Below, piece by piece: positions 1 through 64,000 of a stretch of DNA of 64,000 nucleotides. Position numbers and translations under genes: made by a program. Numbering within the stretch: the stretch's first letter is position 1; the number at the start of each line of letters is the position of its first letter. The notes below the pieces were generated by a model. The model did no database searches, was not told where the DNA came from, and saw only the letters and a program-made list of their open reading frames with translations. The stretch is from Macrostomum hystrix (Eukaryota; Animalia; Platyhelminthes): the NCBI GenBank assembly GCA_950097015.1, contig CATNEN010000018.1, positions 62,001 to 126,000 on the forward strand. The letters are read 5' to 3'.

Positions 1-2992
1 TTTTACCTCTTTGGTTCTTTATCGGCCACTGCATCGCAGTGAATAAGTGCTAGGGCCGGGAACTCTCCTTGAACTTTTTGCCAGGCGACGTAAGTCAGCC
101 GGGTTTTCTCTTTTTTTCACTTCCCACGGCCCCTGGTCGTGCGCAGAGCACTGCTCAACCCCCACCCTTCTCTTTCCCATTGTTGCAGTAGCGACAAACC
201 CCCCATTTTTCAAAGCAAAATCCTCATACCTCTTTTGGCCGAAAATGTCCGACCAGGAGGGTGAGGTCGTCGAGACAATTGGCGCCCCCCGTCCGATTGG
301 AGGTAGGGCTGTCTCCGCGGAGAGGGGCCGGGAAAGGCGGCCTCTGCCCGAAACTGCGACCTCGGGAAGGCATCAGACCTCCCGAGCGCTGGGGCTATGC
401 CAGAAGGATTCGTTTCCGCGAATCCGAGATCGGCTCCGAGCCCTGGGCAACATCGAGTGACGCTGACCCAGACTGAGGGTAGGCAGCGCACAGCCGCGCG
501 GGCCCAGACGCACCCACACGGTCGCGCTAGGGGACCAAGCCCTCCTCCGAATCATTTTGCTTAGCGAGCTACATCTTCTCACTAACTGTTTTTCTTTTTC
601 GATCAAAAGCCATCTTGGCGCCAAAACTCTGCTTAAAAATCAATATAAACTAGCCAAAACCACAAAAACACACTTAGTGGGGTGAAATTACCCTTGTAAA
701 GTTTTCGCATGAGATTTTTCGATAACTGTAGCACATTAGGGTTCGCACCTTCTTTTTCTAAACATTTAGTTCTAGTTGCACCGTTTATGTGAATGGCACC
801 TTTTGCAGTGGCGTTTTTGCCTGGGTTGTCGGGAGTTTAGCTTGTGTCGGCTTCTATCTTAGGAGGGATACCTACCAACCCGCCAAAGTGAGCGGGGTGG
901 TATGCATGTGGGATTTCAATGTTTGATTGGGAGTAGGCGGTTGTCAATCAAGAGGCCGACAGGGTCATATGGTTAATTCTGTGGGAGACAATCTGTTTTT
1001 CCACGAACCGCAGATTTCGAACGATTTGTGCTTCTTTTTCCTCTGGGAATAAAAAGCACATATCAGGGAAGCAGTTTTTTGCTTGCTTTGTTCAAATGGT
1101 GAGCACCTGAGCAGGGATTTTGCAATGAATCGTTCGAATAAGTAGGTCCAGATTTTCAAATATATATATATCCCAGCGGTTAGAATTGAGTTTATCCGTG
1201 GTCGCTAGGCGGTCGAAAAATTAGAGCAGCGTAAATTAGCCAAAGAACAGAACAAAGACGGAGTACGGGAATCAGTAGCGCGCATGCCGCGGCCATCAGG
1301 CCGGCCGCCACCGCCACGCCAATCGGGCTCCCCATCAGGCGCCAAGGCAGCCTCCTGCCCGGGTGGCAAATCAATGTCTGCAAAGTAAAAGTATTGGAGC
1401 GTATTAAGGAGTTATAGATGGGCAGCAATAGGTAAGGATTTCAAATGGTGGCTTATTGAGGGTAGGGCTAGGAATCAGGTCGCGTCAACTTACGAATGCT
1501 GAAAGTCACCCTCATTGAAGGCTGCGGCAGAGGATCTCTGAAAGTTAGGTGGGCGGGAAACTTGTGAGTTATTGATAGCGACGACTGCCAGCGCAGGTAT
1601 TTAGCTTTGAAGTTAAAAATTCAATCTAACTCTAATTAAAACGTCTAACAGGGTTTCTTTAGTTTAACAGTGGGCGAGGGCATCTGGGCCCGGGTAGAAA
1701 TCAATTACAGACACGAACAAGCTGGGTGTGCCAGGGGTCAGGATTAATGTCTATTCTAATAATTATGCAATAACTCTCGCAAAACCCCTTAATAACCGGC
1801 CCTGGGAGGCCGAGTAGAAGCAACAATAACTCACCTTTCTTCACCAGGCAGCTGGGCCACATTCAGGTTGTCAAACAACGGCAGCGCCGGATCGCGGGTC
1901 ATGAGCATTTTCTTTTACAGATTGTCACTGTGTTTAGAAATCAATTACTAGGATTGCAAGAGATAGCAGGCTTGAAGTTAATGGGGCGTCAAGTGTTTGT
2001 TTTTATAGCACCTAAGTTTAGGGGTAAAGTGGCGGGAGCGCCAGCCAATGGGAAGACAGTGGGGAATTTGGGAAATTCCAGCATAGGGGGACCCTAGTAA
2101 CAGTTTAGTTGTTGGGGCCCTGACCTTTACGGTGAGGAGACACCGCGGCCGGCAACAGCATCGCAATGCCTGAGGCCTGAGCAGCGGTCTCTCCAGCTGC
2201 AACCAGCTGCAGCGCCGAATGGACCGCGCGTAACGGCTAGGCAACCGGCCCGGCGAGCATTCTCGGGCACGGCCAGCCGGAAACACCTGGGCGCGCGGCA
2301 AATCAGAGGCTACCAATGCCCGGCAACGGAATTGGCGAGGGCGCAAACGGACCAACCAACCTGGAACCACCTGGGGAGAGCACGGCCGGACCCCTCGGAC
2401 TCAAGGAAAGACGGCCGGAGCCCCCCAGGATTGCGCAACCGAGACCAAGCCGGGCAGGGAAGACTGGGACAGCTGCAACCACCTGGAGAAGATGGCGAGC
2501 CGGGACAAGGCACACCCCTGGGCATTGAGGAACTTTCTTCGCCGCGACCGGAATGCGCACCCACCCCCCATAGGACGCTATACCGTAATCACTAGGGGCG
2601 CCGACCATTCTATACTCATGCACCGATCTATTTATAGTATCCGTACGTACGTACGCATTAGGATTTCTTCTCTAGCGGAATTCTTCTTAGGGTTCTGTAC
2701 AGTATGATGTAGGTAATTATTATTTTTTTTCCCCACGATTCTCGAGACACCCCGCTACTACTGTCAGTAGGCACGTAAGTGTCTTACGTGAAAGTGAGCG
2801 AAGGTGGAGTGATGTGGAGTGTGCTGCGGGAATCGAGTGGGAATGTGAGCCAGCATAATTTTTCAAATTTTTAAGTATCTAATAATTGCGATCCACATAG
2901 CAGCTGGCCGCAAACAAGATCATTAATCTTAGGGCCGGGTTTGGGGCGGCGGTGAATTAAGTAGCCGTCGAATCCCTTTTCCCTGGATCTGT

Positions 2993-4789
2993 CTAGACCC
3001 CTGTAGGAATGACTGATCGCGGCCATAACGCGGTCATCCAGTGCAGGTGGTCCACCTCGGCTCTGTCGATGCCGTCAGCGAATTTCGTCAGTCCGAGCTG
3101 GGCCTGGCAGGTGGACAGTCCGGAAGACCAGCTGGCCACTGGGAACAGCCTTTAAGGTGGTGAGCAGTCATTGTGAGTTTCTAGCCATGGATTGGTGAGA
3201 TCAGCGAAATCCCATGGTTGAAGCAGTTGATATCGGACATCCGAAATAGCCTTCATTCATTCTGTTGACTTAGTTATGGTACCTGAGTTATGGTACCTGA
3301 GTTATGGTACCTGAGCTATGGTACCTGAGTTATGGTACCTGAGTTATGGTACCTGAGTTATGGTACCTGAGTTATGGTACCTTAGTTATGGTACCTGAGC
3401 TATGGTACCTGAGTTATGGTACCTGAGTTATGGTACCTGAGTTATGGTACCTGAGTTATGGTACCTGAGTTATGGTACCTGAGCTATGGTACCTGAGTTA
3501 TGGTACCTGAGTTATGGTACCTGAGTTATGGTACCTGAGTTATGGTACCTGAGTTATGGTACCTGAGTTATGGTACCTGAGTTATGGTACCTGAGTTATG
3601 GTACCTGAGTTATGGTACCTGAGTTATGGTACCTGAGTTATGGTACCTGAGTTATGGTACCTGAGTTATGGTACCTGAGTTATGGTACCTGAGTTATGGT
3701 ACCTGAGTTATGGTACCTGAGTTATGGTACCTGAGTTATGGTACCTGAGTTATGGTACCTGAGTTATGGTACCTGAGTTATGGTACCTGAGTTATGGTAC
3801 CTGAGTTATGGTACCTGAGTTATGGTACCTGAGTTATGGTACCTGAGTTATGGTACCTGAGTTATGGTACCTGAGTTATGGTACCTGAGTTATGGTACCT
3901 GAGTTATGGTACCTGAGTTATGGTACCTGAGTTATGGTACCTGAGTTATGGTACCTGAGTTATGGTACCTGAGTTATGGTACCTGAGTTATGGTACCTGA
4001 GTTATGGTACCTGAACAGACCGGGGTGAGTGGCAGAGCGGTTTAGCGCGTCTCGCATCAAGGTCCCAGAACTCGACTCCACGGCGAGGCCACATTCATTT
4101 GGGGCGCAGCGGCAGAGAGAAGGCTTGAGGCTTTGTGCACTTTCAGCACTTGAGGGCCAACTTCGAAGGCACAGTGAGAGTGATCACTGCCTGACGATGA
4201 GAAAGTCAGGGCGTATGTAGACACACTTGGCTGAGTGTGTACCTGCGTACAGTATCTGTGTGTGTGTGCTCAGGAGTCATGGGAGGCAGAATTGTCAGAT
4301 TCGGGTCTTCCTTCGCCAAATGAGTTATGGTACCTTTACGAGCCCGCAGCCCTCCTGCGAATACAATTATTATTATTGTGGTACCTGAACTGTCTGATTG
4401 CCTCACCTGTAGACGGAGGTGAAGTGCCGGTCTCCGTAGCCGCCCGGACACAGCCGACCGTCGGACAGTCCGGGCAGGCGTCGCACGAAGGCCCAGCCGA
4501 ACTCGCTGCAGTTCTCGGCGTTGGCCCGATGGACGCAGCGGTCGAACTCGAACGTGCGGCAGTGGCCGGAGCCGGGGCTCAGGCGGAAGGCTCGGCAGCG
4601 GGCCGAGGAGCTGCAGGCTCTGGCGCAGTCCATCAAGCTGCCTGGCGCCACGTCTGCCTGGTCATGGACGAACTGAACCTTCAGGCACAGACGGATGAAG
4701 GACCGGCTGAATAGATCCATGGAACCGTCAGCGCTGAGTGAGCTTGTCCTTATGAGGAGCAACAGTTGCAAAAGCAGTGATGGGGACAT
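2993..4789 (-). CDS. Putative secreted PAN/apple + partial C-type-lectin-like protein, 2 exons: join(4407..4789, 2993..3149), ~179 aa
   Basis: Signal-peptide-like MSPSLLLQLLLLIRTSSLSA from ATG 4789. PAN-like Cys pattern SLMDCARACSSSARCRAFRLSPGSGHCRTF. Donor AG|GTGAGG at 4407/4406 and acceptor AAG|G at 3150/3149 are both phase 2. They join CPGGYGDRHFTSVY-R-LFPVASWSSGLSTCQAQLGLTKFADGIDRAEVDHL, resembling the N-terminal half of a CTLD (CP.G...Y.LF...SW..A...C...LA.I...E...L). The 3' end is uncertain. Confidence 0.55.
3272..4013. repeat. 14-bp tandem repeat (GAGTTATGGTACCT)n, ~53 copies, intronic
   Basis: Directly visible, highly homogeneous period 14; lies inside the intron of the PAN/CTLD gene. 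Confidence 0.97.
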
Positions 4790-5252
4790 GATTCGTTTTC
4801 TAGTTATTTGAATCAGATTCTTCTGCCTGCAGTCCAGTTCTGGCATGTGTTGTTCGCTCCGTGATTTTTGACAAGATTTTTAAGTTTTCGTGTTATAAAA
4901 TGCATATTTTTGACAAATCTGATGATTCAACAACTCTGATAGATGACTAAATTGGTTTTTTCAACAGCCCAGGCAAGTGAAGAGAATCCATTTTAGTGAT
5001 CTACTCCTAAGTTCAAGCACCAACCCACAGAATACACCAGAATGCTCAATCAGCTTCCAAATCTAAAGCCGAAATATAAAGCCATAGACACTACTCCTGA
5101 GTGAAGAAGAGTTAAGTAGTGCTAAAATTTGAGAAGTAGTCACCCTTTTGTATGTCTATTCAAGTTGCAACTTTTTATGGACAGAGAGGCCCGATTGTAT
5201 ATTTGCAGCTGTAGCGACATAAAAATGCAGATATTATTTCTGAGCATTCAAC

Positions 5253-5468
5253 GCAAACTAGAACAGTTAAGAAACAGCAGAATGAGCAGCAGTTTAAGCA
5301 ATGGGGTACGTGATATAGCTGTACATAAAAATGGAACATGAAATTTGCAAACTAGAACAGTTAAGAAACAGCAGAATGAGCAGCAGTTTAAGCAATGGGG
5401 TACGTGATATAGCTGTACATAAAAATGGAACATGAAATTTGCAAACTAGAACAGTTAAGAAACAGCAA
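5253..5468. repeat. 94-bp tandem duplication, ~2.3 copies
   Basis: GCAAACTAGAACAGTTAAGAAACAGCA recurs at 5253, 5347 and 5441. Confidence 0.9.
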
Positions 5469-5783
5469 CATGAGCATCAAACAACAGGCATCCTATACTT
5501 TAGCGGATAACAGGCGCCCCAGCTTTCGTTGTTCTGCTGAAGCTGTACTCGTACTCGGAGCTCCGCGCTTCCTGGCAGCTCGAAGTACTCGTAATGCCTG
5601 TTGAGCTTTGCACCAGTGATGTAACCGCAGGCGTGTGTACGAATGTGAGAGAGATGAAAGCCATTCATTTGTGTGCTCACTGTTGTGTAGATGAAGCTCA
5701 GTTGCAGCAGCTGCTTGTGCTGCAGGCTGGACTCTGGCACTGATACTGATTCCCTTCTGAATCATAATTCTGATGTCACGTAC

Positions 5784-5893
5784 CTTTCAGGACTGTTGAT
5801 TGGAAACTTATGAAAACGAACTCCAGGTTGATTTCTATACGCATAGGATTTACAGCCGTATGATGCGCACTGCCGACGTGAGACTGTTGGCAT
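5784..5893 (-). CDS. THAP zinc-finger N-terminal exon (orphan; possible THAP protein or P-element-like transposase relic)
   Basis: MPTVSRRQCASYGCKSYAYRNQPGVRFHKFPINSPE matches the THAP start (MP..C...GC......V.FH.FP) and ends at donor AG|GTACGT. No downstream exon with the W...C..HF part was found. Confidence 0.55.
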
Positions 5894-6264
5894 GGCACCA
5901 CAGAGGCGTAAATCACTGGGCAGAATAAAGTAGCCGTCAGTCAAGTGCGATGCAGCAATACTGTATTCTGTGATTTATTCTAAGGAACGCAGGCAACTAA
6001 GCTGAGTTATTATACACTGGGCATCAAATAGATAGGATAGATGGAAGGAAAGACAAGCGAGAAACATAGTCTATGGCAAAATCGATCTCAATACACTCGG
6101 GTTGATAAAAAAGCCAGCACTACTCGCAAATCACTTTGCCGTGTCTACTCTCTCAGTATAGAGGTAAGTCGGCCCGAATCTCCTCATGATTCGAGTTCCT
6201 TTCACTCGGCAGTCGGGAAGGCATGAAAGACGCAGCTCATGCAGGTGCTGAATTAGTGCGCCAG

Positions 6265-7260
6265 TCAGCAGGTCTCCGACTCCAGACCGCTGCCTCGGCT
6301 GCCCACCTGCGGCTCCTTGGCATTCTCCCTGCGCTGCTTTTTACGCTTTTTCCGGCCCTCTTTTCGTTTAGCAGGTCGCTCGTCTGACGCAAACGCCGAG
6401 GACGTCGCCGCTGCATCAACCGTCCGCAACCGTCGGAGCAGCTCATCGGCGCTGATCTGCATCTGCTCCACACTCACCTCCGCCACGGGGGCCGCCGCTG
6501 TCGGAGCTTCGCCCGAAGTCAAGCTGCCATCAGCCTCGATGATGAACACGGAGTCGTTGTCGCCGCTGGCCTCAGTTGACGGCCTTCGTGAAGTCTGCGT
6601 GTCGCCAGTGGGAGAAGTGTCGTCCGAATCGCTAAAGCGGACGTGATTCCTCTGGTGCTGATGGTGCTGATGCTTGTGCTGCGCTATGTCTCCCGAGCAT
6701 CCAGACAGTGGCGACTCACTGCCGGTCGTGGACACCTTAAGCGAGGATTTTCGCGGGCGGGACAGATGCAGCCGCAGAATGGCCGCCTCGATGCTCTGGT
6801 CGAGCCGCTCCTCGGACCGGCTGCGCGTCACCATGATCCTCACCCGGCCGCCGCCGTTGCGGCTTCGATCACCGTCGCCGGCGATGCCGTTCTCGGCCAA
6901 GTCGCCGACTCGCACGGTTGACTTTCTTAGAAACAGTCTCCGCAGGCAGCAGCCGCCGTTGTTATCGCCGCTGGTGTCTCCGAGACGCTGACGACTCCGG
7001 CACCGAGTGCTGATCAGCAAGCTCGCCGCAGTGCCGCCCATCAGGCAGCCGGCGGTTGTCAGGGCGACGCCGACGCCGATCTCGGGCGTTGAACACCGCG
7101 AAGATCCGAGGACCCACAGAGAGGCGCCAGCAGCTGCGGCTAGCAGAGACGCGGCAAGCAGGGCTGCCAGGCAAGCATCTCGATTCCCTCGGCTGCTGAC
7201 ATTCTCGTCGGCTTCAGGACAGCAACAGCAGCAGCAGCTTGCCGATGCCGGCAACGACAT
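6265..7260 (-). CDS. Hypothetical two-TM membrane protein (331 aa), Cys-rich N-terminus, disordered Ser/His/basic C-terminus
   Basis: GC-rich non-repetitive ORF from ATG 7260 (MSLPASASCCCCCCP). Two hydrophobic segments (CLAALLAASLLAAAAGASLWVLG; IGVGVALTTAGCLMGGTAASLLI) followed by a low-complexity tail. No family recognised. Confidence 0.55.
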   Translation of the reverse strand: MSLPASASCCCCCCPEADENVSSRGNRDACLAALLAASLLAAAAGASLWVLGSSRCSTPEIGVGVALTTAGCLMGGTAASLLISTRCRSRQRLGDTSGDNNGGCCLRRLFLRKSTVRVGDLAENGIAGDGDRSRNGGGRVRIMVTRSRSEERLDQSIEAAILRLHLSRPRKSSLKVSTTGSESPLSGCSGDIAQHKHQHHQHQRNHVRFSDSDDTSPTGDTQTSRRPSTEASGDNDSVFIIEADGSLTSGEAPTAAAPVAEVSVEQMQISADELLRRLRTVDAAATSSAFASDERPAKRKEGRKKRKKQRRENAKEPQVGSRGSGLESETC

Positions 7261-7632
7261 GCAATTTGGCTGACAAGCGGGCAGCCAGGCAGTTTTTGTG
7301 CTCAATAACTTAGTTCTGAGCTGGCAGAAGTATTCCACTGGGCCGTGCAGGAGATGGGAGGCATTTATACGGATTCGCTGCACATGCAACGCCCCGTGTC
7401 TCTAGTTGTGCTGCCTCTCCGTCTGCCCGCATTCTGATTGGCCAGCAGATTCTGATTCTGATTACTTCTTTTACTCGATGCAACCAATGGGATTGTCGCT
7501 TGGCGGCTTGTGCACTAAATAATTGGGATATTGTTGGGGAAAACCCTGTGCCCTGAGTATCTCCGCCCCTTTTATTGCTCATTTTCTTAGATTTATTTTC
7601 TAATTAATCGATAAACCCATCAAAGAACTTCT

Positions 7633-8160
7633 ATGTCTTAGCCATACACATGAAACCATCTGTGATTGGACACCCTGTCTTAGCCATACACATGAAACCA
7701 TCTGTGATTGGACACCCTGTCTTAGCCATACACATGAAACCATCTGTGATTGGACACCCTGTCTTAGCCATACACATGAAACCATCTGTGATTGGACACC
7801 CTGTCTTAGCCATAGACATGAAACCATCTGTGATTGGACACCCTGTCTTAGCCATACACATGAAACTATCTGTGATTGGACACCCTGTCTTAGCCATAGA
7901 CATGAAACCATCTGTGATTGGACACCCTGTCTTAGCCATACACATGAAACCATCTGTGATTGGACACCCTGTCTTAGCCATACACATGAAACCATCTGTG
8001 ATTGGACACCCTGTCTTAGCCATAGACATGAAACCATCTGTGATTGGACACCCTGTCTTAGCCATACACATGAAACTATCTGTGATTGGACACCCTGTCT
8101 TAGCCATACACATGAAACCATCTGTGATTGGACACCCTGTCTTAGCCATAGACATGAAAC
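7633..8160. repeat. 42-bp minisatellite, ~12.5 copies
   Basis: Unit CCCTGTCTTAGCCATA(C/G)ACATGAAACCATCTGTGATTGGACA; accounts for the 14-aa periodic ORFs. Confidence 0.97.
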
Positions 8161-9299
8161 AGTGGACACATTGGACACCCTGCCGAGTGATATATAGTAC
8201 AAAATAGGCTTACAGAAGGACAGCTTGCATACTCTGTCCGACCTGGAGTATTGTAGCATGTCGCATAATCTGAGTAGGAAGGCTCAACCAGACTCAAAGA
8301 TTTCAGATCGATAAGGCTGAGAAGAAAGAAATTTGATCTACAAAAGGCGGATGAAACGAAAGTAGACAGCAGAGCACAGAGCAAATAGTGATTGATCTTC
8401 AATAAAGTGCAACAAGTTAAAAATGGGAAACAGCTTGGGCCGCGGTTCGTTAGCTGCCTGTGCAAAAGTACTAAAATAACCTTGCTTTTCGGTCAGTGAG
8501 TTGAGACTGCTCTGGTTGGACTCGAGCCTAGCCCTGTCTCATTAGGACCCGCCGTGAGCATGAGAGGAAGCAATACGTGAGTTGGGGTGCGTGAATTCGC
8601 CTGTGTGAGTTTTTGCGCCCAGTGCGATTCGTCAGTAGAGCACATTTGATTTGAGCAGTGGTGCTCAACTATAATTAGCCAGCTGGTGTGAGACATTGCC
8701 GCGTGTTTTCTTTAACGAAGGAATTTTGATTCGCCTGCCCTGGGGACTGCCCGCGGGCAAGACACAAATGTACTTTTGTGAATCACAATCTGCGCTTCAG
8801 TCAGCAGTAAATTGGCTCCTCGCAGGTTAAAGCTTATAGGACTTCAGCCTGAGAGTCCTGACGATCAGATTTCACTGCTGGTGCTCAACAACTGTCTTAT
8901 TTTCTCTTCAATTCGTGGCGGCAGACCGAAAATTATTAAAGGTCATGACGACGGTTACGATTTTTTCTGTCGATTGATTATTTACTAATTAATTTCTTTT
9001 CAATGGTCAGTCTGCGTCTTTTGACGGGGGTGCATCAGTTTCTCGGGATGTTTTGTGTCTCACTGCAATGCCCAGCAAATCGATGGACTCTGGGCCTGAC
9101 CTAAATTTGAGTCGCCTGTCGCGCTCAGCTCAGCTATCGACTGGCGTAATCACATGGTTGCCATGGTAACACTGCGCTTACCTGTTGATAGAAATGTTAG
9201 ATGCTCACCATCGATTCAGGCCCAGTTATTTTGCATTCGATCTAGAAAGACTCACCTGGAGATTGAACAGCCAAAAACTCATGAACATCTACAATTTAT

Positions 9300-12200
9300 C
9301 CCTACCAGGCAGTCTCTATACCAATGTGTGTACACTAGCTCATCTGCATTCTATCTCTACCAAGCAGACTCTATACCAATGTGTGTACACTAGCTCATCT
9401 GCATTCTATCTCTACCAAGCAGTCTCTATACCAATGTGTGTACACTAGCTCATCTGCATTCTATCTCTACCAAGCAGTCTCTATACCAATGTGTGTACAC
9501 TAGCTCATCTGCATTCTATCCCTACCAAGCAGACTCTATACCAATGTGTGTACACTAGCTCATCTGCATTCTATCTCTACCAAGCAGACTCTATACCAAT
9601 GTGTGTACACTAACTCATCTGCATTCTATCTCTACCAAGCAGTCTCTATACCAATGTGTGTACACTAGCTCATCTGCATTCTATCCCTACCAAGCAGTCT
9701 CTATACCAATGTGTGTACACTAGCTCATCTGCATTCTATCTCTACCAAGCAGTCTCTATACCAATGTGTGTACACTAGCTCATCTGCATTCTATCTCTAC
9801 CAAGCAGTCTCTATACCAATGTGTGTACACTAGCTCATCTGCATTCTATCTCTACCAAGCAGTCTCTATACCAATGTGTGTACACTAGCTCATCTGCATT
9901 CTATCCCTACCAAGCAGACTCTATACCAATGTGTGTACACTAGCTCATCTGCATTCTATCCCTACCAAGCAGTCTCTATACCAATGTGTGTACACTAGCT
10001 CATCTGCATTCTATCCCTACCAAGCAGTCTCTATACCAATGTATGTACACTAGCTCATCTGCATTCTATCCCTACCAAGCAGTCTCTATACCAATGTGTG
10101 TACACTAGCTCATCTGCATTCTATCTCTACCAAGCAGTCTCTATACCAATGTGTGTACACTAGCTCATCTGCATTCTATCTCTACCAAGCAGACTCTATA
10201 CCAATGTGTGTACACTAGCTCATCTGCATTCTATCTCTACCAAGCAGTCTCTATACCAATGTGTGTACACTAGCTCATCTGCATTCTATCTCTACCAAGC
10301 AGACTCTATACCAATGTGTGTACACTAGCTCATCTGCATTCTATCTCTACCAAGCAGTCTCTATACCAATGTGTGTACACTAGCTCATCTGCATTCTATC
10401 TCTACCAAGCAGTCTCTATACCAATGTGTGTACACTAGCTCATCTGCATTCTATCCCTACCAAGCAGTCTCTATACCAATGTGTGTACACTAGCTCATCT
10501 GCATTCTATCTCTACCAAGCAGTCTCTATACCAATGTGTGTACACTAGCTCACCTGCATTCTATCTCTACCAAGCAGACTCTATACCAATGTGTGTACAC
10601 TAACTCATCTGCATTCTATCTCTACCAAGCAGTCTCTATACCAATGTGTGTACACTAGCTCATCTGCATTCTATCTCTACCAAGCAGTCTCTATACAAAT
10701 GTGTGTACACTAGCTCATCTGCATTCTATCCCTACCAAGCAGTCTCTATACCAATGTGTGTACACTAGCTCATCTGCATTCTATCTCTACCAAGCAGACT
10801 CTATACCAATGTATGTACACTAGCTCATCTGCATTCTATCCCTACCAAGCAGTCTCTATACCAATGTATGTACACTAGCTCATCTGCATTCTATCCCTAC
10901 CAAGCAGTCTCTATACCAATGTGTGTACACTAGCTCATCTGCATTCTATCCCTACCAAGCAGTCTCTATACCAATGTGTGTACACTAGCTCATCTGCATT
11001 CTATCCCTACCAAGCAGTCTCTATACCAATGTGTGTACACTAGCTCATCTGCATTCTATCCCTACCAAGCAGTCTCTATACTAATGTGTGTACACTAGCT
11101 CATCTGCATTCTATCTCTACCAAGCAGACTCTATACTAATGTGTGTACACTAGCTCATCTGCATTCTATCCTTACCAACCAGTCTCTATACCAATGTGTG
11201 TACACTAGCTCATCTGCATTCTATCTCTACTAAGCAGTCTCTATACCAATGTGTGTACACTAGATCATCTGCATTCTATCCCTACCAACCAGTCTCTATA
11301 CCAATGTGTGTACACTAGCTCATCTGCATTCTATCCTTACCAACCAGTCTCTATACCAATGTGTGTACACTAGCTCATCTGCATTCTATCCCTACCAAGC
11401 AGTCTCTATACCAATGTGTGTACACTAGCTCATCTGCATTCTATCTCTACCAAGCAGTCTCTATACCAATGTGTGTACACTAGCTCATCTGCATTCTATC
11501 TCTACCAAGCAGTCTCTATACCAATGTGTGTACACTAGCTCATCTGCATTCTATCCCTACCAAGCAGTCTCTATACCAATGTGTGTACACTAGCTCATCT
11601 GCATTCTATCTCTACCAAGCAGTCTCTATACCAATGTGTGTACACTAGCTCATCTGCATTCTATCCCTACCAAGCAGTCTCTATACCAATGTGTGTACAC
11701 TAGCTCATCTGCATTCTATCCCTACCAAGCAGTCTCTATACCAATGTGTGTACACTAGCTCATCTGCATTCTATCCCTACCAAGCAGTCTCTATACCAAT
11801 GTGTGTACACTAGCTCATCTGCATTCTATCTCTACCAAGCAGTCTCTATACCAATGTGTGTACACTAGCTCATCTGCATTCTATCCCTACCAAGCAGTCT
11901 CTATACCAATGTGTGTACACTAGCTCATCTGCATTCTATCCCTACCAAGCAGTCTCTATACCAATGTGTGTACACTAGCTCATCTGCATTCTATCCCTAC
12001 CAAGCAGTCTCTATACCAATGTGTGTACACTAGCTCATCTGCATTCTATCTCTACCAAGCAGTCTCTATACCAATGTGTGTACACTAGCTCATCTGCATT
12101 CTATCCCTACCAAGCAGTCTCTATACCAATGTGTGTACACTAGCTCATCTGCATTCTATCCCTACCAAGCAGTCTCTATACCAATGTGTGTACACTAGCT

Positions 12201-13195
12201 CATCTGCATTCTATCCCTACCAAGCAGTCTCTATACCAATGTGTGTACACTAGCTCATCTGCATTCTATCTCTACCAAGCAGTCTCTATACCAATGTGTG
12301 TACACTAGCTCATCTGCATTCTATCCCTACCAAGCAGTCTCTATACCAATGTGTGTACACTAGCTCATCTGCATTCTATCCCTACCAAGCAGTCTCTATA
12401 CCAATGTGTGTACACTAGCTCATCTGCATTCTATCCCTACCAAGCAGTCTCTATACCAATGTGTGTACACTAGCTCATCTGCATTCTATCCCTACCAAGC
12501 AGTCTCTATACCAATGTGTGTACACTAGCTCATCTGCATTCTATCTCTACCAAGCAGTCTCTATACCAATGTGTGTACACTAGCTCATCTGCATTCTATC
12601 CCTACCAAGCAGTCTCTATACCAATGTGTGTACACTAGCTCATCTGCATTCTATCCCTACCAAGCAGTCTCTATACCAATGTGTGTACACTAGCTCATCT
12701 GCATTCTATCTCTACCAAGCAGTCTCTATACCAATGTGTGTACACTAGCTCATCTGCATTCTATCCCTACCAAGCAGTCTCTATACCAATGTGTGTACAC
12801 TAGCTCATCTGCATTCTATCTCTACCAAGCAGACTCTATACCAATGTGTGTACACTAGCTCATCTGCATTCTATCCCTACCAAGCAGTCTCTATACCAAT
12901 GTGTGTACACTAGATCATCTGCATTCTATTCCTACCAAGCAGTCTCTATACCAATGTGTGTACACTAGCTCATCTGCATTCTATCCCTACCAAGCAGTCT
13001 CTATACCAATGTGTGTACACTAGCTCATCTGCATTCTATCTCTACTAAGCAGTCTCTATACCAATGTGTGTACACTAGATCATCTGCATTCTATCTCTAC
13101 CAAGCAGTCTCTATACCAATGTGTGTACACTAGCTCATCTGCATTCTATTCCTACCAAGCAGTCTCTATACCAATGTGTGTACACTAGATCATCA
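9300..13195. repeat. 55-bp satellite, ~70 copies
   Basis: Unit TCTCTATACCAATGTGTGTACACTAGCTCATCTGCATTCTATC(T/C)CTACCAAGCAG; period 55 (CCAAT at 9321 and 9376). Confidence 0.98.
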
Positions 13196-13542
13196 ATATT
13201 CTATTTAGCAAGCGGGTAAAGGTAGAAAGTTTGCTTGATCTTTTAGAAGCAGTGCAAGAGCAGCAGGCATTGTTGACACAGCAGCGTTTCTGGAGTCCCT
13301 TGCCATCTCGCCATGTAATGCGACTTGGAGTTCTTTAGGGCGAAGGAAAGCTAAATTAGTCTAGGATTGTGGCTGAGACTGGGCCGTTGCGGCGAGACCT
13401 CATGACAGCTGAGGCTTGCACTGAGTCAACAAGGCAGGACTCGGGTCTGTTTTTTCAGCAGTATAAGAGTAAATATCTACCGAATGCACGAACCTTCGGT
13501 CGAGTTACGCGCTGATTCTCGCTGCCTGAGTTATGTTTAAAC

Positions 13543-14640
13543 ATGGCCGAGATGTACGTACGACAGAAATTGAACCAGGCGCAGGTCGGTGAGACGCAGG
13601 TCGGTGAGACGAAGGTCGGTGAGACGAAGGTCGGCGAGACGAAGGTCGGTGAGACGCAGGTCGGTGAGACGAAGGTTGGTGAGATGAAGGTCGGTGAGAC
13701 GAAGGTCGGCGAGACGAAGGTCGGTGAGGCGCAGGTCGGTGAGACGCAGGTCGGTGAGACGCAGGACGGTGAGATGAAGGTCGGTGAGATGAAGGTCGGT
13801 GAGACGCAGGTCGGTGAGACGAAGGTCGGTCAGACGCAGGACGGTGAGACGAAGGTCGGTCAGACGCAGGACGGTGAGACGAAGGTCGGTGAGACGAAGG
13901 TTGGTGAGACGCAGGTCGGTGAGATGAAGGTCGGTGAGGCGCAGGTCGGTGAGACGAAGGTCGGTGAGACGAAGGTCGGCGAGACGAAGGTCGGTGAGAC
14001 GCAGGTCGGTGAGACGAAGGTCGATGAGACGCAGGTCGGTGAGACGAAGGTCGGTGAGACAAAGGTCGATGAGACGAAGGTCGGTGAGGCGCAGGTCCGT
14101 GAGACGAAGGTCGGTGAGACGAAGGTCGGTGAGGCGCAGGTCCGTGAGGCGCCAATGGTTCGCAGAATTCGCCATTCGACCAGCAGCAACTGTGTCGCAC
14201 AGCAGTCACAAGCAATGGAGCAGCCACGCAGGCACAGCACTATCTTTCCGCAGCAGCAACATCTTGTACTTCAGCGTCCTAGGCGAGGTAGAATGTTCAG
14301 TCTATTTCATTGGGAAAGCGCCGCTGAAGCTCTGCGATGGCAACAGCCAGCTGGTACAAAGTAAGATTACGGAAATGAAAGTTAACAACTTTGCGTACCA
14401 TAGCATTCAATTAGTAGAACATTTTATGACCATATTCAATGATTGGGATTTGAGTAAACATGAATTCAAGTACATGTAAGTTGAAATTTTATTAAATCGG
14501 GATTTCAGTGAAACAAGATTTCAAAAAACTGGGATTTGAAAGAATCGGGATTTAATTTGGATTTTGATTTGAGTGTTTTGGGATTTCAGTGAATTGTGTT
14601 TGAGAAAGAAAGCTTGACTTTGTTGTTAATTTTCAGCCGT

Positions 14641-14672
<32 letters not shown>

Positions 14673-15066
14673 TCCCAGCTGCCCTACGCGCCGCTTTCAA
14701 TCAGTGGACAACTATTATCCCATAGCCTACGTGCTGCGGGAAGAGGACTTGCAGTCCGCGGACACTCACCCGGTCTCCGAGCGGACTCGCACCGTGGAGC
14801 TGCTGCCCCAGGCTGACGGCCGGGACGCCACCGTTCGCATTGTTGCTGAAGCCCGGCTAGCGCCGACGCAGCCACCGGAGCGGCCGCCGCATCTGCCGGC
14901 GTCGCCCTACGCCTACGTGCCGGGGCGACGGCTGGCACCGAGCCGCTCAACAGAAGCTGCTCCGTCAGAAACAAGGCGCAGGCCAGCCTCTTCAACTGTG
15001 GCAGCAGTCGGAGCGAGTGAGTCAAGCAGAGTCAGGCAGTTGGTGGCAAGGTTTCAAGATGGGTAG
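13543..15066 (+). CDS. Possible two-exon gene join(13543..14360, 14637..15066), ~415 aa: ETKVG-repeat region + polyQ + Pro/Ser/Arg-rich tail
   Basis: Phase-2 donor AA|GTAAGA (14360/14361) matches phase-2 acceptor TTTCAG|C (14636/14637). The second exon is protein-like (QQQQ..DPSCPTRRFQSVDNYYPIAYVL...SRVRQLVARFQDG*). Coding status of the repeat part is uncertain. Confidence 0.4.
13567..14150. repeat. 15-bp tandem repeat (GAGACG(A/C)AGGTCGGT)n, ~39 copies
   Basis: Directly visible period 15; open in several frames on both strands. Confidence 0.96.
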
Positions 15067-15121
15067 CTGTCTACTCAAGACCCTGGCTTATCTATGGTAG
15101 AAACTGCTCGTCAAGTTGATA

Positions 15122-15382
15122 ACCTGTTCGTCAAGCTCATACCTGTTCGTCAAGCTCATACCTGTTCGTCAAGCTCATACCTGTTCGTCAAGCTCATACC
15201 TGTTCGTCAAGCTCATACCTGTTCGTCAAGCTCATACCTGTTCGTCAAGCTCATACCTGTTCGTCAAGCTCATACCTGTTCGTCAAGCTCATACCTGTTC
15301 GTCAAGCTCATACCTGTTCGTCAAGCTCATACCTGTTCGTCAAGCTCATACCTGTTCGTCAAGCTCATACCTGTTCGTCAAG
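15122..15382. repeat. 19-bp tandem repeat (CTGTTCGTCAAGCTCATAC)n, ~14 copies
   Basis: Directly visible period 19. Confidence 0.96.
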
Positions 15383-16504
15383 TTATTACCTCCTATCCTT
15401 AAAAGCAATTGTTAAAAATGAATCGTGTTTTCTCATGTATATTTGTCAAAATGCTTTAAATTTGAGGCCAAAAGTTAAAAACCTAAATTTGCAATTATCA
15501 GAGATTTGAATAAACGTTAATGTTAAAAAATATCAGTTGAAAGCTTTGACAAAGGCGTGACACTTTGATAAGTGCATGCGCATTGACATGGAAAACAGCA
15601 TGGTGTTATCGTATCGAATGCGCAAAAATATTGACCCTTAAACTAAAACATCCTGCATCTAAACGATAAGGCTATAAAAACTTAAAAGGACATGGCATCG
15701 TCTTCTACCTTTTTAGATTTTTGTGTCAGAAATTAACTAATATGTTGCACAAATTAATCAAAAATCAAGACATCCTTGTTAAAATCTATCTGTTGATTTT
15801 CAGATATCAATTTTTACGTTAATCTACTTACCTCTAGAAATCGAACCGCGAGGGTGGCTTCAAGTGTGTCACAAAATTAGTTCTTTCTTATCGTTTTATC
15901 TTATTTGTCAATTTTTTATAACTGCTACCTAATGCAGAGCTACCTAATACAATGCATTTAATTCAAGCCGTGAGCACTTAATTGCGATATTGAGGTACTG
16001 CTCAAATACACAAGTACATGATTGGGACTGCGAGCAGTTACGGGATTGCAGACAAGTACCTCATAAGTGAAACCTGGGCCTGAGAGCAGAATGCGCTGCT
16101 ATTCTACTACAAGTAGCACGTAAAGTAGTTCCTTCTGTAATCGCGCGACAGTGCGCCAGCAACAAATCTATTGTTTATCCTTCTCACTATGCAATGTCCT
16201 GCTATATCTAAATAACCTGTGTGATTTACGATGATGAGAAAGTCAAGGACATTTAATTGTAAACACCTGTGTACTTATCACTGTTCTCGTGTGAGCTCAA
16301 GGAACAGCAAAGAAATGATGACTACAGCCCCCCTGCTGCGAAAAAAGTCGTGCAAAACATTGAAGCAGCTCGGCTCACAAGACTTTTGAGAACACCAAGA
16401 CTCCGTTGCAACGCTGGAAAGCTTCATCACTGCTTTGCTTTATGTTTTCTTCTCGAGACAAAAATAATCCGCTGAGAATTGTCAATTTTTGCAGACAACC
16501 GTGT

Positions 16505-17117
16505 TTCTGTGTGATAACTCACCTTTGCTAGGTTTCCGTGTGAGAACTCACCTTTGCTAGGTTTCCGTGTGAGAACTCACCTTTGCTAGGTTTCTGTGTG
16601 AGAACTCACCTTTGCTAGGTTTCCATGTGAGAACTCACCTTTGCTAGGTTTCTGTGTGAGAACTCACCTTTGCTAGGTTTCCGTGTGAGAACTCACCTTT
16701 GCTAGGTTTCCGTGTGAGAACTCACCTTTGCTAGGTTTCTGTGTGAGAACTCACCTTTGCTAGTTTTCTGTGTGAGAACTCACCTTTGCTAGGTTTCCGT
16801 GTGAGAACTCACCTTTGCTAGGTTTCTGTGTGAGAACTCACCTTTGCTAGGTTTCCGTGTGACAACTCACCTTTGCTAGGTTTCGGTGTGAGAACTCACC
16901 TTTGCTAGGTTTCTGTGTGAGAACTCACCTTTGCTAGGTTTCGGTGTGAGAACTCACCTTTGCTAGGTTTCGGTGTGAGAACTCACCTTTGCTAGGTTTC
17001 GGTGTGAGAACTCACCTTTGCTAGGTTTCTGTGTGAGAACTCACCTTTGCTAGGTTTCTGTGTGAGAACTCACCTTTGCTAGGTTTCCGTGTGAGAACTC
17101 ACCTTTGCTAGGTTTCT
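16505..17117. repeat. 29-bp satellite, left arm
   Basis: Unit GTGAGAACTCACCTTTGCTAGGTTTC(C/T/G)GT; the same array resumes at 20161 after the LINE. Confidence 0.96.
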
Positions 17118-20100
17118 GGAGCTTTCCTTTCTTTTTTCTTTCTTCCTTTCCTTTCTAGTTTCCGAGAGCCACTTATATTTTGAGCCCCTTATATTTACAC
17201 TGACGTGCAAGTATAATTCTGACGCCTCCTAGTGACGCAGCAGCAGCACCTGCATCAGACTGCGCTCTCATCGGTCGGCTCGGTGAGCCGCGCCCCCCGG
17301 CTGCGGCTGCAAAAGTCAGCACCAAAGTGAGACGGGGCAAGCGGAGCGTTCGGCGTCGGATCGAGAGGCGTCGTGAACGGAATCGCAGAGGCCGGCTGCG
17401 CGGATCCAACATGCGCCGCCAGCCCACCCCGTCCACCGAGGATTTGGATTTGCCGGGTGGCGCCGGAGACCATGAGGCCCGATGTCAGCGGGCCCCAGCC
17501 GTACCAGACTGCACGCTTAGATTGGCAACCTTCAACTGACGCACTCTGAAGGCAACCTGGCGAAGAGGATTGGTTGCCCAACTCGCCCAAGATCTGCGTT
17601 TGGACATACTGATGTTGCAAGAGCATTCCATCGTCAGCGGACCCGACTTGCAAGTGGAAGACCTTGGTGGCGGCTGGACCCTGTTCTACACCTCCGCGGA
17701 CAAGAAAGGACGTGGCGGGGTCGGTGCCCTTGTAAACCCTCGGCTGCGACAAAGCGTGCGCTGTCTCCCCATGAGCCCCCGACTGATGCGGGTTGACATT
17801 CGCCTACGTAACCGCAACGCGCGCCTCTTCTGTGCGTACGCGCCGACAGCTGCCCACCCAGAAGAAGCTGGCAGGTTCTACGATCTCCTGTCGGCTCAAC
17901 TGGAAACCGTCGCGCGGCGAGACACTCTGGTGGTGCTTGGCGATCTGAATGCGGTGATGCGTCGATCCGCTAGCGCCCCTTATGTGACTTCACGCGAGAA
18001 TCCAAACACTGATGCGCTGGTGAGTCTGACAGAGCAACACGACCTGGTGTCTGCAAATACCACCATCTGCAAACCTGCCAGCCGGCTCGCGACCTTTACC
18101 GGCTGTAAACGGAGAAGGCGAAATGCAACCGGCCGTAACGCGACTTGCAGGCTAGCGCAGTTAGACCACGTGCTACTGAGCACTCGCGAACGCCGCCGAG
18201 CATTGAATTGCGACACCGTCAGACCACTGGCCGTGGGGTCAGACCATAAGTTGCTGTTCTGTGACTTGCGTCTCCGTGACCCCCTGTACAAACCACCGAA
18301 GAAAATACCGCGAGGCGTTTCTTTAGAGCACTGCGGAACCCAGCAACTAGGAACAGCTTCTCTCGCGCCTTCTCCACCGCGCTGGGCGACACCCACAACG
18401 CTCAGTATGGTGACATATGCGCCGCAATCCACACCGCAGCGGAAAGCACGCTACCACTCGTGTGTCCACCGCAGCGCTCACAACCAGTGTGGATGAGCGA
18501 CCCAGCAATCAGAGAGGCCCAAGATCGAGTGCAGCGACTCAGGAGGAGCAGGCACACAACAGACGAGGCGGAAAAGGCCCTCGCCATTGTCTACAAAGAG
18601 CAGCAGCTGGCTGCCGTGAGCAAGGCCATCCGCGCCGTCACCTCCGCCGCCCCGGACAGGAAAAGCGGCACCATGTGGACTGCCATCAACACCCTCACTG
18701 GCAGGAAGCAACGCACGGCGCTCAACCTGGTTGGGGACACGCCGGAGGAGCGCAAGAACAGCCTGCGGGACTTTTTCGCTAGCATAGTGAATGCGCCACC
18801 ACCTGCGCTCCCTGATGTGCTGCCCTCTGACACGCCACTGCCGCCTCCGCATCATTTCTGTACCGGCCATGTGACCGCAACCGATGTTTGTCAGCTCGCC
18901 AAGAAGATCCCAGCCGGCAAGGCAACGGGTCCCGACGAAGTTCCCAACGAGGTGCTCAGACTGCCCAAGGTCGCCCAGGAGATCGCCAGGGTGATCAACA
19001 ACGTTCTTGACACTGGCGTCGCACCTCCGGAGTGGACCCGAGCACATATCGTCGGAATCCCCAAGAAGCCGGGCACCAACAAGATTGAAGAACATCGGGG
19101 CATCTCCCTGATGTCCTGTGCCGCCAAGCTGTACAACAAGCTGCTACTGTCGCGCTTGCAGCAAGTGCTGGACCCTTACCTGCGGTACGAGCAAAATGGG
19201 TTCCGGCCACGACGCGGTACAGTCACGCAAATTCTGGCGCTCCGGAGAATTATCGAGGAATCGCGCATTCGCCAGTCGGACCTTTTCTGTCTGTTCATCG
19301 ACTTCCTGAAGGCTTTCGACTCGGTGGCTCGAGGCGTGATTCCACTAGTTCTCCGAGCCTACAACGTGCCAGAGAAACTGATTGCAGCAGTGATGGCGCT
19401 CTACCACGACACGCTCGCTGCTGTGATCACACCTGACGGCCTTTCCGACTTCTTCACCACCTCATCCGGAGTCCTGCAGGGAGACACCCTCGCTCCCTTC
19501 CTGTTTATCCTCATCTTGGACTGGGTGCTGCGGACAGGACTACCGGACAACTCGGACGGCTACATCCTATGCAGGCGAACGAGCAGCCGGCACCCGGAGA
19601 AGCGGCTGGCAGTCCTCGGATATGCTGATGACCTCGCCCTGCTGGCATCCACTGCTGCTGGTGCTCAACGCCTCCTCGACGGCCTAGCTGCTGCCGCTGC
19701 GAAGGTTGGCCTTAAGATCAACGCCAAGAAGACGGAGGTCTTGACTGTGCCAGCCGATCTGCCAGCAAACATCCGCCTTCCCAGCATGGACAGCGCAACG
19801 GCAGCACCGCTCCCCCGATGTGAGCAGTTCCGGTACCTTGGTGGTCTCGTGCCCAGCGTCCGGGAGGACCTGCGGCGTCGCAGGGAGCTTGCGTGGGCGG
19901 CTTTCCGCTCAGTGCGCATCGTGCTCCAAAGCGACGCCCTGCCAGACCAGCTGAGAACCCGACTGTTCCAGGCTGTGGTGGCAACGGTGCTCTTCTACAA
20001 CGCCGAGACCTGGACCATGACGGATGTGCTGGAGCGCCAGCTGGACGCGGCGCACTCCAGACTGCTGCGCGCTGCCTTCAGCACCAGGCTCTCTACCAGC

Positions 20101-20160
20101 GGGCCAAGCTGAGCCCTCCCAGCGTGACCCTGCCACAGCGCCGCCTGTATTGTATTGTAT
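17118..20160 (+). mobile_element. Non-LTR retrotransposon (single ORF, APE endonuclease + RT, RTE-like), disabled and 3'-truncated, inserted in the 29-bp satellite
   Basis: APE motifs LRLATFN*RTL, LMLQEH, VVLGDLNA, AQLDHVL, GSDH. RT motifs YEQNGFR, FIDFLKAFDSV, GVLQGDTLAPFLF, LGYADD (19621-19632), FRYLGG. Lesions: in-frame TGA at 17537-17539, frameshift at ~18311 (PPKKIP -> RRFFRALRN), frameshift at ~20080-20087 (RAAF -> ALYQRAKL). Ends in a (TATTG)n-like tail. Confidence 0.92.
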
Positions 20161-20450
20161 TAGGTTTCCTTGTGAGAACTCACCTTTGCTAGGTTTCCGT
20201 GTGACAACTCACCTTTGCTAGGTTTCCGTGTGACAACTCACCTTTGCTAGGTTTCCGTGTGACAACTCACCTTTGCTAGGTTTCCGTGTGACAACTCACC
20301 TTTGCTAGGTTTCCGTGTGACAACTCACCTTTGCTAGGTTTCCGTGTGACAACTCACCTTTGCTAGGTTTCTCTTTGAGAACTCAGCTTTGCTAAGTATC
20401 TGTGTGAGAACTCACCTCTGCAAGGTTTCTGTGTGATATTTTCACCTTTG
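20161..20450. repeat. 29-bp satellite, right arm
   Basis: Same unit as 16505-17117, degenerating before the pyrimidine tract. Confidence 0.95.
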
Positions 20451-23146
20451 CTCTTCTCTTCTCTTCTTCTCTTCTTTTCTCTTCTTCTCTTCTCCTCTCT
20501 TCTCTTCTCTCCTCTTCTCTTCTCTTCTCTTCTTCTCTTCTCTTCTCTTCTCCTCTCTTCTCTTCTTCTCCTCTCTTCTTCTCTTCTCTTCTCTTCTCTC
20601 CTCTTCTCTTCTCTTCTCTTCTCTTCTCTTCTCTTCTTCTCTTCTCTTCTCTTCTTCTCTTCTCCTCTTCCTTTCTTCTCTTCTCTTCTCTTCTTCTCTT
20701 CTTCTCTTCTCTTGTCTTCTCTTCTCTTCTCTTCTTCTCTTCTCTTCTCTTCTCTTCTCTTCTCTTCTCTTCTCTTCTTCTCTCCTCTTCTCTTCTCTCC
20801 TCTTCTCTTCTCTTCTCTTCTCTTCTCTTCTCTTCTCTTCTCTTCTCTTCTCTTCTCTTCTCTTCTCTTCTCTTCTCTTCTCTTCTCTTCTCTTCTCTTC
20901 TTCTTTTCTCTTCTCTTCTCTTCTCTTCTCTTCTTCTCTTCTCTTCTCTTCTCTTCTTTTCTTCTCTTCTTCTCTTCTCTTCTCTTCTCTTCTTTTCTTC
21001 TCTTCTCTTCTCTTCTTCTCTTCTCTTCTCTTCTCTTCTTTTCTTTTCTTCTCTTCTCTTCTCTTCTGCTCTTCTTTTCTCTTCTCTTCTTCGCTTCTCT
21101 TCTTTTCTCTTTTCTCCTCTCTTCTCTTCTCTTCTCTTCTCTTCTCTTCTTTTTTCTTCTCTTCTTCTCTTCTTCTCTTCTTTTCTCTTCTCTTCTCCTC
21201 TTCTCTTCTCTTCTTTTCTTCTCTTCTCTTCTCTTCTGCTCTTCTTTTCTCTTCTCTTCTTCGCTTCTCTTCTTTTCTCTTTTCTCCTCTCTTCTCTTCT
21301 CTTCTCTTCTCTTCTCTTCTTTTTTCTTCTCTTCTTCTCTTCTTCTCTTCTTTTCTCTTCTCTTCTCTTCTCTTCTTCTTTTCTCTTCTCTTCTCTTCTC
21401 CTCTCTTCTCTTCTCTCCTCTTCTCTTCTCTTCTCTTCTTCTCTTCTCTTCTTCTCCTCTCTTCTTCTCTTCTCTTCTTCTCTTCACTTCTTCTCTTCTC
21501 TTCTCTTCTTCTCTCTTCTTCTCTTCTCTCCTCTTCTCTTCTCTTCTCTCCTCTTCTCTTCTCTTCTCTTCTTCTCTTCTCTTCTTCTCCTCTCTTCTTC
21601 TCTTCTCTTCTTCTCTTCTCCTCTCTTTTCTTCTCTTCTCTTCTCTTCTCTTCTCTTCTCTCTTCTTCTCTTCTTCTCCTCTCTTCTCTTTTCCTCTTCT
21701 CTTCTCTTCTTCTCTTCTTCTTTCCCTTCCCTTCTTCTTTCCCCTTCTCTTCTCTTCTCTTCTCTTCTCTTCTTTTTTCTTCTCTTCTCTTCTCTTCTCT
21801 TCTCTTCTCTTCTCTTCTCTTCTCTTCTCTTCTCTTCTCTTCTCTTCTCTTCTCTTCTCTTCTTTTTTCTTCTCTTCTCTTCTCTTCTCTCTCTTCTCTT
21901 TTTTCTTCTCTTCTCTTCTCTTCTCTTCTCTTCTCTTCTCTTCTCTTCTCTTCTCTTCTCTTCTCTTCTCTTCTCTTCTTTTTTCTTCTCTTCTCTTCTC
22001 TTCTCTCTCTTCTCTTCTATTCTCTTCTTCTCTTCTCTTCTCTTCTCTTCTTTTCTTCTCTTCTCTTCTCTTCTGCTCTTCTTTTCTCTTCTCTTCTTCG
22101 CTTCTCTTCTTTTCTCTTTTCTCCTCTCTTCTCTTCTCTTCTCTTCTCTTCTCTTCTTTTTTCTTCTCTTCTTCTCTTCTTCTCTTCTTTTCTCTTCTCT
22201 TCTCCTCTTCTCTTCTCTTCTTTTCTTCTCTTCTCTTCTCTTCTTTTCTCTTCTCTTCTCCTCTTCTCTTCTCTTCTTCTCTTCTTCTTTTCTCTTCTCT
22301 TCTCTTCTCTTCTTTTTTCTTCTTTTCTCTTCTCTTCTCTTCTCTCTTCTCTTCTTCTCTTCTTCTTTCCCCTTCTCTTCTTCTTTCCCCTTCCCCTTCT
22401 CTTCTTTTCTCTTCTCTTCTCTTCTTTTCTCTTCTCTTCTCTTCTCTTCTCTTCTTTTCTCTTCTCTTCTCTTCTCTTCTCTTCTCTCTTCTTCTCTTCT
22501 CTTCTCTTCTCTTCTCTTCTCTTCTCTTCTCTTCTCTTCTTCTCTTCTCTTCTTCTCTTCTTTTCTTCTCTTCTCTTCTCTTCTCTTCTTCTCTCTTCTT
22601 CTCTTCTCTCCTCTTCTCTTCTCTTCTCTTCTCTTCTTTTTTCTTCTTTTCTCTTCTCTTCTCTTCTCTCTTCTTCTCTTCTTCTCTTCTCTCCTCTTCT
22701 CTTCTCTTCTCTTCTCTTCTTTTCTTCTCTTCTTTTCTTCTCTTCTCTTCTTTTTTCTTCTCTTCTCTTCTCTTCTCTTCTCTTCTTTTCTCTTCTCTTC
22801 TCTTCTCTTCTCTTCTCTTCTCTTCTCTTCTCTTCTCTTCTCTTCTCTTCTCTTCTCTTCTCTTCTCTTCTTTTTTCTTCTTTTCTCTTCTCTTCTCTTC
22901 TTCTCTTCTCTTCTCTTCTCTTCTTCTCTTCTCTTCTCTTCTCTTCTCCTCTCTTCTCTTCTCTTCTTTTCTTCTCTTCTTTTTTCTTCTCTTCTTTTCT
23001 ATTCTCTTCTCTTCTCTCCTCTTCTCTTCTCTTCTCTTCTTTTTTCTTCTTTTTCTTCTCTTTTTCTCTTCTCTTCTCTTCTCTTCTCTCTTCTTCTCTT
23101 CTTCTTTTCTCTCCTCTTCTCTTCTCTTCTCTTCTCTTCTCTTCAG
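20451..23146 (+). repeat. 2.7-kb (CTCTT/CTT)n polypyrimidine tract ending at a probable 3' splice site (CTTCAG|CTCAGCAGCCAAT)
   Basis: Almost purine-free on the + strand. The paralogous tract in unit 2 also ends in CAG|CTCAACAGCCAAT. Confidence 0.95.
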
Positions 23147-23291
23147 CTCAGCAGCCAATGAGACTCCTGCAGCTATGAACGATTCTGGTTGGCTGCTGCG
23201 GACTGCAAAAGCATGGTCTTAAACCAAACTCTGAGCTGCCCTTCTCGACCTCATTTACCACTTTCCCAAACCACAAGCAGACACCTGCAAA

Positions 23292-24967
23292 ATGTTTCCC
23301 TTACTCAGAATACTCACGGCTGTCCTCGTGTACCTCATGAACTCACTTCATTCCTCACACCACCGAGAAGACGCACAAGAACTCACCGACCAGGACCTCC
23401 TCGCAGCCATCAGAGACGACCGAGTGGAACCCGTTCAGCGATTCATTAACAGCGGCGGGAGCCTCGATACCTTCATCGCCTATGCAGACTCATTCTTTAC
23501 TCCAGCAATGCTCGCTTGTGAATTCGGAAGACATGAAATTCTCGTGAGACTCATTCGAGCCATTGCAGATGTAGATAAGCAGAACTGGAGAGGAACGACG
23601 GCATTGTATATTGCATCAATGGATGGTCACCACCGACTGGTAAAATCACTCATCAAAGCACGAGCCGACGTCAATCTTCAAACAATTACTGGCGCCTCAA
23701 CTCTCTACATTGCATCACTAAATGGCTATAAGGACGTCGTCCACTCACTCATCAAAGCACGAGCCGACGTCAATCTTCAAACAATTACTGGCGCCTCACC
23801 TCTCCACATTGCATCACTAAATGGCCATAACGACGTCGTCCACTCACTCATCAAAGCACGAGCCGACGTCAATCTTCAAACAATTACTGGCGCCTCACCT
23901 CTCCACATTGCATCACTAAATGGCCATAACGACGTCGTCCACTCACTCATCAAAGCACGAGCCGACGTCAATCTTCAAACAATTACTGGCGCCTCACCTC
24001 TCTACATTGCATCAGAAAATGGCCATAACGACGTCGTCCACTCACTCATCAAAGCACGAGCCGACGTCAATCTTCAAACAATTACTGGCGCCTCACCTCT
24101 CCACATTGCATCACTAAATGGCTATAAGGACGTCGTCCACTCACTCATCAAAGCACGAGCCGACGTCAATCTTCAAACAATTACTGGCGCCTCACCTCTC
24201 TACATTGCATCACAAAATTGCCATAACGACGTCGTCCACTCACTCATCAAAGCACGAGCCGACGTCAATCTTCTTACAATTACTGGCGCCTCACCTCTCC
24301 ACATTGCATCACTAAATGGCCATAACGACGTCGTCCACTCACTCATCAAAGCACGAGCCGACGTCAATCTTCAAGAAAATACTGGCGCCTTACCTCTCTA
24401 CATTGCATCACAAAATGGCCATAACGACGTCGTCGACTCACTCATCAAAGCACGAGCCGACGTCAATCTTCAAACAAATACTGGCGACTCACCTCTCCAC
24501 ATTGCATCACTAAATGGCCATAACGACGTCGTCCACTCACTCATCAAAGCACGAGCCGACGTCAATCTTCAAACAATTACTGGCGAGTCACCTCTCCACA
24601 TTGCATCACTAAATGGCCATAACGACGTCGTCCACTCACTCATCAAAGCACGAGCCGACGTCAATCTTCAAACAATTACTGGCGCCTCACCTCTCTACAT
24701 TGCATCACAATATGGCCATAAGGACGTCGTCCACTCACTCATCAAAGCACGAGCCGACGTCAATCTTCAAACCATTACTGGCGCCTCACCTCTCTACATT
24801 GCATCCTGCAATGGCCACCTCAGTGTTGTCGAGTCACTCATGAAGGTCGTTCATAGCCCCGACTTGCTGGAAGCTGCTCTGCGAATCGCCACGGAAATCG
24901 GCCATGACCAAGTGGTTGACCTGCTGAGCCGTGGATCCTCCGCGCCATTGCCTGAGAAGCAAAACAG
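23292..24967 (+). CDS. Exon 1 of copy 1: ankyrin repeat array (11 near-identical 33-aa repeats + terminal repeat + divergent caps)
   Basis: Repeats such as [33 protein letters not shown] fit the ANK consensus (G.TPLH.A...GH..VV..LL..GADVN); 99-bp period. Confidence 0.93.
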
Positions 24968-25504
24968 GTAGGAGCTCCTGTTTCTTGTAAAATTCACCTT
25001 AGCAATCATAGATACTTCGGATTCTTTAAGTATTCAGACTCCAAATCTGATAGCTGAACTTCGGAACTGATTGTTATTGTGTTATTGTGTTATTGTTTTC
25101 TTGTTTTATTGTTATTGTTAAGGTTCTCACGAATACCTGCTGCTTTTACTTCGCATTGTTAAGAGCTGGCGAATTTATAGCGAAAAGCCTCGAATTCCCA
25201 ACAATGACCACTAGGAGTAAAATAACGGAAAACTACGACAATAGGAAATAGTTATTAAATATGTCTGCTTGCGCCGAAGATTATACCACAAGGATAGGAA
25301 ATTGTTAGTGGCGCTGGTGTGCCGCCGGCCCTAGTTAGCAGTGGCGCCCTCAGAAGGCGAAAGACAGAACTTCCTAGTAGTTCTTATTGTCAATGCCTGT
25401 TTAGCCACAGACAGCAGACTCCACTTCAAAATTCTCAGTTTATGAATGTCGGATTTGATTGTGGAGGATTCAATATTACAGGCTTGGGATTCAGTATTAC
25501 AGGC

Positions 25505-26021
25505 CTCCTAGCCTCACTAAACCTCAGCACTGCCGCCTCCTCTCACCCTTCAGAGCCTCCCAGCCTCACTAAACCTCAGCACTGCCGCCTCCTCTCACCC
25601 TTCAGAGCCTCCCAGCCTCACTAAACCTCAGCACTGCCGCCTCCTCTCACCCTTCAGAGCCTCCCAGCCTCACTGAACCTCAGCACTGCCGCCTCCTCTC
25701 ACCCTTCAGAGCCTCCTAGCCTCACTAAACCTCAGCACTGCCGCCTCCTCTCACCCTTCAGAGCCTCTCAGCCTCAATGAACCTCAGCACTGCCGCCTCC
25801 TCTCACCCTTCAGAGCCTCCCAGCCTCACTGAAACTCAGCACTGCCGCTTCCTCTCACCCTTCAGAGCCTCCCAGCCTCACTGAAACTCAGCACTGCCGC
25901 CTCCTCTCACCCTTCAGAGCCTCCCAGCCTCACTGAAACTCAGCACTGCCGCCTCCTCTCACCCTTCAGAGCCTCCCAGCCTCACTGAACCTCAGCACTG
26001 CCGCCTCCTCTCACCCTTCAG
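25505..26021 (+). repeat. 52-bp tandem repeat (~10 copies), each unit containing a copy of the exon-2 splice acceptor
   Basis: Unit CCTCAGCACTGCCGCCTCCTCTCACCCTTCAG|AGCCTCCCAGCCTCACT(G/A)AA; only the last acceptor continues into the NTase ORF (AGCCGCACCC). Confidence 0.92.
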
Positions 26022-26371
26022 AGCCGCACCCAGCGACGCAGAGCTGAGCCAGCAGCTGCACTCCAAGCTCTCTCAGTCGGGATTCGTGGACTCCAGAGCC
26101 GCCTTGCAGATCGCTGTGGCTGACGTCTTGCAGGATGTCCTCAGGAAGAGATTGAACTATGACGACTGTTTCGCTGTGGGCAGCTTCTCTGAGGCCTGGG
26201 GCAACAGCCTGGTCTCTCTGGATGGCAGAACTGACATCGACTCTGACATCGATGTTATTGAGCTGATTCCAGGAAGGCCGATTCACCCGAGAGATGTGTG
26301 CGAGTGCGACCGAGTGGAGGCTGCTCAGACAGTGGAGCTCAGCAATGGCCACATCCTGAGCTCCGGATTCG
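26022..26371 (+). CDS. Exon 2 of copy 1: cGAS/Mab-21-like NTase N-lobe with GS and DxD motifs
   Basis: [37 protein letters not shown]...[12 protein letters not shown]...DSDIDV. Confidence 0.85.
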
Positions 26372-27523
26372 GTGAGAATTTCCTGTCAGAGACTGTCGGG
26401 ATGGCTGGGACAAGAATTGAACATGAGTTTGGCTTGCTCATCTTCTTTGGCTTTCTAAAGCAAACAACAAACAAGGAAAGCAAACAAATGTTCAGTCCAG
26501 GTTTGAAATGCAGAGCCAGAGCAAGAAATTTCCCAGCAAAAATGTAAACCCTGATTTTTTTTTCGGCGCGCTTCCTCTGGGAACCAAACAGAGGCTTAGC
26601 GCTCCTCGCTCAGTGTACTTAGTGAATAGTGATGCTATATTATGTATTCATTGTACATCCTGATTTTTATAAGCCAAAATCTAATATCCTATATTCGCTA
26701 TAAACTGTTAGTTAACTAGCAATGTAAGCCCATTTTCGGTGAGCCCAGACGATTCAATCAAGTTTCTCTTTGTTTCTTAGGCTCGCAATGACTTTCACAG
26801 TCACAGGTGTGTAACAGTACAGTTTTTGAGGTGACCGCCCCAGTCCATGGACTGAACCGTTGTACACAGCTTTTGGAAGCGTCGTACAAACGCTACGGCT
26901 GGGCCATTGCAAATTTCGGTTATTTCTATTATATTATATTCTGTTGCCGCTTTTACAGAATTCGTTTTCTGTGATTCTGAAATTATGCCAATCAATGTCC
27001 ATTGATTGTCAACAATATTCCGAACAGCCTATTCTTACTAGCCATATAGTAGCTAGTTATCCAGTAGACAGGAAAATTATCCTAATTTATGTGGGCGGGA
27101 AAACCCCCGCCGCAGGAAAATCCCATCGAATTTCCAGTCCAGATTTGAATCTCGGCCTGAGGGAACGATGCTTGTCCAAGAGCTGGAATCATAACCTCGT
27201 ATTTATTCAGCTCAGCCAGCTGAAGGTTACAGTAGAAATTTGAGGGGGCTGGTGACTCCCCAGTACAAAGACTGAAGAGCTGTATACAGTACTCACAAAA
27301 TACTCATAAGAAACTAAAGAAGCAAGGAAGAATTGAAAATAATCGTGCACGTGCTCCCCTCCGTAGGGGGCAAAAGTTTCTAGTCTGCACTAAATTTTCA
27401 TATAAATCGCAGCTACAAACCATCTTTGCACAATTTTTTTATATTATCGAGAAATAGTTCTGTGTCTATTAACTTGAAATCTGATGGCATTTTGCATATT
27501 TCTTGCATTTCCGTTTTCTCCAG

Positions 27524-28970
27524 CTTCCAACCCAGCCTACACTGAAAATGGCTCAGCCCTAGACCGTCTGTGGACCGAGTCACCGCCCGCCGCCTCTGCC
27601 GCTACCCTCCCATCGCGCCGCTGCAGCCACCAAGAGTCTCCAACTCCAACATCCCCCAGTCCGTGCTGCAGTCGCTCCAGCGAGACATCACCTCTGCCTC
27701 ATGGCCCTGTCACGTGGTGCACGCAGCTCCTCCCGGAATGGGGGGCCAGCAGCTCCGAGTGAGCAGCAGCTTCCTGGAGAGGCGACTGCTGCGAAGTCTC
27801 AGCACTCTGCAAGGCCAGCTGTTCGTCATACTCAAGTGGCTGCTGAAGAAGAAAATCTCAAACGTCGGCTTCAAGTCCTATCACGCAAAGACCGTCACGT
27901 TCCGAATGCTGGAGGAGACACCTGCTGAGCAGTGGAAGCCGGAGAATCTCGTGAGTCTCACGACACGCTCGCTGCAGATTTTGCTTGACGGTGTGGAGAG
28001 CGGCTGCAGATCAGACACACCTGACGGTCGGATCCTGGAGCACTTCTTCCTGAGCGATGCCGCTGTGTACCTGAAAGGCTTGAAGTCGCCCACATCAGCT
28101 GAGAGAGTGAGCGAAGCGTTGAATCGGGCAGCCGGCGCATTGAGAGACGCCATGGCTGAGCTGCCTCAGCTGCTGCTGCAGTTCGAGGACAGTCTGCGAC
28201 CCGTCACCGACTCGGGCCGATTCCACTTCCACCCGTTCCTCATCCTGCCAGTTCTTCGGCTCACACCTGTACCAGAAGCCAAGACATGCGAGTTCCACGA
28301 GATCTACGACATCGTGAGAGAGTCGGTGCTTCGTCTGTCCGATGGAGACCGCAGCCCGCAGTCCCGAGAGAGTCTCGCAGAGCTGATCAACAAACTGCCA
28401 GACTGCGCCCGATCAGCGCGAGAGTCTCTCAGAGCGCTGGCCTGCCTGAAGTTCGGCGACAGACGCACTGCTAAAAAAGTTGTGAGCGACTGTGGGCCGT
28501 TCAGTGCGAGCATAGGCATCGATTGGTCAGCTGAGAGGTCGGCGAGTGAGGCCACTGCGGACTTTGTGTGGCAGCACCTGAGGAGCCGAGACTCCGCCTG
28601 GAAATTCTGCTTGGAGTTTGACGAGCGACCAAAGCTGCCGATTCAGCACGAAGTCTTTGCCGACTGCTTTCCCTGGCAGATGATGAACTACAGAACATAC
28701 TTCTACCTGAACTTTGACGCTCTGCTGCGGGCTCTTTGCAATGAGCTGACAGTAGCAGGAGACCGGAGCGATCAGGACTGGATCCGGGATGTGGCTCAGA
28801 GGGAGGATGCGGATGAGCAGGAGCTGCTGGTGGCTGCGGCGATCAGCGGAGATCTGGAGCTGCTGCGGCGGCTCCGCAGAAGAATCACTCACGAGCTGTG
28901 CCGGCTGCCAGGGTGGCTGCAGCAGAAGATTCAGAGGCTGAGCTGTCAAACTAAAACTTCAGGCCAGTGA
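27524..28970 (+). CDS. Exon 3 of copy 1 (frameshifted near its 5' end): Mab-21 C-lobe + helical extension
   Basis: [33 protein letters not shown]...[28 protein letters not shown] matches the Mab-21 motif (RLSFS..E..L...LK.L.K....SYHLKT..F...E..P...W...NL). Confidence 0.85.
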
Positions 28971-30968
28971 CTATCAAACTTCAGGCCAGTGACCATCGAA
29001 CTTCAGGCCAGTGACCATTGACCTTCAAGCCAGTGACCATTGAACTTCAAGCAAGTGACCATCGAACTTCAGGCCAGTGACCATTGACCTTCAAGCCAGT
29101 GACCATTGAACTTCAAGCCAGTGACCATCGAACTTCAGGCCAGTAACTAACAAACTTCAGACCAGTGACGATCGAACTCTAGGCTCGTGATTTGTGAGTA
29201 AGTCCTACCTCCTCAGGCCAGTGACCATCGAACTTCAAGCCAGTGACCATCGAACTTCATGCTCGTGCTTTGTGAGTGAGTCATGCCTCTTCAGGCCAGT
29301 GACCATCGAACTTCAGGCAAGTGACCATCGAACTTCAAGCCAGTGACCATCGAACTTCAGGCCAGTGACCATCGAACTTCTGGCACAGTGACCATCGAAC
29401 TTCAGGCTCGTGCTTTGTGAGTGAGTCCTACCTCCTCAGGCCAGTGACCATTGAACTTCAGGCCAGTGACCATCGAACTCAGGCCAGTGACCATCGAACT
29501 TCAGGCCAGTGACCATCGAACTTCTGGCACAGTGACTAACAAACTTCAGGCCAATGACCATCGAACTTCAGGCTCGTGCTTTGTGAGTGAGCCCTACCTC
29601 CTTAGGCCAGTGACCATCGAGCTTCAGGCCAGTGACCATAAAACTTCAGGCTGTGACCATCGAACTTCAGGCCAGTGACCATCGAACTTCAGGCTCGTGC
29701 TTCGTGAGTGAGTCCTACCTCCTCAGGCCAGTGACCATCGAAATTCAGGCCAGTGACCATCGAACTTCGGGCAAGTGACCATCAAAATCAGGCCAGTGAC
29801 CATTTAACTTCAGGCTCGTGCTTTGTGAGTGAGTCCTACCTCCTCAGGCCAGTGACCATCGAACTTCAGGCCCGTGACCATCAAACTTCAGTCTCGTGCT
29901 TTGTGAGTGAGTCCTACCTCCTCAGGCCAGTGACCATCGAACTTCAGGCCCGTGACCATTGAACTTCAGGCCAGTGACCATCGAACTTCAGGCCAGTGAC
30001 CATCGAACTTCAGGCCAGTGACCATCGAACTTCAGGCCAGTGACCATCGAACTCAGGCCAGTGACCATCGAGCTTCAGGCCAGTGACCATAAAACTTCAG
30101 GCTGTGACCATCGAACTTCAGGCCAGTGACCATCGAACTTCAGGCTCGTGCTTCGTGAGTGAGTCCTACCTCCTCAGGCCAGTGACCATCGAAATTCAGG
30201 CCAGTGACCATCGAACTTCGGGCCAGTGACCATCAAAATCAGGCCAGTGACCATTTAACTTCAGGCTCGTGCTTTGTGAGTGAGTCCTACCTCCTCAGGC
30301 CAGTGACCATCGAACTTCAGGCCCGTGACCATCAAACTTCAGTCTCGTGCTTTGTGAGTGAGTCCTACATCCTCAGGCCAGTGACCATTGAACTTCAGGC
30401 CAGTGACCATCGAACTCAGGCCAGTGACCATCGAACTTCTGGCACAGTAACTAATAAACTTCAGGCCAATGACCATCGAACTTCAGGCTCGTGCTTTGTG
30501 AGTGAGTCCTACATCCTCAGGCCAGTGACCATCGAGCTTCAGGCCAGTGACCATCGAACTTCAGGCCAGTGACTTTCGAACTTCAGGCCAGTGTCTATCG
30601 AACTTCAGGCTCGTGCTTTGTGAGTGAGTCGCACCTGCTCAGGCAAGTGACCATCGAACTTCAGGCCAGTGACCATCGAACTGAAGGACAGTGACTATCG
30701 AACTTCAGGCCAGTGACCATCGAACTTCAGGCCAGTGACTTTAGAACTTCAGGCCAGTGTCTATCGAACTTCAGGCCAGTGACGATTGAACTTCAGGCTC
30801 GTGCTTTGTGAGTGAGTCCTACCTCCTCAGGCCAGTGACCATCGAACTTCAGGCTCGTGCTTTGTGAGTGAGTCCTACATCCTCAGGCCAGTGACCATTG
30901 AACTTCAGGCCAGTGACCATCGAACTCATGCCAGTGACCATCGAACTTCAGGCCAGTGACCGTCGAAC
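28962..30968 (+). repeat. 22-bp satellite (GTGAC(C/T)ATCGAACTTCAGGCCA)n with interspersed ~34-bp variant insert, 2.0 kb
   Basis: Directly visible; starts inside the last codons of copy-1 exon 3. Confidence 0.96.
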
Positions 30969-30971
30969 CGG

Positions 30972-31265
30972 CCGATGGAGACAGAGAGAATGGCAGATGG
31001 AGACAGAGAGAATGGCAGATGGAGACAGAGAGAATGGCAGATGGAGACAGAGAGAATGGCAGATGGAGACAGAGAGAATGGCAGATGGAGACAGAGAGAA
31101 TGGCAGATGGAGACAGAGAATGGCAGATGGAGACAGAGAGAATGGCAGATGGAGACAGAATGGCAGATGGAGACAGAGAGAATGGCAGATGGAGACAGAG
31201 AATGGCAGATGGAGACAGAATGGCAGATGGAGACAGAGAGAATGGCAGATGCAGACAGAGAATGG
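30972..31265. repeat. 20-22-bp GA-rich repeat (GGAGACAGAGAGAATGGCAGAT)n
   Basis: Directly visible; paralogue at 56220-56575. Confidence 0.95.
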
Positions 31266-31986
31266 GAGGGCACAGCAGCAGCTGAGCACAATGCCAGTTA
31301 ATTAAGGAGGCCGCGGTTGCGGCAAAAGCCAGTTCAAACTGCAGGGCCAAGCTGAGCTGCCGTACTCACATCCATCCCTCCCTCCGCCCTCCGCTCTGAG
31401 CAGGACTCGCGATTTCTGTACAATCCGCAGCCTCTCCTGATGGCCCCTCCGAGCACCGAGGCGAAGGCAAAGGCATCTCGGGCCCGCCTTCTCCGACACA
31501 ATGGGCCTGTGGGACTCACCCACCTCCCTCCGCTCCGATGAGGCTGAACCGCAGTCTCTCCGCTTCTGTCCTCTCCTCTCCTCTTTATTCCCTGCTGTGA
31601 GTGCTCGACTTTAAGGGCTGGAGGGGGTCACCGCCCGATGTGAAGCAGGCCAGATTCTGCTCAGCATCGAGTTGAGCACGGTACTGTCTGAACACAATTA
31701 TCCAGAGAGGCTGTAACTAAGGGGCAGCCACCCCACTCCCAGACAGAGGCATTGTGCTGAGGGGTTTATCTGAGCACAGTGAGCCTTCACAGCTTCACAA
31801 ACTGCGGCCTTAGCAGTAGACAGGCAGGCTGAGATGGGTTGAGAAGAATGGATGAGCCGCTGCTGAGTTCATGATTTTATGAGTTTGAGAACAGTCGGAG
31901 ACTGCCTGCCTGCCTGTGCCAAAGCTTGTTAAGTGCTGTAGAATGCTGTGTGTGCTGATGATGAGGGGAACAATCTTCAATAAATT

Positions 31987-32290
31987 TTACAACCCCGAAT
32001 CCACAACCCTGAATCCACAACCCTGACTCCACAACCCTGAATCCACAACCCTGAATCCACAACCCTGAATCCACAACCCTGACTCCACAACCCTGAATCC
32101 ACAACCCTGAATCCACAACCCTGAATCCACAACCCTGAATCCACAACCCTGAATCCACAGCCCTGAATCCACAACCCTAAATCCACGGCCCTGAATCCAC
32201 AGCCCTGAATCCACAGCCCTGAATACAGAACCCTGAATCCACAACCCTGAATCCACAACCCTGAATCCACAACCCTGAATACAGAACCTA
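31987..32290. repeat. 14-bp repeat (CCACAACCCTGAAT)n
   Basis: Directly visible; paralogue at 57296-57735. Confidence 0.95.
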
Positions 32291-33751
32291 AATGAACATA
32301 CAAAACATAGAAATTAAAATCTTTTATTTTAATCCCTTATCCCAGATCCCGAATCCTGAAGTCTGAATACTCAACAGCTTTCTTATTCCTTACCAAATAT
32401 GCTCAAATGCTCAACCATTCAACTGAAGCCTGTTCCTGAATCAAAAAAGATCCCAAACCTCGTGACCCATCTCGAATGGGATTTGTTTAACAGGTTTATT
32501 CGCAGATTTATCAGAAAATTGCTTTCAGCAGCTGTTATCACCTGACCAAATAGCACTGGCTTATTTGCAATGTATTTTATGTCTATGGCTAAACCTATCT
32601 AAGCAGTGTGATTTTCTCTTCACTGTCCGTCCATGCTTCAGCTCATGCGGCTGCTTAAATGTTAATTAAACTGGCTGCTAACATTTGAGCAGTGTTGCTT
32701 TTTTTATTTCAAGCAGTCTTTTCAGAAGTTGCTGATCTTTACAAGGCCAATGATTTTAGTTTTGTTTTGTCATTGGCACAGCAGCTGCTATTGTTCAGTG
32801 AGCACCGCTACACTTGTCTCAAAGGGCAATTCTGAGCACACTGTGAGCAGTCTCAGCTGCAGCCACCCCAGCCTCCTCAGATGCGGTTCAGGAGAGCCTT
32901 TGAAAAAGCATTCTCAAGCAGACAATGAGTTGAGCACAGCTTAAATATATTCAGTTGTTAATGTATCAAGTTGTTAATAAAATATATAATTATATCAATT
33001 TGAATACTGTTGTTATCTAATTTAAATGCCATATTCACCATGAGGCTCAAGTATGCTCAAGTATGCTCAAGTATGCTCAAGTATGCTCACTTCTTAACAA
33101 TGTTACAGTAAGAATTTGCTTTGTATTTTTTATTTGAATTCAAACGATTAACTTTGATATGGTGAATTTATCTTGCATGCTTTCATTCTACGCTTGTAAT
33201 ATGTAAGTCTGCTGTTTCTGTGTGAGTATTCTCATCCAGCAGGGTGGGCTGCAGTTTTGTTGTTGTGCATAAGTGGCAGGTTGGCATGCAAGACAAGCTC
33301 ATAGACTGCAGGTTTGGGTGAGCATTGCTTGCGTTAGATCGCTTTGGACAGACTGGAGTCTATTCTCAATCCAGCCTCTTCCTTCCCCTACTCTCGTCTC
33401 CGCGCAGTCCATTCCAGTCCCCGTGTTGGTCTCGGTTGCCAAGGGCCGCATATCGACCTCCTCCCTCCAGCAGGTTTGAGCAGTTTTGCACTCGGCCTGG
33501 AGCTCTCAGCGTGGCCCGCCTGACTGGCGCCATTTGGCTGCGTTTTTACCTGCGGGAGGGTCTCATTGCTGTGCTGGGTTGGCGCCCAGATACTGAGTGT
33601 GCTCAAGTTAATTACAGCCTCAATTTCTGCTCACAGCTGGTTAATTTTTCTGTCTCTCTTCAGCTACTGTTTTGAGCTCCTTTTTGAGGCCTGACTCAAC
33701 ATTCTCTCTGCTGTGCTGATGCTTTAGGATTGCAAAATTGAATTCTGGGAT

Positions 33752-35862
33752 GTGAGGGGAGAAACAGACAGAGGTGAGGGGAGAAACAGACAGAGGTGAG
33801 GGGAGAAACAGACAGAGGTGAGGGGAGAAACAGACAGAGATGAGGGGAGAAACAGACAGAGGTGAGGGGAGAAACAGACAGAGGTGAGGGGAGAAACAGA
33901 CAGAGGTGAGGGGAGAAACAGACAGAGGTGAGGGGGAGAAACAGACAGAGGTGAGGGGGAGAAACAGACAGAGATAAGGGGAGAAACAGACAGAGGTGAG
34001 GGGAGAAACAGACAGAGGTGAGGGGAGAAACAGACAGAGGTGAGGGGAGAAACAGACAGATGTGAGGGGAGAAACAGACAGAGATGAGGGGAGAAACAGA
34101 CAGAGATGAGGGGAGAAACAGACAGAGGTGAGGGGAGAAACAGACAGAGGTGAGGGGAGAAACAGACAGAGGTGAGGGGAGAAACAGACAGAGGTGAGGG
34201 GAGAAACAGACAGAGATGAGGGGAGAAACAGACAGAGATAAGGGGAGAAACAGACAGAGGTGATGGGAGAAACAGACAGAGATGAGGGGAGAAACAGACA
34301 GAGATGAGGGGAGAAACAGACAGAGGTGAGGAGGAGAAACAGACAGAGGTGAGGGGGAGAAACAGACAGACGTGATGGGGAGAAACAGACAGAGGTGAGG
34401 GGGAGAAACAGACAGACGTGAGGGGGGAGAAACAGACAGAGGTGAGGGGGAGAAACAGACAGAGGTGAGGGGGAGAAACAGACAGACGTGAGGGGGGAGA
34501 AACAGACAGAGGTGAGGGGGAGAAACAGACAGAGGCGAGGGGGAGAAACAGACAGACGTGAGGGGGGAGAAACAGACAGAGGTGAGGGGGAGAAACAGAC
34601 AGAGGTGAGGGGGAGAAACAGACAGAGGTGAGGGGGAGAAACAGAGAGAGGTGAGGGGAGAAACAGACAGAGGTGAGGGAAGAAACAGACAGACGTGATG
34701 GGGAGAAACAGACAGAGGTGAGGGGGAGAAACAGACAGACGTGAGGGGGGAGAAACAGACAGAGGTGAGGGGGAGAAACAGACAGAGGTGAGGGGGAGAA
34801 ACAGACAGACGTGAGGGGGGAGAAACAGACAGAGGTGAGGGGGAGAAACAGACAGAGGTGAGGGGGAGAAACAGACAGACGTGAGGGGGGAGAAACAGAC
34901 AGAGGTGAGGGGGAGAAACAGACAGAGGTGAGGGGGAGAAACAGACAGAGGTGAGGGGGAGAAACAGAGAGAGGTGAGGGGAGAAACAGACAGGTGAGGG
35001 AAGAAACAGACAGAGGTGAGGGGGAGAAACAGACAGAGGTGAGGGGAGAAACAGACAGAGGTGAGGGGAGAAACAGACAGAGGTGAGGGGGAGAAACAGA
35101 CAGAGGTGAGGGGAGAAACAGACAGAGGTGAGGGGAGAAACAGACAGAGATGAGGGGAGAAACAGACAGAGATAAGGGGAGAAACAGACAGAGGTGATGG
35201 GAGAAACAGACAGAGATGAGGGGAGAAACAGACAGAGAAGAGGGGAGAAACAGACAGAGGTGAGGAGGAGAAACAGACAGAGGTGAGGGGGAGAAACAGA
35301 CAGACGTGATGGGGAGAAACAGACAGAGGTGAGGGGGAGAAACAGACAGACGTGAGGGGGGAGAAACAGACAGAGGTGAGGGGGAGAAACAGACAGAGGT
35401 GAGGGGAGAAACAGACAGAGGTGAGGGGGAGAAACAGACAGAGGTGAGGGGAGAAACAGACAGAGGTGAGGGGAGAAACAGACAGAGGTGAGGGGGGAGA
35501 AACAGACAGAGGTGAGGGGGGAGAAACAGACAGAGGACAGACAGATATGAGGGGGAGAAACAGACAAAGGTGAGGGGGGAGAAACAGACAGAGGACAGAC
35601 AGATATGAGGGGGAGAAACAGACAGAGGTGAGGGGAGAAACAGACAGAGGTGAGGGGGAGAAACAGACAGACGTGAGGGGGGAGAAACAGACAGAGGTGA
35701 GGGGGAGAAACAGACAGATATGAGGGGGAGAAACAGACGGAGGTGAGGGGAGAAACAGACAGAGGTGAGGGGGAGAAACAGACAGATATGAGGGGGAGAA
35801 ACAGACAGAGGTGAGGGGAGAAATAGACAGAGGTGAGGGGGAGAAACAGACAGACGTGAGGA
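33752..35862. repeat. 22-25-bp purine-rich minisatellite (GTGAGGGG(G)AGAAACAGACAGAG)n, 2.1 kb
   Basis: Directly visible, variable G-run; paralogue at 59198-61805. Confidence 0.96.
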
Positions 35863-36794
35863 CAGAAGCAGACAGAAAGCAGTGAGCAAAAAGGCGGGGA
35901 AAAGGTGAGAAAAAGCCATTAGTTTTGTTTGAGCACTCGATATTTTTTTGACTTGCAGCCTCAGAAATTATGGGGGGGGCAGGTCACCACCAAAAAGCAG
36001 ACTGGATTCTGCTCACATCGAGTTGAGCATGGCCCTGTCTGAGCACAATTAATCAGAGAGGCTGTAACTAATGGGTCAGCCACCCCACTCCCATCCAGAG
36101 GCATTGTGCTGAGGGTTTTCCGAGCACAATGAGCAGTCACAGCTTCTGAAACTGCGGCCTGGGCAAGAGACACTAACTGAGTTGGTCTGAGAATAAGTTA
36201 TGTATTTTATGAGTTTGAGAACATTCAAAGCTATTGTTTAGAGAGCCGCCGCTTCCTACCAGAGACCCTGTGCTCAAGGGGCTTCTGAGCACACTCAGTG
36301 CATTCTGTGGCATAGAAGCCGTGTTGCAAGCCGAGAAAAAGCGGCAGAATTTTATTAGCAGACACCGAGTTGAGCACAATTGAGTCACTGAACTCACTGA
36401 ATTAAAGGGCCTTAGCAACACAATGAAGCTGAGACAGAGCTAAACTGGCTGCTCATTGTATGGGGTGCACTGGCTCTGAGCATGGTCCGCAGTTTCTGTA
36501 CAATTCGCAGCCTCTCCTGACGGCCCTCCCCGCTCGGAGGCGAAGGCGCTGAGCCCGTGGCAGCAGCGGCCGCTCGCACGCTGCCTCGCAGACTCCAGCT
36601 CGGGCCTGCCTTCTTCGACACAATGGGCCTGTGCGACTCACCCACCTCCCTCCGCTGTGATGAGGCTGCAGCTGCAGCCGTTCACAGACTCCACTCCTCT
36701 GCTCTCTATTCTCTGCTTTGACTGCTCGATTTGAGAATGGTCTCACATTGGATAAGCTGTGCAGGTGCATTTCCACCACAACTTCAGATTGATA

Positions 36795-37140
36795 GATGAG
36801 GGGAGAAACAGACAGAGGTGAGGGGAGAAACAGACAGAGATGGGAGGAGAAACAGACAGAGGTGAGGGGAGAAACAGACAGATGTGAGGGGGAGAAACAG
36901 ACAGACGTGAGGGTGGAGAAACAGACAGAGATGAGGGGAGAAACAGACAGAAATGAGGGGAGAAACAGACAGAGGTGAGGGAGAAACAGACAGAGATGAG
37001 GGGAGAAACAGACAGAAATGAGGTGAGAAACAGACAGAGATGAGGGGAGAAACAGACAGAGATGAGGGGAGAAACAGACAGAAATGAGTGGAGCAACAGA
37101 CAGAGGTGAGGGAGAAACAGACAGAGATGAGGGGAGAAAA
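36795..37140. repeat. Second block of the GAAACAGACAGAG minisatellite
   Basis: Same unit as 33752-35862; paralogue at 62726-63070. Confidence 0.94.
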
Positions 37141-37702
37141 GAAAAGCATGCAGAGGAGAATCTTAGAAAAGACTCAATTGTGTTGTTGCCAGGCCAATAG
37201 AAATTTCTGTGCTCACTAAAAGTTTTCTTTTGCTCTCGCAGCCTCAGAAAATTTCAGTTTCACAGCACAATTATTCGGAGGCTATATGATCACTTCACTT
37301 CCATGAGGCTATATGGAAAAATTTGATCACTTTGAGTACAGTTGGTGAGTGCCTGCCTGCCCCCAGTCCGCTGCGCTTCTAATTAGGGTCTGGTGACCCC
37401 CAGTCCATGGACTGAACAGCTGACAGCAGACTTTGGAAGTCGCTGGCTGCACATGTAGCCCATCTAGACTGGGTGTCTTCTCCATCTGCTCAAATCAGGA
37501 TGCCAAAAAACTGTCTAAACCTCGCGGCAGTTGATGAAAAGTTAGTGAACTGAGTCAGCTTCACTTCACTGTGTCTCAAATTTGATCCCAAATCCCGTTT
37601 CTGAACGGCAAACAAAAGCCGGCTAATCCGGAAACTCCGATAGCTGAACAGCTAACAGATTCCGAATCAGAACTCGATCTTACAGCTGGGCGAGAAACCG
37701 AG

Positions 37703-38228
37703 TCCTGAACCCACAGTCCTGAACCCACAGTCCTGAACCCACAGTCCTGAACCCACAGTCCTGAACCCACAGTCCTGAAACCACAGTCTTGAAACCACAG
37801 TCCTGAACCCACAGTCCTGAACCCACAGTCCTGAACCCACTGTCCTGAACCCACAGTCCTGAACCCACAGTCCTGAACCCACAGACCTGAACCCACAGTC
37901 CTGAACCCACAGTCCTGAACCCACAATCCTGAACCCACAGTCCTGAAACCACAGTCTTGAAACCACAGTCCTGAACCCACAGTCCTGAACCCACAGTCCT
38001 GAACCCACAGTCCTGAACCCACTGTCCTGAACCCACAGTCCTGAACCCACAGTCCTGAACCCACAGACCTGAACCCACAGTCCTGAACCCACAGTCCTGA
38101 ACCCACAGTCCTGAACCCACAGTCCTGAAACCACAGTCCTGAACCCACAGTCCTGAACCCACAGTCCTGAACCCACAGTCCTGAAACCACAGTCCTGAAC
38201 CCACAGTCCTGAACCCACAGTCCTGAAC
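37703..38228. repeat. 14-bp repeat (CCTGAACCCACAGT)n
   Basis: Directly visible; paralogue at 63633-63962. Confidence 0.95.
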
Positions 38229-39004
38229 CCTTCAGTTCAGTAAACTTTGCTTCTAACAAGAAAGCATTGATTTCACATTTTGTATGCAAAAAATCTTTAG
38301 CGAGCGAGCGCCAGCTACCAGAGTCTTCTGTGCTCAAGAGACAATTGAGCACACTGTGAGCAGTCGAGGCTTCCCACCCAAGCCTCCCCTGATGGTTGGA
38401 CCCCTCGACAGGCCGAGCAATGCTTTCTGCATCTCACGCACGGAGACGCTGTGTTGCTACCCGATGAGAAGCTGAGCACAGTTGAGCAGTTGAGCACAAT
38501 GCTAATAAGTGAGGCTGTATGCAGCAATGAACTGAACTCATTGAATTGAAGGCATTGGCCAGATTTTGCTCAGCATCGAGTTGAGCACAGCAGTTCCTGA
38601 GCACAATAAATCAGAGGCTGTGGCAGGGCTGGCAGCCACCCCACACAGAGCCAGAGGCATTGTGCTGAGAACATTTGGAGCACAATGAGCAGGCTCAGTT
38701 TCTCAAACTGCAATACACACTGGCAGAGATGGGCCAAGAAGACGTTAGTTGAGTTTCAGAACAGTTTAAGACTACCTGCCTGCCTTAGTCCGCTCTGCTT
38801 CTGATAATTTTCACTGCTTGGCCATTGTTAGTGGATTGTTTGGGTAAACTTGTGAGTTGGTCCCTGATCCTAAATTAAAGATCCCAAATATGATCAAGAT
38901 GAACCTCTTGCTTGGGTGGGAATTCTACTGGGTGTGGTGGCCCCCAGTCCACGGACTGAACAGCTGTACACAGCCTTTGGAAGCGCAGAGTAATAGCTGC
39001 GGCT

Positions 39005-39277
39005 GTGCCACTGGCTGCACATCTGGCCCAACTGGGCTGAGTGTCTGTTCCATGCCACTGGCTGCACATCTGGCCCAACTGGGCTGAGTGTCTGTTCCAT
39101 GCCACTGGCTGCACATCTGGCCCAACTGGGCTGAGTGTCTGTTCCATGCCACTGGCTGCACATCTGGCCCAACTGGGCTGAGTGTCTGTTCCATGCCACT
39201 GGCTGCACATCTGGCCCAACTGGGCTGAGTGTCTTTTCCATGCCACTGGCTGCACATCTGGCCCAACTGGGCTGAGT
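39005..39277. repeat. 47-bp minisatellite, ~5.7 copies
   Basis: Unit CCACTGGCTGCACATCTGGCCCAACTGGGCTGAGTGTCTGTTCCATG (39008, 39055...). Confidence 0.95.
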
Positions 39278-39369
39278 TGATCCATCCGTTCAAATCAGGA
39301 TGCCAATCGAGCAACTTAACCTTTGGATAATGAAGTTTATAAAAAGATTCTGAACCAAACAGCTGATCA

Positions 39370-40055
39370 AAACCCACAATCCTAAATCCCCAATTCTGAA
39401 TCCACAATCCTTAATCCACAATCCTAAATTCACAATCCTGAATCCACAATCCTGAATCCACAATCCTAAATCCCAATTCTGAATCTACAATCCTGAGTCC
39501 AAAATCCTAAATCCACAATCCTGAGTCCAAAATCCTAAATCCACAATCCTGAATCCATATCCTGAATCCATATCCTGAATCCACAGCCCAAAAATCCGCA
39601 ATCCTGAATCCACAATCCTAAATCCACAGCCCTAAATTCACAATCCTAAATCCCAAATTCTGAATCCACAATCCTAAATTCACAATCCCGAATCCACAAT
39701 CCTGAATCCACAATCCTGAATCCACAATCCTAAATTCACAATCCTAAATCCCCAATTCTGAATCCACAATCCTGAATCCACAATCCTAAATTCACAATCC
39801 TGAATCCACAATCCTGAATCCACAGCCCTAAATTCACAATCCTAAATCCCCAATCCTGAATCTACAATCCTGAATCCACAGTCCTAAATTCACAATCCTA
39901 AATCCCAAATTCTGAATCCACAATCCTGAATCCAAAATCCTGAATCCACAATCCTGAATCCATATCCTGAATCCACAATCCTGAATCCATATCCTGAATC
40001 CATATCCTGAATCCATATCCTGAATCCACAGCCCTAAATCCGCAGTCCTGAATCC
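39370..40055. repeat. Degenerate 14-bp repeat (ATCCACAATCCTGA)n
   Basis: Directly visible. Confidence 0.93.
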
Positions 40056-40983
40056 GCGAATTTCAAAACCTAACTCAAAGCCCCAACCAAAACATTTCAA
40101 CTGCTCTCCTAACAGCTCCATTTCAACCAGTGAAGCAGTGCAAACTCATTCACCATGGCAACCATCTCACACTGAGTGCATCATATTTCTGGGATCGTGA
40201 GAGCTCTCAATCAGGCTTAGGATCTGTGCTCAAAGTGCCAGAGGAGTCAGAGCTGCTGCTGCGAAAATGTGTATTAAACTGGCTTCTAACAAGAAAGCAT
40301 TTGGGCTATTCTCGCGCTCTGACCATAAAAAATGTTTAACGAACGCGCCCTAGCTACCAGAGACTCTGTGCTCAAAGGACATATGAGCACACTGTGAGCA
40401 GTCGCGGCATCCCACCCCAGCCTTCCCTGATGCGGTGCACTCGAGTGTCTGAGCAGGCTGAGCAGTGCTCTCCGCATATCAGGCAGGGAGAGGCTGTGTT
40501 GCTGCCCGATGAAAAGCTGCAGTCTGCTTCTTTAGCAGGCAGCGAGTTGAGCACAGTTTGTTACCTGAGCACAGTGGCAAAACATCAGGCTGCATACGGT
40601 AATGAGTCGCTAACAAAACTCAGTGAATTGAAGGCATTCGGCAGCACAACGAGCGGTCAGAGATATAGAAATAAAATATGTGCTCATCTATTCTCAATGC
40701 AGCCTCTGCCTTCCCCTACTCTCGTCTCCGGGCAGTCCATTCCAGTCCCCGTGTTGGCCTCGGTTGCCAAGTGCCGACCTCCTCCCTCCAGCAGGTTTGA
40801 GCAGTTTTGCACTCGGTCTTAAGCTCTCTTCTGTTTTAAGCTGCTTTTAATGGCTCGACTTAACTTTTTTTATGCTTTTGAGATCAGTTTGATTGCTTGT
40901 AGACAGGTCCAGGTTGTAGCATGAGATCAGATTATATAGTACACCTTGGTACCAGAGCTTATGATATGGCAAAGTCTGTTTAG

Positions 40984-41863
40984 TCCCTCCTCTTCCCTCC
41001 TCTTCCCTCCTCTCCTCTCCTCTCCTCTCCTCTCCTCTCCTCTCCTCTCCTCTCCTCTCCTCTCCTCTTCCCTCCTCTCCTCTCTTCTGCTCCTCTCCTC
41101 TCCTCCTCTTCTCCTCTCCTCTTCTCCTCTTCTCTTCTCTCCTCTCCTTTTCTCCTCTCCTCCTCTTCTTTCCTCGCCTCCTCTTCTCTCCTCTCCTCTT
41201 CTCTTCTCCTCTCATCTGCTCTTCCCTCCTCTTCTTCTCTCCTCTCCTCTCCTTTTCCCCCTTCTCCTCGCCTCTTCCCTCCTCTTCCCTCCTCTCCTCT
41301 CCTCTTCCCTTTTCTCCTCTTCTCCTCTCCTCTCCTCTTCCCTCCTCTCATCTCCTCTTCCCTCCTCTTCCCTCCTCTCCTCTCCTCTTCCCTCCTCTCC
41401 TCTCTTCTCCTCCTCTCCTCCTCTTCTTCTCTACTCTTCTCCTCTCCTTTTCTCCTCTCCTCTCCTTTACTCCTCTCCTCCTCTCCTCTCCTCCTCTCCT
41501 CTCCTCTTCCCTCCTCTCCTCTCTTCTCCTCCTCTCCTCTCCTCCTCTTCTCCTCTCCTCTCCTCTCCTTTTCTCCTCTCCTCCTCTTCTCTCCTCTCCT
41601 CTCCTTTTCTCCTCTCTTCTCCTCTCCTCTCCTCCTCTTCTTCTCTCCTCCTCTCCTCTCCTCTTCTGTCCTCTCCTCTCCTTTTCTCCTCTCTTCTCCT
41701 CTCCTCTCCTCCTCTTCTTCTCTCCTCTTCTCCTCTCCTCTTCTCTCACCTCCCCCCTCTCCTCTCTTCTCCTCCTCTTCCCTACTCTCCTCTCTTCTCC
41801 TCCTATTCCCTCCTCTCCTCTCCTATTCTCTCCTCTTCCCTCCTCTCCTTTCTTCTCCTGCAG
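40984..41863 (+). repeat. 0.9-kb (CCTCT/CTT)n polypyrimidine tract ending at a probable 3' splice site (CTGCAG|CTCAAC)
   Basis: Positional paralogue of 20451-23146, upstream of ANK-cGLR copy 2. Confidence 0.94.
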
Positions 41864-41995
41864 CTCAACAGCCAATAAGCCTCCAGTAAACAAGGCTTCT
41901 GGCTGGCTGCAACGGAATGCAAAGGCAAAGTGTCTGGCTACTAAACTTTCTACCACATTTGCCACTTTCCTAACCCACAAGCAGACACCTGCAAA

Positions 41996-44900
41996 ATGTT
42001 TCCCTTACTCACAATACTCACGGCTGTCCTCGTGTACCTCATGAACTCACTTCATTCCTCACACCACCGAGAAGACGCACAAGAACTCACCGACCAGGAC
42101 CTCCTCGCAGCCATCAGAGACGACCGAGTGGAGCCCGTTCAGCGATTCATTAACAGCGGCGGGAGCCTCGATACCTTCATCGCCTATGCAGACTCATTTT
42201 TTACTCCAGCAATGCTCGCTTGCCGATTCGGAAGACATGAAATTCTCGTGAGACTCATCCGAGCCATTGCAGATGTAGATAAGCAGAACTGGAGAGGGAC
42301 GACAGCATTGTGGATGGCATCACAATATGGTCACCACCGACTGGTGAAATCACTCATCAAAGCACGAGCCGACGTCAATCTTCAAAGAAATACTGGCTCC
42401 TCACCTCTCTACATTGCATCACAAAATGGCCATAAGGACGTCGTCCACTCACTCATCAAAGCACGAGCCGACGTCAATCTTCAAGAGAAAGTCTATGGCC
42501 GCTCACCTCTCTACATTGCAACACAATATGGCCACAAGGACGTCGTCGACTCACTCATCAAAGCACGAGCCGACGTCAATCTTCAAGAGAAAGTCTATGG
42601 CCGCTCACCTATCTACATTGCATCACAATATGGCCATAAGGAGGTCGTCCACTCACTCATCAAAGCACGAGCCGACGTCAATCTTCAAACAAATACTGGC
42701 GAGTCACCTCTCTACATTGCATCACAGCAAGGCCATAAGGACGTCGTCAACTCACTCATCAAAGCACGAGCCGACGTCAATCTTCAAAGAAATACTGGCT
42801 TCTCACCTCTCAACATTGCATCACAATATGGCCATAAGGACGTCATCGACTCACTCATCAAAGCACGAGCCGACGTCAATCTTCAAATAAATACTGGCGC
42901 CTCACCTCTCTACATTGCATCACAAAATGGCCATAAGGACGTCGTCCACTCACTCATCAAAGCACGAGCCGACGTCAATCTTCAAGAGAAAGTCTATGGC
43001 TCCTCACCTCTCCACATTGCATCACAAAATGGCCATAAGGACGTCGTCCACTCACTCATCAAAGCACGAGCCGACGTCAATCTTCAAGAGAAAGTCTATG
43101 GCTCCTCACCTCTCTACATTGCATCACAAAATGGCCATAAGGACGTCGTCCACTCACTCATCAAAGCACGAGCCGACGTCAATATTCAAGAGAAAGTCTA
43201 TGGCTCCTCACCTCTCTACATTGCATCACAAAATGGCCATAAGGACGTCGTCCACTCACTCATCAAAGCACGAGCCGACGTCAATATTCAAACAAATACT
43301 GGCTACTCACCTCTCTACATTGCATCACAAAATGGCCACCTCAGTGTTGTTGAGTCACTCATGAAGGTCGTTGATAGCCCAGAATTGCTGGAAGCTGCTC
43401 TGCGAATCGCCACGGAAGTTGGCCATGACCCAGTGGTTGACCTGCTGAGCCCTGGATCATCCGCGCCTCTGCCTGAGAAGCAGAACAGGTAGGAGCTCCT
43501 GTTTCTCCTGTAAAAGTCACATGAGCAATGAGATAATTTGAGACTTCGGATTCTCTGAGTAATCAGACTCGAAATCTGATAGCTGAAGTTCGGAACTGAT
43601 TGTGTGTCAGTTATTGTACATATAAAATATGATTTTGGAGAATTCACAGGTTTGGGATTTAATAATACAGGTTTGGGATTCAATATTACAGGTTTGGGAT
43701 TTAATGTTACAGGTTTGAGATTAAATGTTACAGGTTTGAGATTTAATATTACAGGTTTGAGGTTTAATATTACAGGTTTGAGATTTAATATTACAGGTTT
43801 GAGGTTTAATATTACAGGTTTGAGATTTAATATTACAGGTTTGAGATTTAATATTACAGGTTTGAGATTTAATATTACAGGTTTGAGATTTAATATTACA
43901 GGTTTGGGATTTAATATAACAGGTTTGGAATTCAATATTACAGGTTTGAGATTCAATACTACAGGTTTGAGATTTATATTACAGGTTTGAGATTTAATAT
44001 TACAGGTTTGAGATTTAATATTCTAGGTTTGAGATTTAATATTTCAGGATTGAGATTTAATATTACAGGTTTGGGATTTAATATTACAGGTTTGAGATTT
44101 AATGTTACAGGTTTGAGATTTAATGTTACAGGTTTCGAATTCAATATTACAGGTTTGAGATTCAGTATTACAGAAATAAAATATTGGATTTAGATTTCTT
44201 GAAATTGGCACATTCTGTCTGTTTAGTGTATTATTCGCAAAAAATCTGCCTACTAATTTTTTCAAAAGTGATACATCTTTCACATTCCTCGTTTCAACTA
44301 TAGTTTTAGTTTCAATCCCAGTGAAACTCAGCACTGCCGCCTCCTCTCACCCTTCAGAGCCTCCCAGCCTCACTGAACCTCAGCACTGCCGCCTCCTCTC
44401 ACCCTTCAGAGCCTCCCAGCCTCACTAAACCTCAGCACTGCCGCCTCCTCTCACCCTTCAGAGCCTCCCAGCCTCACTGAAACTCAGCACTGCCGCCTCC
44501 TCTCACCCTTCAGAGCCTCCCAGCCTCACTGAACCTCAGCACTGCCGCCTCCTCTCACCCTTCAGAGCCGCACCCAGCGACGCAGAGCTGAGCCAGCAGC
44601 TGCACTCCAAGCTCTCTCAGTCGGGATTCGTGGACTCCAGAGCCGCCTTGCAGATCGCTGTGGCTGACGTCTTGCAGGATGTTCTCACGAAGAGATGGAA
44701 CAATGACGACTGGTTCGCTGTGGGCAGCTTCTCTGAGGCCTGGGGCAACAGCCTGGTCTCTCTGGATGGCAGAACTGACATTGACTCTGACATCGATGTT
44801 ATTCGGCTGATTCCAGGAAGGCCGATTCACCCGAGAGATTTGTGCGAGTGCGACCGAGTGGAGGCTGCTCAGACAGTGGAGCTCAGCAATGGCCACATCC

Positions 44901-47700
44901 TGAGCTCCGGATTCGGTGAGAATTTCCTGTCAGAGACTGTCGGGATGGCTGGGACAAGAATTGAACATGAGTTTGGCTTGCTCATCTTCTTTGGCTTTCT
45001 AAAGCAAACAACAAACAAGGAAAGCAAACAAATGTTCAGTCCAGGTTTGAAATGCAGAGCCAGAGCAAGAAATTTCCCAGCAAAAATGTAAACCCTGATT
45101 TTTCTTTCGGCGAGCTTCCTCTGGGAACCAAACAGAGGCTTAGCGCTCCTCGCTCAGTGTACTTAGTGAATAGTGATGCTATATTATGTATTCATTGTAC
45201 ATACTGATTTTTATAAGCCAAAATCTAATATCCTATATTCGCTATAAACTGTTAGTTAACTAGCAATGTAAGCCCATCTTCGGGGAGCCCAGACGATTCA
45301 ATCAAGTTTCTCTTTGTTTCTTAGGCTCGCAATACTTCCACAGTCACAGGTGTGTAAAATTACAGTTTTTGAGGTGACCGCCCCAGTCCATGGACTGAAC
45401 CGTTGTACACAGCTTTTGGAAGCGTCGTACAAACGCTACGGCTGGGCCATTGCAAATTTCGGTTATTTCTATTATATTATATTCTATTGCCGCTTTTACA
45501 GAATTCGTTTTCTGTGATTCTGAAATTATGCCAATCAATGTCCATTGATTTTCAACAATATTCCGATCAGCCGATTCTAACTAGCCATATAGTAGCTAGT
45601 TATCCAGTAGACAGGAAAATTATCCTAATTTATGTGGGCGGGAAAACCACCGCCGCAGGAAAATCCCATCGAATTTCCAGTCCAGATTTGAATCTCGGCC
45701 TGAGGGAACGATGCTTGTCCAAGAGCTAGAATCATAACCTCGTATTTATTCAGCTCAGCCAGCTGAAGGTTACAGTAGAAATTTGAGGGGGCTGGTGACT
45801 CCCCAGTACAAGGACTGAAGAGCTGTATACAGTACTCACAAAATACTCATAAGAAACTGAAGAAGCAAGGAAGAATTGAAAATAATCGTGCACGTGCTCC
45901 CCTCCGTAGGGGGCAAAAGTTTCTAGTCTGCACTAAAATTTCATATAAATCGCAGCTACAAACCGTCTTTGCACAATTTTTTTATATTATCGAGAAATAG
46001 TTCTGTGTCTATTAACTTGAAATCTGATGGCATTTTGCATATTTCTTGCATTTCCTATTTCTCCAGCTTCCAACCCAGCCGACACTCAACGAGGCTCCGC
46101 CCTGAGACCGTCTGTGGACGAAGTCACCGCCCGCCGCCTCTGCCGCTACCCTCCCATCGCGCCGCTGCAGCCACCAAGAGTCTCCAACTCCAACATCCCC
46201 CAGTCCGTGCTGCAGTCGCTCAAGCGAGACCTCACCGCTGACTCATCGCCCTGTCACGTGGTGCACGCAGCCCCTCCCGGAATGGGGGGCCAGCAGCTCC
46301 GAGTGAGCAGCAGCTTCCTGGAGAGGCGACTGCTGCGGAGTCTCAGCACTCTGCAAGGCCAGCTGTTCGTCACACTCAAGTGGCTGCTGAAGAAGAAAAT
46401 CTCAAACGTCGGCTTCAAGTCCTATCACGCAAAGACCGTCACGTTCCGAATGCTGGAGGAGACACCTGCTGAGCAGTGGAAGCCGGAGAATCTCGTGAGA
46501 CTCACGACACGCTCGCTGCAGATTTTGCTTGACGGTGTGGAGAGCGGCTGCAGATCAGACACACCTGACGGTCGGATCCTGGAGCACTTCTTCCTGAGCG
46601 ATGCCGCTGTGTACCTGAAGGGCTTGAAGTCGCCCACATCAGCTGAGAGAGTGAGCGAAGCGTTGAATCGGGCAGCCGGCGCATTGAGTGACGCCATGGC
46701 TGAGCTGCCTCAGCTGCTGCTGCAGTTCGAGGACAGTCTGCGACCCGTCACCGACTCGGGCCGATTCCACTTCCACCCGTTCCTCATCCTGCCAGTTCTT
46801 TGGCTCACACCTGTACCAGAAGCCAAGACATGCGAGTTCCACGAGATCTACGACATCGTGAGAGAGTCGGTGCTTCGTCTGTCCGATGGAGACCGCAGCC
46901 CGCAGTCCCGAGAGAGTCTCGCAGAGCTGATCAACAAACTGCCAGACTGCGCCCGATCAGCGCGAGAGTCTCTCAGAGCGCTGGCCTGCCTGAAGTTCGG
47001 CGACAGACGCACTGCTGAAAAAGTTGTGAGCGACTGCGGGCCGTTCAGTGCGAGCAGAGGCATCGATTGGGGAGATGAGAGGTCGGCGAGAGAGGCCACT
47101 GCGGACTTTGTGTGGCAGCACCTGAGGAGCCGAGACTCCGCCTGGAAATTCTGCTTGGAGTTTGATGAGCGACCGAAGCTGCCGATTCAGCACAAAGTCT
47201 TTGCCGACTGCTTTCCGCTGCAGATGATAAACTACAGCACATACTTCTACCTGAACTTTGACGCTCTGCTGCGGGCTCTTTGCAATGAGCTGACAGTAGC
47301 AGGAGACCGGAGCGATCAGGACTGGATCCGGGATGTGGCTCAGAGGGAGGATGCGGATGAGCAGGAGCTGCTGGTGGCTGCGGCGATCTGCGGAGATCTG
47401 GAGCTGCTGCGGCGGCTGCGCAGAAGAATCACTCACGAGCTGTGCCAGCTGCCAGGGTGGCTGCAGCAGAAGATTGAGAGGCTGAGCAGTCAAGGTGAAG
47501 ATCGCCAAGACCAAGGTGAAGATCGCCAAGACCAAGGTGAAGATCGCCAAGACCAAGGTGAAGATCGCCAAGACCAAGGTGAACATCGCCAAGACCAAGG
47601 TGAAGATCGCCAAAACCAAGAGATTCAAGAGAGATTGATATTGAGATTGAGATCAGCACAGGCAAAAAGGCTGCAGAGAAAGCGAAAATCGGTCGAGTAA
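41996..47700 (+). CDS. Ankyrin-repeat / cGAS-like receptor (Mab-21 NTase) fusion, copy 2, intact: join(41996..43488, 44566..44915, 46067..47700), 1158 aa
   Basis: Exons 1493+350+1634 = 3477 nt, one open frame. Donors AG|GTAGGA and G|GTGAGA; acceptors CCCTTCAG|A and TTCTCCAG|C; phases 2/2 and 1/1 match. Domains: 9 internal ANK repeats + terminal repeat; GSFSEAWGN; DSDID; [14 protein letters not shown] (probable third acidic residue, D.V....C..P strand); SYHAKT Mab-21 motif. Confidence 0.85.
43645..44172. repeat. 21-bp intronic repeat (TTACAGGTTTGAGATTTAATA)n
   Basis: Directly visible; only 1-2 relic units at the matching place in copy 1 (~25470-25503). Confidence 0.94.
44322..44565 (+). repeat. 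52-bp splice-acceptor-containing tandem repeat (5 acceptor copies)
   Basis: Same unit as 25505-26021. Confidence 0.92.
47491..47616 (+). repeat. 21-bp coding repeat, (QGEDRQD)x6, in the C-terminal tail of copy 2
   Basis: CAAGGTGAAGATCGCCAAGAC at 47491, 47512, 47533, 47554, 47575, 47596. Confidence 0.93.
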
Positions 47701-47821
47701 AGCACCAAATATAATCATTTTACAATCAAGTTATCATTTAGTATCAAAAGATCATTGGACCATCAAGTCGTACACTCACGAGCTGTGCCGGCTGCCAGGG
47801 TGGCTGCAGCAGAAGATTCGG

Positions 47822-50800
47822 AGGCTGAGATGTCAAACTAAAACTTCAGGCCTGTGACAATCGAACATCAGGCCAGTGACTGTCGAACTTCAGGCTCGTG
47901 CTTTGCGAGTGAGTCGTACCTCCTCAGGCCAGTGACTATCGAACATCAGGCAAGTGACTATCGAACTTCAGGCCAGTGACTATCGAACTTCAGGCCAGTG
48001 ACTATCGAACTTCAGGCCAGTGACTATTGAACTGAAGGCCAGTGACTATCAAACTTCAGGCCAGTGACCATCGAACTTCAGGCCAGTGACTATCGAACAT
48101 CAGGCAAGTGACTATCGAACTTCAGGCCAGTGACTATCGAACTTCAGGCCAGTGACTATCGAACTTCAGGCCAGTGACTGTCGAACTTCAGGCCAGTGAC
48201 CATCGAACTTTAGGCAAATGCTTTATGAGTGAGTTCTACCTCCTCAGGCCAGTGACTGTCGTACTTCAGGCTCGTGCTTTGTGAGTGAGTCCGACCTCCT
48301 CAGGCCAGTGACAATCGAACTTCAGGCTAGTGACTATCAAACTTCAGGCCAGTGACCATCGAACTTCAGGCCAGTGACTATTGAACTTCAGGCCAGTGAC
48401 TATCAAACTTCAGGCTCGTGCTTGGTGAGTGAGTTCTACCTCCTCAGGCCAGTGACTGTCGTACTTCAGGCCAGTGACCATCAAACTTCAGGTCAGTTAC
48501 TATCCAACTTCAGGCTCGTGCTTTGTGAGTGAGTCCTACCTCCTCAGGCCAGTGACAATCGAACTTGAGGCTAGTGACTATCGAACTTCAGGCCAGTGAC
48601 TATCGAACTTCAGGCCAGTGACCATCAAACTTCAGGCCAGTGACTATCGAACTTCAGGCCAGTGACCATCAAACTTCAGGCCAGTGACTATTGAACTGAA
48701 GGCCAGTGACTATCAAACTTCAGGCCAGTGACCATCGAACTTCAGGCCAGTGACTATCGAACTTCAGGCCAGTGACTTTCGAACTTCAGGCCAGTGACCA
48801 TCAAACTTCAGGCCAGTGACCATCGAACTTTAGGCACATGCTTTATGAGTGAGTCCGACCTCCTCAGGCCAGTGACAATCGAACTTCAGGCTAGTGACTA
48901 TCAAACTTCAGGCCAGTGACCATCGAACTTCAGGCTAGTGACTATCAAACTTCAGGCCAGTGACTATTGAACTTCAGGCCAGTGACCATCAAACTTCAGG
49001 TCAGTTACTATCCAACTTCAGGCTCGTGCTTTGTGAGTGAGTCCTACCTCCTCAGGCCAGTGACAATCGAACTTGAGGCTAGTGACTATCGAACTTCAGG
49101 CCAGTGACTATCGAACTTCAGGCCAGTGACCATCAAACTTCAGGCCAGTGACTATCGAACTTCAGGCCAGTGACCATCAAACTTCAGGCCAGTGACTATT
49201 GAACTGAAGGCCAGTGACTATCAAACTTCAGGCCAGTGACCATCGAACTTCAGGCCAGTGACTATCGAACTTCAGGCCAGTGACTTTCGAACTTCAGGCC
49301 AGTGACCATCAAACTTCAGGCCAGTGACCATCGAACTTTAGGCACATGCTTTATGAGTGAGTCCGACCTCCTCAGGCCAGTGACAATCGAACTTCAGGCT
49401 AGTGACTATCAAACTTCAGGCCAGTGACCATCGAACTTCAGGCTAGTGACTATCAAACTTCAGGCCAGTGACTATTGAACTTCAGGCCAGTGACCATCAA
49501 ACTTCAGGTCAGTTACTATCCAACTTCAGGCTCGTGCTTTGTGAGTGAGTCCTACCTCCTCAGGCCAGTGACAATCGAACTTGAGGCTAGTGACTATCGA
49601 ACTTCAGGCCAGTGACTATCGAACTTCAGGCCAGTGACCATCAAACTTCAGGCCAGTGACTATCGAACTTCAGGCCAGTGACCATCAAACTTCAGGCCAG
49701 TGACTATTGAACTGAAGACCAGTGACTATCAAACTTCAGGCCAGTGACCATCGAACTTCAGGCCAGTGACTATCGAACTTCAGGCAAGTGACTATCGAAC
49801 TTCAGGCCAGTGACTATCGAACTTCAGGCTCGTGCTTTTGAGTGAGTCGCACCTCCTCAGGCCAGTGACCATCGAACTTCAGGCTCGTGCTTTTGAGTGA
49901 GTCGCACCTCCTCAGGCCAGTGACCTTCGAACTTCAGGCCAGTGACTATCGAACTTCAGGCCAGTGACTATCGAACTTCAGGCCAGTGACTATCGAACTT
50001 CAGGCCAGTGACCATCGAACTTTAGGCACATGCTTTATGAGTGAGTCCGACCTCCTCAGGCCAGTGACAATCGAACTTCAGGCTAGTGACTATCAAACTT
50101 CAGGCCAGTGACCATCGAACTTCAGGCTAGTGACTATTGAACTTTAGGCCAGTGACTATTGAACTTCAGGTCAGTTACAATTGAACTTCAGGCCAGTGAC
50201 CATCAAACTTCAGGTCAGTTACTATCCAACTTCAGGCTCGTGCTTTGTGAGTGAGTCCTACCTCCTCAGGCCAGTGACAATCGAACTTGAGGCTAGTGAC
50301 TATCGAACTTCAGGCCAGTGACTATCGAACTTCAGGCCAGTGACTATCGAACTTCAGGCCAGTGACCATCAAACTTCAGGCCAGTGACTATCGAACTTCA
50401 GGCCAGTGACCATCAAACTTCAGGCCAGTGACTATTGAACTGAAGGCCAGTGACTATCAAACTTCAGGCCAGTGACCATCGAACTTCAGGCCAGTGACTA
50501 TCGAACTTCAGGCAAGTGACTATCGAACTTCAGGCCAGTGACTATCGAACTTCAGCCTCGTGCTTTTGAGTGAGTCGCACCTCCTCAGGCCAGTGACCAT
50601 CGAACTTCAGGCTCGTGCTTTTGAGTGAGTCGCACCTCCTCAGGCCAGTGACCTTCGAACTTCAGGCCAGTGACTATCGAACTTCAGGCCAGTGACTATC
50701 GAACTTCAGGCCAGTGACTATCGAACTTCAGGCCAGTGACTATCAAACTTCAGGCCAGTGACTATCGAACTTCAGGCCAGTGACTATCGAACTTCAGGCA

Positions 50801-53800
50801 AGTGACTATCGAACTTCAGGCCAGTGACTATCGAACGTCAGGCCAGTGACTATCGAACTTCAGGCCAGTGACCATCAAACTTCAGGCCAGTTACCATCCA
50901 ACTTTAGGCTCGTGCTTGGTGAGTGAGTCCTGCATCCTCAAGCCAGTGACCATCGAACTTCAGGCTCGTGCTTTATGAGTGAGTCGCAATTCCTCAGGCC
51001 AGTGACCTTCGAACTTCAGGCCAGTGACCATCGAACTTCAGGCCAGTGACTGTCGTACTTCAGGCTCGTGCTTTGTGAGTGAGTCGCACCTGCTCAGGCC
51101 AGTGACCATCGAACTTCAGGCCAGTGACTGTCGAACTTCAGGCCAGTGACTGTCGAACTTCAGGTCAGTTACTATCCAACTTCAGGCTCGTGCTTTGTGA
51201 GTGAGTCCTACCTCCTCAGGCCAGTGACAATCGAACTTGAGGCTAGTGACTATCGAACTTCAGGCCAGTGACTATCGAACTTCAGGCCAGTGACTATCGA
51301 ACTTCAGGCCAGTGACCATCAAACTTCAGGCCAGTGACTATCGAACTTCAGGCCAGTGACCATCAAACTTCAGGCCAGTGACTATTGAACTGAAGGCCAG
51401 TGACTATCAAACTTCAGGCCAGTGACCATCGAACTTCAGGCCAGTGACTATCGAACTTCAGGCAAGTGACTATCGAACTTCAGGCAAGTGACTATCGAAC
51501 TTCAGGCCAGTGACTATCGAACTTCAGCCTCGTGCTTTTGAGTGAGTCGCACCTCCTCAGGCCAGTGACCATCGAACTTCAGGCTCGTGCTTTTGAGTGA
51601 GTCGCACCTCCTCAGGCCAGTGACCTTCGAACTTCAGGCCAGTGACTATCGAACTTCAGGCCAGTGACTATCGAACTTCAGGCCAGTGACTATCGAACTT
51701 CAGGCCAGTGACTATCAAACTTCAGGCCAGTGACTATCGAACTTCAGGCCAGTGACTATCGAACTTCAGGCAAGTGACTATCGAACTTCAGGCCAGTGAC
51801 TATCGAACTTCAGGCCAGTGACTATCGAACTTCAGGCCAGTGACCATCAAACTTCAGGCCAGTTACCATCCAACTTTAGGCTCGTGCTTGGTGAGTGAGT
51901 CCTGCATCCTCAAGCCAGTGACCATCGAACTTCAGGCTCGTGCTTTATGAGTGAGTCGCAATTCCTCAGGCCAGTGACCTTCGAACTTCAGGCCAGTGAC
52001 CATCGAACTTCAGGCCAGTGACTGTCGTACTTCAGGCTCGTGCTTTGTGAGTGAGTCGCACCTGCTCAGGCCAGTGACCATCGAACTTCAGGCCAGTGAC
52101 TGTCGAACTTCAGGCCAGTGACTGTCGAACTTCAGGCCAGTGACCATCGAACTTCAGGCCAGTGACTGTCGTACTTCAGGCTCGTGCTTTGTGAGTGAGT
52201 CGCACCTGCTCAGGCCAGTGACCATCGAACTTCAGGCCAGTGACTATCGAACTTCAGGCCAGTGACTATCGAACTTCAGGCCAGTGACCATCAAACTTCA
52301 GGTCAGTTACTATCCAACTTTAGGCTCGTGCTTTGTGAGTGAGTCCTACCTCCTCAGGCCAGTGACAATCGAACTTCAGGCTAGTGACTATCAAACTTCA
52401 GGCCAGTGAATATCGAACTTCAGGCTAGTGACTATTAAACTTCAGGCCAGTGACCATCGAACTTTAGGCCAGTGACCATCAAACTTCAGGCCAGTTACCA
52501 TCCAACTTTAGGCACGTGCTTTGTGAGTGAGTCCTACCTCCTCAGGCCAGTGACTGTCGTACTTCAGGCTCGTGCTTTGTGAGTGAGTCCGACCTCCTCA
52601 GGCCAGTGACCTTCGAACTTCAGGCCAGTGACTATCGAACTTCAGGCCAGTGACTGTCGAACTTCAGGCCAGTGACCATCAAACTTCAGGCCAGTTGCCA
52701 TCCAACTTTAGGCTCGTGCTTGGTGAGTGAATCCGACCTCCTCATGCCAGTGACCATCGAACTTCAGGCTCGTGCTTTTGAGTGAGTCGCACCTCCTCAG
52801 GCCAGTGACCTTCGAACTTCAGGCCAGTGACTATCGAACTTCAGGCCAGTGACTATCGAACTTCAGGCAAGTGACTATCGAAGTTCAGGCCAGTGACTAT
52901 CGAACTTCAGGCCAGTGACTATCGAACTTCAGGCCAGTGACTATTGAACTGAAGGCCAGTGACTATCAAACTTCAGGCCAGTGACCATCGAACTTCAGGC
53001 TCGTGCTTTTGAGTGAGTCGCACCTCCTCAGGCCAGTGACTATCGAACTTCAGGCCAGTGACTATCGAACTTCAGGCCAGTGACTATCGAACTTCAGGCC
53101 AGTGACTGTCGAACTTCAGGCCAGTGACCATCGAACTTTAGGCACATGCTTTATGAGTGAGTTCTACCTCCTCAGGCCAGTGACTGTCGTACTTCAGGCT
53201 CGTGCTTTGTGAGTGAGTCCGACCTCCTCAGGCCAGTGACAATCGAACTTGAGGCTAGTGACTATCGAACTTCAGGCCAGTGACTATCGAACTTCAGGCC
53301 AGTGACTATCGAACTTCAGGCCAGTGGCCATCAAACTTCAGGTCAGTTACTATCCAACTTCAGGCTCGTGCTTTGTGAGTGAGTCCTACCTCCTCAGGCC
53401 AGTGACAATCGAACTTGAGGCTAGTGACTATCGAACTTCAGGCCAGTGACTATCGAACTTCAGGCCAGTGACCATCGAACTTCAGGCCAGTGACCATCAA
53501 ACTTCAGGCCAGTGACTATCGAACTTCAGGCCAGTGACCATCAAACTTCAGGCCAGTGACTATTGAACTGAAGACCAGTGACTATCAAACTTCAGGCCAG
53601 TGACCATCGAACTTCAGGCCAGTGACTATCGAACTTCAGGCAAGTGACTATCGAACTTCAGGCCAGTGACTATCGAACTTCAGGCTCGTGCTTTTGAGTG
53701 AGTCGCACCTCCTCAGGCCAGTGACCATCGAACTTCAGGCTCGTGCTTTTGAGTGAGTCGCACCTCCTCAGGCCAGTGACCTTCGAACTTCAGGCCAGTG

Positions 53801-55355
53801 ACTATCGAACTTCAGGCCAGTGACTATCGAACTTCAGGCCAGTGACTATCGAACTTCAGGCCAGTGACCATCGAACTTTAGGCACATGCTTTATGAGTGA
53901 GTCCGACCTCCTCAGGCCAGTGACAATCGAACTTCAGGCTAGTGACTATCAAACTTCAGGCCAGTGACCATCGAACTTCAGGCTAGTGACTATTGAACTT
54001 CAGGCCAGTGACTATTGAACTTCAGGTCAGTTACTATTGAACTTCAGGCCAGTGACCATCAAACTTCAGGTCAGTTACTATCCAACTTCAGGCTCGTGCT
54101 TTGTGAGTGAGTCCTACCTCCTCAGGCCAGTGACAATCGAACTTGAGGCTAGTGACTATCGAACTTCAGGCCAGTGACTATCGAACTTCAGGCCAGTGAC
54201 TATCGAACTTCAGGCCAGTGACCATCAAACTTCAGGCCAGTGACTATCGAACTTCAGGCCAGTGACCGTCAAACTTCAGGCCAGTGACTATTGAACTGAA
54301 GGCCAGTGACTATCAAACTTCAGGCCAGTGACCATCGAACCTCAGGCCAGTCACTATCGAACTTCAGGCAAGTGACCATCGAACTTCAGGCCAGTGACTA
54401 TCGAACTTCAGCCTCGTGCTTTTGAGTGAGTCGCACCTCCTCAGGCCAGTGACTATCGAACTTCAGGCCAGTGACTATCGAACTTCAGCCTCGTGCTTTT
54501 GAGTGAGTCGCACCTCCTCAGGCCAGTGACCTTCGAACTTCAGGCCAGTGACTATCGAACTTCAGGCCAGTGACTATCGAACTTCAGGCCAGTGACTATC
54601 GAACTTCAGGCCAGTGACTATCAAACTTCAGGCCAGTGACTATCGAACTTCAGGCCAGTGACTATCGAACTTCAGGCAAGTGACTATCGAACTTCAGGCC
54701 AGTGACTATCGAACTTCAGGCCAGTGACTATCGAACTTCAGGCCAGTGACCATCAAACTTCAGGCCAGTTACCATCCAACTTTAGGCTCGTGCTTGGTGA
54801 GTGAGTCCTGCATCCTCAGGCCAGTGACCATCGAACTTCAGGCTCGTGCTTTATGAGTGAGTCGCAATTCCTCAGGCCAGTGACCTTCGAACTTCAGGCC
54901 AGTGACCATCGAACTTCAGGCCAGTGACTGTCGTACTTCAGGCTCGTGCTTTGTGAGTGAGTCGCACCTGCTCAGGCCAGTGACCATCGAACTTCAGGCC
55001 AGTGACTGTCGAACTTCAGGCCAGTGACTGTCGAACTTCAGGCCAGTGACCATCGAACTTCAGGCCAGTGACCATCGAACTTCAGGCTCGTGCTTTTGAG
55101 TGAGTCGCACCTCCTCAGGCCAGTGACCATCGAACTTCAGGCCAGTGACTATCGAACTTCAGGCCAATGACTATCGAACTTCAGGCTCGTGCTTTTTGAG
55201 TGAGTCCTACCTCCTCAGGCCAGTGACTGTCGTACTTCAGGCCAGTGACCATCGAACTTCAGGCCAGTGACCATCGAACTTCAGGCCAGACCCTATTGAA
55301 CTGAAGGCCAGTGACTATCAAACTTCAGGCCAGTGACCATCGAACTTCAGGCAAA
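47822..55355 (+). repeat. 22-bp satellite with ~34-bp insert and higher-order repeats, 7.5 kb
   Basis: Same family as 28962-30968; marker GGTCAGTTACTATCC recurs at 48491, 48999, 49507 (508-bp period). Confidence 0.96.
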
Positions 55356-55667
55356 GCCAGTGCTAAGTGAATTTGTTTTTGCTGTTAATCACAATGCCAA
55401 GAGCAAACCATGCGATCCCATTCAGGAGGCTCTCCTTATCAGATCCTATACCTGGGTGCCGAGTCTCATCTCGAATACAAAAATATTTTCCTAAATCGTT
55501 CCCATAATCCTAAATATTAGAATACAAATATTTCCTATAATCCAGACCTCAAACCCAGACATCTTGGATCACCCTTTCTCTGGCTTCGTTTCCATAGAAA
55601 CAAGCACTTCAGCCCCACAAATGTCATTATAAACAATCGTCATGTATAAGAATAGATGAATGTTTGA

Positions 55668-55810
55668 GTTAGACTGTGTCTGTGTTAGACTGTGTCTGTG
55701 TTAGACTGTGTCTGTGTTAGACTGTGTCTGTGTCAGACTGTGTTTGTGTTAGACTGTGTCTGTGTTAGACTGTGTCTGTGTTAGACTGTGTCTGTGTCAG
55801 ACTGTGTCTG
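55668..55810. repeat. 16-bp repeat (GTTAGACTGTGTCTGT)n, ~9 copies
   Basis: Directly visible. Confidence 0.93.
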
Positions 55811-56215
55811 AGTTCCCCAGCCCAGATCCCTAACCCTGTTCCCAAACACTGATTCCCAACCCTAATCACCAACCCTGATCTCTAAAAAAATCCCGGCCAC
55901 CAAAGGCTGCAATTCTGATACCGAAAAGATGATAAAGTTCCCTACCCAAATCCGGATTATCGAAGCGTCATCCCAAAACCTGATCCTGGCCCTCGATCCC
56001 AAATCCCCATGCAGCCTTTGAATATGTGATCAATCAAGTAGCCTATCAAACCTGATCCATCATTTTTGAGTCAGTCCAAGTCAGCTTTAATTTACTCACG
56101 CATAGTTGCCATAGCAACAAGCACTCCAGCCCCCCAGAGTCCATTGGAGAAGCCGGGGAATCTTCAGTGAGTTGAGCACTCATATCAGGCAGAGGCTTTG
56201 AGCAAATCAGGCGGC

Positions 56216-59200
56216 TAATGGGAGATGGAGACAGAGAGAATGGCAGATGGAGACAGAGAGAATGGCAGATGGAGACAGAGAGAATGGCAGATGGAGACAG
56301 AGAGAATGGCAGATGGAGACAGAGAGAATGGCAGATGGAGACAGAGAATGGCCGATGGAGACAGAGAGAATGGCAGATGGAGACAGAGAATGGCAGATGG
56401 AGACAGAGAGAATGGCAGATGGAGACAGAGAATGGCCGATGGAGACAGAGAGAATGGCAGATGGAGACAGAGAATGGCCGATGGAGACAGAGAATGGTAG
56501 ATGGAGACAGAGAATGGGAGATGCAGACAGAGAATGGCAGATGGAGACAGAATGGCAGATGGAGACAGAGAATGGGAGGGCACAGCAGCAGCTGAGCACA
56601 ATGCCAGTTAATTAGGGAGCGGTTGCGGCAAAAGCCAGTTCAAACTGCAGGGCCAAGCTGAGCTGCCGTACTCACATCCCTCCCTCCCTCCGCCCTCCGC
56701 TCTGAGCAGGACTCGCGATTTCTGTACAATCCGCAGCCTCTCCTGGTGGGCCCTCCGAGCACCGAGGCGAAGGCAAAGGCATCTCGGGCCCGCCTTCTCC
56801 GACACAATGGGCCTGTGGGACTCACCCACCTCCCTCCGCTCCGATGAGGCTGAACCGCAGTCTCTCCGCTTCTGTCCTCTCCTCTCCTCTTTATTCCCTG
56901 CTGTGAGTGCTCGACTTTAAGGGCTGGAGGGGGTCACCGCCCGATGTGAAGCAGGCCAGATTCTGCTCAGCATCGAGTTGAGCACGGTACTGTCTGAACA
57001 CAATTATCCAGAGAGGCTGTAACTAAGGGGCAGCCACCCCACTCCCAGACAGAGGCATTGTGCTGAGGGGTTTATCTGAGCACAGTGAGCCTTCACAGCT
57101 TCTCAAACTGCGGCCTTAGCAGCAGACAGGCAGGCTGAGATGGGTTGAGAAGAATGGATGGGCCGCTGCTGAGTTCATGATTTTATGAGTTTGAGAACAG
57201 TCGGAGACTGCCTGCCTGCCTGTGCCAAAGCTTGTTAAGTGCTGTAGAATGCTGTGTGTGCTGATGATGAGGGAAACAATCTTCAATAAATTTTACAACC
57301 CTGAATCCACAGCCCTGAATCCACAACCCTGAATCCACAACCCCGAATCCACAACCCTGAATCCACAGCCCTGAATCCACAACCCTGAATCCACAGCCCT
57401 GACTCCACAACCCCGAATCCACAACCCAGAATCCACAGCCCTGACTCCACAACCCTGAATCCACAACCCTGAATCCACAACCCTTAATCCACAACCCTGA
57501 ATCCACAGCCCTGAATCCACAACCCTGAATCCACAACCCTTAATCCACAACCCTGAATCCACAACCCTTAATCCACAACCCTGAATCCACAGCCCTGAAT
57601 CCACAACCCTGAATCCACAACCCTTAATCCACAACCCTGAATCCACAGCCCTGAATCCACAACCCTGAATCCACAACCCTTAATCCACAACCCTGAATCC
57701 ACAACCCGGAATCCACAACCCTTAATACAGAACCTAAATAAACATTCAAACCCTAGAAATTAAAATCTTTTATTTTAATCCCTTATCCCAGATCCCGAAT
57801 CCTGAAGTCTGAATACTCAACAGCTTTCTTATTCCTTACCAAATATGCTCAAATGCTCAACCATTCAACTGAAGCCTGTTCCTGAATCAAAAAAGATCCC
57901 AAACCTCGTGACCCATCTCGAATGGGATTTGTTTAACAGGTTTATTCGCAGATTTATCAGAAAATGGCTTTCAGCAGCTGTTATCACCTGACCAAATAGC
58001 ACTGGCTTATTTGCAATGTATTTTATGTCTATGGCTAAACCTATCTAAGCAGTGTGATTTTCTCTTCACTGTCCGTCCATGCTTCAGCTCATGCGGCTGC
58101 TTAAATGTTAATTAAACTGGCTGCTAACATTTGAGCAGTGTTGCTTTTTTTATTTCAAGCAGTCTTTTCAGAAGTTGCTGATCTTTACAAGGCCAATGAT
58201 TTTAGTTTTGTTTTGTCATTGGCACAGCAGCTGCTATTGTTCAGTGAGCACCACTACACTTGTCTCAAAGGGCAATTCTGAGCACACTGTGAGCAGTCTC
58301 AGCTGCAGCCACCCCAGCCTCCTCAGATGCGGTTCAGGAGAGCCTTTGAAAAAGCATTCTCAAGCAGACAATGAGTTGAGCACAGCTTAAATATATTCAG
58401 TTGTTAATGTATCAAGTTGTTAATAAAATATATAATTATATCAATTTGAATACTGTTGTTATCTAATTTAAATGCCATATTCACCATGAGGCTCAAGTAT
58501 GCTCAAGTATGCTCAAGTATGCTCAAGTATGCTCACTTCTTAACAATGTTACAGTAAGAATTTGCTTTGTATTTTTTATTTGAATTCAAACGATTAACTT
58601 TGATATGGTGAATTTATCTTGCATGCTTTCATTCTACGCTTGTAATATGTAAGTCTGCTGTTTCTGTGTGAGTATTCTCATCCAGCAGGGTGGGCTGCAG
58701 TTTTGTTGTTGTGCATAAGTGGCAGGTTGGCATGCAAGACAAGCTCATAGACTGCAGGTTTGGGTGAGCATTGCTTGCGTTAGATCGCTTTGGACAGACT
58801 GGAGTCTATTCTCAATCCAGCCTCTTCCTTCCCCTACTCTCGTCTCCGCGCAGTCCATTCCAGTCCCCGTGTTGGTCTCGGTTGCCAAGGGCCGCATATC
58901 GACCTCCTCCCTCCAGCAGGTTTGAGCAGTTTTGCACTCGGCCTGGAGCTCTCAGCGTGGCCCGCCTGACTGGCGCCATTTGGCTGCGTTTTTACCTGCG
59001 GGAGGGTCTCATTGCTGTGCTGGGTTGGCGCCCAGATACTGAGTGTGCTCAAGTTAATTACAGCCTCAATTTCTGCTCACAGCTGGTTAATTTTTCTGTC
59101 TCTCTTCAGCTACTGTTTTGAGCTCCTTTTTGAGGCCTGACTCAACATTCTCTCTGCTGTGCTGATGCTTTAGGATTGCAAAATTGAATTCTGGGATGTG

Positions 59201-62200
59201 AGGGGAGAAACAGACAGAGGTGAGGGGAGAAACAGACAGAGGTGAGGGGAGAAACAGACAGAGGTGAGGGCAGAAACAGACAGAGATGAGGGGAGAAACA
59301 GACAGAGGTGAGGGGAGAAACAGACAGAGGTGAGGGGAGAAACAGACAGAGGTGAGGGGAGAAACAGACAGAGGTGAGGGGGAGAAACAGACAGAGGTGA
59401 GGGGGAGAAACAGACAGAGATAAGGGGAGAAACAGACAGAGGTGAGGGGAGAAACAGACAGAGGTGAGGGGAGAAACAGACAGAGGTGAGGGGAGAAACA
59501 GACAGATGTGAGGGGAGAAACAGACAGAGATGAGGGGAGAAACAGACAGAGGTGAGGGGGAGAAACAGACAGACGTGAGGGGGGAGAAACAGACAGAGGT
59601 GAGGGGGAGAAACAGACAGAGGTGAGGGGAGAAACAGACAGAGGTGAGGGGAGAAACAGACAGAGATGAGGGGAGAAACAGACAGAGATAAGGGGAGAAA
59701 CAGACAGAGGTGATGGGAGAAACAGACAGAGATGAGGGGAGAAACAGACAGAGATGAGGGGAGAAACAGACAGAGGTGAGGAGGAGAAACAGACAGAGGT
59801 GAGGGGGAGAAACAGACAGACGTGATGGGGAGAAACAGACAGAGGTGAGGGGGAGAAACAGACAGACGTGAGGGGGGAGAAACAGACAGAGGTGAGGGGG
59901 AGAAACAGACAGAGGTGAGGGGGAGAAACAGACAGACGTGAGGGGGGAGAAACAGACAGAGGTGAGGGGGAGAAACAGACAGAGGCGAGGGGGAGAAACA
60001 GACAGACGTGAGGGGGGAGAAACAGACAGAGGTGAGGGGGAGAAACAGACAGAGGTGAGGGGGAGAAACAGACAGAGGTGAGGGGGAGAAACAGAGAGAG
60101 GTGAGGGGAGAAACAGACAGAGGTGAGGGAAGAAACAGACAGACGTGATGGGGAGAAACAGACAGAGGTGAGGGGGAGAAACAGACAGACGTGAGGGGGG
60201 AGAAACAGACAGAGGTGAGGGGGAGAAACAGACAGAGGTGAGGGGGAGAAACAGACAGACGTGAGGGGGGAGAAACAGACAGAGGTGAGGGGGAGAAACA
60301 GACAGAGGTGAGGGGGAGAAACAGACAGACGTGAGGGGGGAGAAACAGACAGAGGTGAGGGGGAGAAACAGACAGAGGTGAGGGGGAGAAACAGACAGAG
60401 GTGAGGGGGAGAAACAGAGAGAGGTGAGGGGAGAAACAGACAGGTGAGGGAAGAAACAGACAGAGGTGAGGGGGAGAAACAGACAGAGGTGAGGGGAGAA
60501 ACAGACAGAGGTGAGGGGAGAAACAGACAGAGGTGAGGGGGAGAAACAGACAGAGGTGAGGGGAGAAACAGACAGAGGTGAGGGGAGAAACAGACAGAGA
60601 TGAGGGGAGAAACAGACAGAGATAAGGGGAGAAACAGACAGAGGTGATGGGAGAAACAGACAGAGATGAGGGGAGAAACAGACAGAGAAGAGGGGAGAAA
60701 CAGACAGAGGTGAGGAGGAGAAACAGACAGAGGTGAGGGGGAGAAACAGACAGACGTGATGGGGAGAAACAGACAGAGGTGAGGGGGAGAAACAGACAGA
60801 CGTGAGGGGGGAGAAACAGACAGAGGTGAGGGGGAGAAACAGACAGAGGTGAGGGGAGAAACAGACAGAGGTGAGGGGGAGAAACAGACAGAGGTGAGGG
60901 GAGAAACAGACAGAGGTGAGGGGAGAAACAGACAGAGGTGAGGGGGGAGAAACAGACAGAGGTGAGGGGGGAGAAACAGACAGAGGACAGACAGATATGA
61001 GGGGGAGAAACAGACAAAGGTGAGGGGGGAGAAACAGACAGAGGACAGACAGATATGAGGGGGAGAAACAGACAGAGGTGAGGGGAGAAACAGACAGAGG
61101 TGAGGGGGAGAAACAGACAGACGTGAGGGGGGAGAAACAGACAGAGGTGAGGGGGAGAAACAGACAGATATGAGGGGGAGAAACAGACGGAGGTGAGGGG
61201 AGAAACAGACAGAGGTGAGGGGGAGAAACAGACAGACGTGATGGGGAGAAACAGACAGAGGTGAGGGGGAGAAACAGACAGACGTGAGGGGGGAGAAACA
61301 GACAGAGGTGAGGGGGAGAAACAGACAGAGGTGAGGGGAGAAACAGACAGAGGTGAGGGGGAGAAACAGACAGAGGTGAGGGGAGAAACAGACAGAGGTG
61401 AGGGGAGAAACAGACAGAGGTGAGGGGGGAGAAACAGACAGAGGTGAGGGGGGAGAAACAGACAGAGGACAGACAGATATGAGGGGGAGAAACAGACAAA
61501 GGTGAGGGGGGAGAAACAGACAGAGGACAGACAGATATGAGGGGGAGAAACAGACAGAGGTGAGGGGAGAAACAGACAGAGGTGAGGGGGAGAAACAGAC
61601 AGACGTGAGGGGGGAGAAACAGACAGAGGTGAGGGGGAGAAACAGACAGATATGAGGGGGAGAAACAGACGGAGGTGAGGGGAGAAACAGACAGAGGTGA
61701 GGGGGAGAAACAGACAGATATGAGGGGGAGAAACAGACAGAGGTGAGGGGAGAAATAGACAGAGGTGAGGGGGAGAAACAGACAGACGTGAGGACAGAAG
61801 CAGACAGAAAGCAGTGAGCAAAAAGGCGGGGAAAAGGTGAGAAAAAGCCATTAGTTTTGTTTGAGCACTCGATATTTTTTGGACTTGCAGCCTCAGAAAT
61901 AATGGGGGGCAGGTCACCACCAAAAAGCAGACTGGATTCTGCTCACATCGAGTTGAGCATGGCCCTGTCTGAGCACAATTAATCAGAGAGGCTGTAACTA
62001 ATGGGTCAGCCACCCCACTCCCATCCAGAGGCATTGTGCTGAGGGTTTTCCGAGCACAATGAGCAGTCACAGCTTCTGAAACTGCGGCCTGGGCAAGAGA
62101 CACTAACTGAGTTGGTCTGAGAATAAGTTATGTATTTTATGAGTTTGAGAACATTCAAAGCTATTGTTTAGAGAGCCGCCGCTTCCTACCAGAGACCCTG

Positions 62201-64000
62201 TGCTCAAGGGGCTTCTGAGCACACTCAGTGCATTCTGTGGCATAGAAGCCGTGTTGCAAGCCGAGAAAAAGCGGCAGAATTTTATTAGCAGACACCGAGT
62301 TGAGCACAATTGAGTCACTGAACTCACTGAATTAAAGGGCCTTAGCAACACAATGAAGCTGAGACAGAGCTAAACTGGCTGCTCATTGTATGGGGTGCAC
62401 TGGCTCTGAGCATGGTCCGCAGTTTCTGTACAATTCGCAGCCTCTCCTGACGGCCCTCCCCGCTCGGAGGCGAAGGCGCTGAGCCCGTGGCAGCAGCGGC
62501 CGCTCGCACGCTGCCTCGCAGACTCCAGCTCGGGCCTGCCTTCTTCGACACAATGGGCCTGTGCGACTCACCCACCTCCCTCCGCTGTGATGAGGCTGCA
62601 GCTGCAGCCGTTCACAGACTCCACTCCTCTGCTCTCTATTCTCTGCTTTGACTGCTCGATTTGAGAATGGTCTCACATTGGATAAGCTGTGCAGGTGCAT
62701 TTCCACCACAACTTCAGATTGATAGATGAGGGGAGAAACAGACAGAGGTGAGGGGAGAAACAGACAGAGATGGGAGGAGAAACAGACAGAGGTGAGGGGA
62801 GAAACAGACAGATGTGAGGGGGAGAAACAGACAGACGTGAGGGTGGAGAAACAGACAGAGATGAGGGGAGAAACAGACAGAAATGAGGGGAGAAACAGAC
62901 AGAGGTGAGGGGAGAAACAGACAGAGATGAGGGGAGAAACAGACAGAAATGAGGTGAGAAACAGACAGAGATGAGGGGAGAAACAGACAGAGATGAGGGG
63001 AGAAACAGACAGAAATGAGTGGAGCAACAGACAGAGGTGAGGGAGAAACAGACAGAGATGAGGGGAGAAAAGAAAAGCATGCAGAGGAGAATCTTAGAAA
63101 AGACTCAATTGTGTTGTTGCCAGGCCAATAGAAATTTCTGTGCTCACTAAAAGTTTTCTTTTGCTCTCGCAGCCTCAGAAAATTTCAGTTTCACAGCACA
63201 ATTATTCGGAGGCTATATGATCACTTCACTTCCATGAGGCTATATGGAAAAATTTGATCACTTTGAGTACAGTTGGTGAGTGCCTGCCTGCCCCCAGTCC
63301 GCTGCGCTTCTAATTAGGGTCTGGTGACCCCCAGTCCATGGACTGAACAGCTGACAGCAGACTTTGGAAGTCGCTGGCTGCACATGTAGCCCATCTAGAC
63401 TGGGTGTCTTCTCCATCTGCTCAAATCAGGATGCCAAAAAACTGTCTAAACCTCGCGGCAGTTGATGAAAAGTTAGTGAACTGAGTCAGCTTCACTTCAC
63501 TGTGTCTCAAATTTGATCCCAAATCCCGTTTCTGAACGGCAAACAAAAGCCGGCTAATCCGGAAACTCCGATAGCTGAACAGCTAACAGATTCCGAATCA
63601 GAACTCGATCTTACAGCTGGGCGAGAAACCGAGTCCTGAACCCACAGTCCTGAACCCACAGTCCTGAACCCACAGTCCTGAACCCACAGTCCTGAACCCA
63701 CAGTCCTGAAACCACAGTCTTGAAACCACAGTCCTGAACCCACAGTCCTGAACCCACAGTCCTGAACCCACTGTCCTGAACCCACAGTCCTGAACCCACA
63801 GACCTGAACCCACAGTCCTGAACCCACAGTCCTGAACCCACAGTCCTGAACCCACAGTCCTGAACCCACAGTCCTGAACCCACAGTCCTGAACCCACAGT
63901 CCTGAACCCACAGTCCTGAAACCACAGTCCTGAACCCACAGTCCTGAACCCACAGTCCTGAACCCTTCAGTTCAGTAAACTTTGCTTCTAACAAGAAAGC
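56216..64000 (+). other. Near-identical duplicate of ~30970-38260 (distal part of the segmental duplication unit), with its own copies of the satellites
   Basis: Unique stretches align nearly base for base (e.g. 58175-58390 vs 32729-32944, 62103-62700 vs 36173-36770). Differences are mainly in repeat copy number. Confidence 0.95.

Follow-up and report, generated by a model that had tools for sequence, protein, structure and literature searches.

Three open reading frames of Macrostomum hystrix form one spliced gene joining an ankyrin-repeat array to a predicted cGAS-like nucleotidyltransferase

Three apparently unrelated open reading frames lie on the forward strand of Macrostomum hystrix contig CATNEN010000018.1, at positions 41996 to 47700 of the 64,000-nucleotide stretch analysed here (the window), raising the question of whether they belong to a single gene and, if so, what that gene would encode. 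The first-pass annotation had joined them into a spliced frame of 1158 amino acids, and direct reading of the splice sites and phases bears this out: exons 41996-43488, 44566-44915 and 46067-47700 are separated by GT..AG introns (43489-44565 and 44916-46066) with agreeing phases, and the joined coding sequence of 3477 nt (hereafter gene B) contains a single, terminal stop (47698-47700). Exon 1, whose start is homologous to that of the M. lignano protein P0001, holds the start codon, a hydrophobic N-terminus, the ankyrin array and a C-terminal cap, and ends in phase 2 at a CAG|GTAGGA donor (...CAGAACAG|GTAGGA at 43488). Exon 2 (acceptor ...CCCTTCAG|AGCC, donor ...GGATTCG|GTGAGA, phase 1 at its end) was recognised by collinearity with P0001 and by hhalign to Mab-21 proteins, and carries the spine helix, first strand, GS loop and first two catalytic Asp of the nucleotidyltransferase (NTase) core. 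Exon 3 (acceptor ...TCTCCAG|CTTCC) encodes the remaining NTase core, the Mab-21_C helical lobe, a C-terminal extension, a repeat and a basic tail. P0001 is collinear with gene B over both exon junctions, and in P0032, another M. lignano protein (PAA65091.1), long exon blocks match exons 1 and 3, and the place expected for exon 2 is a gap.

Intron 1 contains a 21-bp minisatellite (43646-44173, from a tandem-repeat search) and a 52-bp tandem array of 4.8 copies (44322-44569), found with TRF and by alignment with the tandem paralogue, copy A. Every 52-bp unit bears the same acceptor, and only from the last unit is the frame open; an upstream unit read in phase 2 gives AG|A GCC TCC CAG CCT CAC TGA. 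The RNA joints listed use the last acceptor of the array. Within intron 2, 45243-45433 is a short repeat whose transcripts come from elsewhere. Many satellites and one LINE are found in the surrounding region.

The RNA evidence consists of cDNA-like contigs from the public runs X7, X8 and X11 (three runs from two studies). These contigs are confined to the exons, with depth 0 in both introns (over 43524-44287 in intron 1, where it is at most 0.87 over 44288-44478, and over 45434-46006 in intron 2). The joint 43485->44563 (GT..AG), which a 3-nt ambiguity makes equivalent to 43488/44566, is present in all three runs, so that the ankyrin and NTase exons do not sit on separate mRNAs, the outcome that would have spoken against the fusion. 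In an X11 contig, exon 3 follows directly on 44915, and an X7 loose end at 46066 has the sequence CTGAGCTCCGGATTC, with which exon 2 ends; both predicted junctions, 43488/44566 and 44915/46067, are thus carried by public-run contigs. The majority of the expressed contigs show several mismatches to both copies in the window, so their source is an additional paralogue or another allele. Two X8 contigs match copy B exactly at its distinctive stretches 43388-43488 and 47584-47700, the exact match of the former ending at the donor site. The locus is confirmed as a single spliced, transcribed gene.

The NTase part holds all the motifs that had been claimed for it (GSFSE at residue 551, DSDID at 571, SVDEV at 630 and SYHAKT at 733). 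The G[S/G] activation-loop motif, G551-S552 (44723-44728, codons ggc agc), aligns to the GS of Mab-21 proteins, and the metal-binding [DE]h[DE] pair that opens strand 2, D573-I574-D575 (44789-44797, codons gac atc gat), to their SDxD, at the point where strand 75-89 of the structural model begins. The third catalytic Asp, D632 of RPSVDEV (46117-46119, codon gac), aligns to the D of HGPA...DxVxA in Mab-21 proteins and is mid-strand (132-141) in the model, and the C-terminal lobe motif SYHAKT (46420-46437) aligns to SSYHCKT of Mab-21 proteins and SYHVKT of cGAS. In an alignment of 52 family sequences (denominators are aligned rows), the motif columns are conserved in 50/51 (G), 49/51 (S), 45/49 (D573), 45/50 (D575) and 41/49 (D632) cases, and the Y and K of SYHAKT in 48/51 and 51/51. 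Gene B keeps all the conserved catalytic residues, which places it among the cGLRs as finally defined by Li et al., with a third motif (V-D-E) that departs from the strict h[DE]h form. Another conserved feature of the family is an H..C.C...GH insertion at a different place in the NTase core.

The fold was modelled with AF2 on a 68%-identical homologue (601 aa) in place of gene B's own protein (pLDDT 93.5, pTM 0.92). The top Foldseek matches in the PDB were all cGAS (E 8e-8), and VIA-align gave Z 19.4 with human cGAS over 269 residues (model 7-332 against cGAS 162-521), 19.1 with MB21D2 and 18.5 with Cv-cGLR1; the best structural matches in Swiss-Prot were Sp-cGLR2, Cv-cGLR2, Sp-cGLR1 and cGAS. 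At the sequence level, the family profile reached cGLR1 (E 1e-6) and cGAS (E 4e-6) in the PDB, phmmer reached bona fide Mab-21 proteins, and hhalign against the profile of such Pfam-positive proteins (99.9% probability, E 2e-35) paired GS, SDxD, the third D, RVS..E and YHxKT motif by motif. The Pfam search proposed at first reading was less uniform: Ank_2 was strong on exon 1 (E about 4.3e-173 to 1e-173, 11-12 stretches), Mab-21_C on exon 3 stayed below the 24.1 cut-off (17.9 bits, E 0.0034), and exon 2 had no Mab-21 match. The structural and profile matches bear out a cGAS/cGLR fold fused to the ankyrin array, and support the view that exons 2-3 encode a cGLR nucleotidyltransferase with a predicted active site in which the GS loop and Asp triad are intact.

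Vertebrate cGAS shares the bilobed Mab21 NTase fold, the GS loop, the acidic triad and the SYHxKT helix with the family, at about 18-20% identity. However, the GS-to-DxD spacer of gene B (20 residues, the longest that the cGLR motif allows) is longer than that of cGAS (about 11), its NTase domain is acidic (pI 6.4) whereas that of cGAS is basic, and cGAS has neither the N-terminal ankyrin array nor the 260-aa C-terminal domain. Sp-cGLR2 of Stylophora pistillata and Cv-cGLR2 of Crassostrea virginica align with almost the whole 601-aa model, extension included (Foldseek E 5e-9 and 1e-8, respectively; TM 0.47/0.45 for Cv-cGLR2), at 13-14% sequence identity, activity being shown for those two enzymes. 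Sp-cGLR2 has an acidic ligand surface, a pattern that the acidic NTase domain of gene B fits, and produces 2'3'-cGAMP in response to a ligand, and a basic surface is associated with nucleic-acid-sensing cGLRs (Li et al., PMC9980059).

The C-terminal extension (46726-47490, about 255-260 aa) is helical with a small sheet and family-specific. Its AF2 model reached pLDDT 86.4; the extension had no match in Pfam or the PDB (best E 0.35), and in AFDB it found family members only, plus weak bivalve Mab-21_C matches. Sp-cGLR2 and Cv-cGLR2 match the combined model of NTase and extension from one end to the other. It is followed by a 21-nt coding repeat (47491-47620, about 6 copies of GEDRQDQ, from TRF and the translations) that has low pLDDT (model residues 274-286) and is absent from copy A.

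Gene B belongs to a large ANK-cGLR family of Macrostomum that expands by tandem duplication and comprises at least 54 clusters (50% identity, E<1e-30); the named members that were looked up are all from M. lignano, many of them ANK+Mab-21 models. These relatives (P0032, P0001 and five cloned cGLRs) show 35-68% NTase identity, the same order of ankyrin array, NTase and C-terminal extension, and the common motifs VGSF.EGWGNSL...SDIDV, RPA.D.V.A, LRVS..FLE and YHAKT, and the M. lignano locus has comparable exon blocks and tandem gene pairs. The best identity of gene B to M. lignano is nevertheless just 68-72%, which marks it as a separate paralogue or as a gene of another Macrostomum species, and repeat number and variable repeat positions differ; in addition, gene B carries the GEDRQDQ repeat, and its hydrophobic N-terminus is missing from many members. 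The suspicion that such fusions were already annotated proved right: besides the M. lignano models, Li et al. 2023 reported ANK-cGLR fusions (PMC9980059, Fig 1C text), and cloned the M. lignano relatives PAA86972.1, PAA45980.1, PAA57558.1, PAA93208.1 and PAA68676.1 for a dsDNA/poly I:C screen, where the five stand without an 'active' note (Table S3). The fusions found in other animals, such as S. pistillata (Fig 1C/4C), follow the same concept of a cGLR core with ankyrin repeats, for which a role in protein or ligand interaction was proposed (PMC9980059), and none is biochemically characterised, as is the case for the flatworm ones. The fusion type and gene family are already catalogued in Macrostomum and not new in kind, and the first-pass annotation overstated the novelty for that reason.

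The ankyrin array (42179-43406) comprises about 12 repeats of 33-34 aa, as seen from Pfam, the tandem period and the repeat alignment, and its coding sequence is a tandem of 102-bp period (9.8 copies, 92% matches). By alignment and per-column entropy, the repeats are nearly identical to each other, and the few variable positions are restricted to the beta-turn and first helix, the canonical ligand face of ankyrin and DARPin proteins. Residues 2-16 (41999-42043) are the most hydrophobic stretch of the protein (15-residue Kyte-Doolittle maximum 2.27 at residue 2), with similar stretches in some, but not all, homologues; their composition would allow a membrane anchor or signal-like segment, and the protein could then reside in a compartment to which the cytosolic-sensor model does not extend.

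Given these data, we regard it as moderately probable that the product of this three-exon Macrostomum ANK-cGLR gene synthesises a cyclic nucleotide under the control of a ligand. The enzyme would be inactive at rest. Its ligand would not be nucleic acid but probably a protein or another kind of macromolecule, which would bind to the variable ankyrin face, to the NTase back face or to both and reposition the GS activation loop; the active site would then convert NTPs into a cyclic di- or oligonucleotide, and the product would be read by a downstream receptor, possibly in an immune role. The variation on the repeat face, the fast divergence of the ankyrin exon, the size of the family and the NTase pI could all be read as sensor-like features. 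The alternative that fares best, although we consider it unlikely, is an active cGLR in which the ligand binds to the NTase back face or the C-terminal domain and the ankyrin array serves localisation, oligomerisation or the recruitment of a downstream partner. All characterised cGLRs use the NTase back face as ligand surface (Li et al. discussion, PMC9980059), the near-identity of the repeats within one gene is more suggestive of a scaffold under concerted evolution than of a tailored binding site, the 601-aa model shows the conserved C-terminal domain tightly packed against the NTase, and family models lacking ankyrin repeats exist (e.g. P0009 and P0014). However, such models may be truncated gene predictions, the repeats vary precisely on the ligand face, and divergence between the tandem copies is much faster in the ankyrin exon than in the remaining gene.

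A ligand-gated enzyme also has to be weighed against a non-catalytic scaffold similar to Mab21L1 or MiD51, in which the NTase may bind nucleotides without producing a messenger and the protein works as an adaptor tethered to a membrane. MiD49/51 have an N-terminal anchor that the hydrophobic N-terminus resembles, Mab21L1/2 models are among the structural matches, and activity is shown for no family member. Also, a cognate receptor is not known in the phylum, no STING or other receptor being known in flatworms (PMC4117786, PMC13563047). The large ORFs scanned in the window include no STING-like one, in agreement with the first-pass annotation. We find the scaffold rather doubtful, since the GS loop and three acidic residues are kept in about 85-98% of 52 divergent paralogues, a degree of conservation that would be surprising in the absence of catalysis, whereas Mab21L1-3 lack a predicted functional active site according to Li et al. 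(PMC9980059), and the best structural matches are the active enzymes cGAS, Sp-cGLR2 and Cv-cGLR2.

Copy A (23292-28970, forward strand; exons 23292-24967, 26022-26371 and 27524-28970) shares the exon layout of gene B, as had been claimed, but its NTase frame is broken as assembled: one base is missing after 27560 (CCCT-AGACC against CCCTGAGACC), and the resulting frameshift lies upstream of the third catalytic Asp and leads to a stop codon at 27760-27762. Positions 25775-28949 of copy A and 44319-47493 of copy B are 97.6% identical, in contrast to only 84-90% in the ankyrin exon. Exon identity between the copies is not above intron identity, and dN/dS in exons 2-3 is about 1, which is compatible with relaxed constraint. 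Together with the frameshift in copy A, the mismatches of the dominant contigs and the satellite-rich, LINE-bearing region, this could suggest that copy B is likewise a decaying duplicate and that transcripts and function belong to other paralogues, but we hold this to be very improbable, given that copy B is an unbroken frame of 1158 codons with every catalytic motif, that the A/B differences fall at family-variable positions with just two exceptions at conserved columns (one per copy), and that the X8 contigs match its distinctive stretches exactly.

The three separate open reading frames from which a hidden spliced gene had been proposed at 41996-47700 are present, and reading the junctions directly showed that they are joined through GT..AG introns with matching phases. 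In this gene, hereafter gene B, exon 1 ends at 43488 (+) and is followed by the donor GTAGGA, exon 2 (44566-44915, +) is preceded by the acceptor CCCTTCAG and followed by the donor GTGAGA, and the first base of exon 3 is 46067 (+), preceded by TCTCCAG. The two introns are in phases 2 and 1, their removal restores the split codons AGA (Arg) and GCT (Ala), and the joined coding sequence of 3477 nt consists of 1158 codons and a single stop. A stop codon TAG (43490-43492) overlaps the intron-1 donor (CAG/GTAGGA), so that a transcript retaining the intron would encode the ANK part alone, terminating in ...EKQNR.

Logan contigs from four public runs were compared with 41996-47700. In three of these runs, from one organism and two studies, exon depth was in the tens to hundreds while depth was zero over most of both introns, and they therefore behave as cDNA irrespective of their label. 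All three cDNA-like runs contain the joint 43485 to 44563, which corresponds, within a 3-nt ambiguity, to intron 1 (GT..AG) as proposed. Intron 2 is bridged by a 757-nt contig from run X11 that links 44915 to exon 3, the first exon-3 bases being in a 26-nt divergent version, and a loose end at 46066 in run X7 reads CTGAGCTCCGGATTC, matching the final bases of exon 2. Since the contigs carry both exon joints, the ANK and NTase exons lie on one mRNA, as the first-pass annotation had proposed, and not on separate ones. The variant letters of the dominant transcripts equal those of copy A, the tandem paralogue at 23292-28970 (+), at some sites and those of neither window copy at others, and these transcripts therefore derive from another close paralogue or allele. 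In run X8, two contigs are identical to gene B (copy B) in the B-specific stretches 43388-43488 and 47584-47700, and the exact match over the former ends precisely at the donor. Within intron 2, the piece 45243-45433, flanked by loose ends on either side, reaches an RNA depth as high as 176x and resembles a repeat or small element whose transcripts come from other loci.

A 52-bp tandem array lies 5′ of exon 2 (44322-44569; 25500-26025 in copy A) and repeats the acceptor as CCCTTCAG/AGCC; copy B has 4.8 units and copy A about 10, and the upstream units lead to an in-frame TGA. The upstream acceptors were rejected as the main form because this TGA arises from each of them and all listed joints are at the last acceptor. 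Low-depth contigs (10-14x versus 66-123x for the exon) with three variant letters reach into the last unit or units of the array, and could represent occasional use of an upstream acceptor, unspliced RNA or a paralogue.

In the Pfam comparison the expected ANK match was very strong, whereas the expected Mab-21 match stayed below threshold on the separate exons: the gathering thresholds of Mab-21 (PF03281) and Mab-21_C (PF20266) were not reached, exon 2 having no match and exon 3 scoring 17.9 bits against the 24.1 of Mab-21_C. Homology was instead established with phmmer and hhalign. A word-index search returned 30 relatives, the named ones all from Macrostomum lignano and many annotated with ANK and Mab-21_C, and the best of them, P0001 (68% identical), is collinear with the spliced gene B product over both junctions. 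An exhaustive search of representative proteins gave 145 at E<=1e-3, including 54 at <1e-30; the close and middling ones that we examined are all from M. lignano, and the distant tail is made up of proteins that pass the Pfam Mab-21 and Mab-21_C thresholds (phmmer). An earlier profile search of the PDB, based on an alignment with the ANK regions, was dominated by ankyrin and DARPin matches and was redone with NTase-only rows; this family profile matched cGAS-like receptor 1 (8gjy, E 1e-6), mouse cGAS (E 4e-6) and Mab21L1. The NTase core alone (alignment A5) found no match in the PDB profile search, and motif equivalence was therefore taken from hhalign against a Pfam-positive Mab-21 profile. 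There the family alignment (A4) matched that of 36 Pfam-type Mab-21 proteins (A7) with 99.9% probability (E 2e-35, columns 10-329), pairing GS with GS, SDID with SDxD, the D of RPAxDxVxA..C with the D of HGPA...DxVxA..C, LRVS..FLE with WRIS.SLQE and YHAKT with YHCKT.

The cGAS-like character attributed to the NTase held up in structure prediction, cGAS catalytic-domain homology being found with Foldseek and VIA-align on a model of the homologue. The AF2 model covers the NTase part of the 68%-identical P0001 (residues 271-871), was built from a 52-row alignment that included two pieces from the window, and has a pLDDT of 93.5 and a pTM of 0.92. Its top Foldseek matches in the PDB are all cGAS (E about 8e-8 to 1e-7), and VIA-align gave a Z of 19.4 for human cGAS (model 7-332 on cGAS 162-521), 19.1 for MB21D2 and 18.5 for oyster Cv-cGLR1. 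The best Swiss-Prot models were Sp-cGLR2 and Cv-cGLR2, aligned over nearly all 601 residues. OAS-like and poly(A)-polymerase-like identities were rejected, since every top structural match is a cGAS, cGLR or Mab21 protein.

All the motifs read from the sequence in the first-pass annotation were recovered in gene B: GSFSE (551), DSDID (571), SVDEV (630) and SYHAKT (733). The activation-loop G[S/G] corresponds to G551-S552 (G in 50/51 and S in 49/51 aligned family rows), and the triad [E/D]h[E/D] X50-90 [E/D] to D573-I-D575, 56 residues and D632, in conserved columns; the spacers are 20 residues from GS to DxD and 56 thereafter. In the P0001 model the GS equivalents sit after strand 1 (49-52), strand 2 begins with D-I-D and the third Asp lies midway along a strand (132-141), so that the equivalents of the catalytic residues appear to be placed as an NTase fold requires. 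Across the 52 family sequences the catalytic and motif residues are kept in 84-100% of aligned rows, and all are present in gene B. A stricter last motif, h[DE]h, is absent from gene B (V-D-E) and present in homologues (V-D-F). As judged from its sequence and the homologue model, gene B falls under the final cGLR rule of Li et al. 2023 (PMC9980059), which combines cGAS structural homology, here that of the P0001 model, with G[S/G] and [E/D]h[E/D] X50-90 [E/D]. In a segment inserted between NTase core strands (44840-44900, residues ~590-610; A4) there is a conserved H-x5-C-x-C-x(11-14)-G-H pattern (C in 49/49 and H in 41/47 aligned rows), which may be a zinc site placed differently from the cGAS zinc thumb.

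Exon 1 encodes tandem 33-aa ANK repeats in 11-12 stretches (Pfam Ank_2 E 4.3e-173, Ank E 2e-93). Repeats within one gene are near-identical, and the variable sites are the beta-turn, the position following SPL, two sites in the first helix and one in the second. From work on ankyrins and DARPin design, the beta-turn and first-helix surface is the usual ligand-binding face of ankyrins. The ANK part is basic (pI 8.9) and the NTase domain acidic (pI 6.4). The 15 N-terminal residues of gene B (41999-42043) are the most hydrophobic stretch of the protein, with no basic residues before them, and could be a membrane anchor or signal-like segment; some homologues (P0035, P0001) share a hydrophobic N-terminus and others lack it. 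At the other end, about 260 residues beyond the cGAS-like region are confidently predicted (pLDDT 86) as a helical domain that includes a small sheet. For this domain no convincing match was found in the PDB (Foldseek), Pfam or an ESM Atlas shape search, the TPR/PPR-like helical look-alikes being unconvincing (TM <0.4). In AFDB the domain is matched solely by members of the family and, at weak scores, by C-terminal regions of bivalve Mab-21_C proteins.

The observation of a spliced ANK-NTase fusion is thereby confirmed, and its earlier interpretation as an immune receptor gated by a variable ANK array is partly supported. The best reading, which we consider somewhat better than an even bet, is that the gene B product would be a putative ligand-gated cGLR triggered by a ligand other than nucleic acid, with the variable ANK array, directly upstream of the spine helix, as the likeliest candidate for the sensor. 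That the enzyme is active and the ANK array serves as a plain scaffold or adaptor is considerably less probable. Less probable still is a non-catalytic Mab21 scaffold, against which the conserved acidic triad argues: Mab21L1/2-type proteins have the fold without a functional triad, whereas the triad is present and conserved in gene B, which is therefore not classed with them.

The copy A paralogue has the same exon layout as gene B, as had been noted, but its frame is not intact, one base being missing after 27560. Because of it, the reading frame changes 12 codons into exon 3, short of the third catalytic Asp, and ends at a stop at 27760-27762; copy A is a recent pseudogene, or there is an assembly error at this site. 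That gene B is itself a decaying duplicate is quite improbable, given its intact frame and the B-specific transcript contigs. The tandem duplication is 97.6% identical between 25775-28949 and 44319-47493 (exon 2, intron 2 and exon 3), and identity between the ANK exons of the two copies is only 84-90%. In the NTase exons copies A and B have a dN/dS of about 1, their exons are no more alike than their introns, and the 33 amino-acid differences fall almost entirely at positions that vary across the family. The duplicated unit spans about 19-26 kb, as the flanks 30970-38034 and 56286-63965 share 96-99% identity. In M. lignano, a locus (GCA_002269645.1, NIVC01001685.1) also carries a tandem pair of genes (locus positions 10001-13742 and 17434-23512) with ANK Pfam matches and 3′ parts matching the gene B NTase exon; it aligns with the window in coding regions only, at 70-80%. 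The M. lignano ANK/Mab-21 protein PAA65091.1 maps to long exon blocks equivalent to gene B exons 1 and 3.

ANK-Mab21 fusions are already annotated, as the first-pass annotation had suspected, both in M. lignano gene models and by Li et al. 2023 (PMC9980059), who catalogued ~3,000 cGLRs, some with ankyrin or TPR modules, and described "most platyhelminthes" as without cGLRs beyond Mab21-like proteins. Five M. lignano proteins of the gene B family were cloned for their screen (samples 89-93) as constructs that begin at the NTase domain, and these carry no 'active' note in the table in which active enzymes are noted (PMC9980059). Since the modules were reported and family members cloned there, the fusion, the family and its cGLR assignment are already in the literature; gene B by itself is one more member of a catalogued family. 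The new elements here are gene B itself, with a structure verified by transcripts and its residues mapped, together with the frameshifted neighbouring copy and an account of the C-terminal domain.

cGLRs are a major animal family of pattern-recognition receptors; to our knowledge most have no known ligand, and none of the ANK-fused cGLRs has so far been characterised. The usual description of flatworms is that they lack cGAS-STING. Macrostomum, an experimentally tractable flatworm, has dozens of ANK-cGLR family genes. The transcript-supported model of gene B offers a concrete construct for asking which ligand is detected by a cGLR that senses something other than nucleic acid and which component reads the signal; its catalytic residues are mapped, a naturally frameshifted paralogue is at hand and the ANK array differs between copies. 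Loss of cGAS and STING has been reported for Schistosoma and a failure to find them for Schmidtea (PMC4117786, PMC13563047), with no statement on Macrostomum in the same literature, and no STING-like effector was seen among the large open reading frames scanned in the window, in keeping with the first reading. Tentatively, and as a rather doubtful extension, the tandemly duplicating ANK-cGLR genes might constitute a diversifying repertoire, in which DARPin-like variable ANK surfaces would recognise pathogen proteins, or other ligands that are not nucleic acids, by direct contact and turn on production of a second messenger; because the phylum is otherwise reported without cGAS-STING, a receptor other than canonical STING would read this signal, possibly via the family-specific C-terminal domain.

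Several repeats accompany the two genes. A 22-bp satellite lies directly 3′ of both copies, extending for 7.5 kb after B (47841-55352) and 2 kb after A (28955-30968), and long CT/GA-rich low-complexity tracts lie 5′ of both (20363-23222 and 40847-41980), where both strands show spurious open reading frames as long as 931 aa. Just 5′ of copy A is a non-LTR retrotransposon (17570-20112, +) with an Exo_endo_phos endonuclease frame followed by an RVT_1 reverse transcriptase frame. A further tandem array of about 3.9 kb (9286-13213) has a period near 55 bp and units that are 96-97% identical.

Follow-up and report, generated by a model that had tools for sequence, protein, structure and literature searches.

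To our knowledge, most animal cGAS-like receptors (cGLRs) have no known activating ligand, and the ligands that are known are nucleic acids. The locus described here, in a 64-kb stretch of flatworm DNA (the window), joins an array of near-identical ankyrin units to an enzyme of the cGAS type, and raises the question of whether such an array could serve as the ligand-recognition part of a cGLR.

Organisation of the two genes

The window contains two paralogous genes, copy 1 and copy 2, arranged in tandem on the + strand in satellite-rich DNA. In each of them the ankyrin exon (exon 1) comes first, and exons 2 and 3 encode a nucleotidyltransferase of the cGAS fold. The order within exon 1 is a hydrophobic N-terminal helix, two to three diverged ankyrin repeats, the near-identical array and a C-cap. 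The features are located as follows.

23292–24967, + strand: copy 1 exon 1, a 559-codon open frame with Pfam ankyrin matches and the same architecture as copy 2
23646–24817, + strand: copy 1 ankyrin array, 12 units (TRF period 99, 11.8 copies, 95% match)
26022–26371, + strand: copy 1 exon 2, 2.6% diverged from copy 2 exon 2 in the alignment
27524–28970, + strand: copy 1 exon 3, with a 1-bp deletion near 27560 in the assembly
41996–43488, + strand: copy 2 exon 1, a 498-codon open frame with strong Pfam Ank_2/Ank matches
41996–42058, + strand: copy 2 N-terminal segment, approximately residues 1–21, visibly hydrophobic in sequence
42350–43338, + strand: copy 2 ankyrin array, 10 units (TRF period 102, 9.8 copies, 92% match)
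42350, 42449, 42551, 42653, 42752, 42851, 42950, 43052, 43154 and 43256, + strand: starts of the copy 2 units
44566–44915, + strand: copy 2 exon 2, a cGAS-like N-lobe with G-S and D-x-D motifs, with RNA-only coverage
46067–47700, + strand: copy 2 exon 3, with the third candidate catalytic Asp (PSVDEV) and the Mab-21 C-terminal helical domain

The ankyrin exon of copy 2 is spliced in mRNA to the cGAS-fold exon. Exon 1 ends at a GT donor in phase 2, and one RNA-like contig joins 43485/8 to 44563/6 across an interval with GT..AG ends. The RNA-like runs cover only 41975–43488, 44563–44915 and the region from 46093 onward in copy 2. The acceptor of exon 3 (TCTCCAG, ending at 46066) is in frame, with RNA-like contigs over the exon, and the reading frame is unbroken through exon 2 (44566–44915) and exon 3 (from 46067). 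Near its 3' end exon 3 carries a 21-nt coding repeat (47491–47620). At the other end of the protein, a helix is predicted with low confidence at residues 2–21 of copy 2 exon 1 by single-sequence AF2 modelling, and the hydrophobic segment at residues ~1–21 is a possible membrane anchor or signal sequence.

The enzyme part

The region encoded by exons 2 and 3 has the characteristics of the cGAS/Mab-21 fold. A profile of the 15-sequence family matches cGAS with E = 1.3e-5 and cGLR1 with E = 0.005. When the AF2 model of a 68%-identical Macrostomum lignano protein (P0121, residues 262–871; pLDDT 78) was compared with the PDB by Foldseek, the best 50 matches were all cGAS (E ~ 1e-5, TM ~ 0.5 by target length). 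Pfam Mab-21_C remained under cut-off on the window proteins alone. By profile and predicted fold, the enzyme part is a distant relative of cGAS and, taken together with the RNA contig, this agrees with the original prediction of a cGLR as the partner of the array.

The candidate catalytic motifs of copy 2 are VGSFSE, DIDV and PSVDEV, and in the homologue model they are found at the end of strand 58–62, in strand 85–90 and in strand 142–150, respectively. Searching solved structures with the N-lobe sequence produced no alignment of use and did not match the catalytic residues to those of cGAS one by one. The set of G-S, D-x-D and a further Asp on the expected core strands of the model is plausible, not proven. 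In Pfam scans none of the exons matched a NACHT or NB-ARC domain. Among proteins, exon 1 matched only ankyrin proteins of a generic kind, none of them near-identical to it, and the closest family member was from M. lignano at 54% identity; with the enzyme part, almost only M. lignano proteins were returned, at up to 68% identity. These matches place the source of the DNA among macrostomid flatworms, either outside the annotated M. lignano assembly or in a part of it that carries no annotation.

Units of the arrays and the positions at which they vary

The units are ankyrin repeats according to Pfam (Ank_2, E = 7e-177; Ank, E = 2e-93), to alignments with DARPins and ankyrin-R and to the helix pattern. 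A 39-nt scaffold motif occurs 22 times with ≤ 2 mismatches, 12 times in copy 1 and 10 times in copy 2, where shuffled sequences are expected to give 0. The first 30 nt of the unit (codons 1–10) are identical at every base in 22 of 22 units, so that the near-invariant scaffold that had been predicted over ~ 20 repeats is confirmed. Its invariance at silent sites had been placed in the 39-nt motif; in the window arrays such sites are nearly invariant over the entire unit, inside and outside the motif. A repeat scan of the whole window yielded nothing further to the TRF arrays. Copy 1 is made of 12 units with a conserved 10-residue scaffold sequence, each of 33 residues and with the TITGA...SLN form dominant. 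Five of the 10 units of copy 2 (2, 3, 7, 8 and 9) are of a 34-residue EKVYG type, none of which is found in copy 1. Translation thus gives 12 versus 10 units, in line with the differing repeat counts and the five EKVYG units confined to copy 2 in the original prediction. In both arrays the last unit grades into the C-cap. The mean amino-acid identity between units is 0.88 in copy 1 and 0.83 in copy 2.

Ankyrin numbering was obtained by aligning copy 2 to DARPin D12, and helix boundaries were taken from an AF2 model of the ankyrin exon, a single-sequence model of low confidence (pLDDT 64) that was used for these boundaries only. The variable positions in the window are 1, 2, 3 and 5 in the hairpin, 9, 13 and 14 in helix 1, and 17 and 21 in the outer helix. 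The changes had been predicted at the hairpin and helix 1, which accounts for the first seven of these positions and leaves out the two in the outer helix. Positions 17 and 21 mainly distinguish copy 1 from copy 2 and lie off the groove; they look like array-specific scaffold states that are still spreading. The singletons of copy 1 are radical and fall at structural residues (G15C, P7T, S6L, Q33L), and those of copy 2 are conservative.

The variable positions had also been equated with those randomised in DARPins, a set of seven positions, including 2, 3, 5, 13, 14 and 33, with position 26 restricted. The list is reportedly that of Binz et al. 2003. Five of the seven (2, 3, 5, 13 and 14) vary in the window; 26 and 33 are fixed there, and 1, 9, 17 and 21 vary in addition. 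D12 itself differs among its three modules at positions 2, 3, 5, 13, 14 and 33, which supports the list of randomised positions. The flatworm arrays thus resemble DARPins in having a fixed consensus frame with diversity in the hairpin and helix 1, at positions 2, 3, 5, 13 and 14. They differ from them in that DARPins are man-made, with position 33 randomised and position 26 restricted, both of which are fixed in the flatworm arrays, and in that position 1 (in the window also 9, 17 and 21) varies and an insertion of one residue in the hairpin produces the 34-residue unit type.

The 20 complete units in the window have 30 distinct replacement states and 3 silent states, at 76 and 26 sites respectively (binomial P = 0.018), with a pN/pS of 2.9. 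Over the unit junctions the assembled sequence is matched exactly by contigs of DNA runs and RNA-like runs that are independent of it, and the arrays are therefore not an artefact of assembly.

Contigs from four runs (three organisms), all of them short, were placed on the copy 2 array and gave variants from other copies or individuals. These fall mainly on the hypervariable codons: Thr to Ile at position 1, Asn to Ile at position 2, Tyr to Asn or His at position 3, Ser to Tyr and Glu to Leu at position 5, and Gln-Asn to Tyr-Gln at positions 13–14. Deletions of 3 nt convert a 34-residue unit to one of 33 residues. The other variants are six silent third-position changes, His to Tyr at position 16 and His to Asp at position 21. 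Somatic diversification receives no support from the short RNA-like contigs on the copy 2 array, which are identical to germline units.

Arrays of M. lignano and tests between lineages

The closest annotated relatives, the M. lignano proteins P0121 and P0122, led to two loci (L001 and L002) with three genes of the same three-exon layout. The arrays in their exon 1 open frames, of the RLLKARADVN lineage and with a 12-residue scaffold sequence, number 9, 10 and 15 units; the public models of the closest genes include 3 of the 9–10 units present in the genomic open frame. Over the five paralogous arrays the number of units is therefore 9, 10, 10, 12 and 15, and all five keep open frames, of 498–702 codons. 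In the 31 complete units of M. lignano, variation is found in the codons of positions 1, 2, 3, 5, 13 and 14, together with a one-codon insertion in the hairpin; the rest of the unit shows no more than a singleton replacement and a silent change. Many of the hypervariable codons differ by two or three bases and adjoin scaffold that is free of change.

Counted over whole units, replacement states do not significantly exceed silent ones in M. lignano (17 vs 4, P = 0.32), and the NG86 'pS' within hypervariable codons is inflated by multi-step paths. For these reasons the whole-unit counts were replaced by cross-validated site-class tests, in which the hypervariable codons were defined in one lineage and tested in the other (Fisher), contrasting polymorphic first and second positions of hypervariable codons with third positions of scaffold codons. 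With M. lignano as the test set, 12/18 of the former and 1/24 of the latter are polymorphic (P = 1.8e-5); with the window as the test set the corresponding values are 10/12 and 4/27 (P = 7.9e-5). The hypervariable sets of the two lineages overlap at 6/6 positions (P = 7.6e-5), and their overlap with the DARPin-randomised set is 5/6 for M. lignano (P = 5e-4) and 5/9 for the window (P = 0.009).

The same six codons are thus variable in all five arrays, which represent two gene lineages, as expected from the original prediction of non-random variable sites, and the excess of replacement variation that it placed at hairpin and helix-1 sites is found in both directions of the test. Relaxed constraint alone cannot make replacement sites exceed silent ones, which argues that selection keeps the units different at the six codons. 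Judged by these site-class tests, the codons of the predicted binding face are under diversifying selection, and the signal is site-specific rather than unit-wide.

Homogenisation and probable shuffling of units

In M. lignano the distance in the scaffold (27 codons) is 0–0.45% both within and between the three arrays, compared with 20–47% in the six hypervariable codons and 3–5% in the gene flanks. The scaffold is therefore ten-fold less diverged than the flanks, and whole identical units are common to different paralogues; the concerted evolution that had been predicted is well documented by these values. The corresponding distances in the window are 2.9% within arrays and 3.7% between them for the scaffold, and 11–41% for the six codons. 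We take these distances to support a scaffold that is homogenised within and between paralogues, with diversity retained at the putative ligand-face codons.

The RNTGS hairpin and the 34-residue EKVxG unit type occur in both lineages. Between the lineages, exons 2–3 have a dS of 0.40–0.54 and the N-terminal part of exon 1 has 37% amino-acid identity. Since unit types are common to lineages whose exons 2–3 have diverged, the types are old and the scaffold has been homogenised in each lineage. Twenty scaffold codons (~ 16.5 silent sites) are identical in DNA between the lineages, where pS elsewhere is ~ 0.33 (P = 0.0016). This identity reflects either ongoing exchange in one genome or a constraint on the DNA or RNA.

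Hairpin types (RNTGS/E, LNTG, EVDGC, EKVSGS) and helix-1 types (QN, AY), encoded ~ 24 nt apart, are freely combined. In none of the five arrays do neighbouring units resemble each other more than remote ones. Tandem duplication is accordingly not supported as the main mode by which the arrays grew. Shuffling by recombination or by short conversion tracts fits the sequences better, unequal crossover, as originally proposed, and gene conversion both being candidates. Targeted adenine mutagenesis of the diversity-generating-retroelement type was rejected by inspection, all four bases changing at the hypervariable codons.

State of the two copies

Identity between the copies is 97.2–98.2% over the stretch that runs from the 3' end of intron 1 to exon 3, and dN/dS in exons 2–3 is ~ 1.0. 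The part of exon 1 outside the array is more diverged between them (pS 0.09–0.16, dN/dS ~ 0.4), with replacements concentrated at positions of helix 1 in its first repeats. In the assembly and the alignment of the copies, the 1-bp deletion of copy 1 changes the reading frame shortly upstream of the Asp that is the third catalytic candidate, and the open frames on either side (27484–27762 and 27570–28970) are in different frames. Copy 1 as assembled would encode an ankyrin-only or truncated product. The dN/dS of ~ 1.0 in exons 2–3 and the frameshift suggest that the cluster may be partly decaying, and the frameshift means that one 'repertoire member' of the pair may no longer function. Such a mosaic, in which one member is decaying, agrees with birth-and-death evolution in which copies exchange sequence.

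Comparison with known repeat systems

The original prediction drew a parallel with the internal repeats of fungal NLRs, and the regime seen here matches the description of those repeats by Dyrka et al. 2014 (PMC4986451). Repeats of high internal conservation are defined there as units ≥ 85% identical over ≥ 100 residues, a class that contains only 0.8% of metazoan repeat proteins. By unit identity the M. lignano arrays (0.88–0.92) and copy 1 (0.88) fall in this class and copy 2 is slightly under it (0.83, with a DNA match of 92%); in a non-conserved relative, P0004, the value is 0.55. The flatworm arrays also show concerted evolution in the sense of that study, within and between members. In the fungal ankyrin arrays the number of units ranges from 7 to > 16 among isolates, and five codons, on inner helices and on the hairpin, are positively selected (PMC4986451). 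The likeness to the fungal ankyrin, WD40 and TPR repeats (PMC4986451; Paoletti et al. 2007, cited there) lies in near-identical units evolving in concert, in a variable number of units and in a few hypervariable codons of the inner helix and the hairpin or loop, on the concave face. The fungal arrays have been interpreted as fast-diversifying recognition domains, and the analogues include allorecognition genes (PMC4986451). There are two differences. The fungal array is C-terminal to a NACHT or NB-ARC NTPase, whereas the flatworm array is N-terminal to a cGAS/Mab-21 nucleotidyltransferase; and repeat number is polymorphic among alleles of fungal NLRs, as found by PCR, whereas the flatworm unit numbers were compared among paralogues. 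The locus works like the fungal NLR repeats but is no NOD-like receptor, with no NACHT or NB-ARC domain and an animal host. Concerted evolution combined with diversifying selection, as in the fungal repeats of high internal conservation, is well supported for the flatworm arrays.

According to Li et al. 2023 (bioRxiv 10.1101/2023.02.22.529553), ankyrin-cGLR fusions exist and most flatworms have no cGLRs; five M. lignano members of the present family are in its biochemical-screen table of predicted cGLRs, and the constructs listed for them start at the enzyme domain. The ankyrin-cGLRs listed there have the same architecture as the genes described here; the passages cited say nothing of units that are near-identical, of codons that are hypervariable or of a number of units that varies. 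A literature search found no paper on near-identical units or hypervariable codons of ankyrin-cGLRs; as far as this search goes, the pattern is known from fungal immune receptors and has not been reported for animal cGLRs. A repeat solenoid with diversity on its concave face is also found in the variable lymphocyte receptors of lampreys. Those receptors consist of leucine-rich repeats and are assembled somatically from cassettes, whereas the flatworm RNA contigs match germline units.

Discussion

The explanation that we favour, with a fair measure of doubt, is a homogenised ankyrin scaffold with a selected variable face, acting as the ligand-recognition module of a cGLR. Exon 1 of each gene encodes an ankyrin solenoid of near-identical 33- or 34-residue units. 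Units would recombine both inside their own array and with those of paralogous arrays, which would keep the scaffold homogeneous down to its silent sites and would also alter the number and order of the units. Selection would hold the units different at positions 1, 2, 3 and 5, in the finger of the hairpin, and at 13 and 14, where the inner helix ends, six codons which together are predicted to line the concave binding groove. With a variable groove on a fixed frame, each gene copy would present a different binding surface. The array would be the ligand-recognition module of a cGAS-like receptor, its ligand probably a protein or another molecule that is not a nucleic acid, and the tandem cluster would evolve by birth and death in the style of immune-receptor clusters. 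For the products of these genes we infer that they bind a ligand, that the enzyme is active and that they act in immunity. That the arrays supply a cGLR with a repertoire of specificities for recognition, as first proposed, is a reasonable reading of the sequences. Several observations speak against the favoured explanation: the dN/dS of ~ 1.0 between the window copies in exons 2–3 and the frameshift of copy 1, the whole-unit count in M. lignano, which is not significant, and the variation at positions 17 and 21, off the groove.

A more specific form of this explanation is tentative, and we think it somewhat unlikely to hold in full: that of a cGLR cluster with a germline-reshuffled, antibody-like ankyrin sensor, forming a protein-recognising and fast-diversifying arm analogous to the sensor repeats of NLRs, in which the units are interchangeable through continuing exchange and for that reason identical at silent scaffold sites. 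Nothing in the data names the ligand, and this leaves room for a reading that we rate as unlikely, though only a little more so, in which the evolutionary regime is the one that we favour and its purpose is not the sensing of pathogens. The array would instead bind a fast-evolving partner of the worm itself, in reproduction, self/non-self recognition or assembly of the enzyme. The near-confinement of the family to M. lignano proteins and the presence of allorecognition genes among the fungal analogues speak for such a partner. Against it, the family of the fused cGAS-fold enzyme serves innate immune signalling in other animals, and a tandem cluster with dead copies resembles clusters of immune receptors.

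The regime itself could be questioned on the ground that a recent amplification would leave tolerant surface positions free to drift and structural ones constrained. The variable positions are the least conserved in ankyrin repeats generally, hence their choice for DARPins, and the whole-unit replacement and silent counts are only weakly above neutral. Drift of this kind is nevertheless improbable, and we disfavour it: in both cross-validated tests polymorphism at the replacement sites of the six codons is many times that at silent sites of the scaffold, codons that differ by two or three bases adjoin scaffold without change, unit types are common to lineages at a dS of 0.4–0.5, and the scaffold is ten-fold less diverged than the flanks. 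It is very improbable indeed that the pattern stems from collapsed or mis-ordered repeats, or from pseudogenes. The satellite-rich region, the frameshift in exon 3 of copy 1 and the radical singletons G15C, P7T, S6L and Q33L might suggest as much, but the frames of 498–702 codons stay open in five arrays, independent DNA and RNA-like contigs are exact at the unit junctions and the exon is spliced into mRNA.

If a homogenised scaffold with a selected variable face is the correct description, the natural units offer a ready map of the ankyrin positions that tolerate and use diversity. Macrostomum is a laboratory model, and tests of binding, of enzyme activity and by knock-down are therefore feasible. 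An ankyrin surface under diversifying selection in a cGLR would suggest that varied ligands, probably proteins, are recognised directly. If so, the strategy of the fungal NLRs, in which near-identical repeats carry a few hypervariable codons, would extend to animals and to a different signalling enzyme.

Scaffold shared between gene lineages

The arrays of near-identical ankyrin units in the window were compared with those of the related Macrostomum lignano genes at two loci, L001 (array at 10454-11250) and L002. At 20 scaffold codons, that is, unit codons outside the hypervariable ankyrin positions, every base is the same in both gene lineages, with dS at 0.4-0.5 elsewhere. The scaffold changes that are specific to one lineage all fall within the outer helix, in its first half.

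The predicted start of window copy 2 (41996-42058) is hydrophobic, and the M. lignano N-terminus (L001:10001-10090) begins with MG and has a CC pair inside. As judged from these residues, the N-termini hint at membrane tethering of the putative receptor.

History of the two copies

Outside the array, exon 1 of copy 1 (23292-23645 and 24735-24967) was compared with that of copy 2 (41996-42349 and 43256-43488), giving a pS of 0.09-0.16. Silent divergence between the copies is ~0.02-0.03 across the 3' end of intron 1, exon 2, intron 2 and exon 3. Because the silent-site divergence of non-array exon 1 exceeds that of these downstream parts 3-6 fold, we infer that the history of copies 1 and 2 is mosaic and that the breakpoint lies at some point within intron 1. 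Further features of the two genes are as follows.

25503-26025: 52-bp tandem array of 10 units, copy 1, directly upstream of the exon 2 acceptor
44322-44569: 52-bp tandem array of 4.8 units, copy 2, directly upstream of the exon 2 acceptor
27538-27549 (copy 1) and 46081-46092 (copy 2), + strand: variable patch of four codons, start of exon 3, from comparison of the copies
47491-47620, + strand: 21-nt in-frame tandem repeat of ~6 copies encoding GEDRQDQ, 3' end of exon 3, copy 2

The acceptor used for exon 2 lies at the end of the 52-bp array. The exon 3 patch, a few codons upstream of the third candidate catalytic Asp, differs completely between the copies (DTQR in copy 2, YTEN in copy 1), and transcript contigs of other copies carry further differing 12-nt versions between matching flanks. 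Compared with copy 2, exon 3 of copy 1 as assembled carries a 1-bp deletion at ~27560, and the resulting frameshift precedes most of the enzyme domain. At the corresponding 3' end the copy 1 frame enters a 22-nt satellite at 28955, unlike the GEDRQDQ repeat of copy 2.

Further subfamilies and M. lignano gene models

Some contigs diverge from the array after ...GGCCAT into another scaffold, reading HEVARSLIQA (loose ends at window positions 42433, 43138 and 43240); from this continuation we conclude that additional ankyrin subfamilies, each with its own scaffold, are present in these genomes.

In the public models of the closest annotated M. lignano relatives, P0121 and P0122, the ankyrin units number just 3, against 9-10 in the genomic exon-1 frames (L001:10001-14625; L002:10001-29445). 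The P0122 model runs across a pair of tandem genes, whose starts are at 10001 and 23935 of L002. The arrays are under-represented in catalogues built on these two models.
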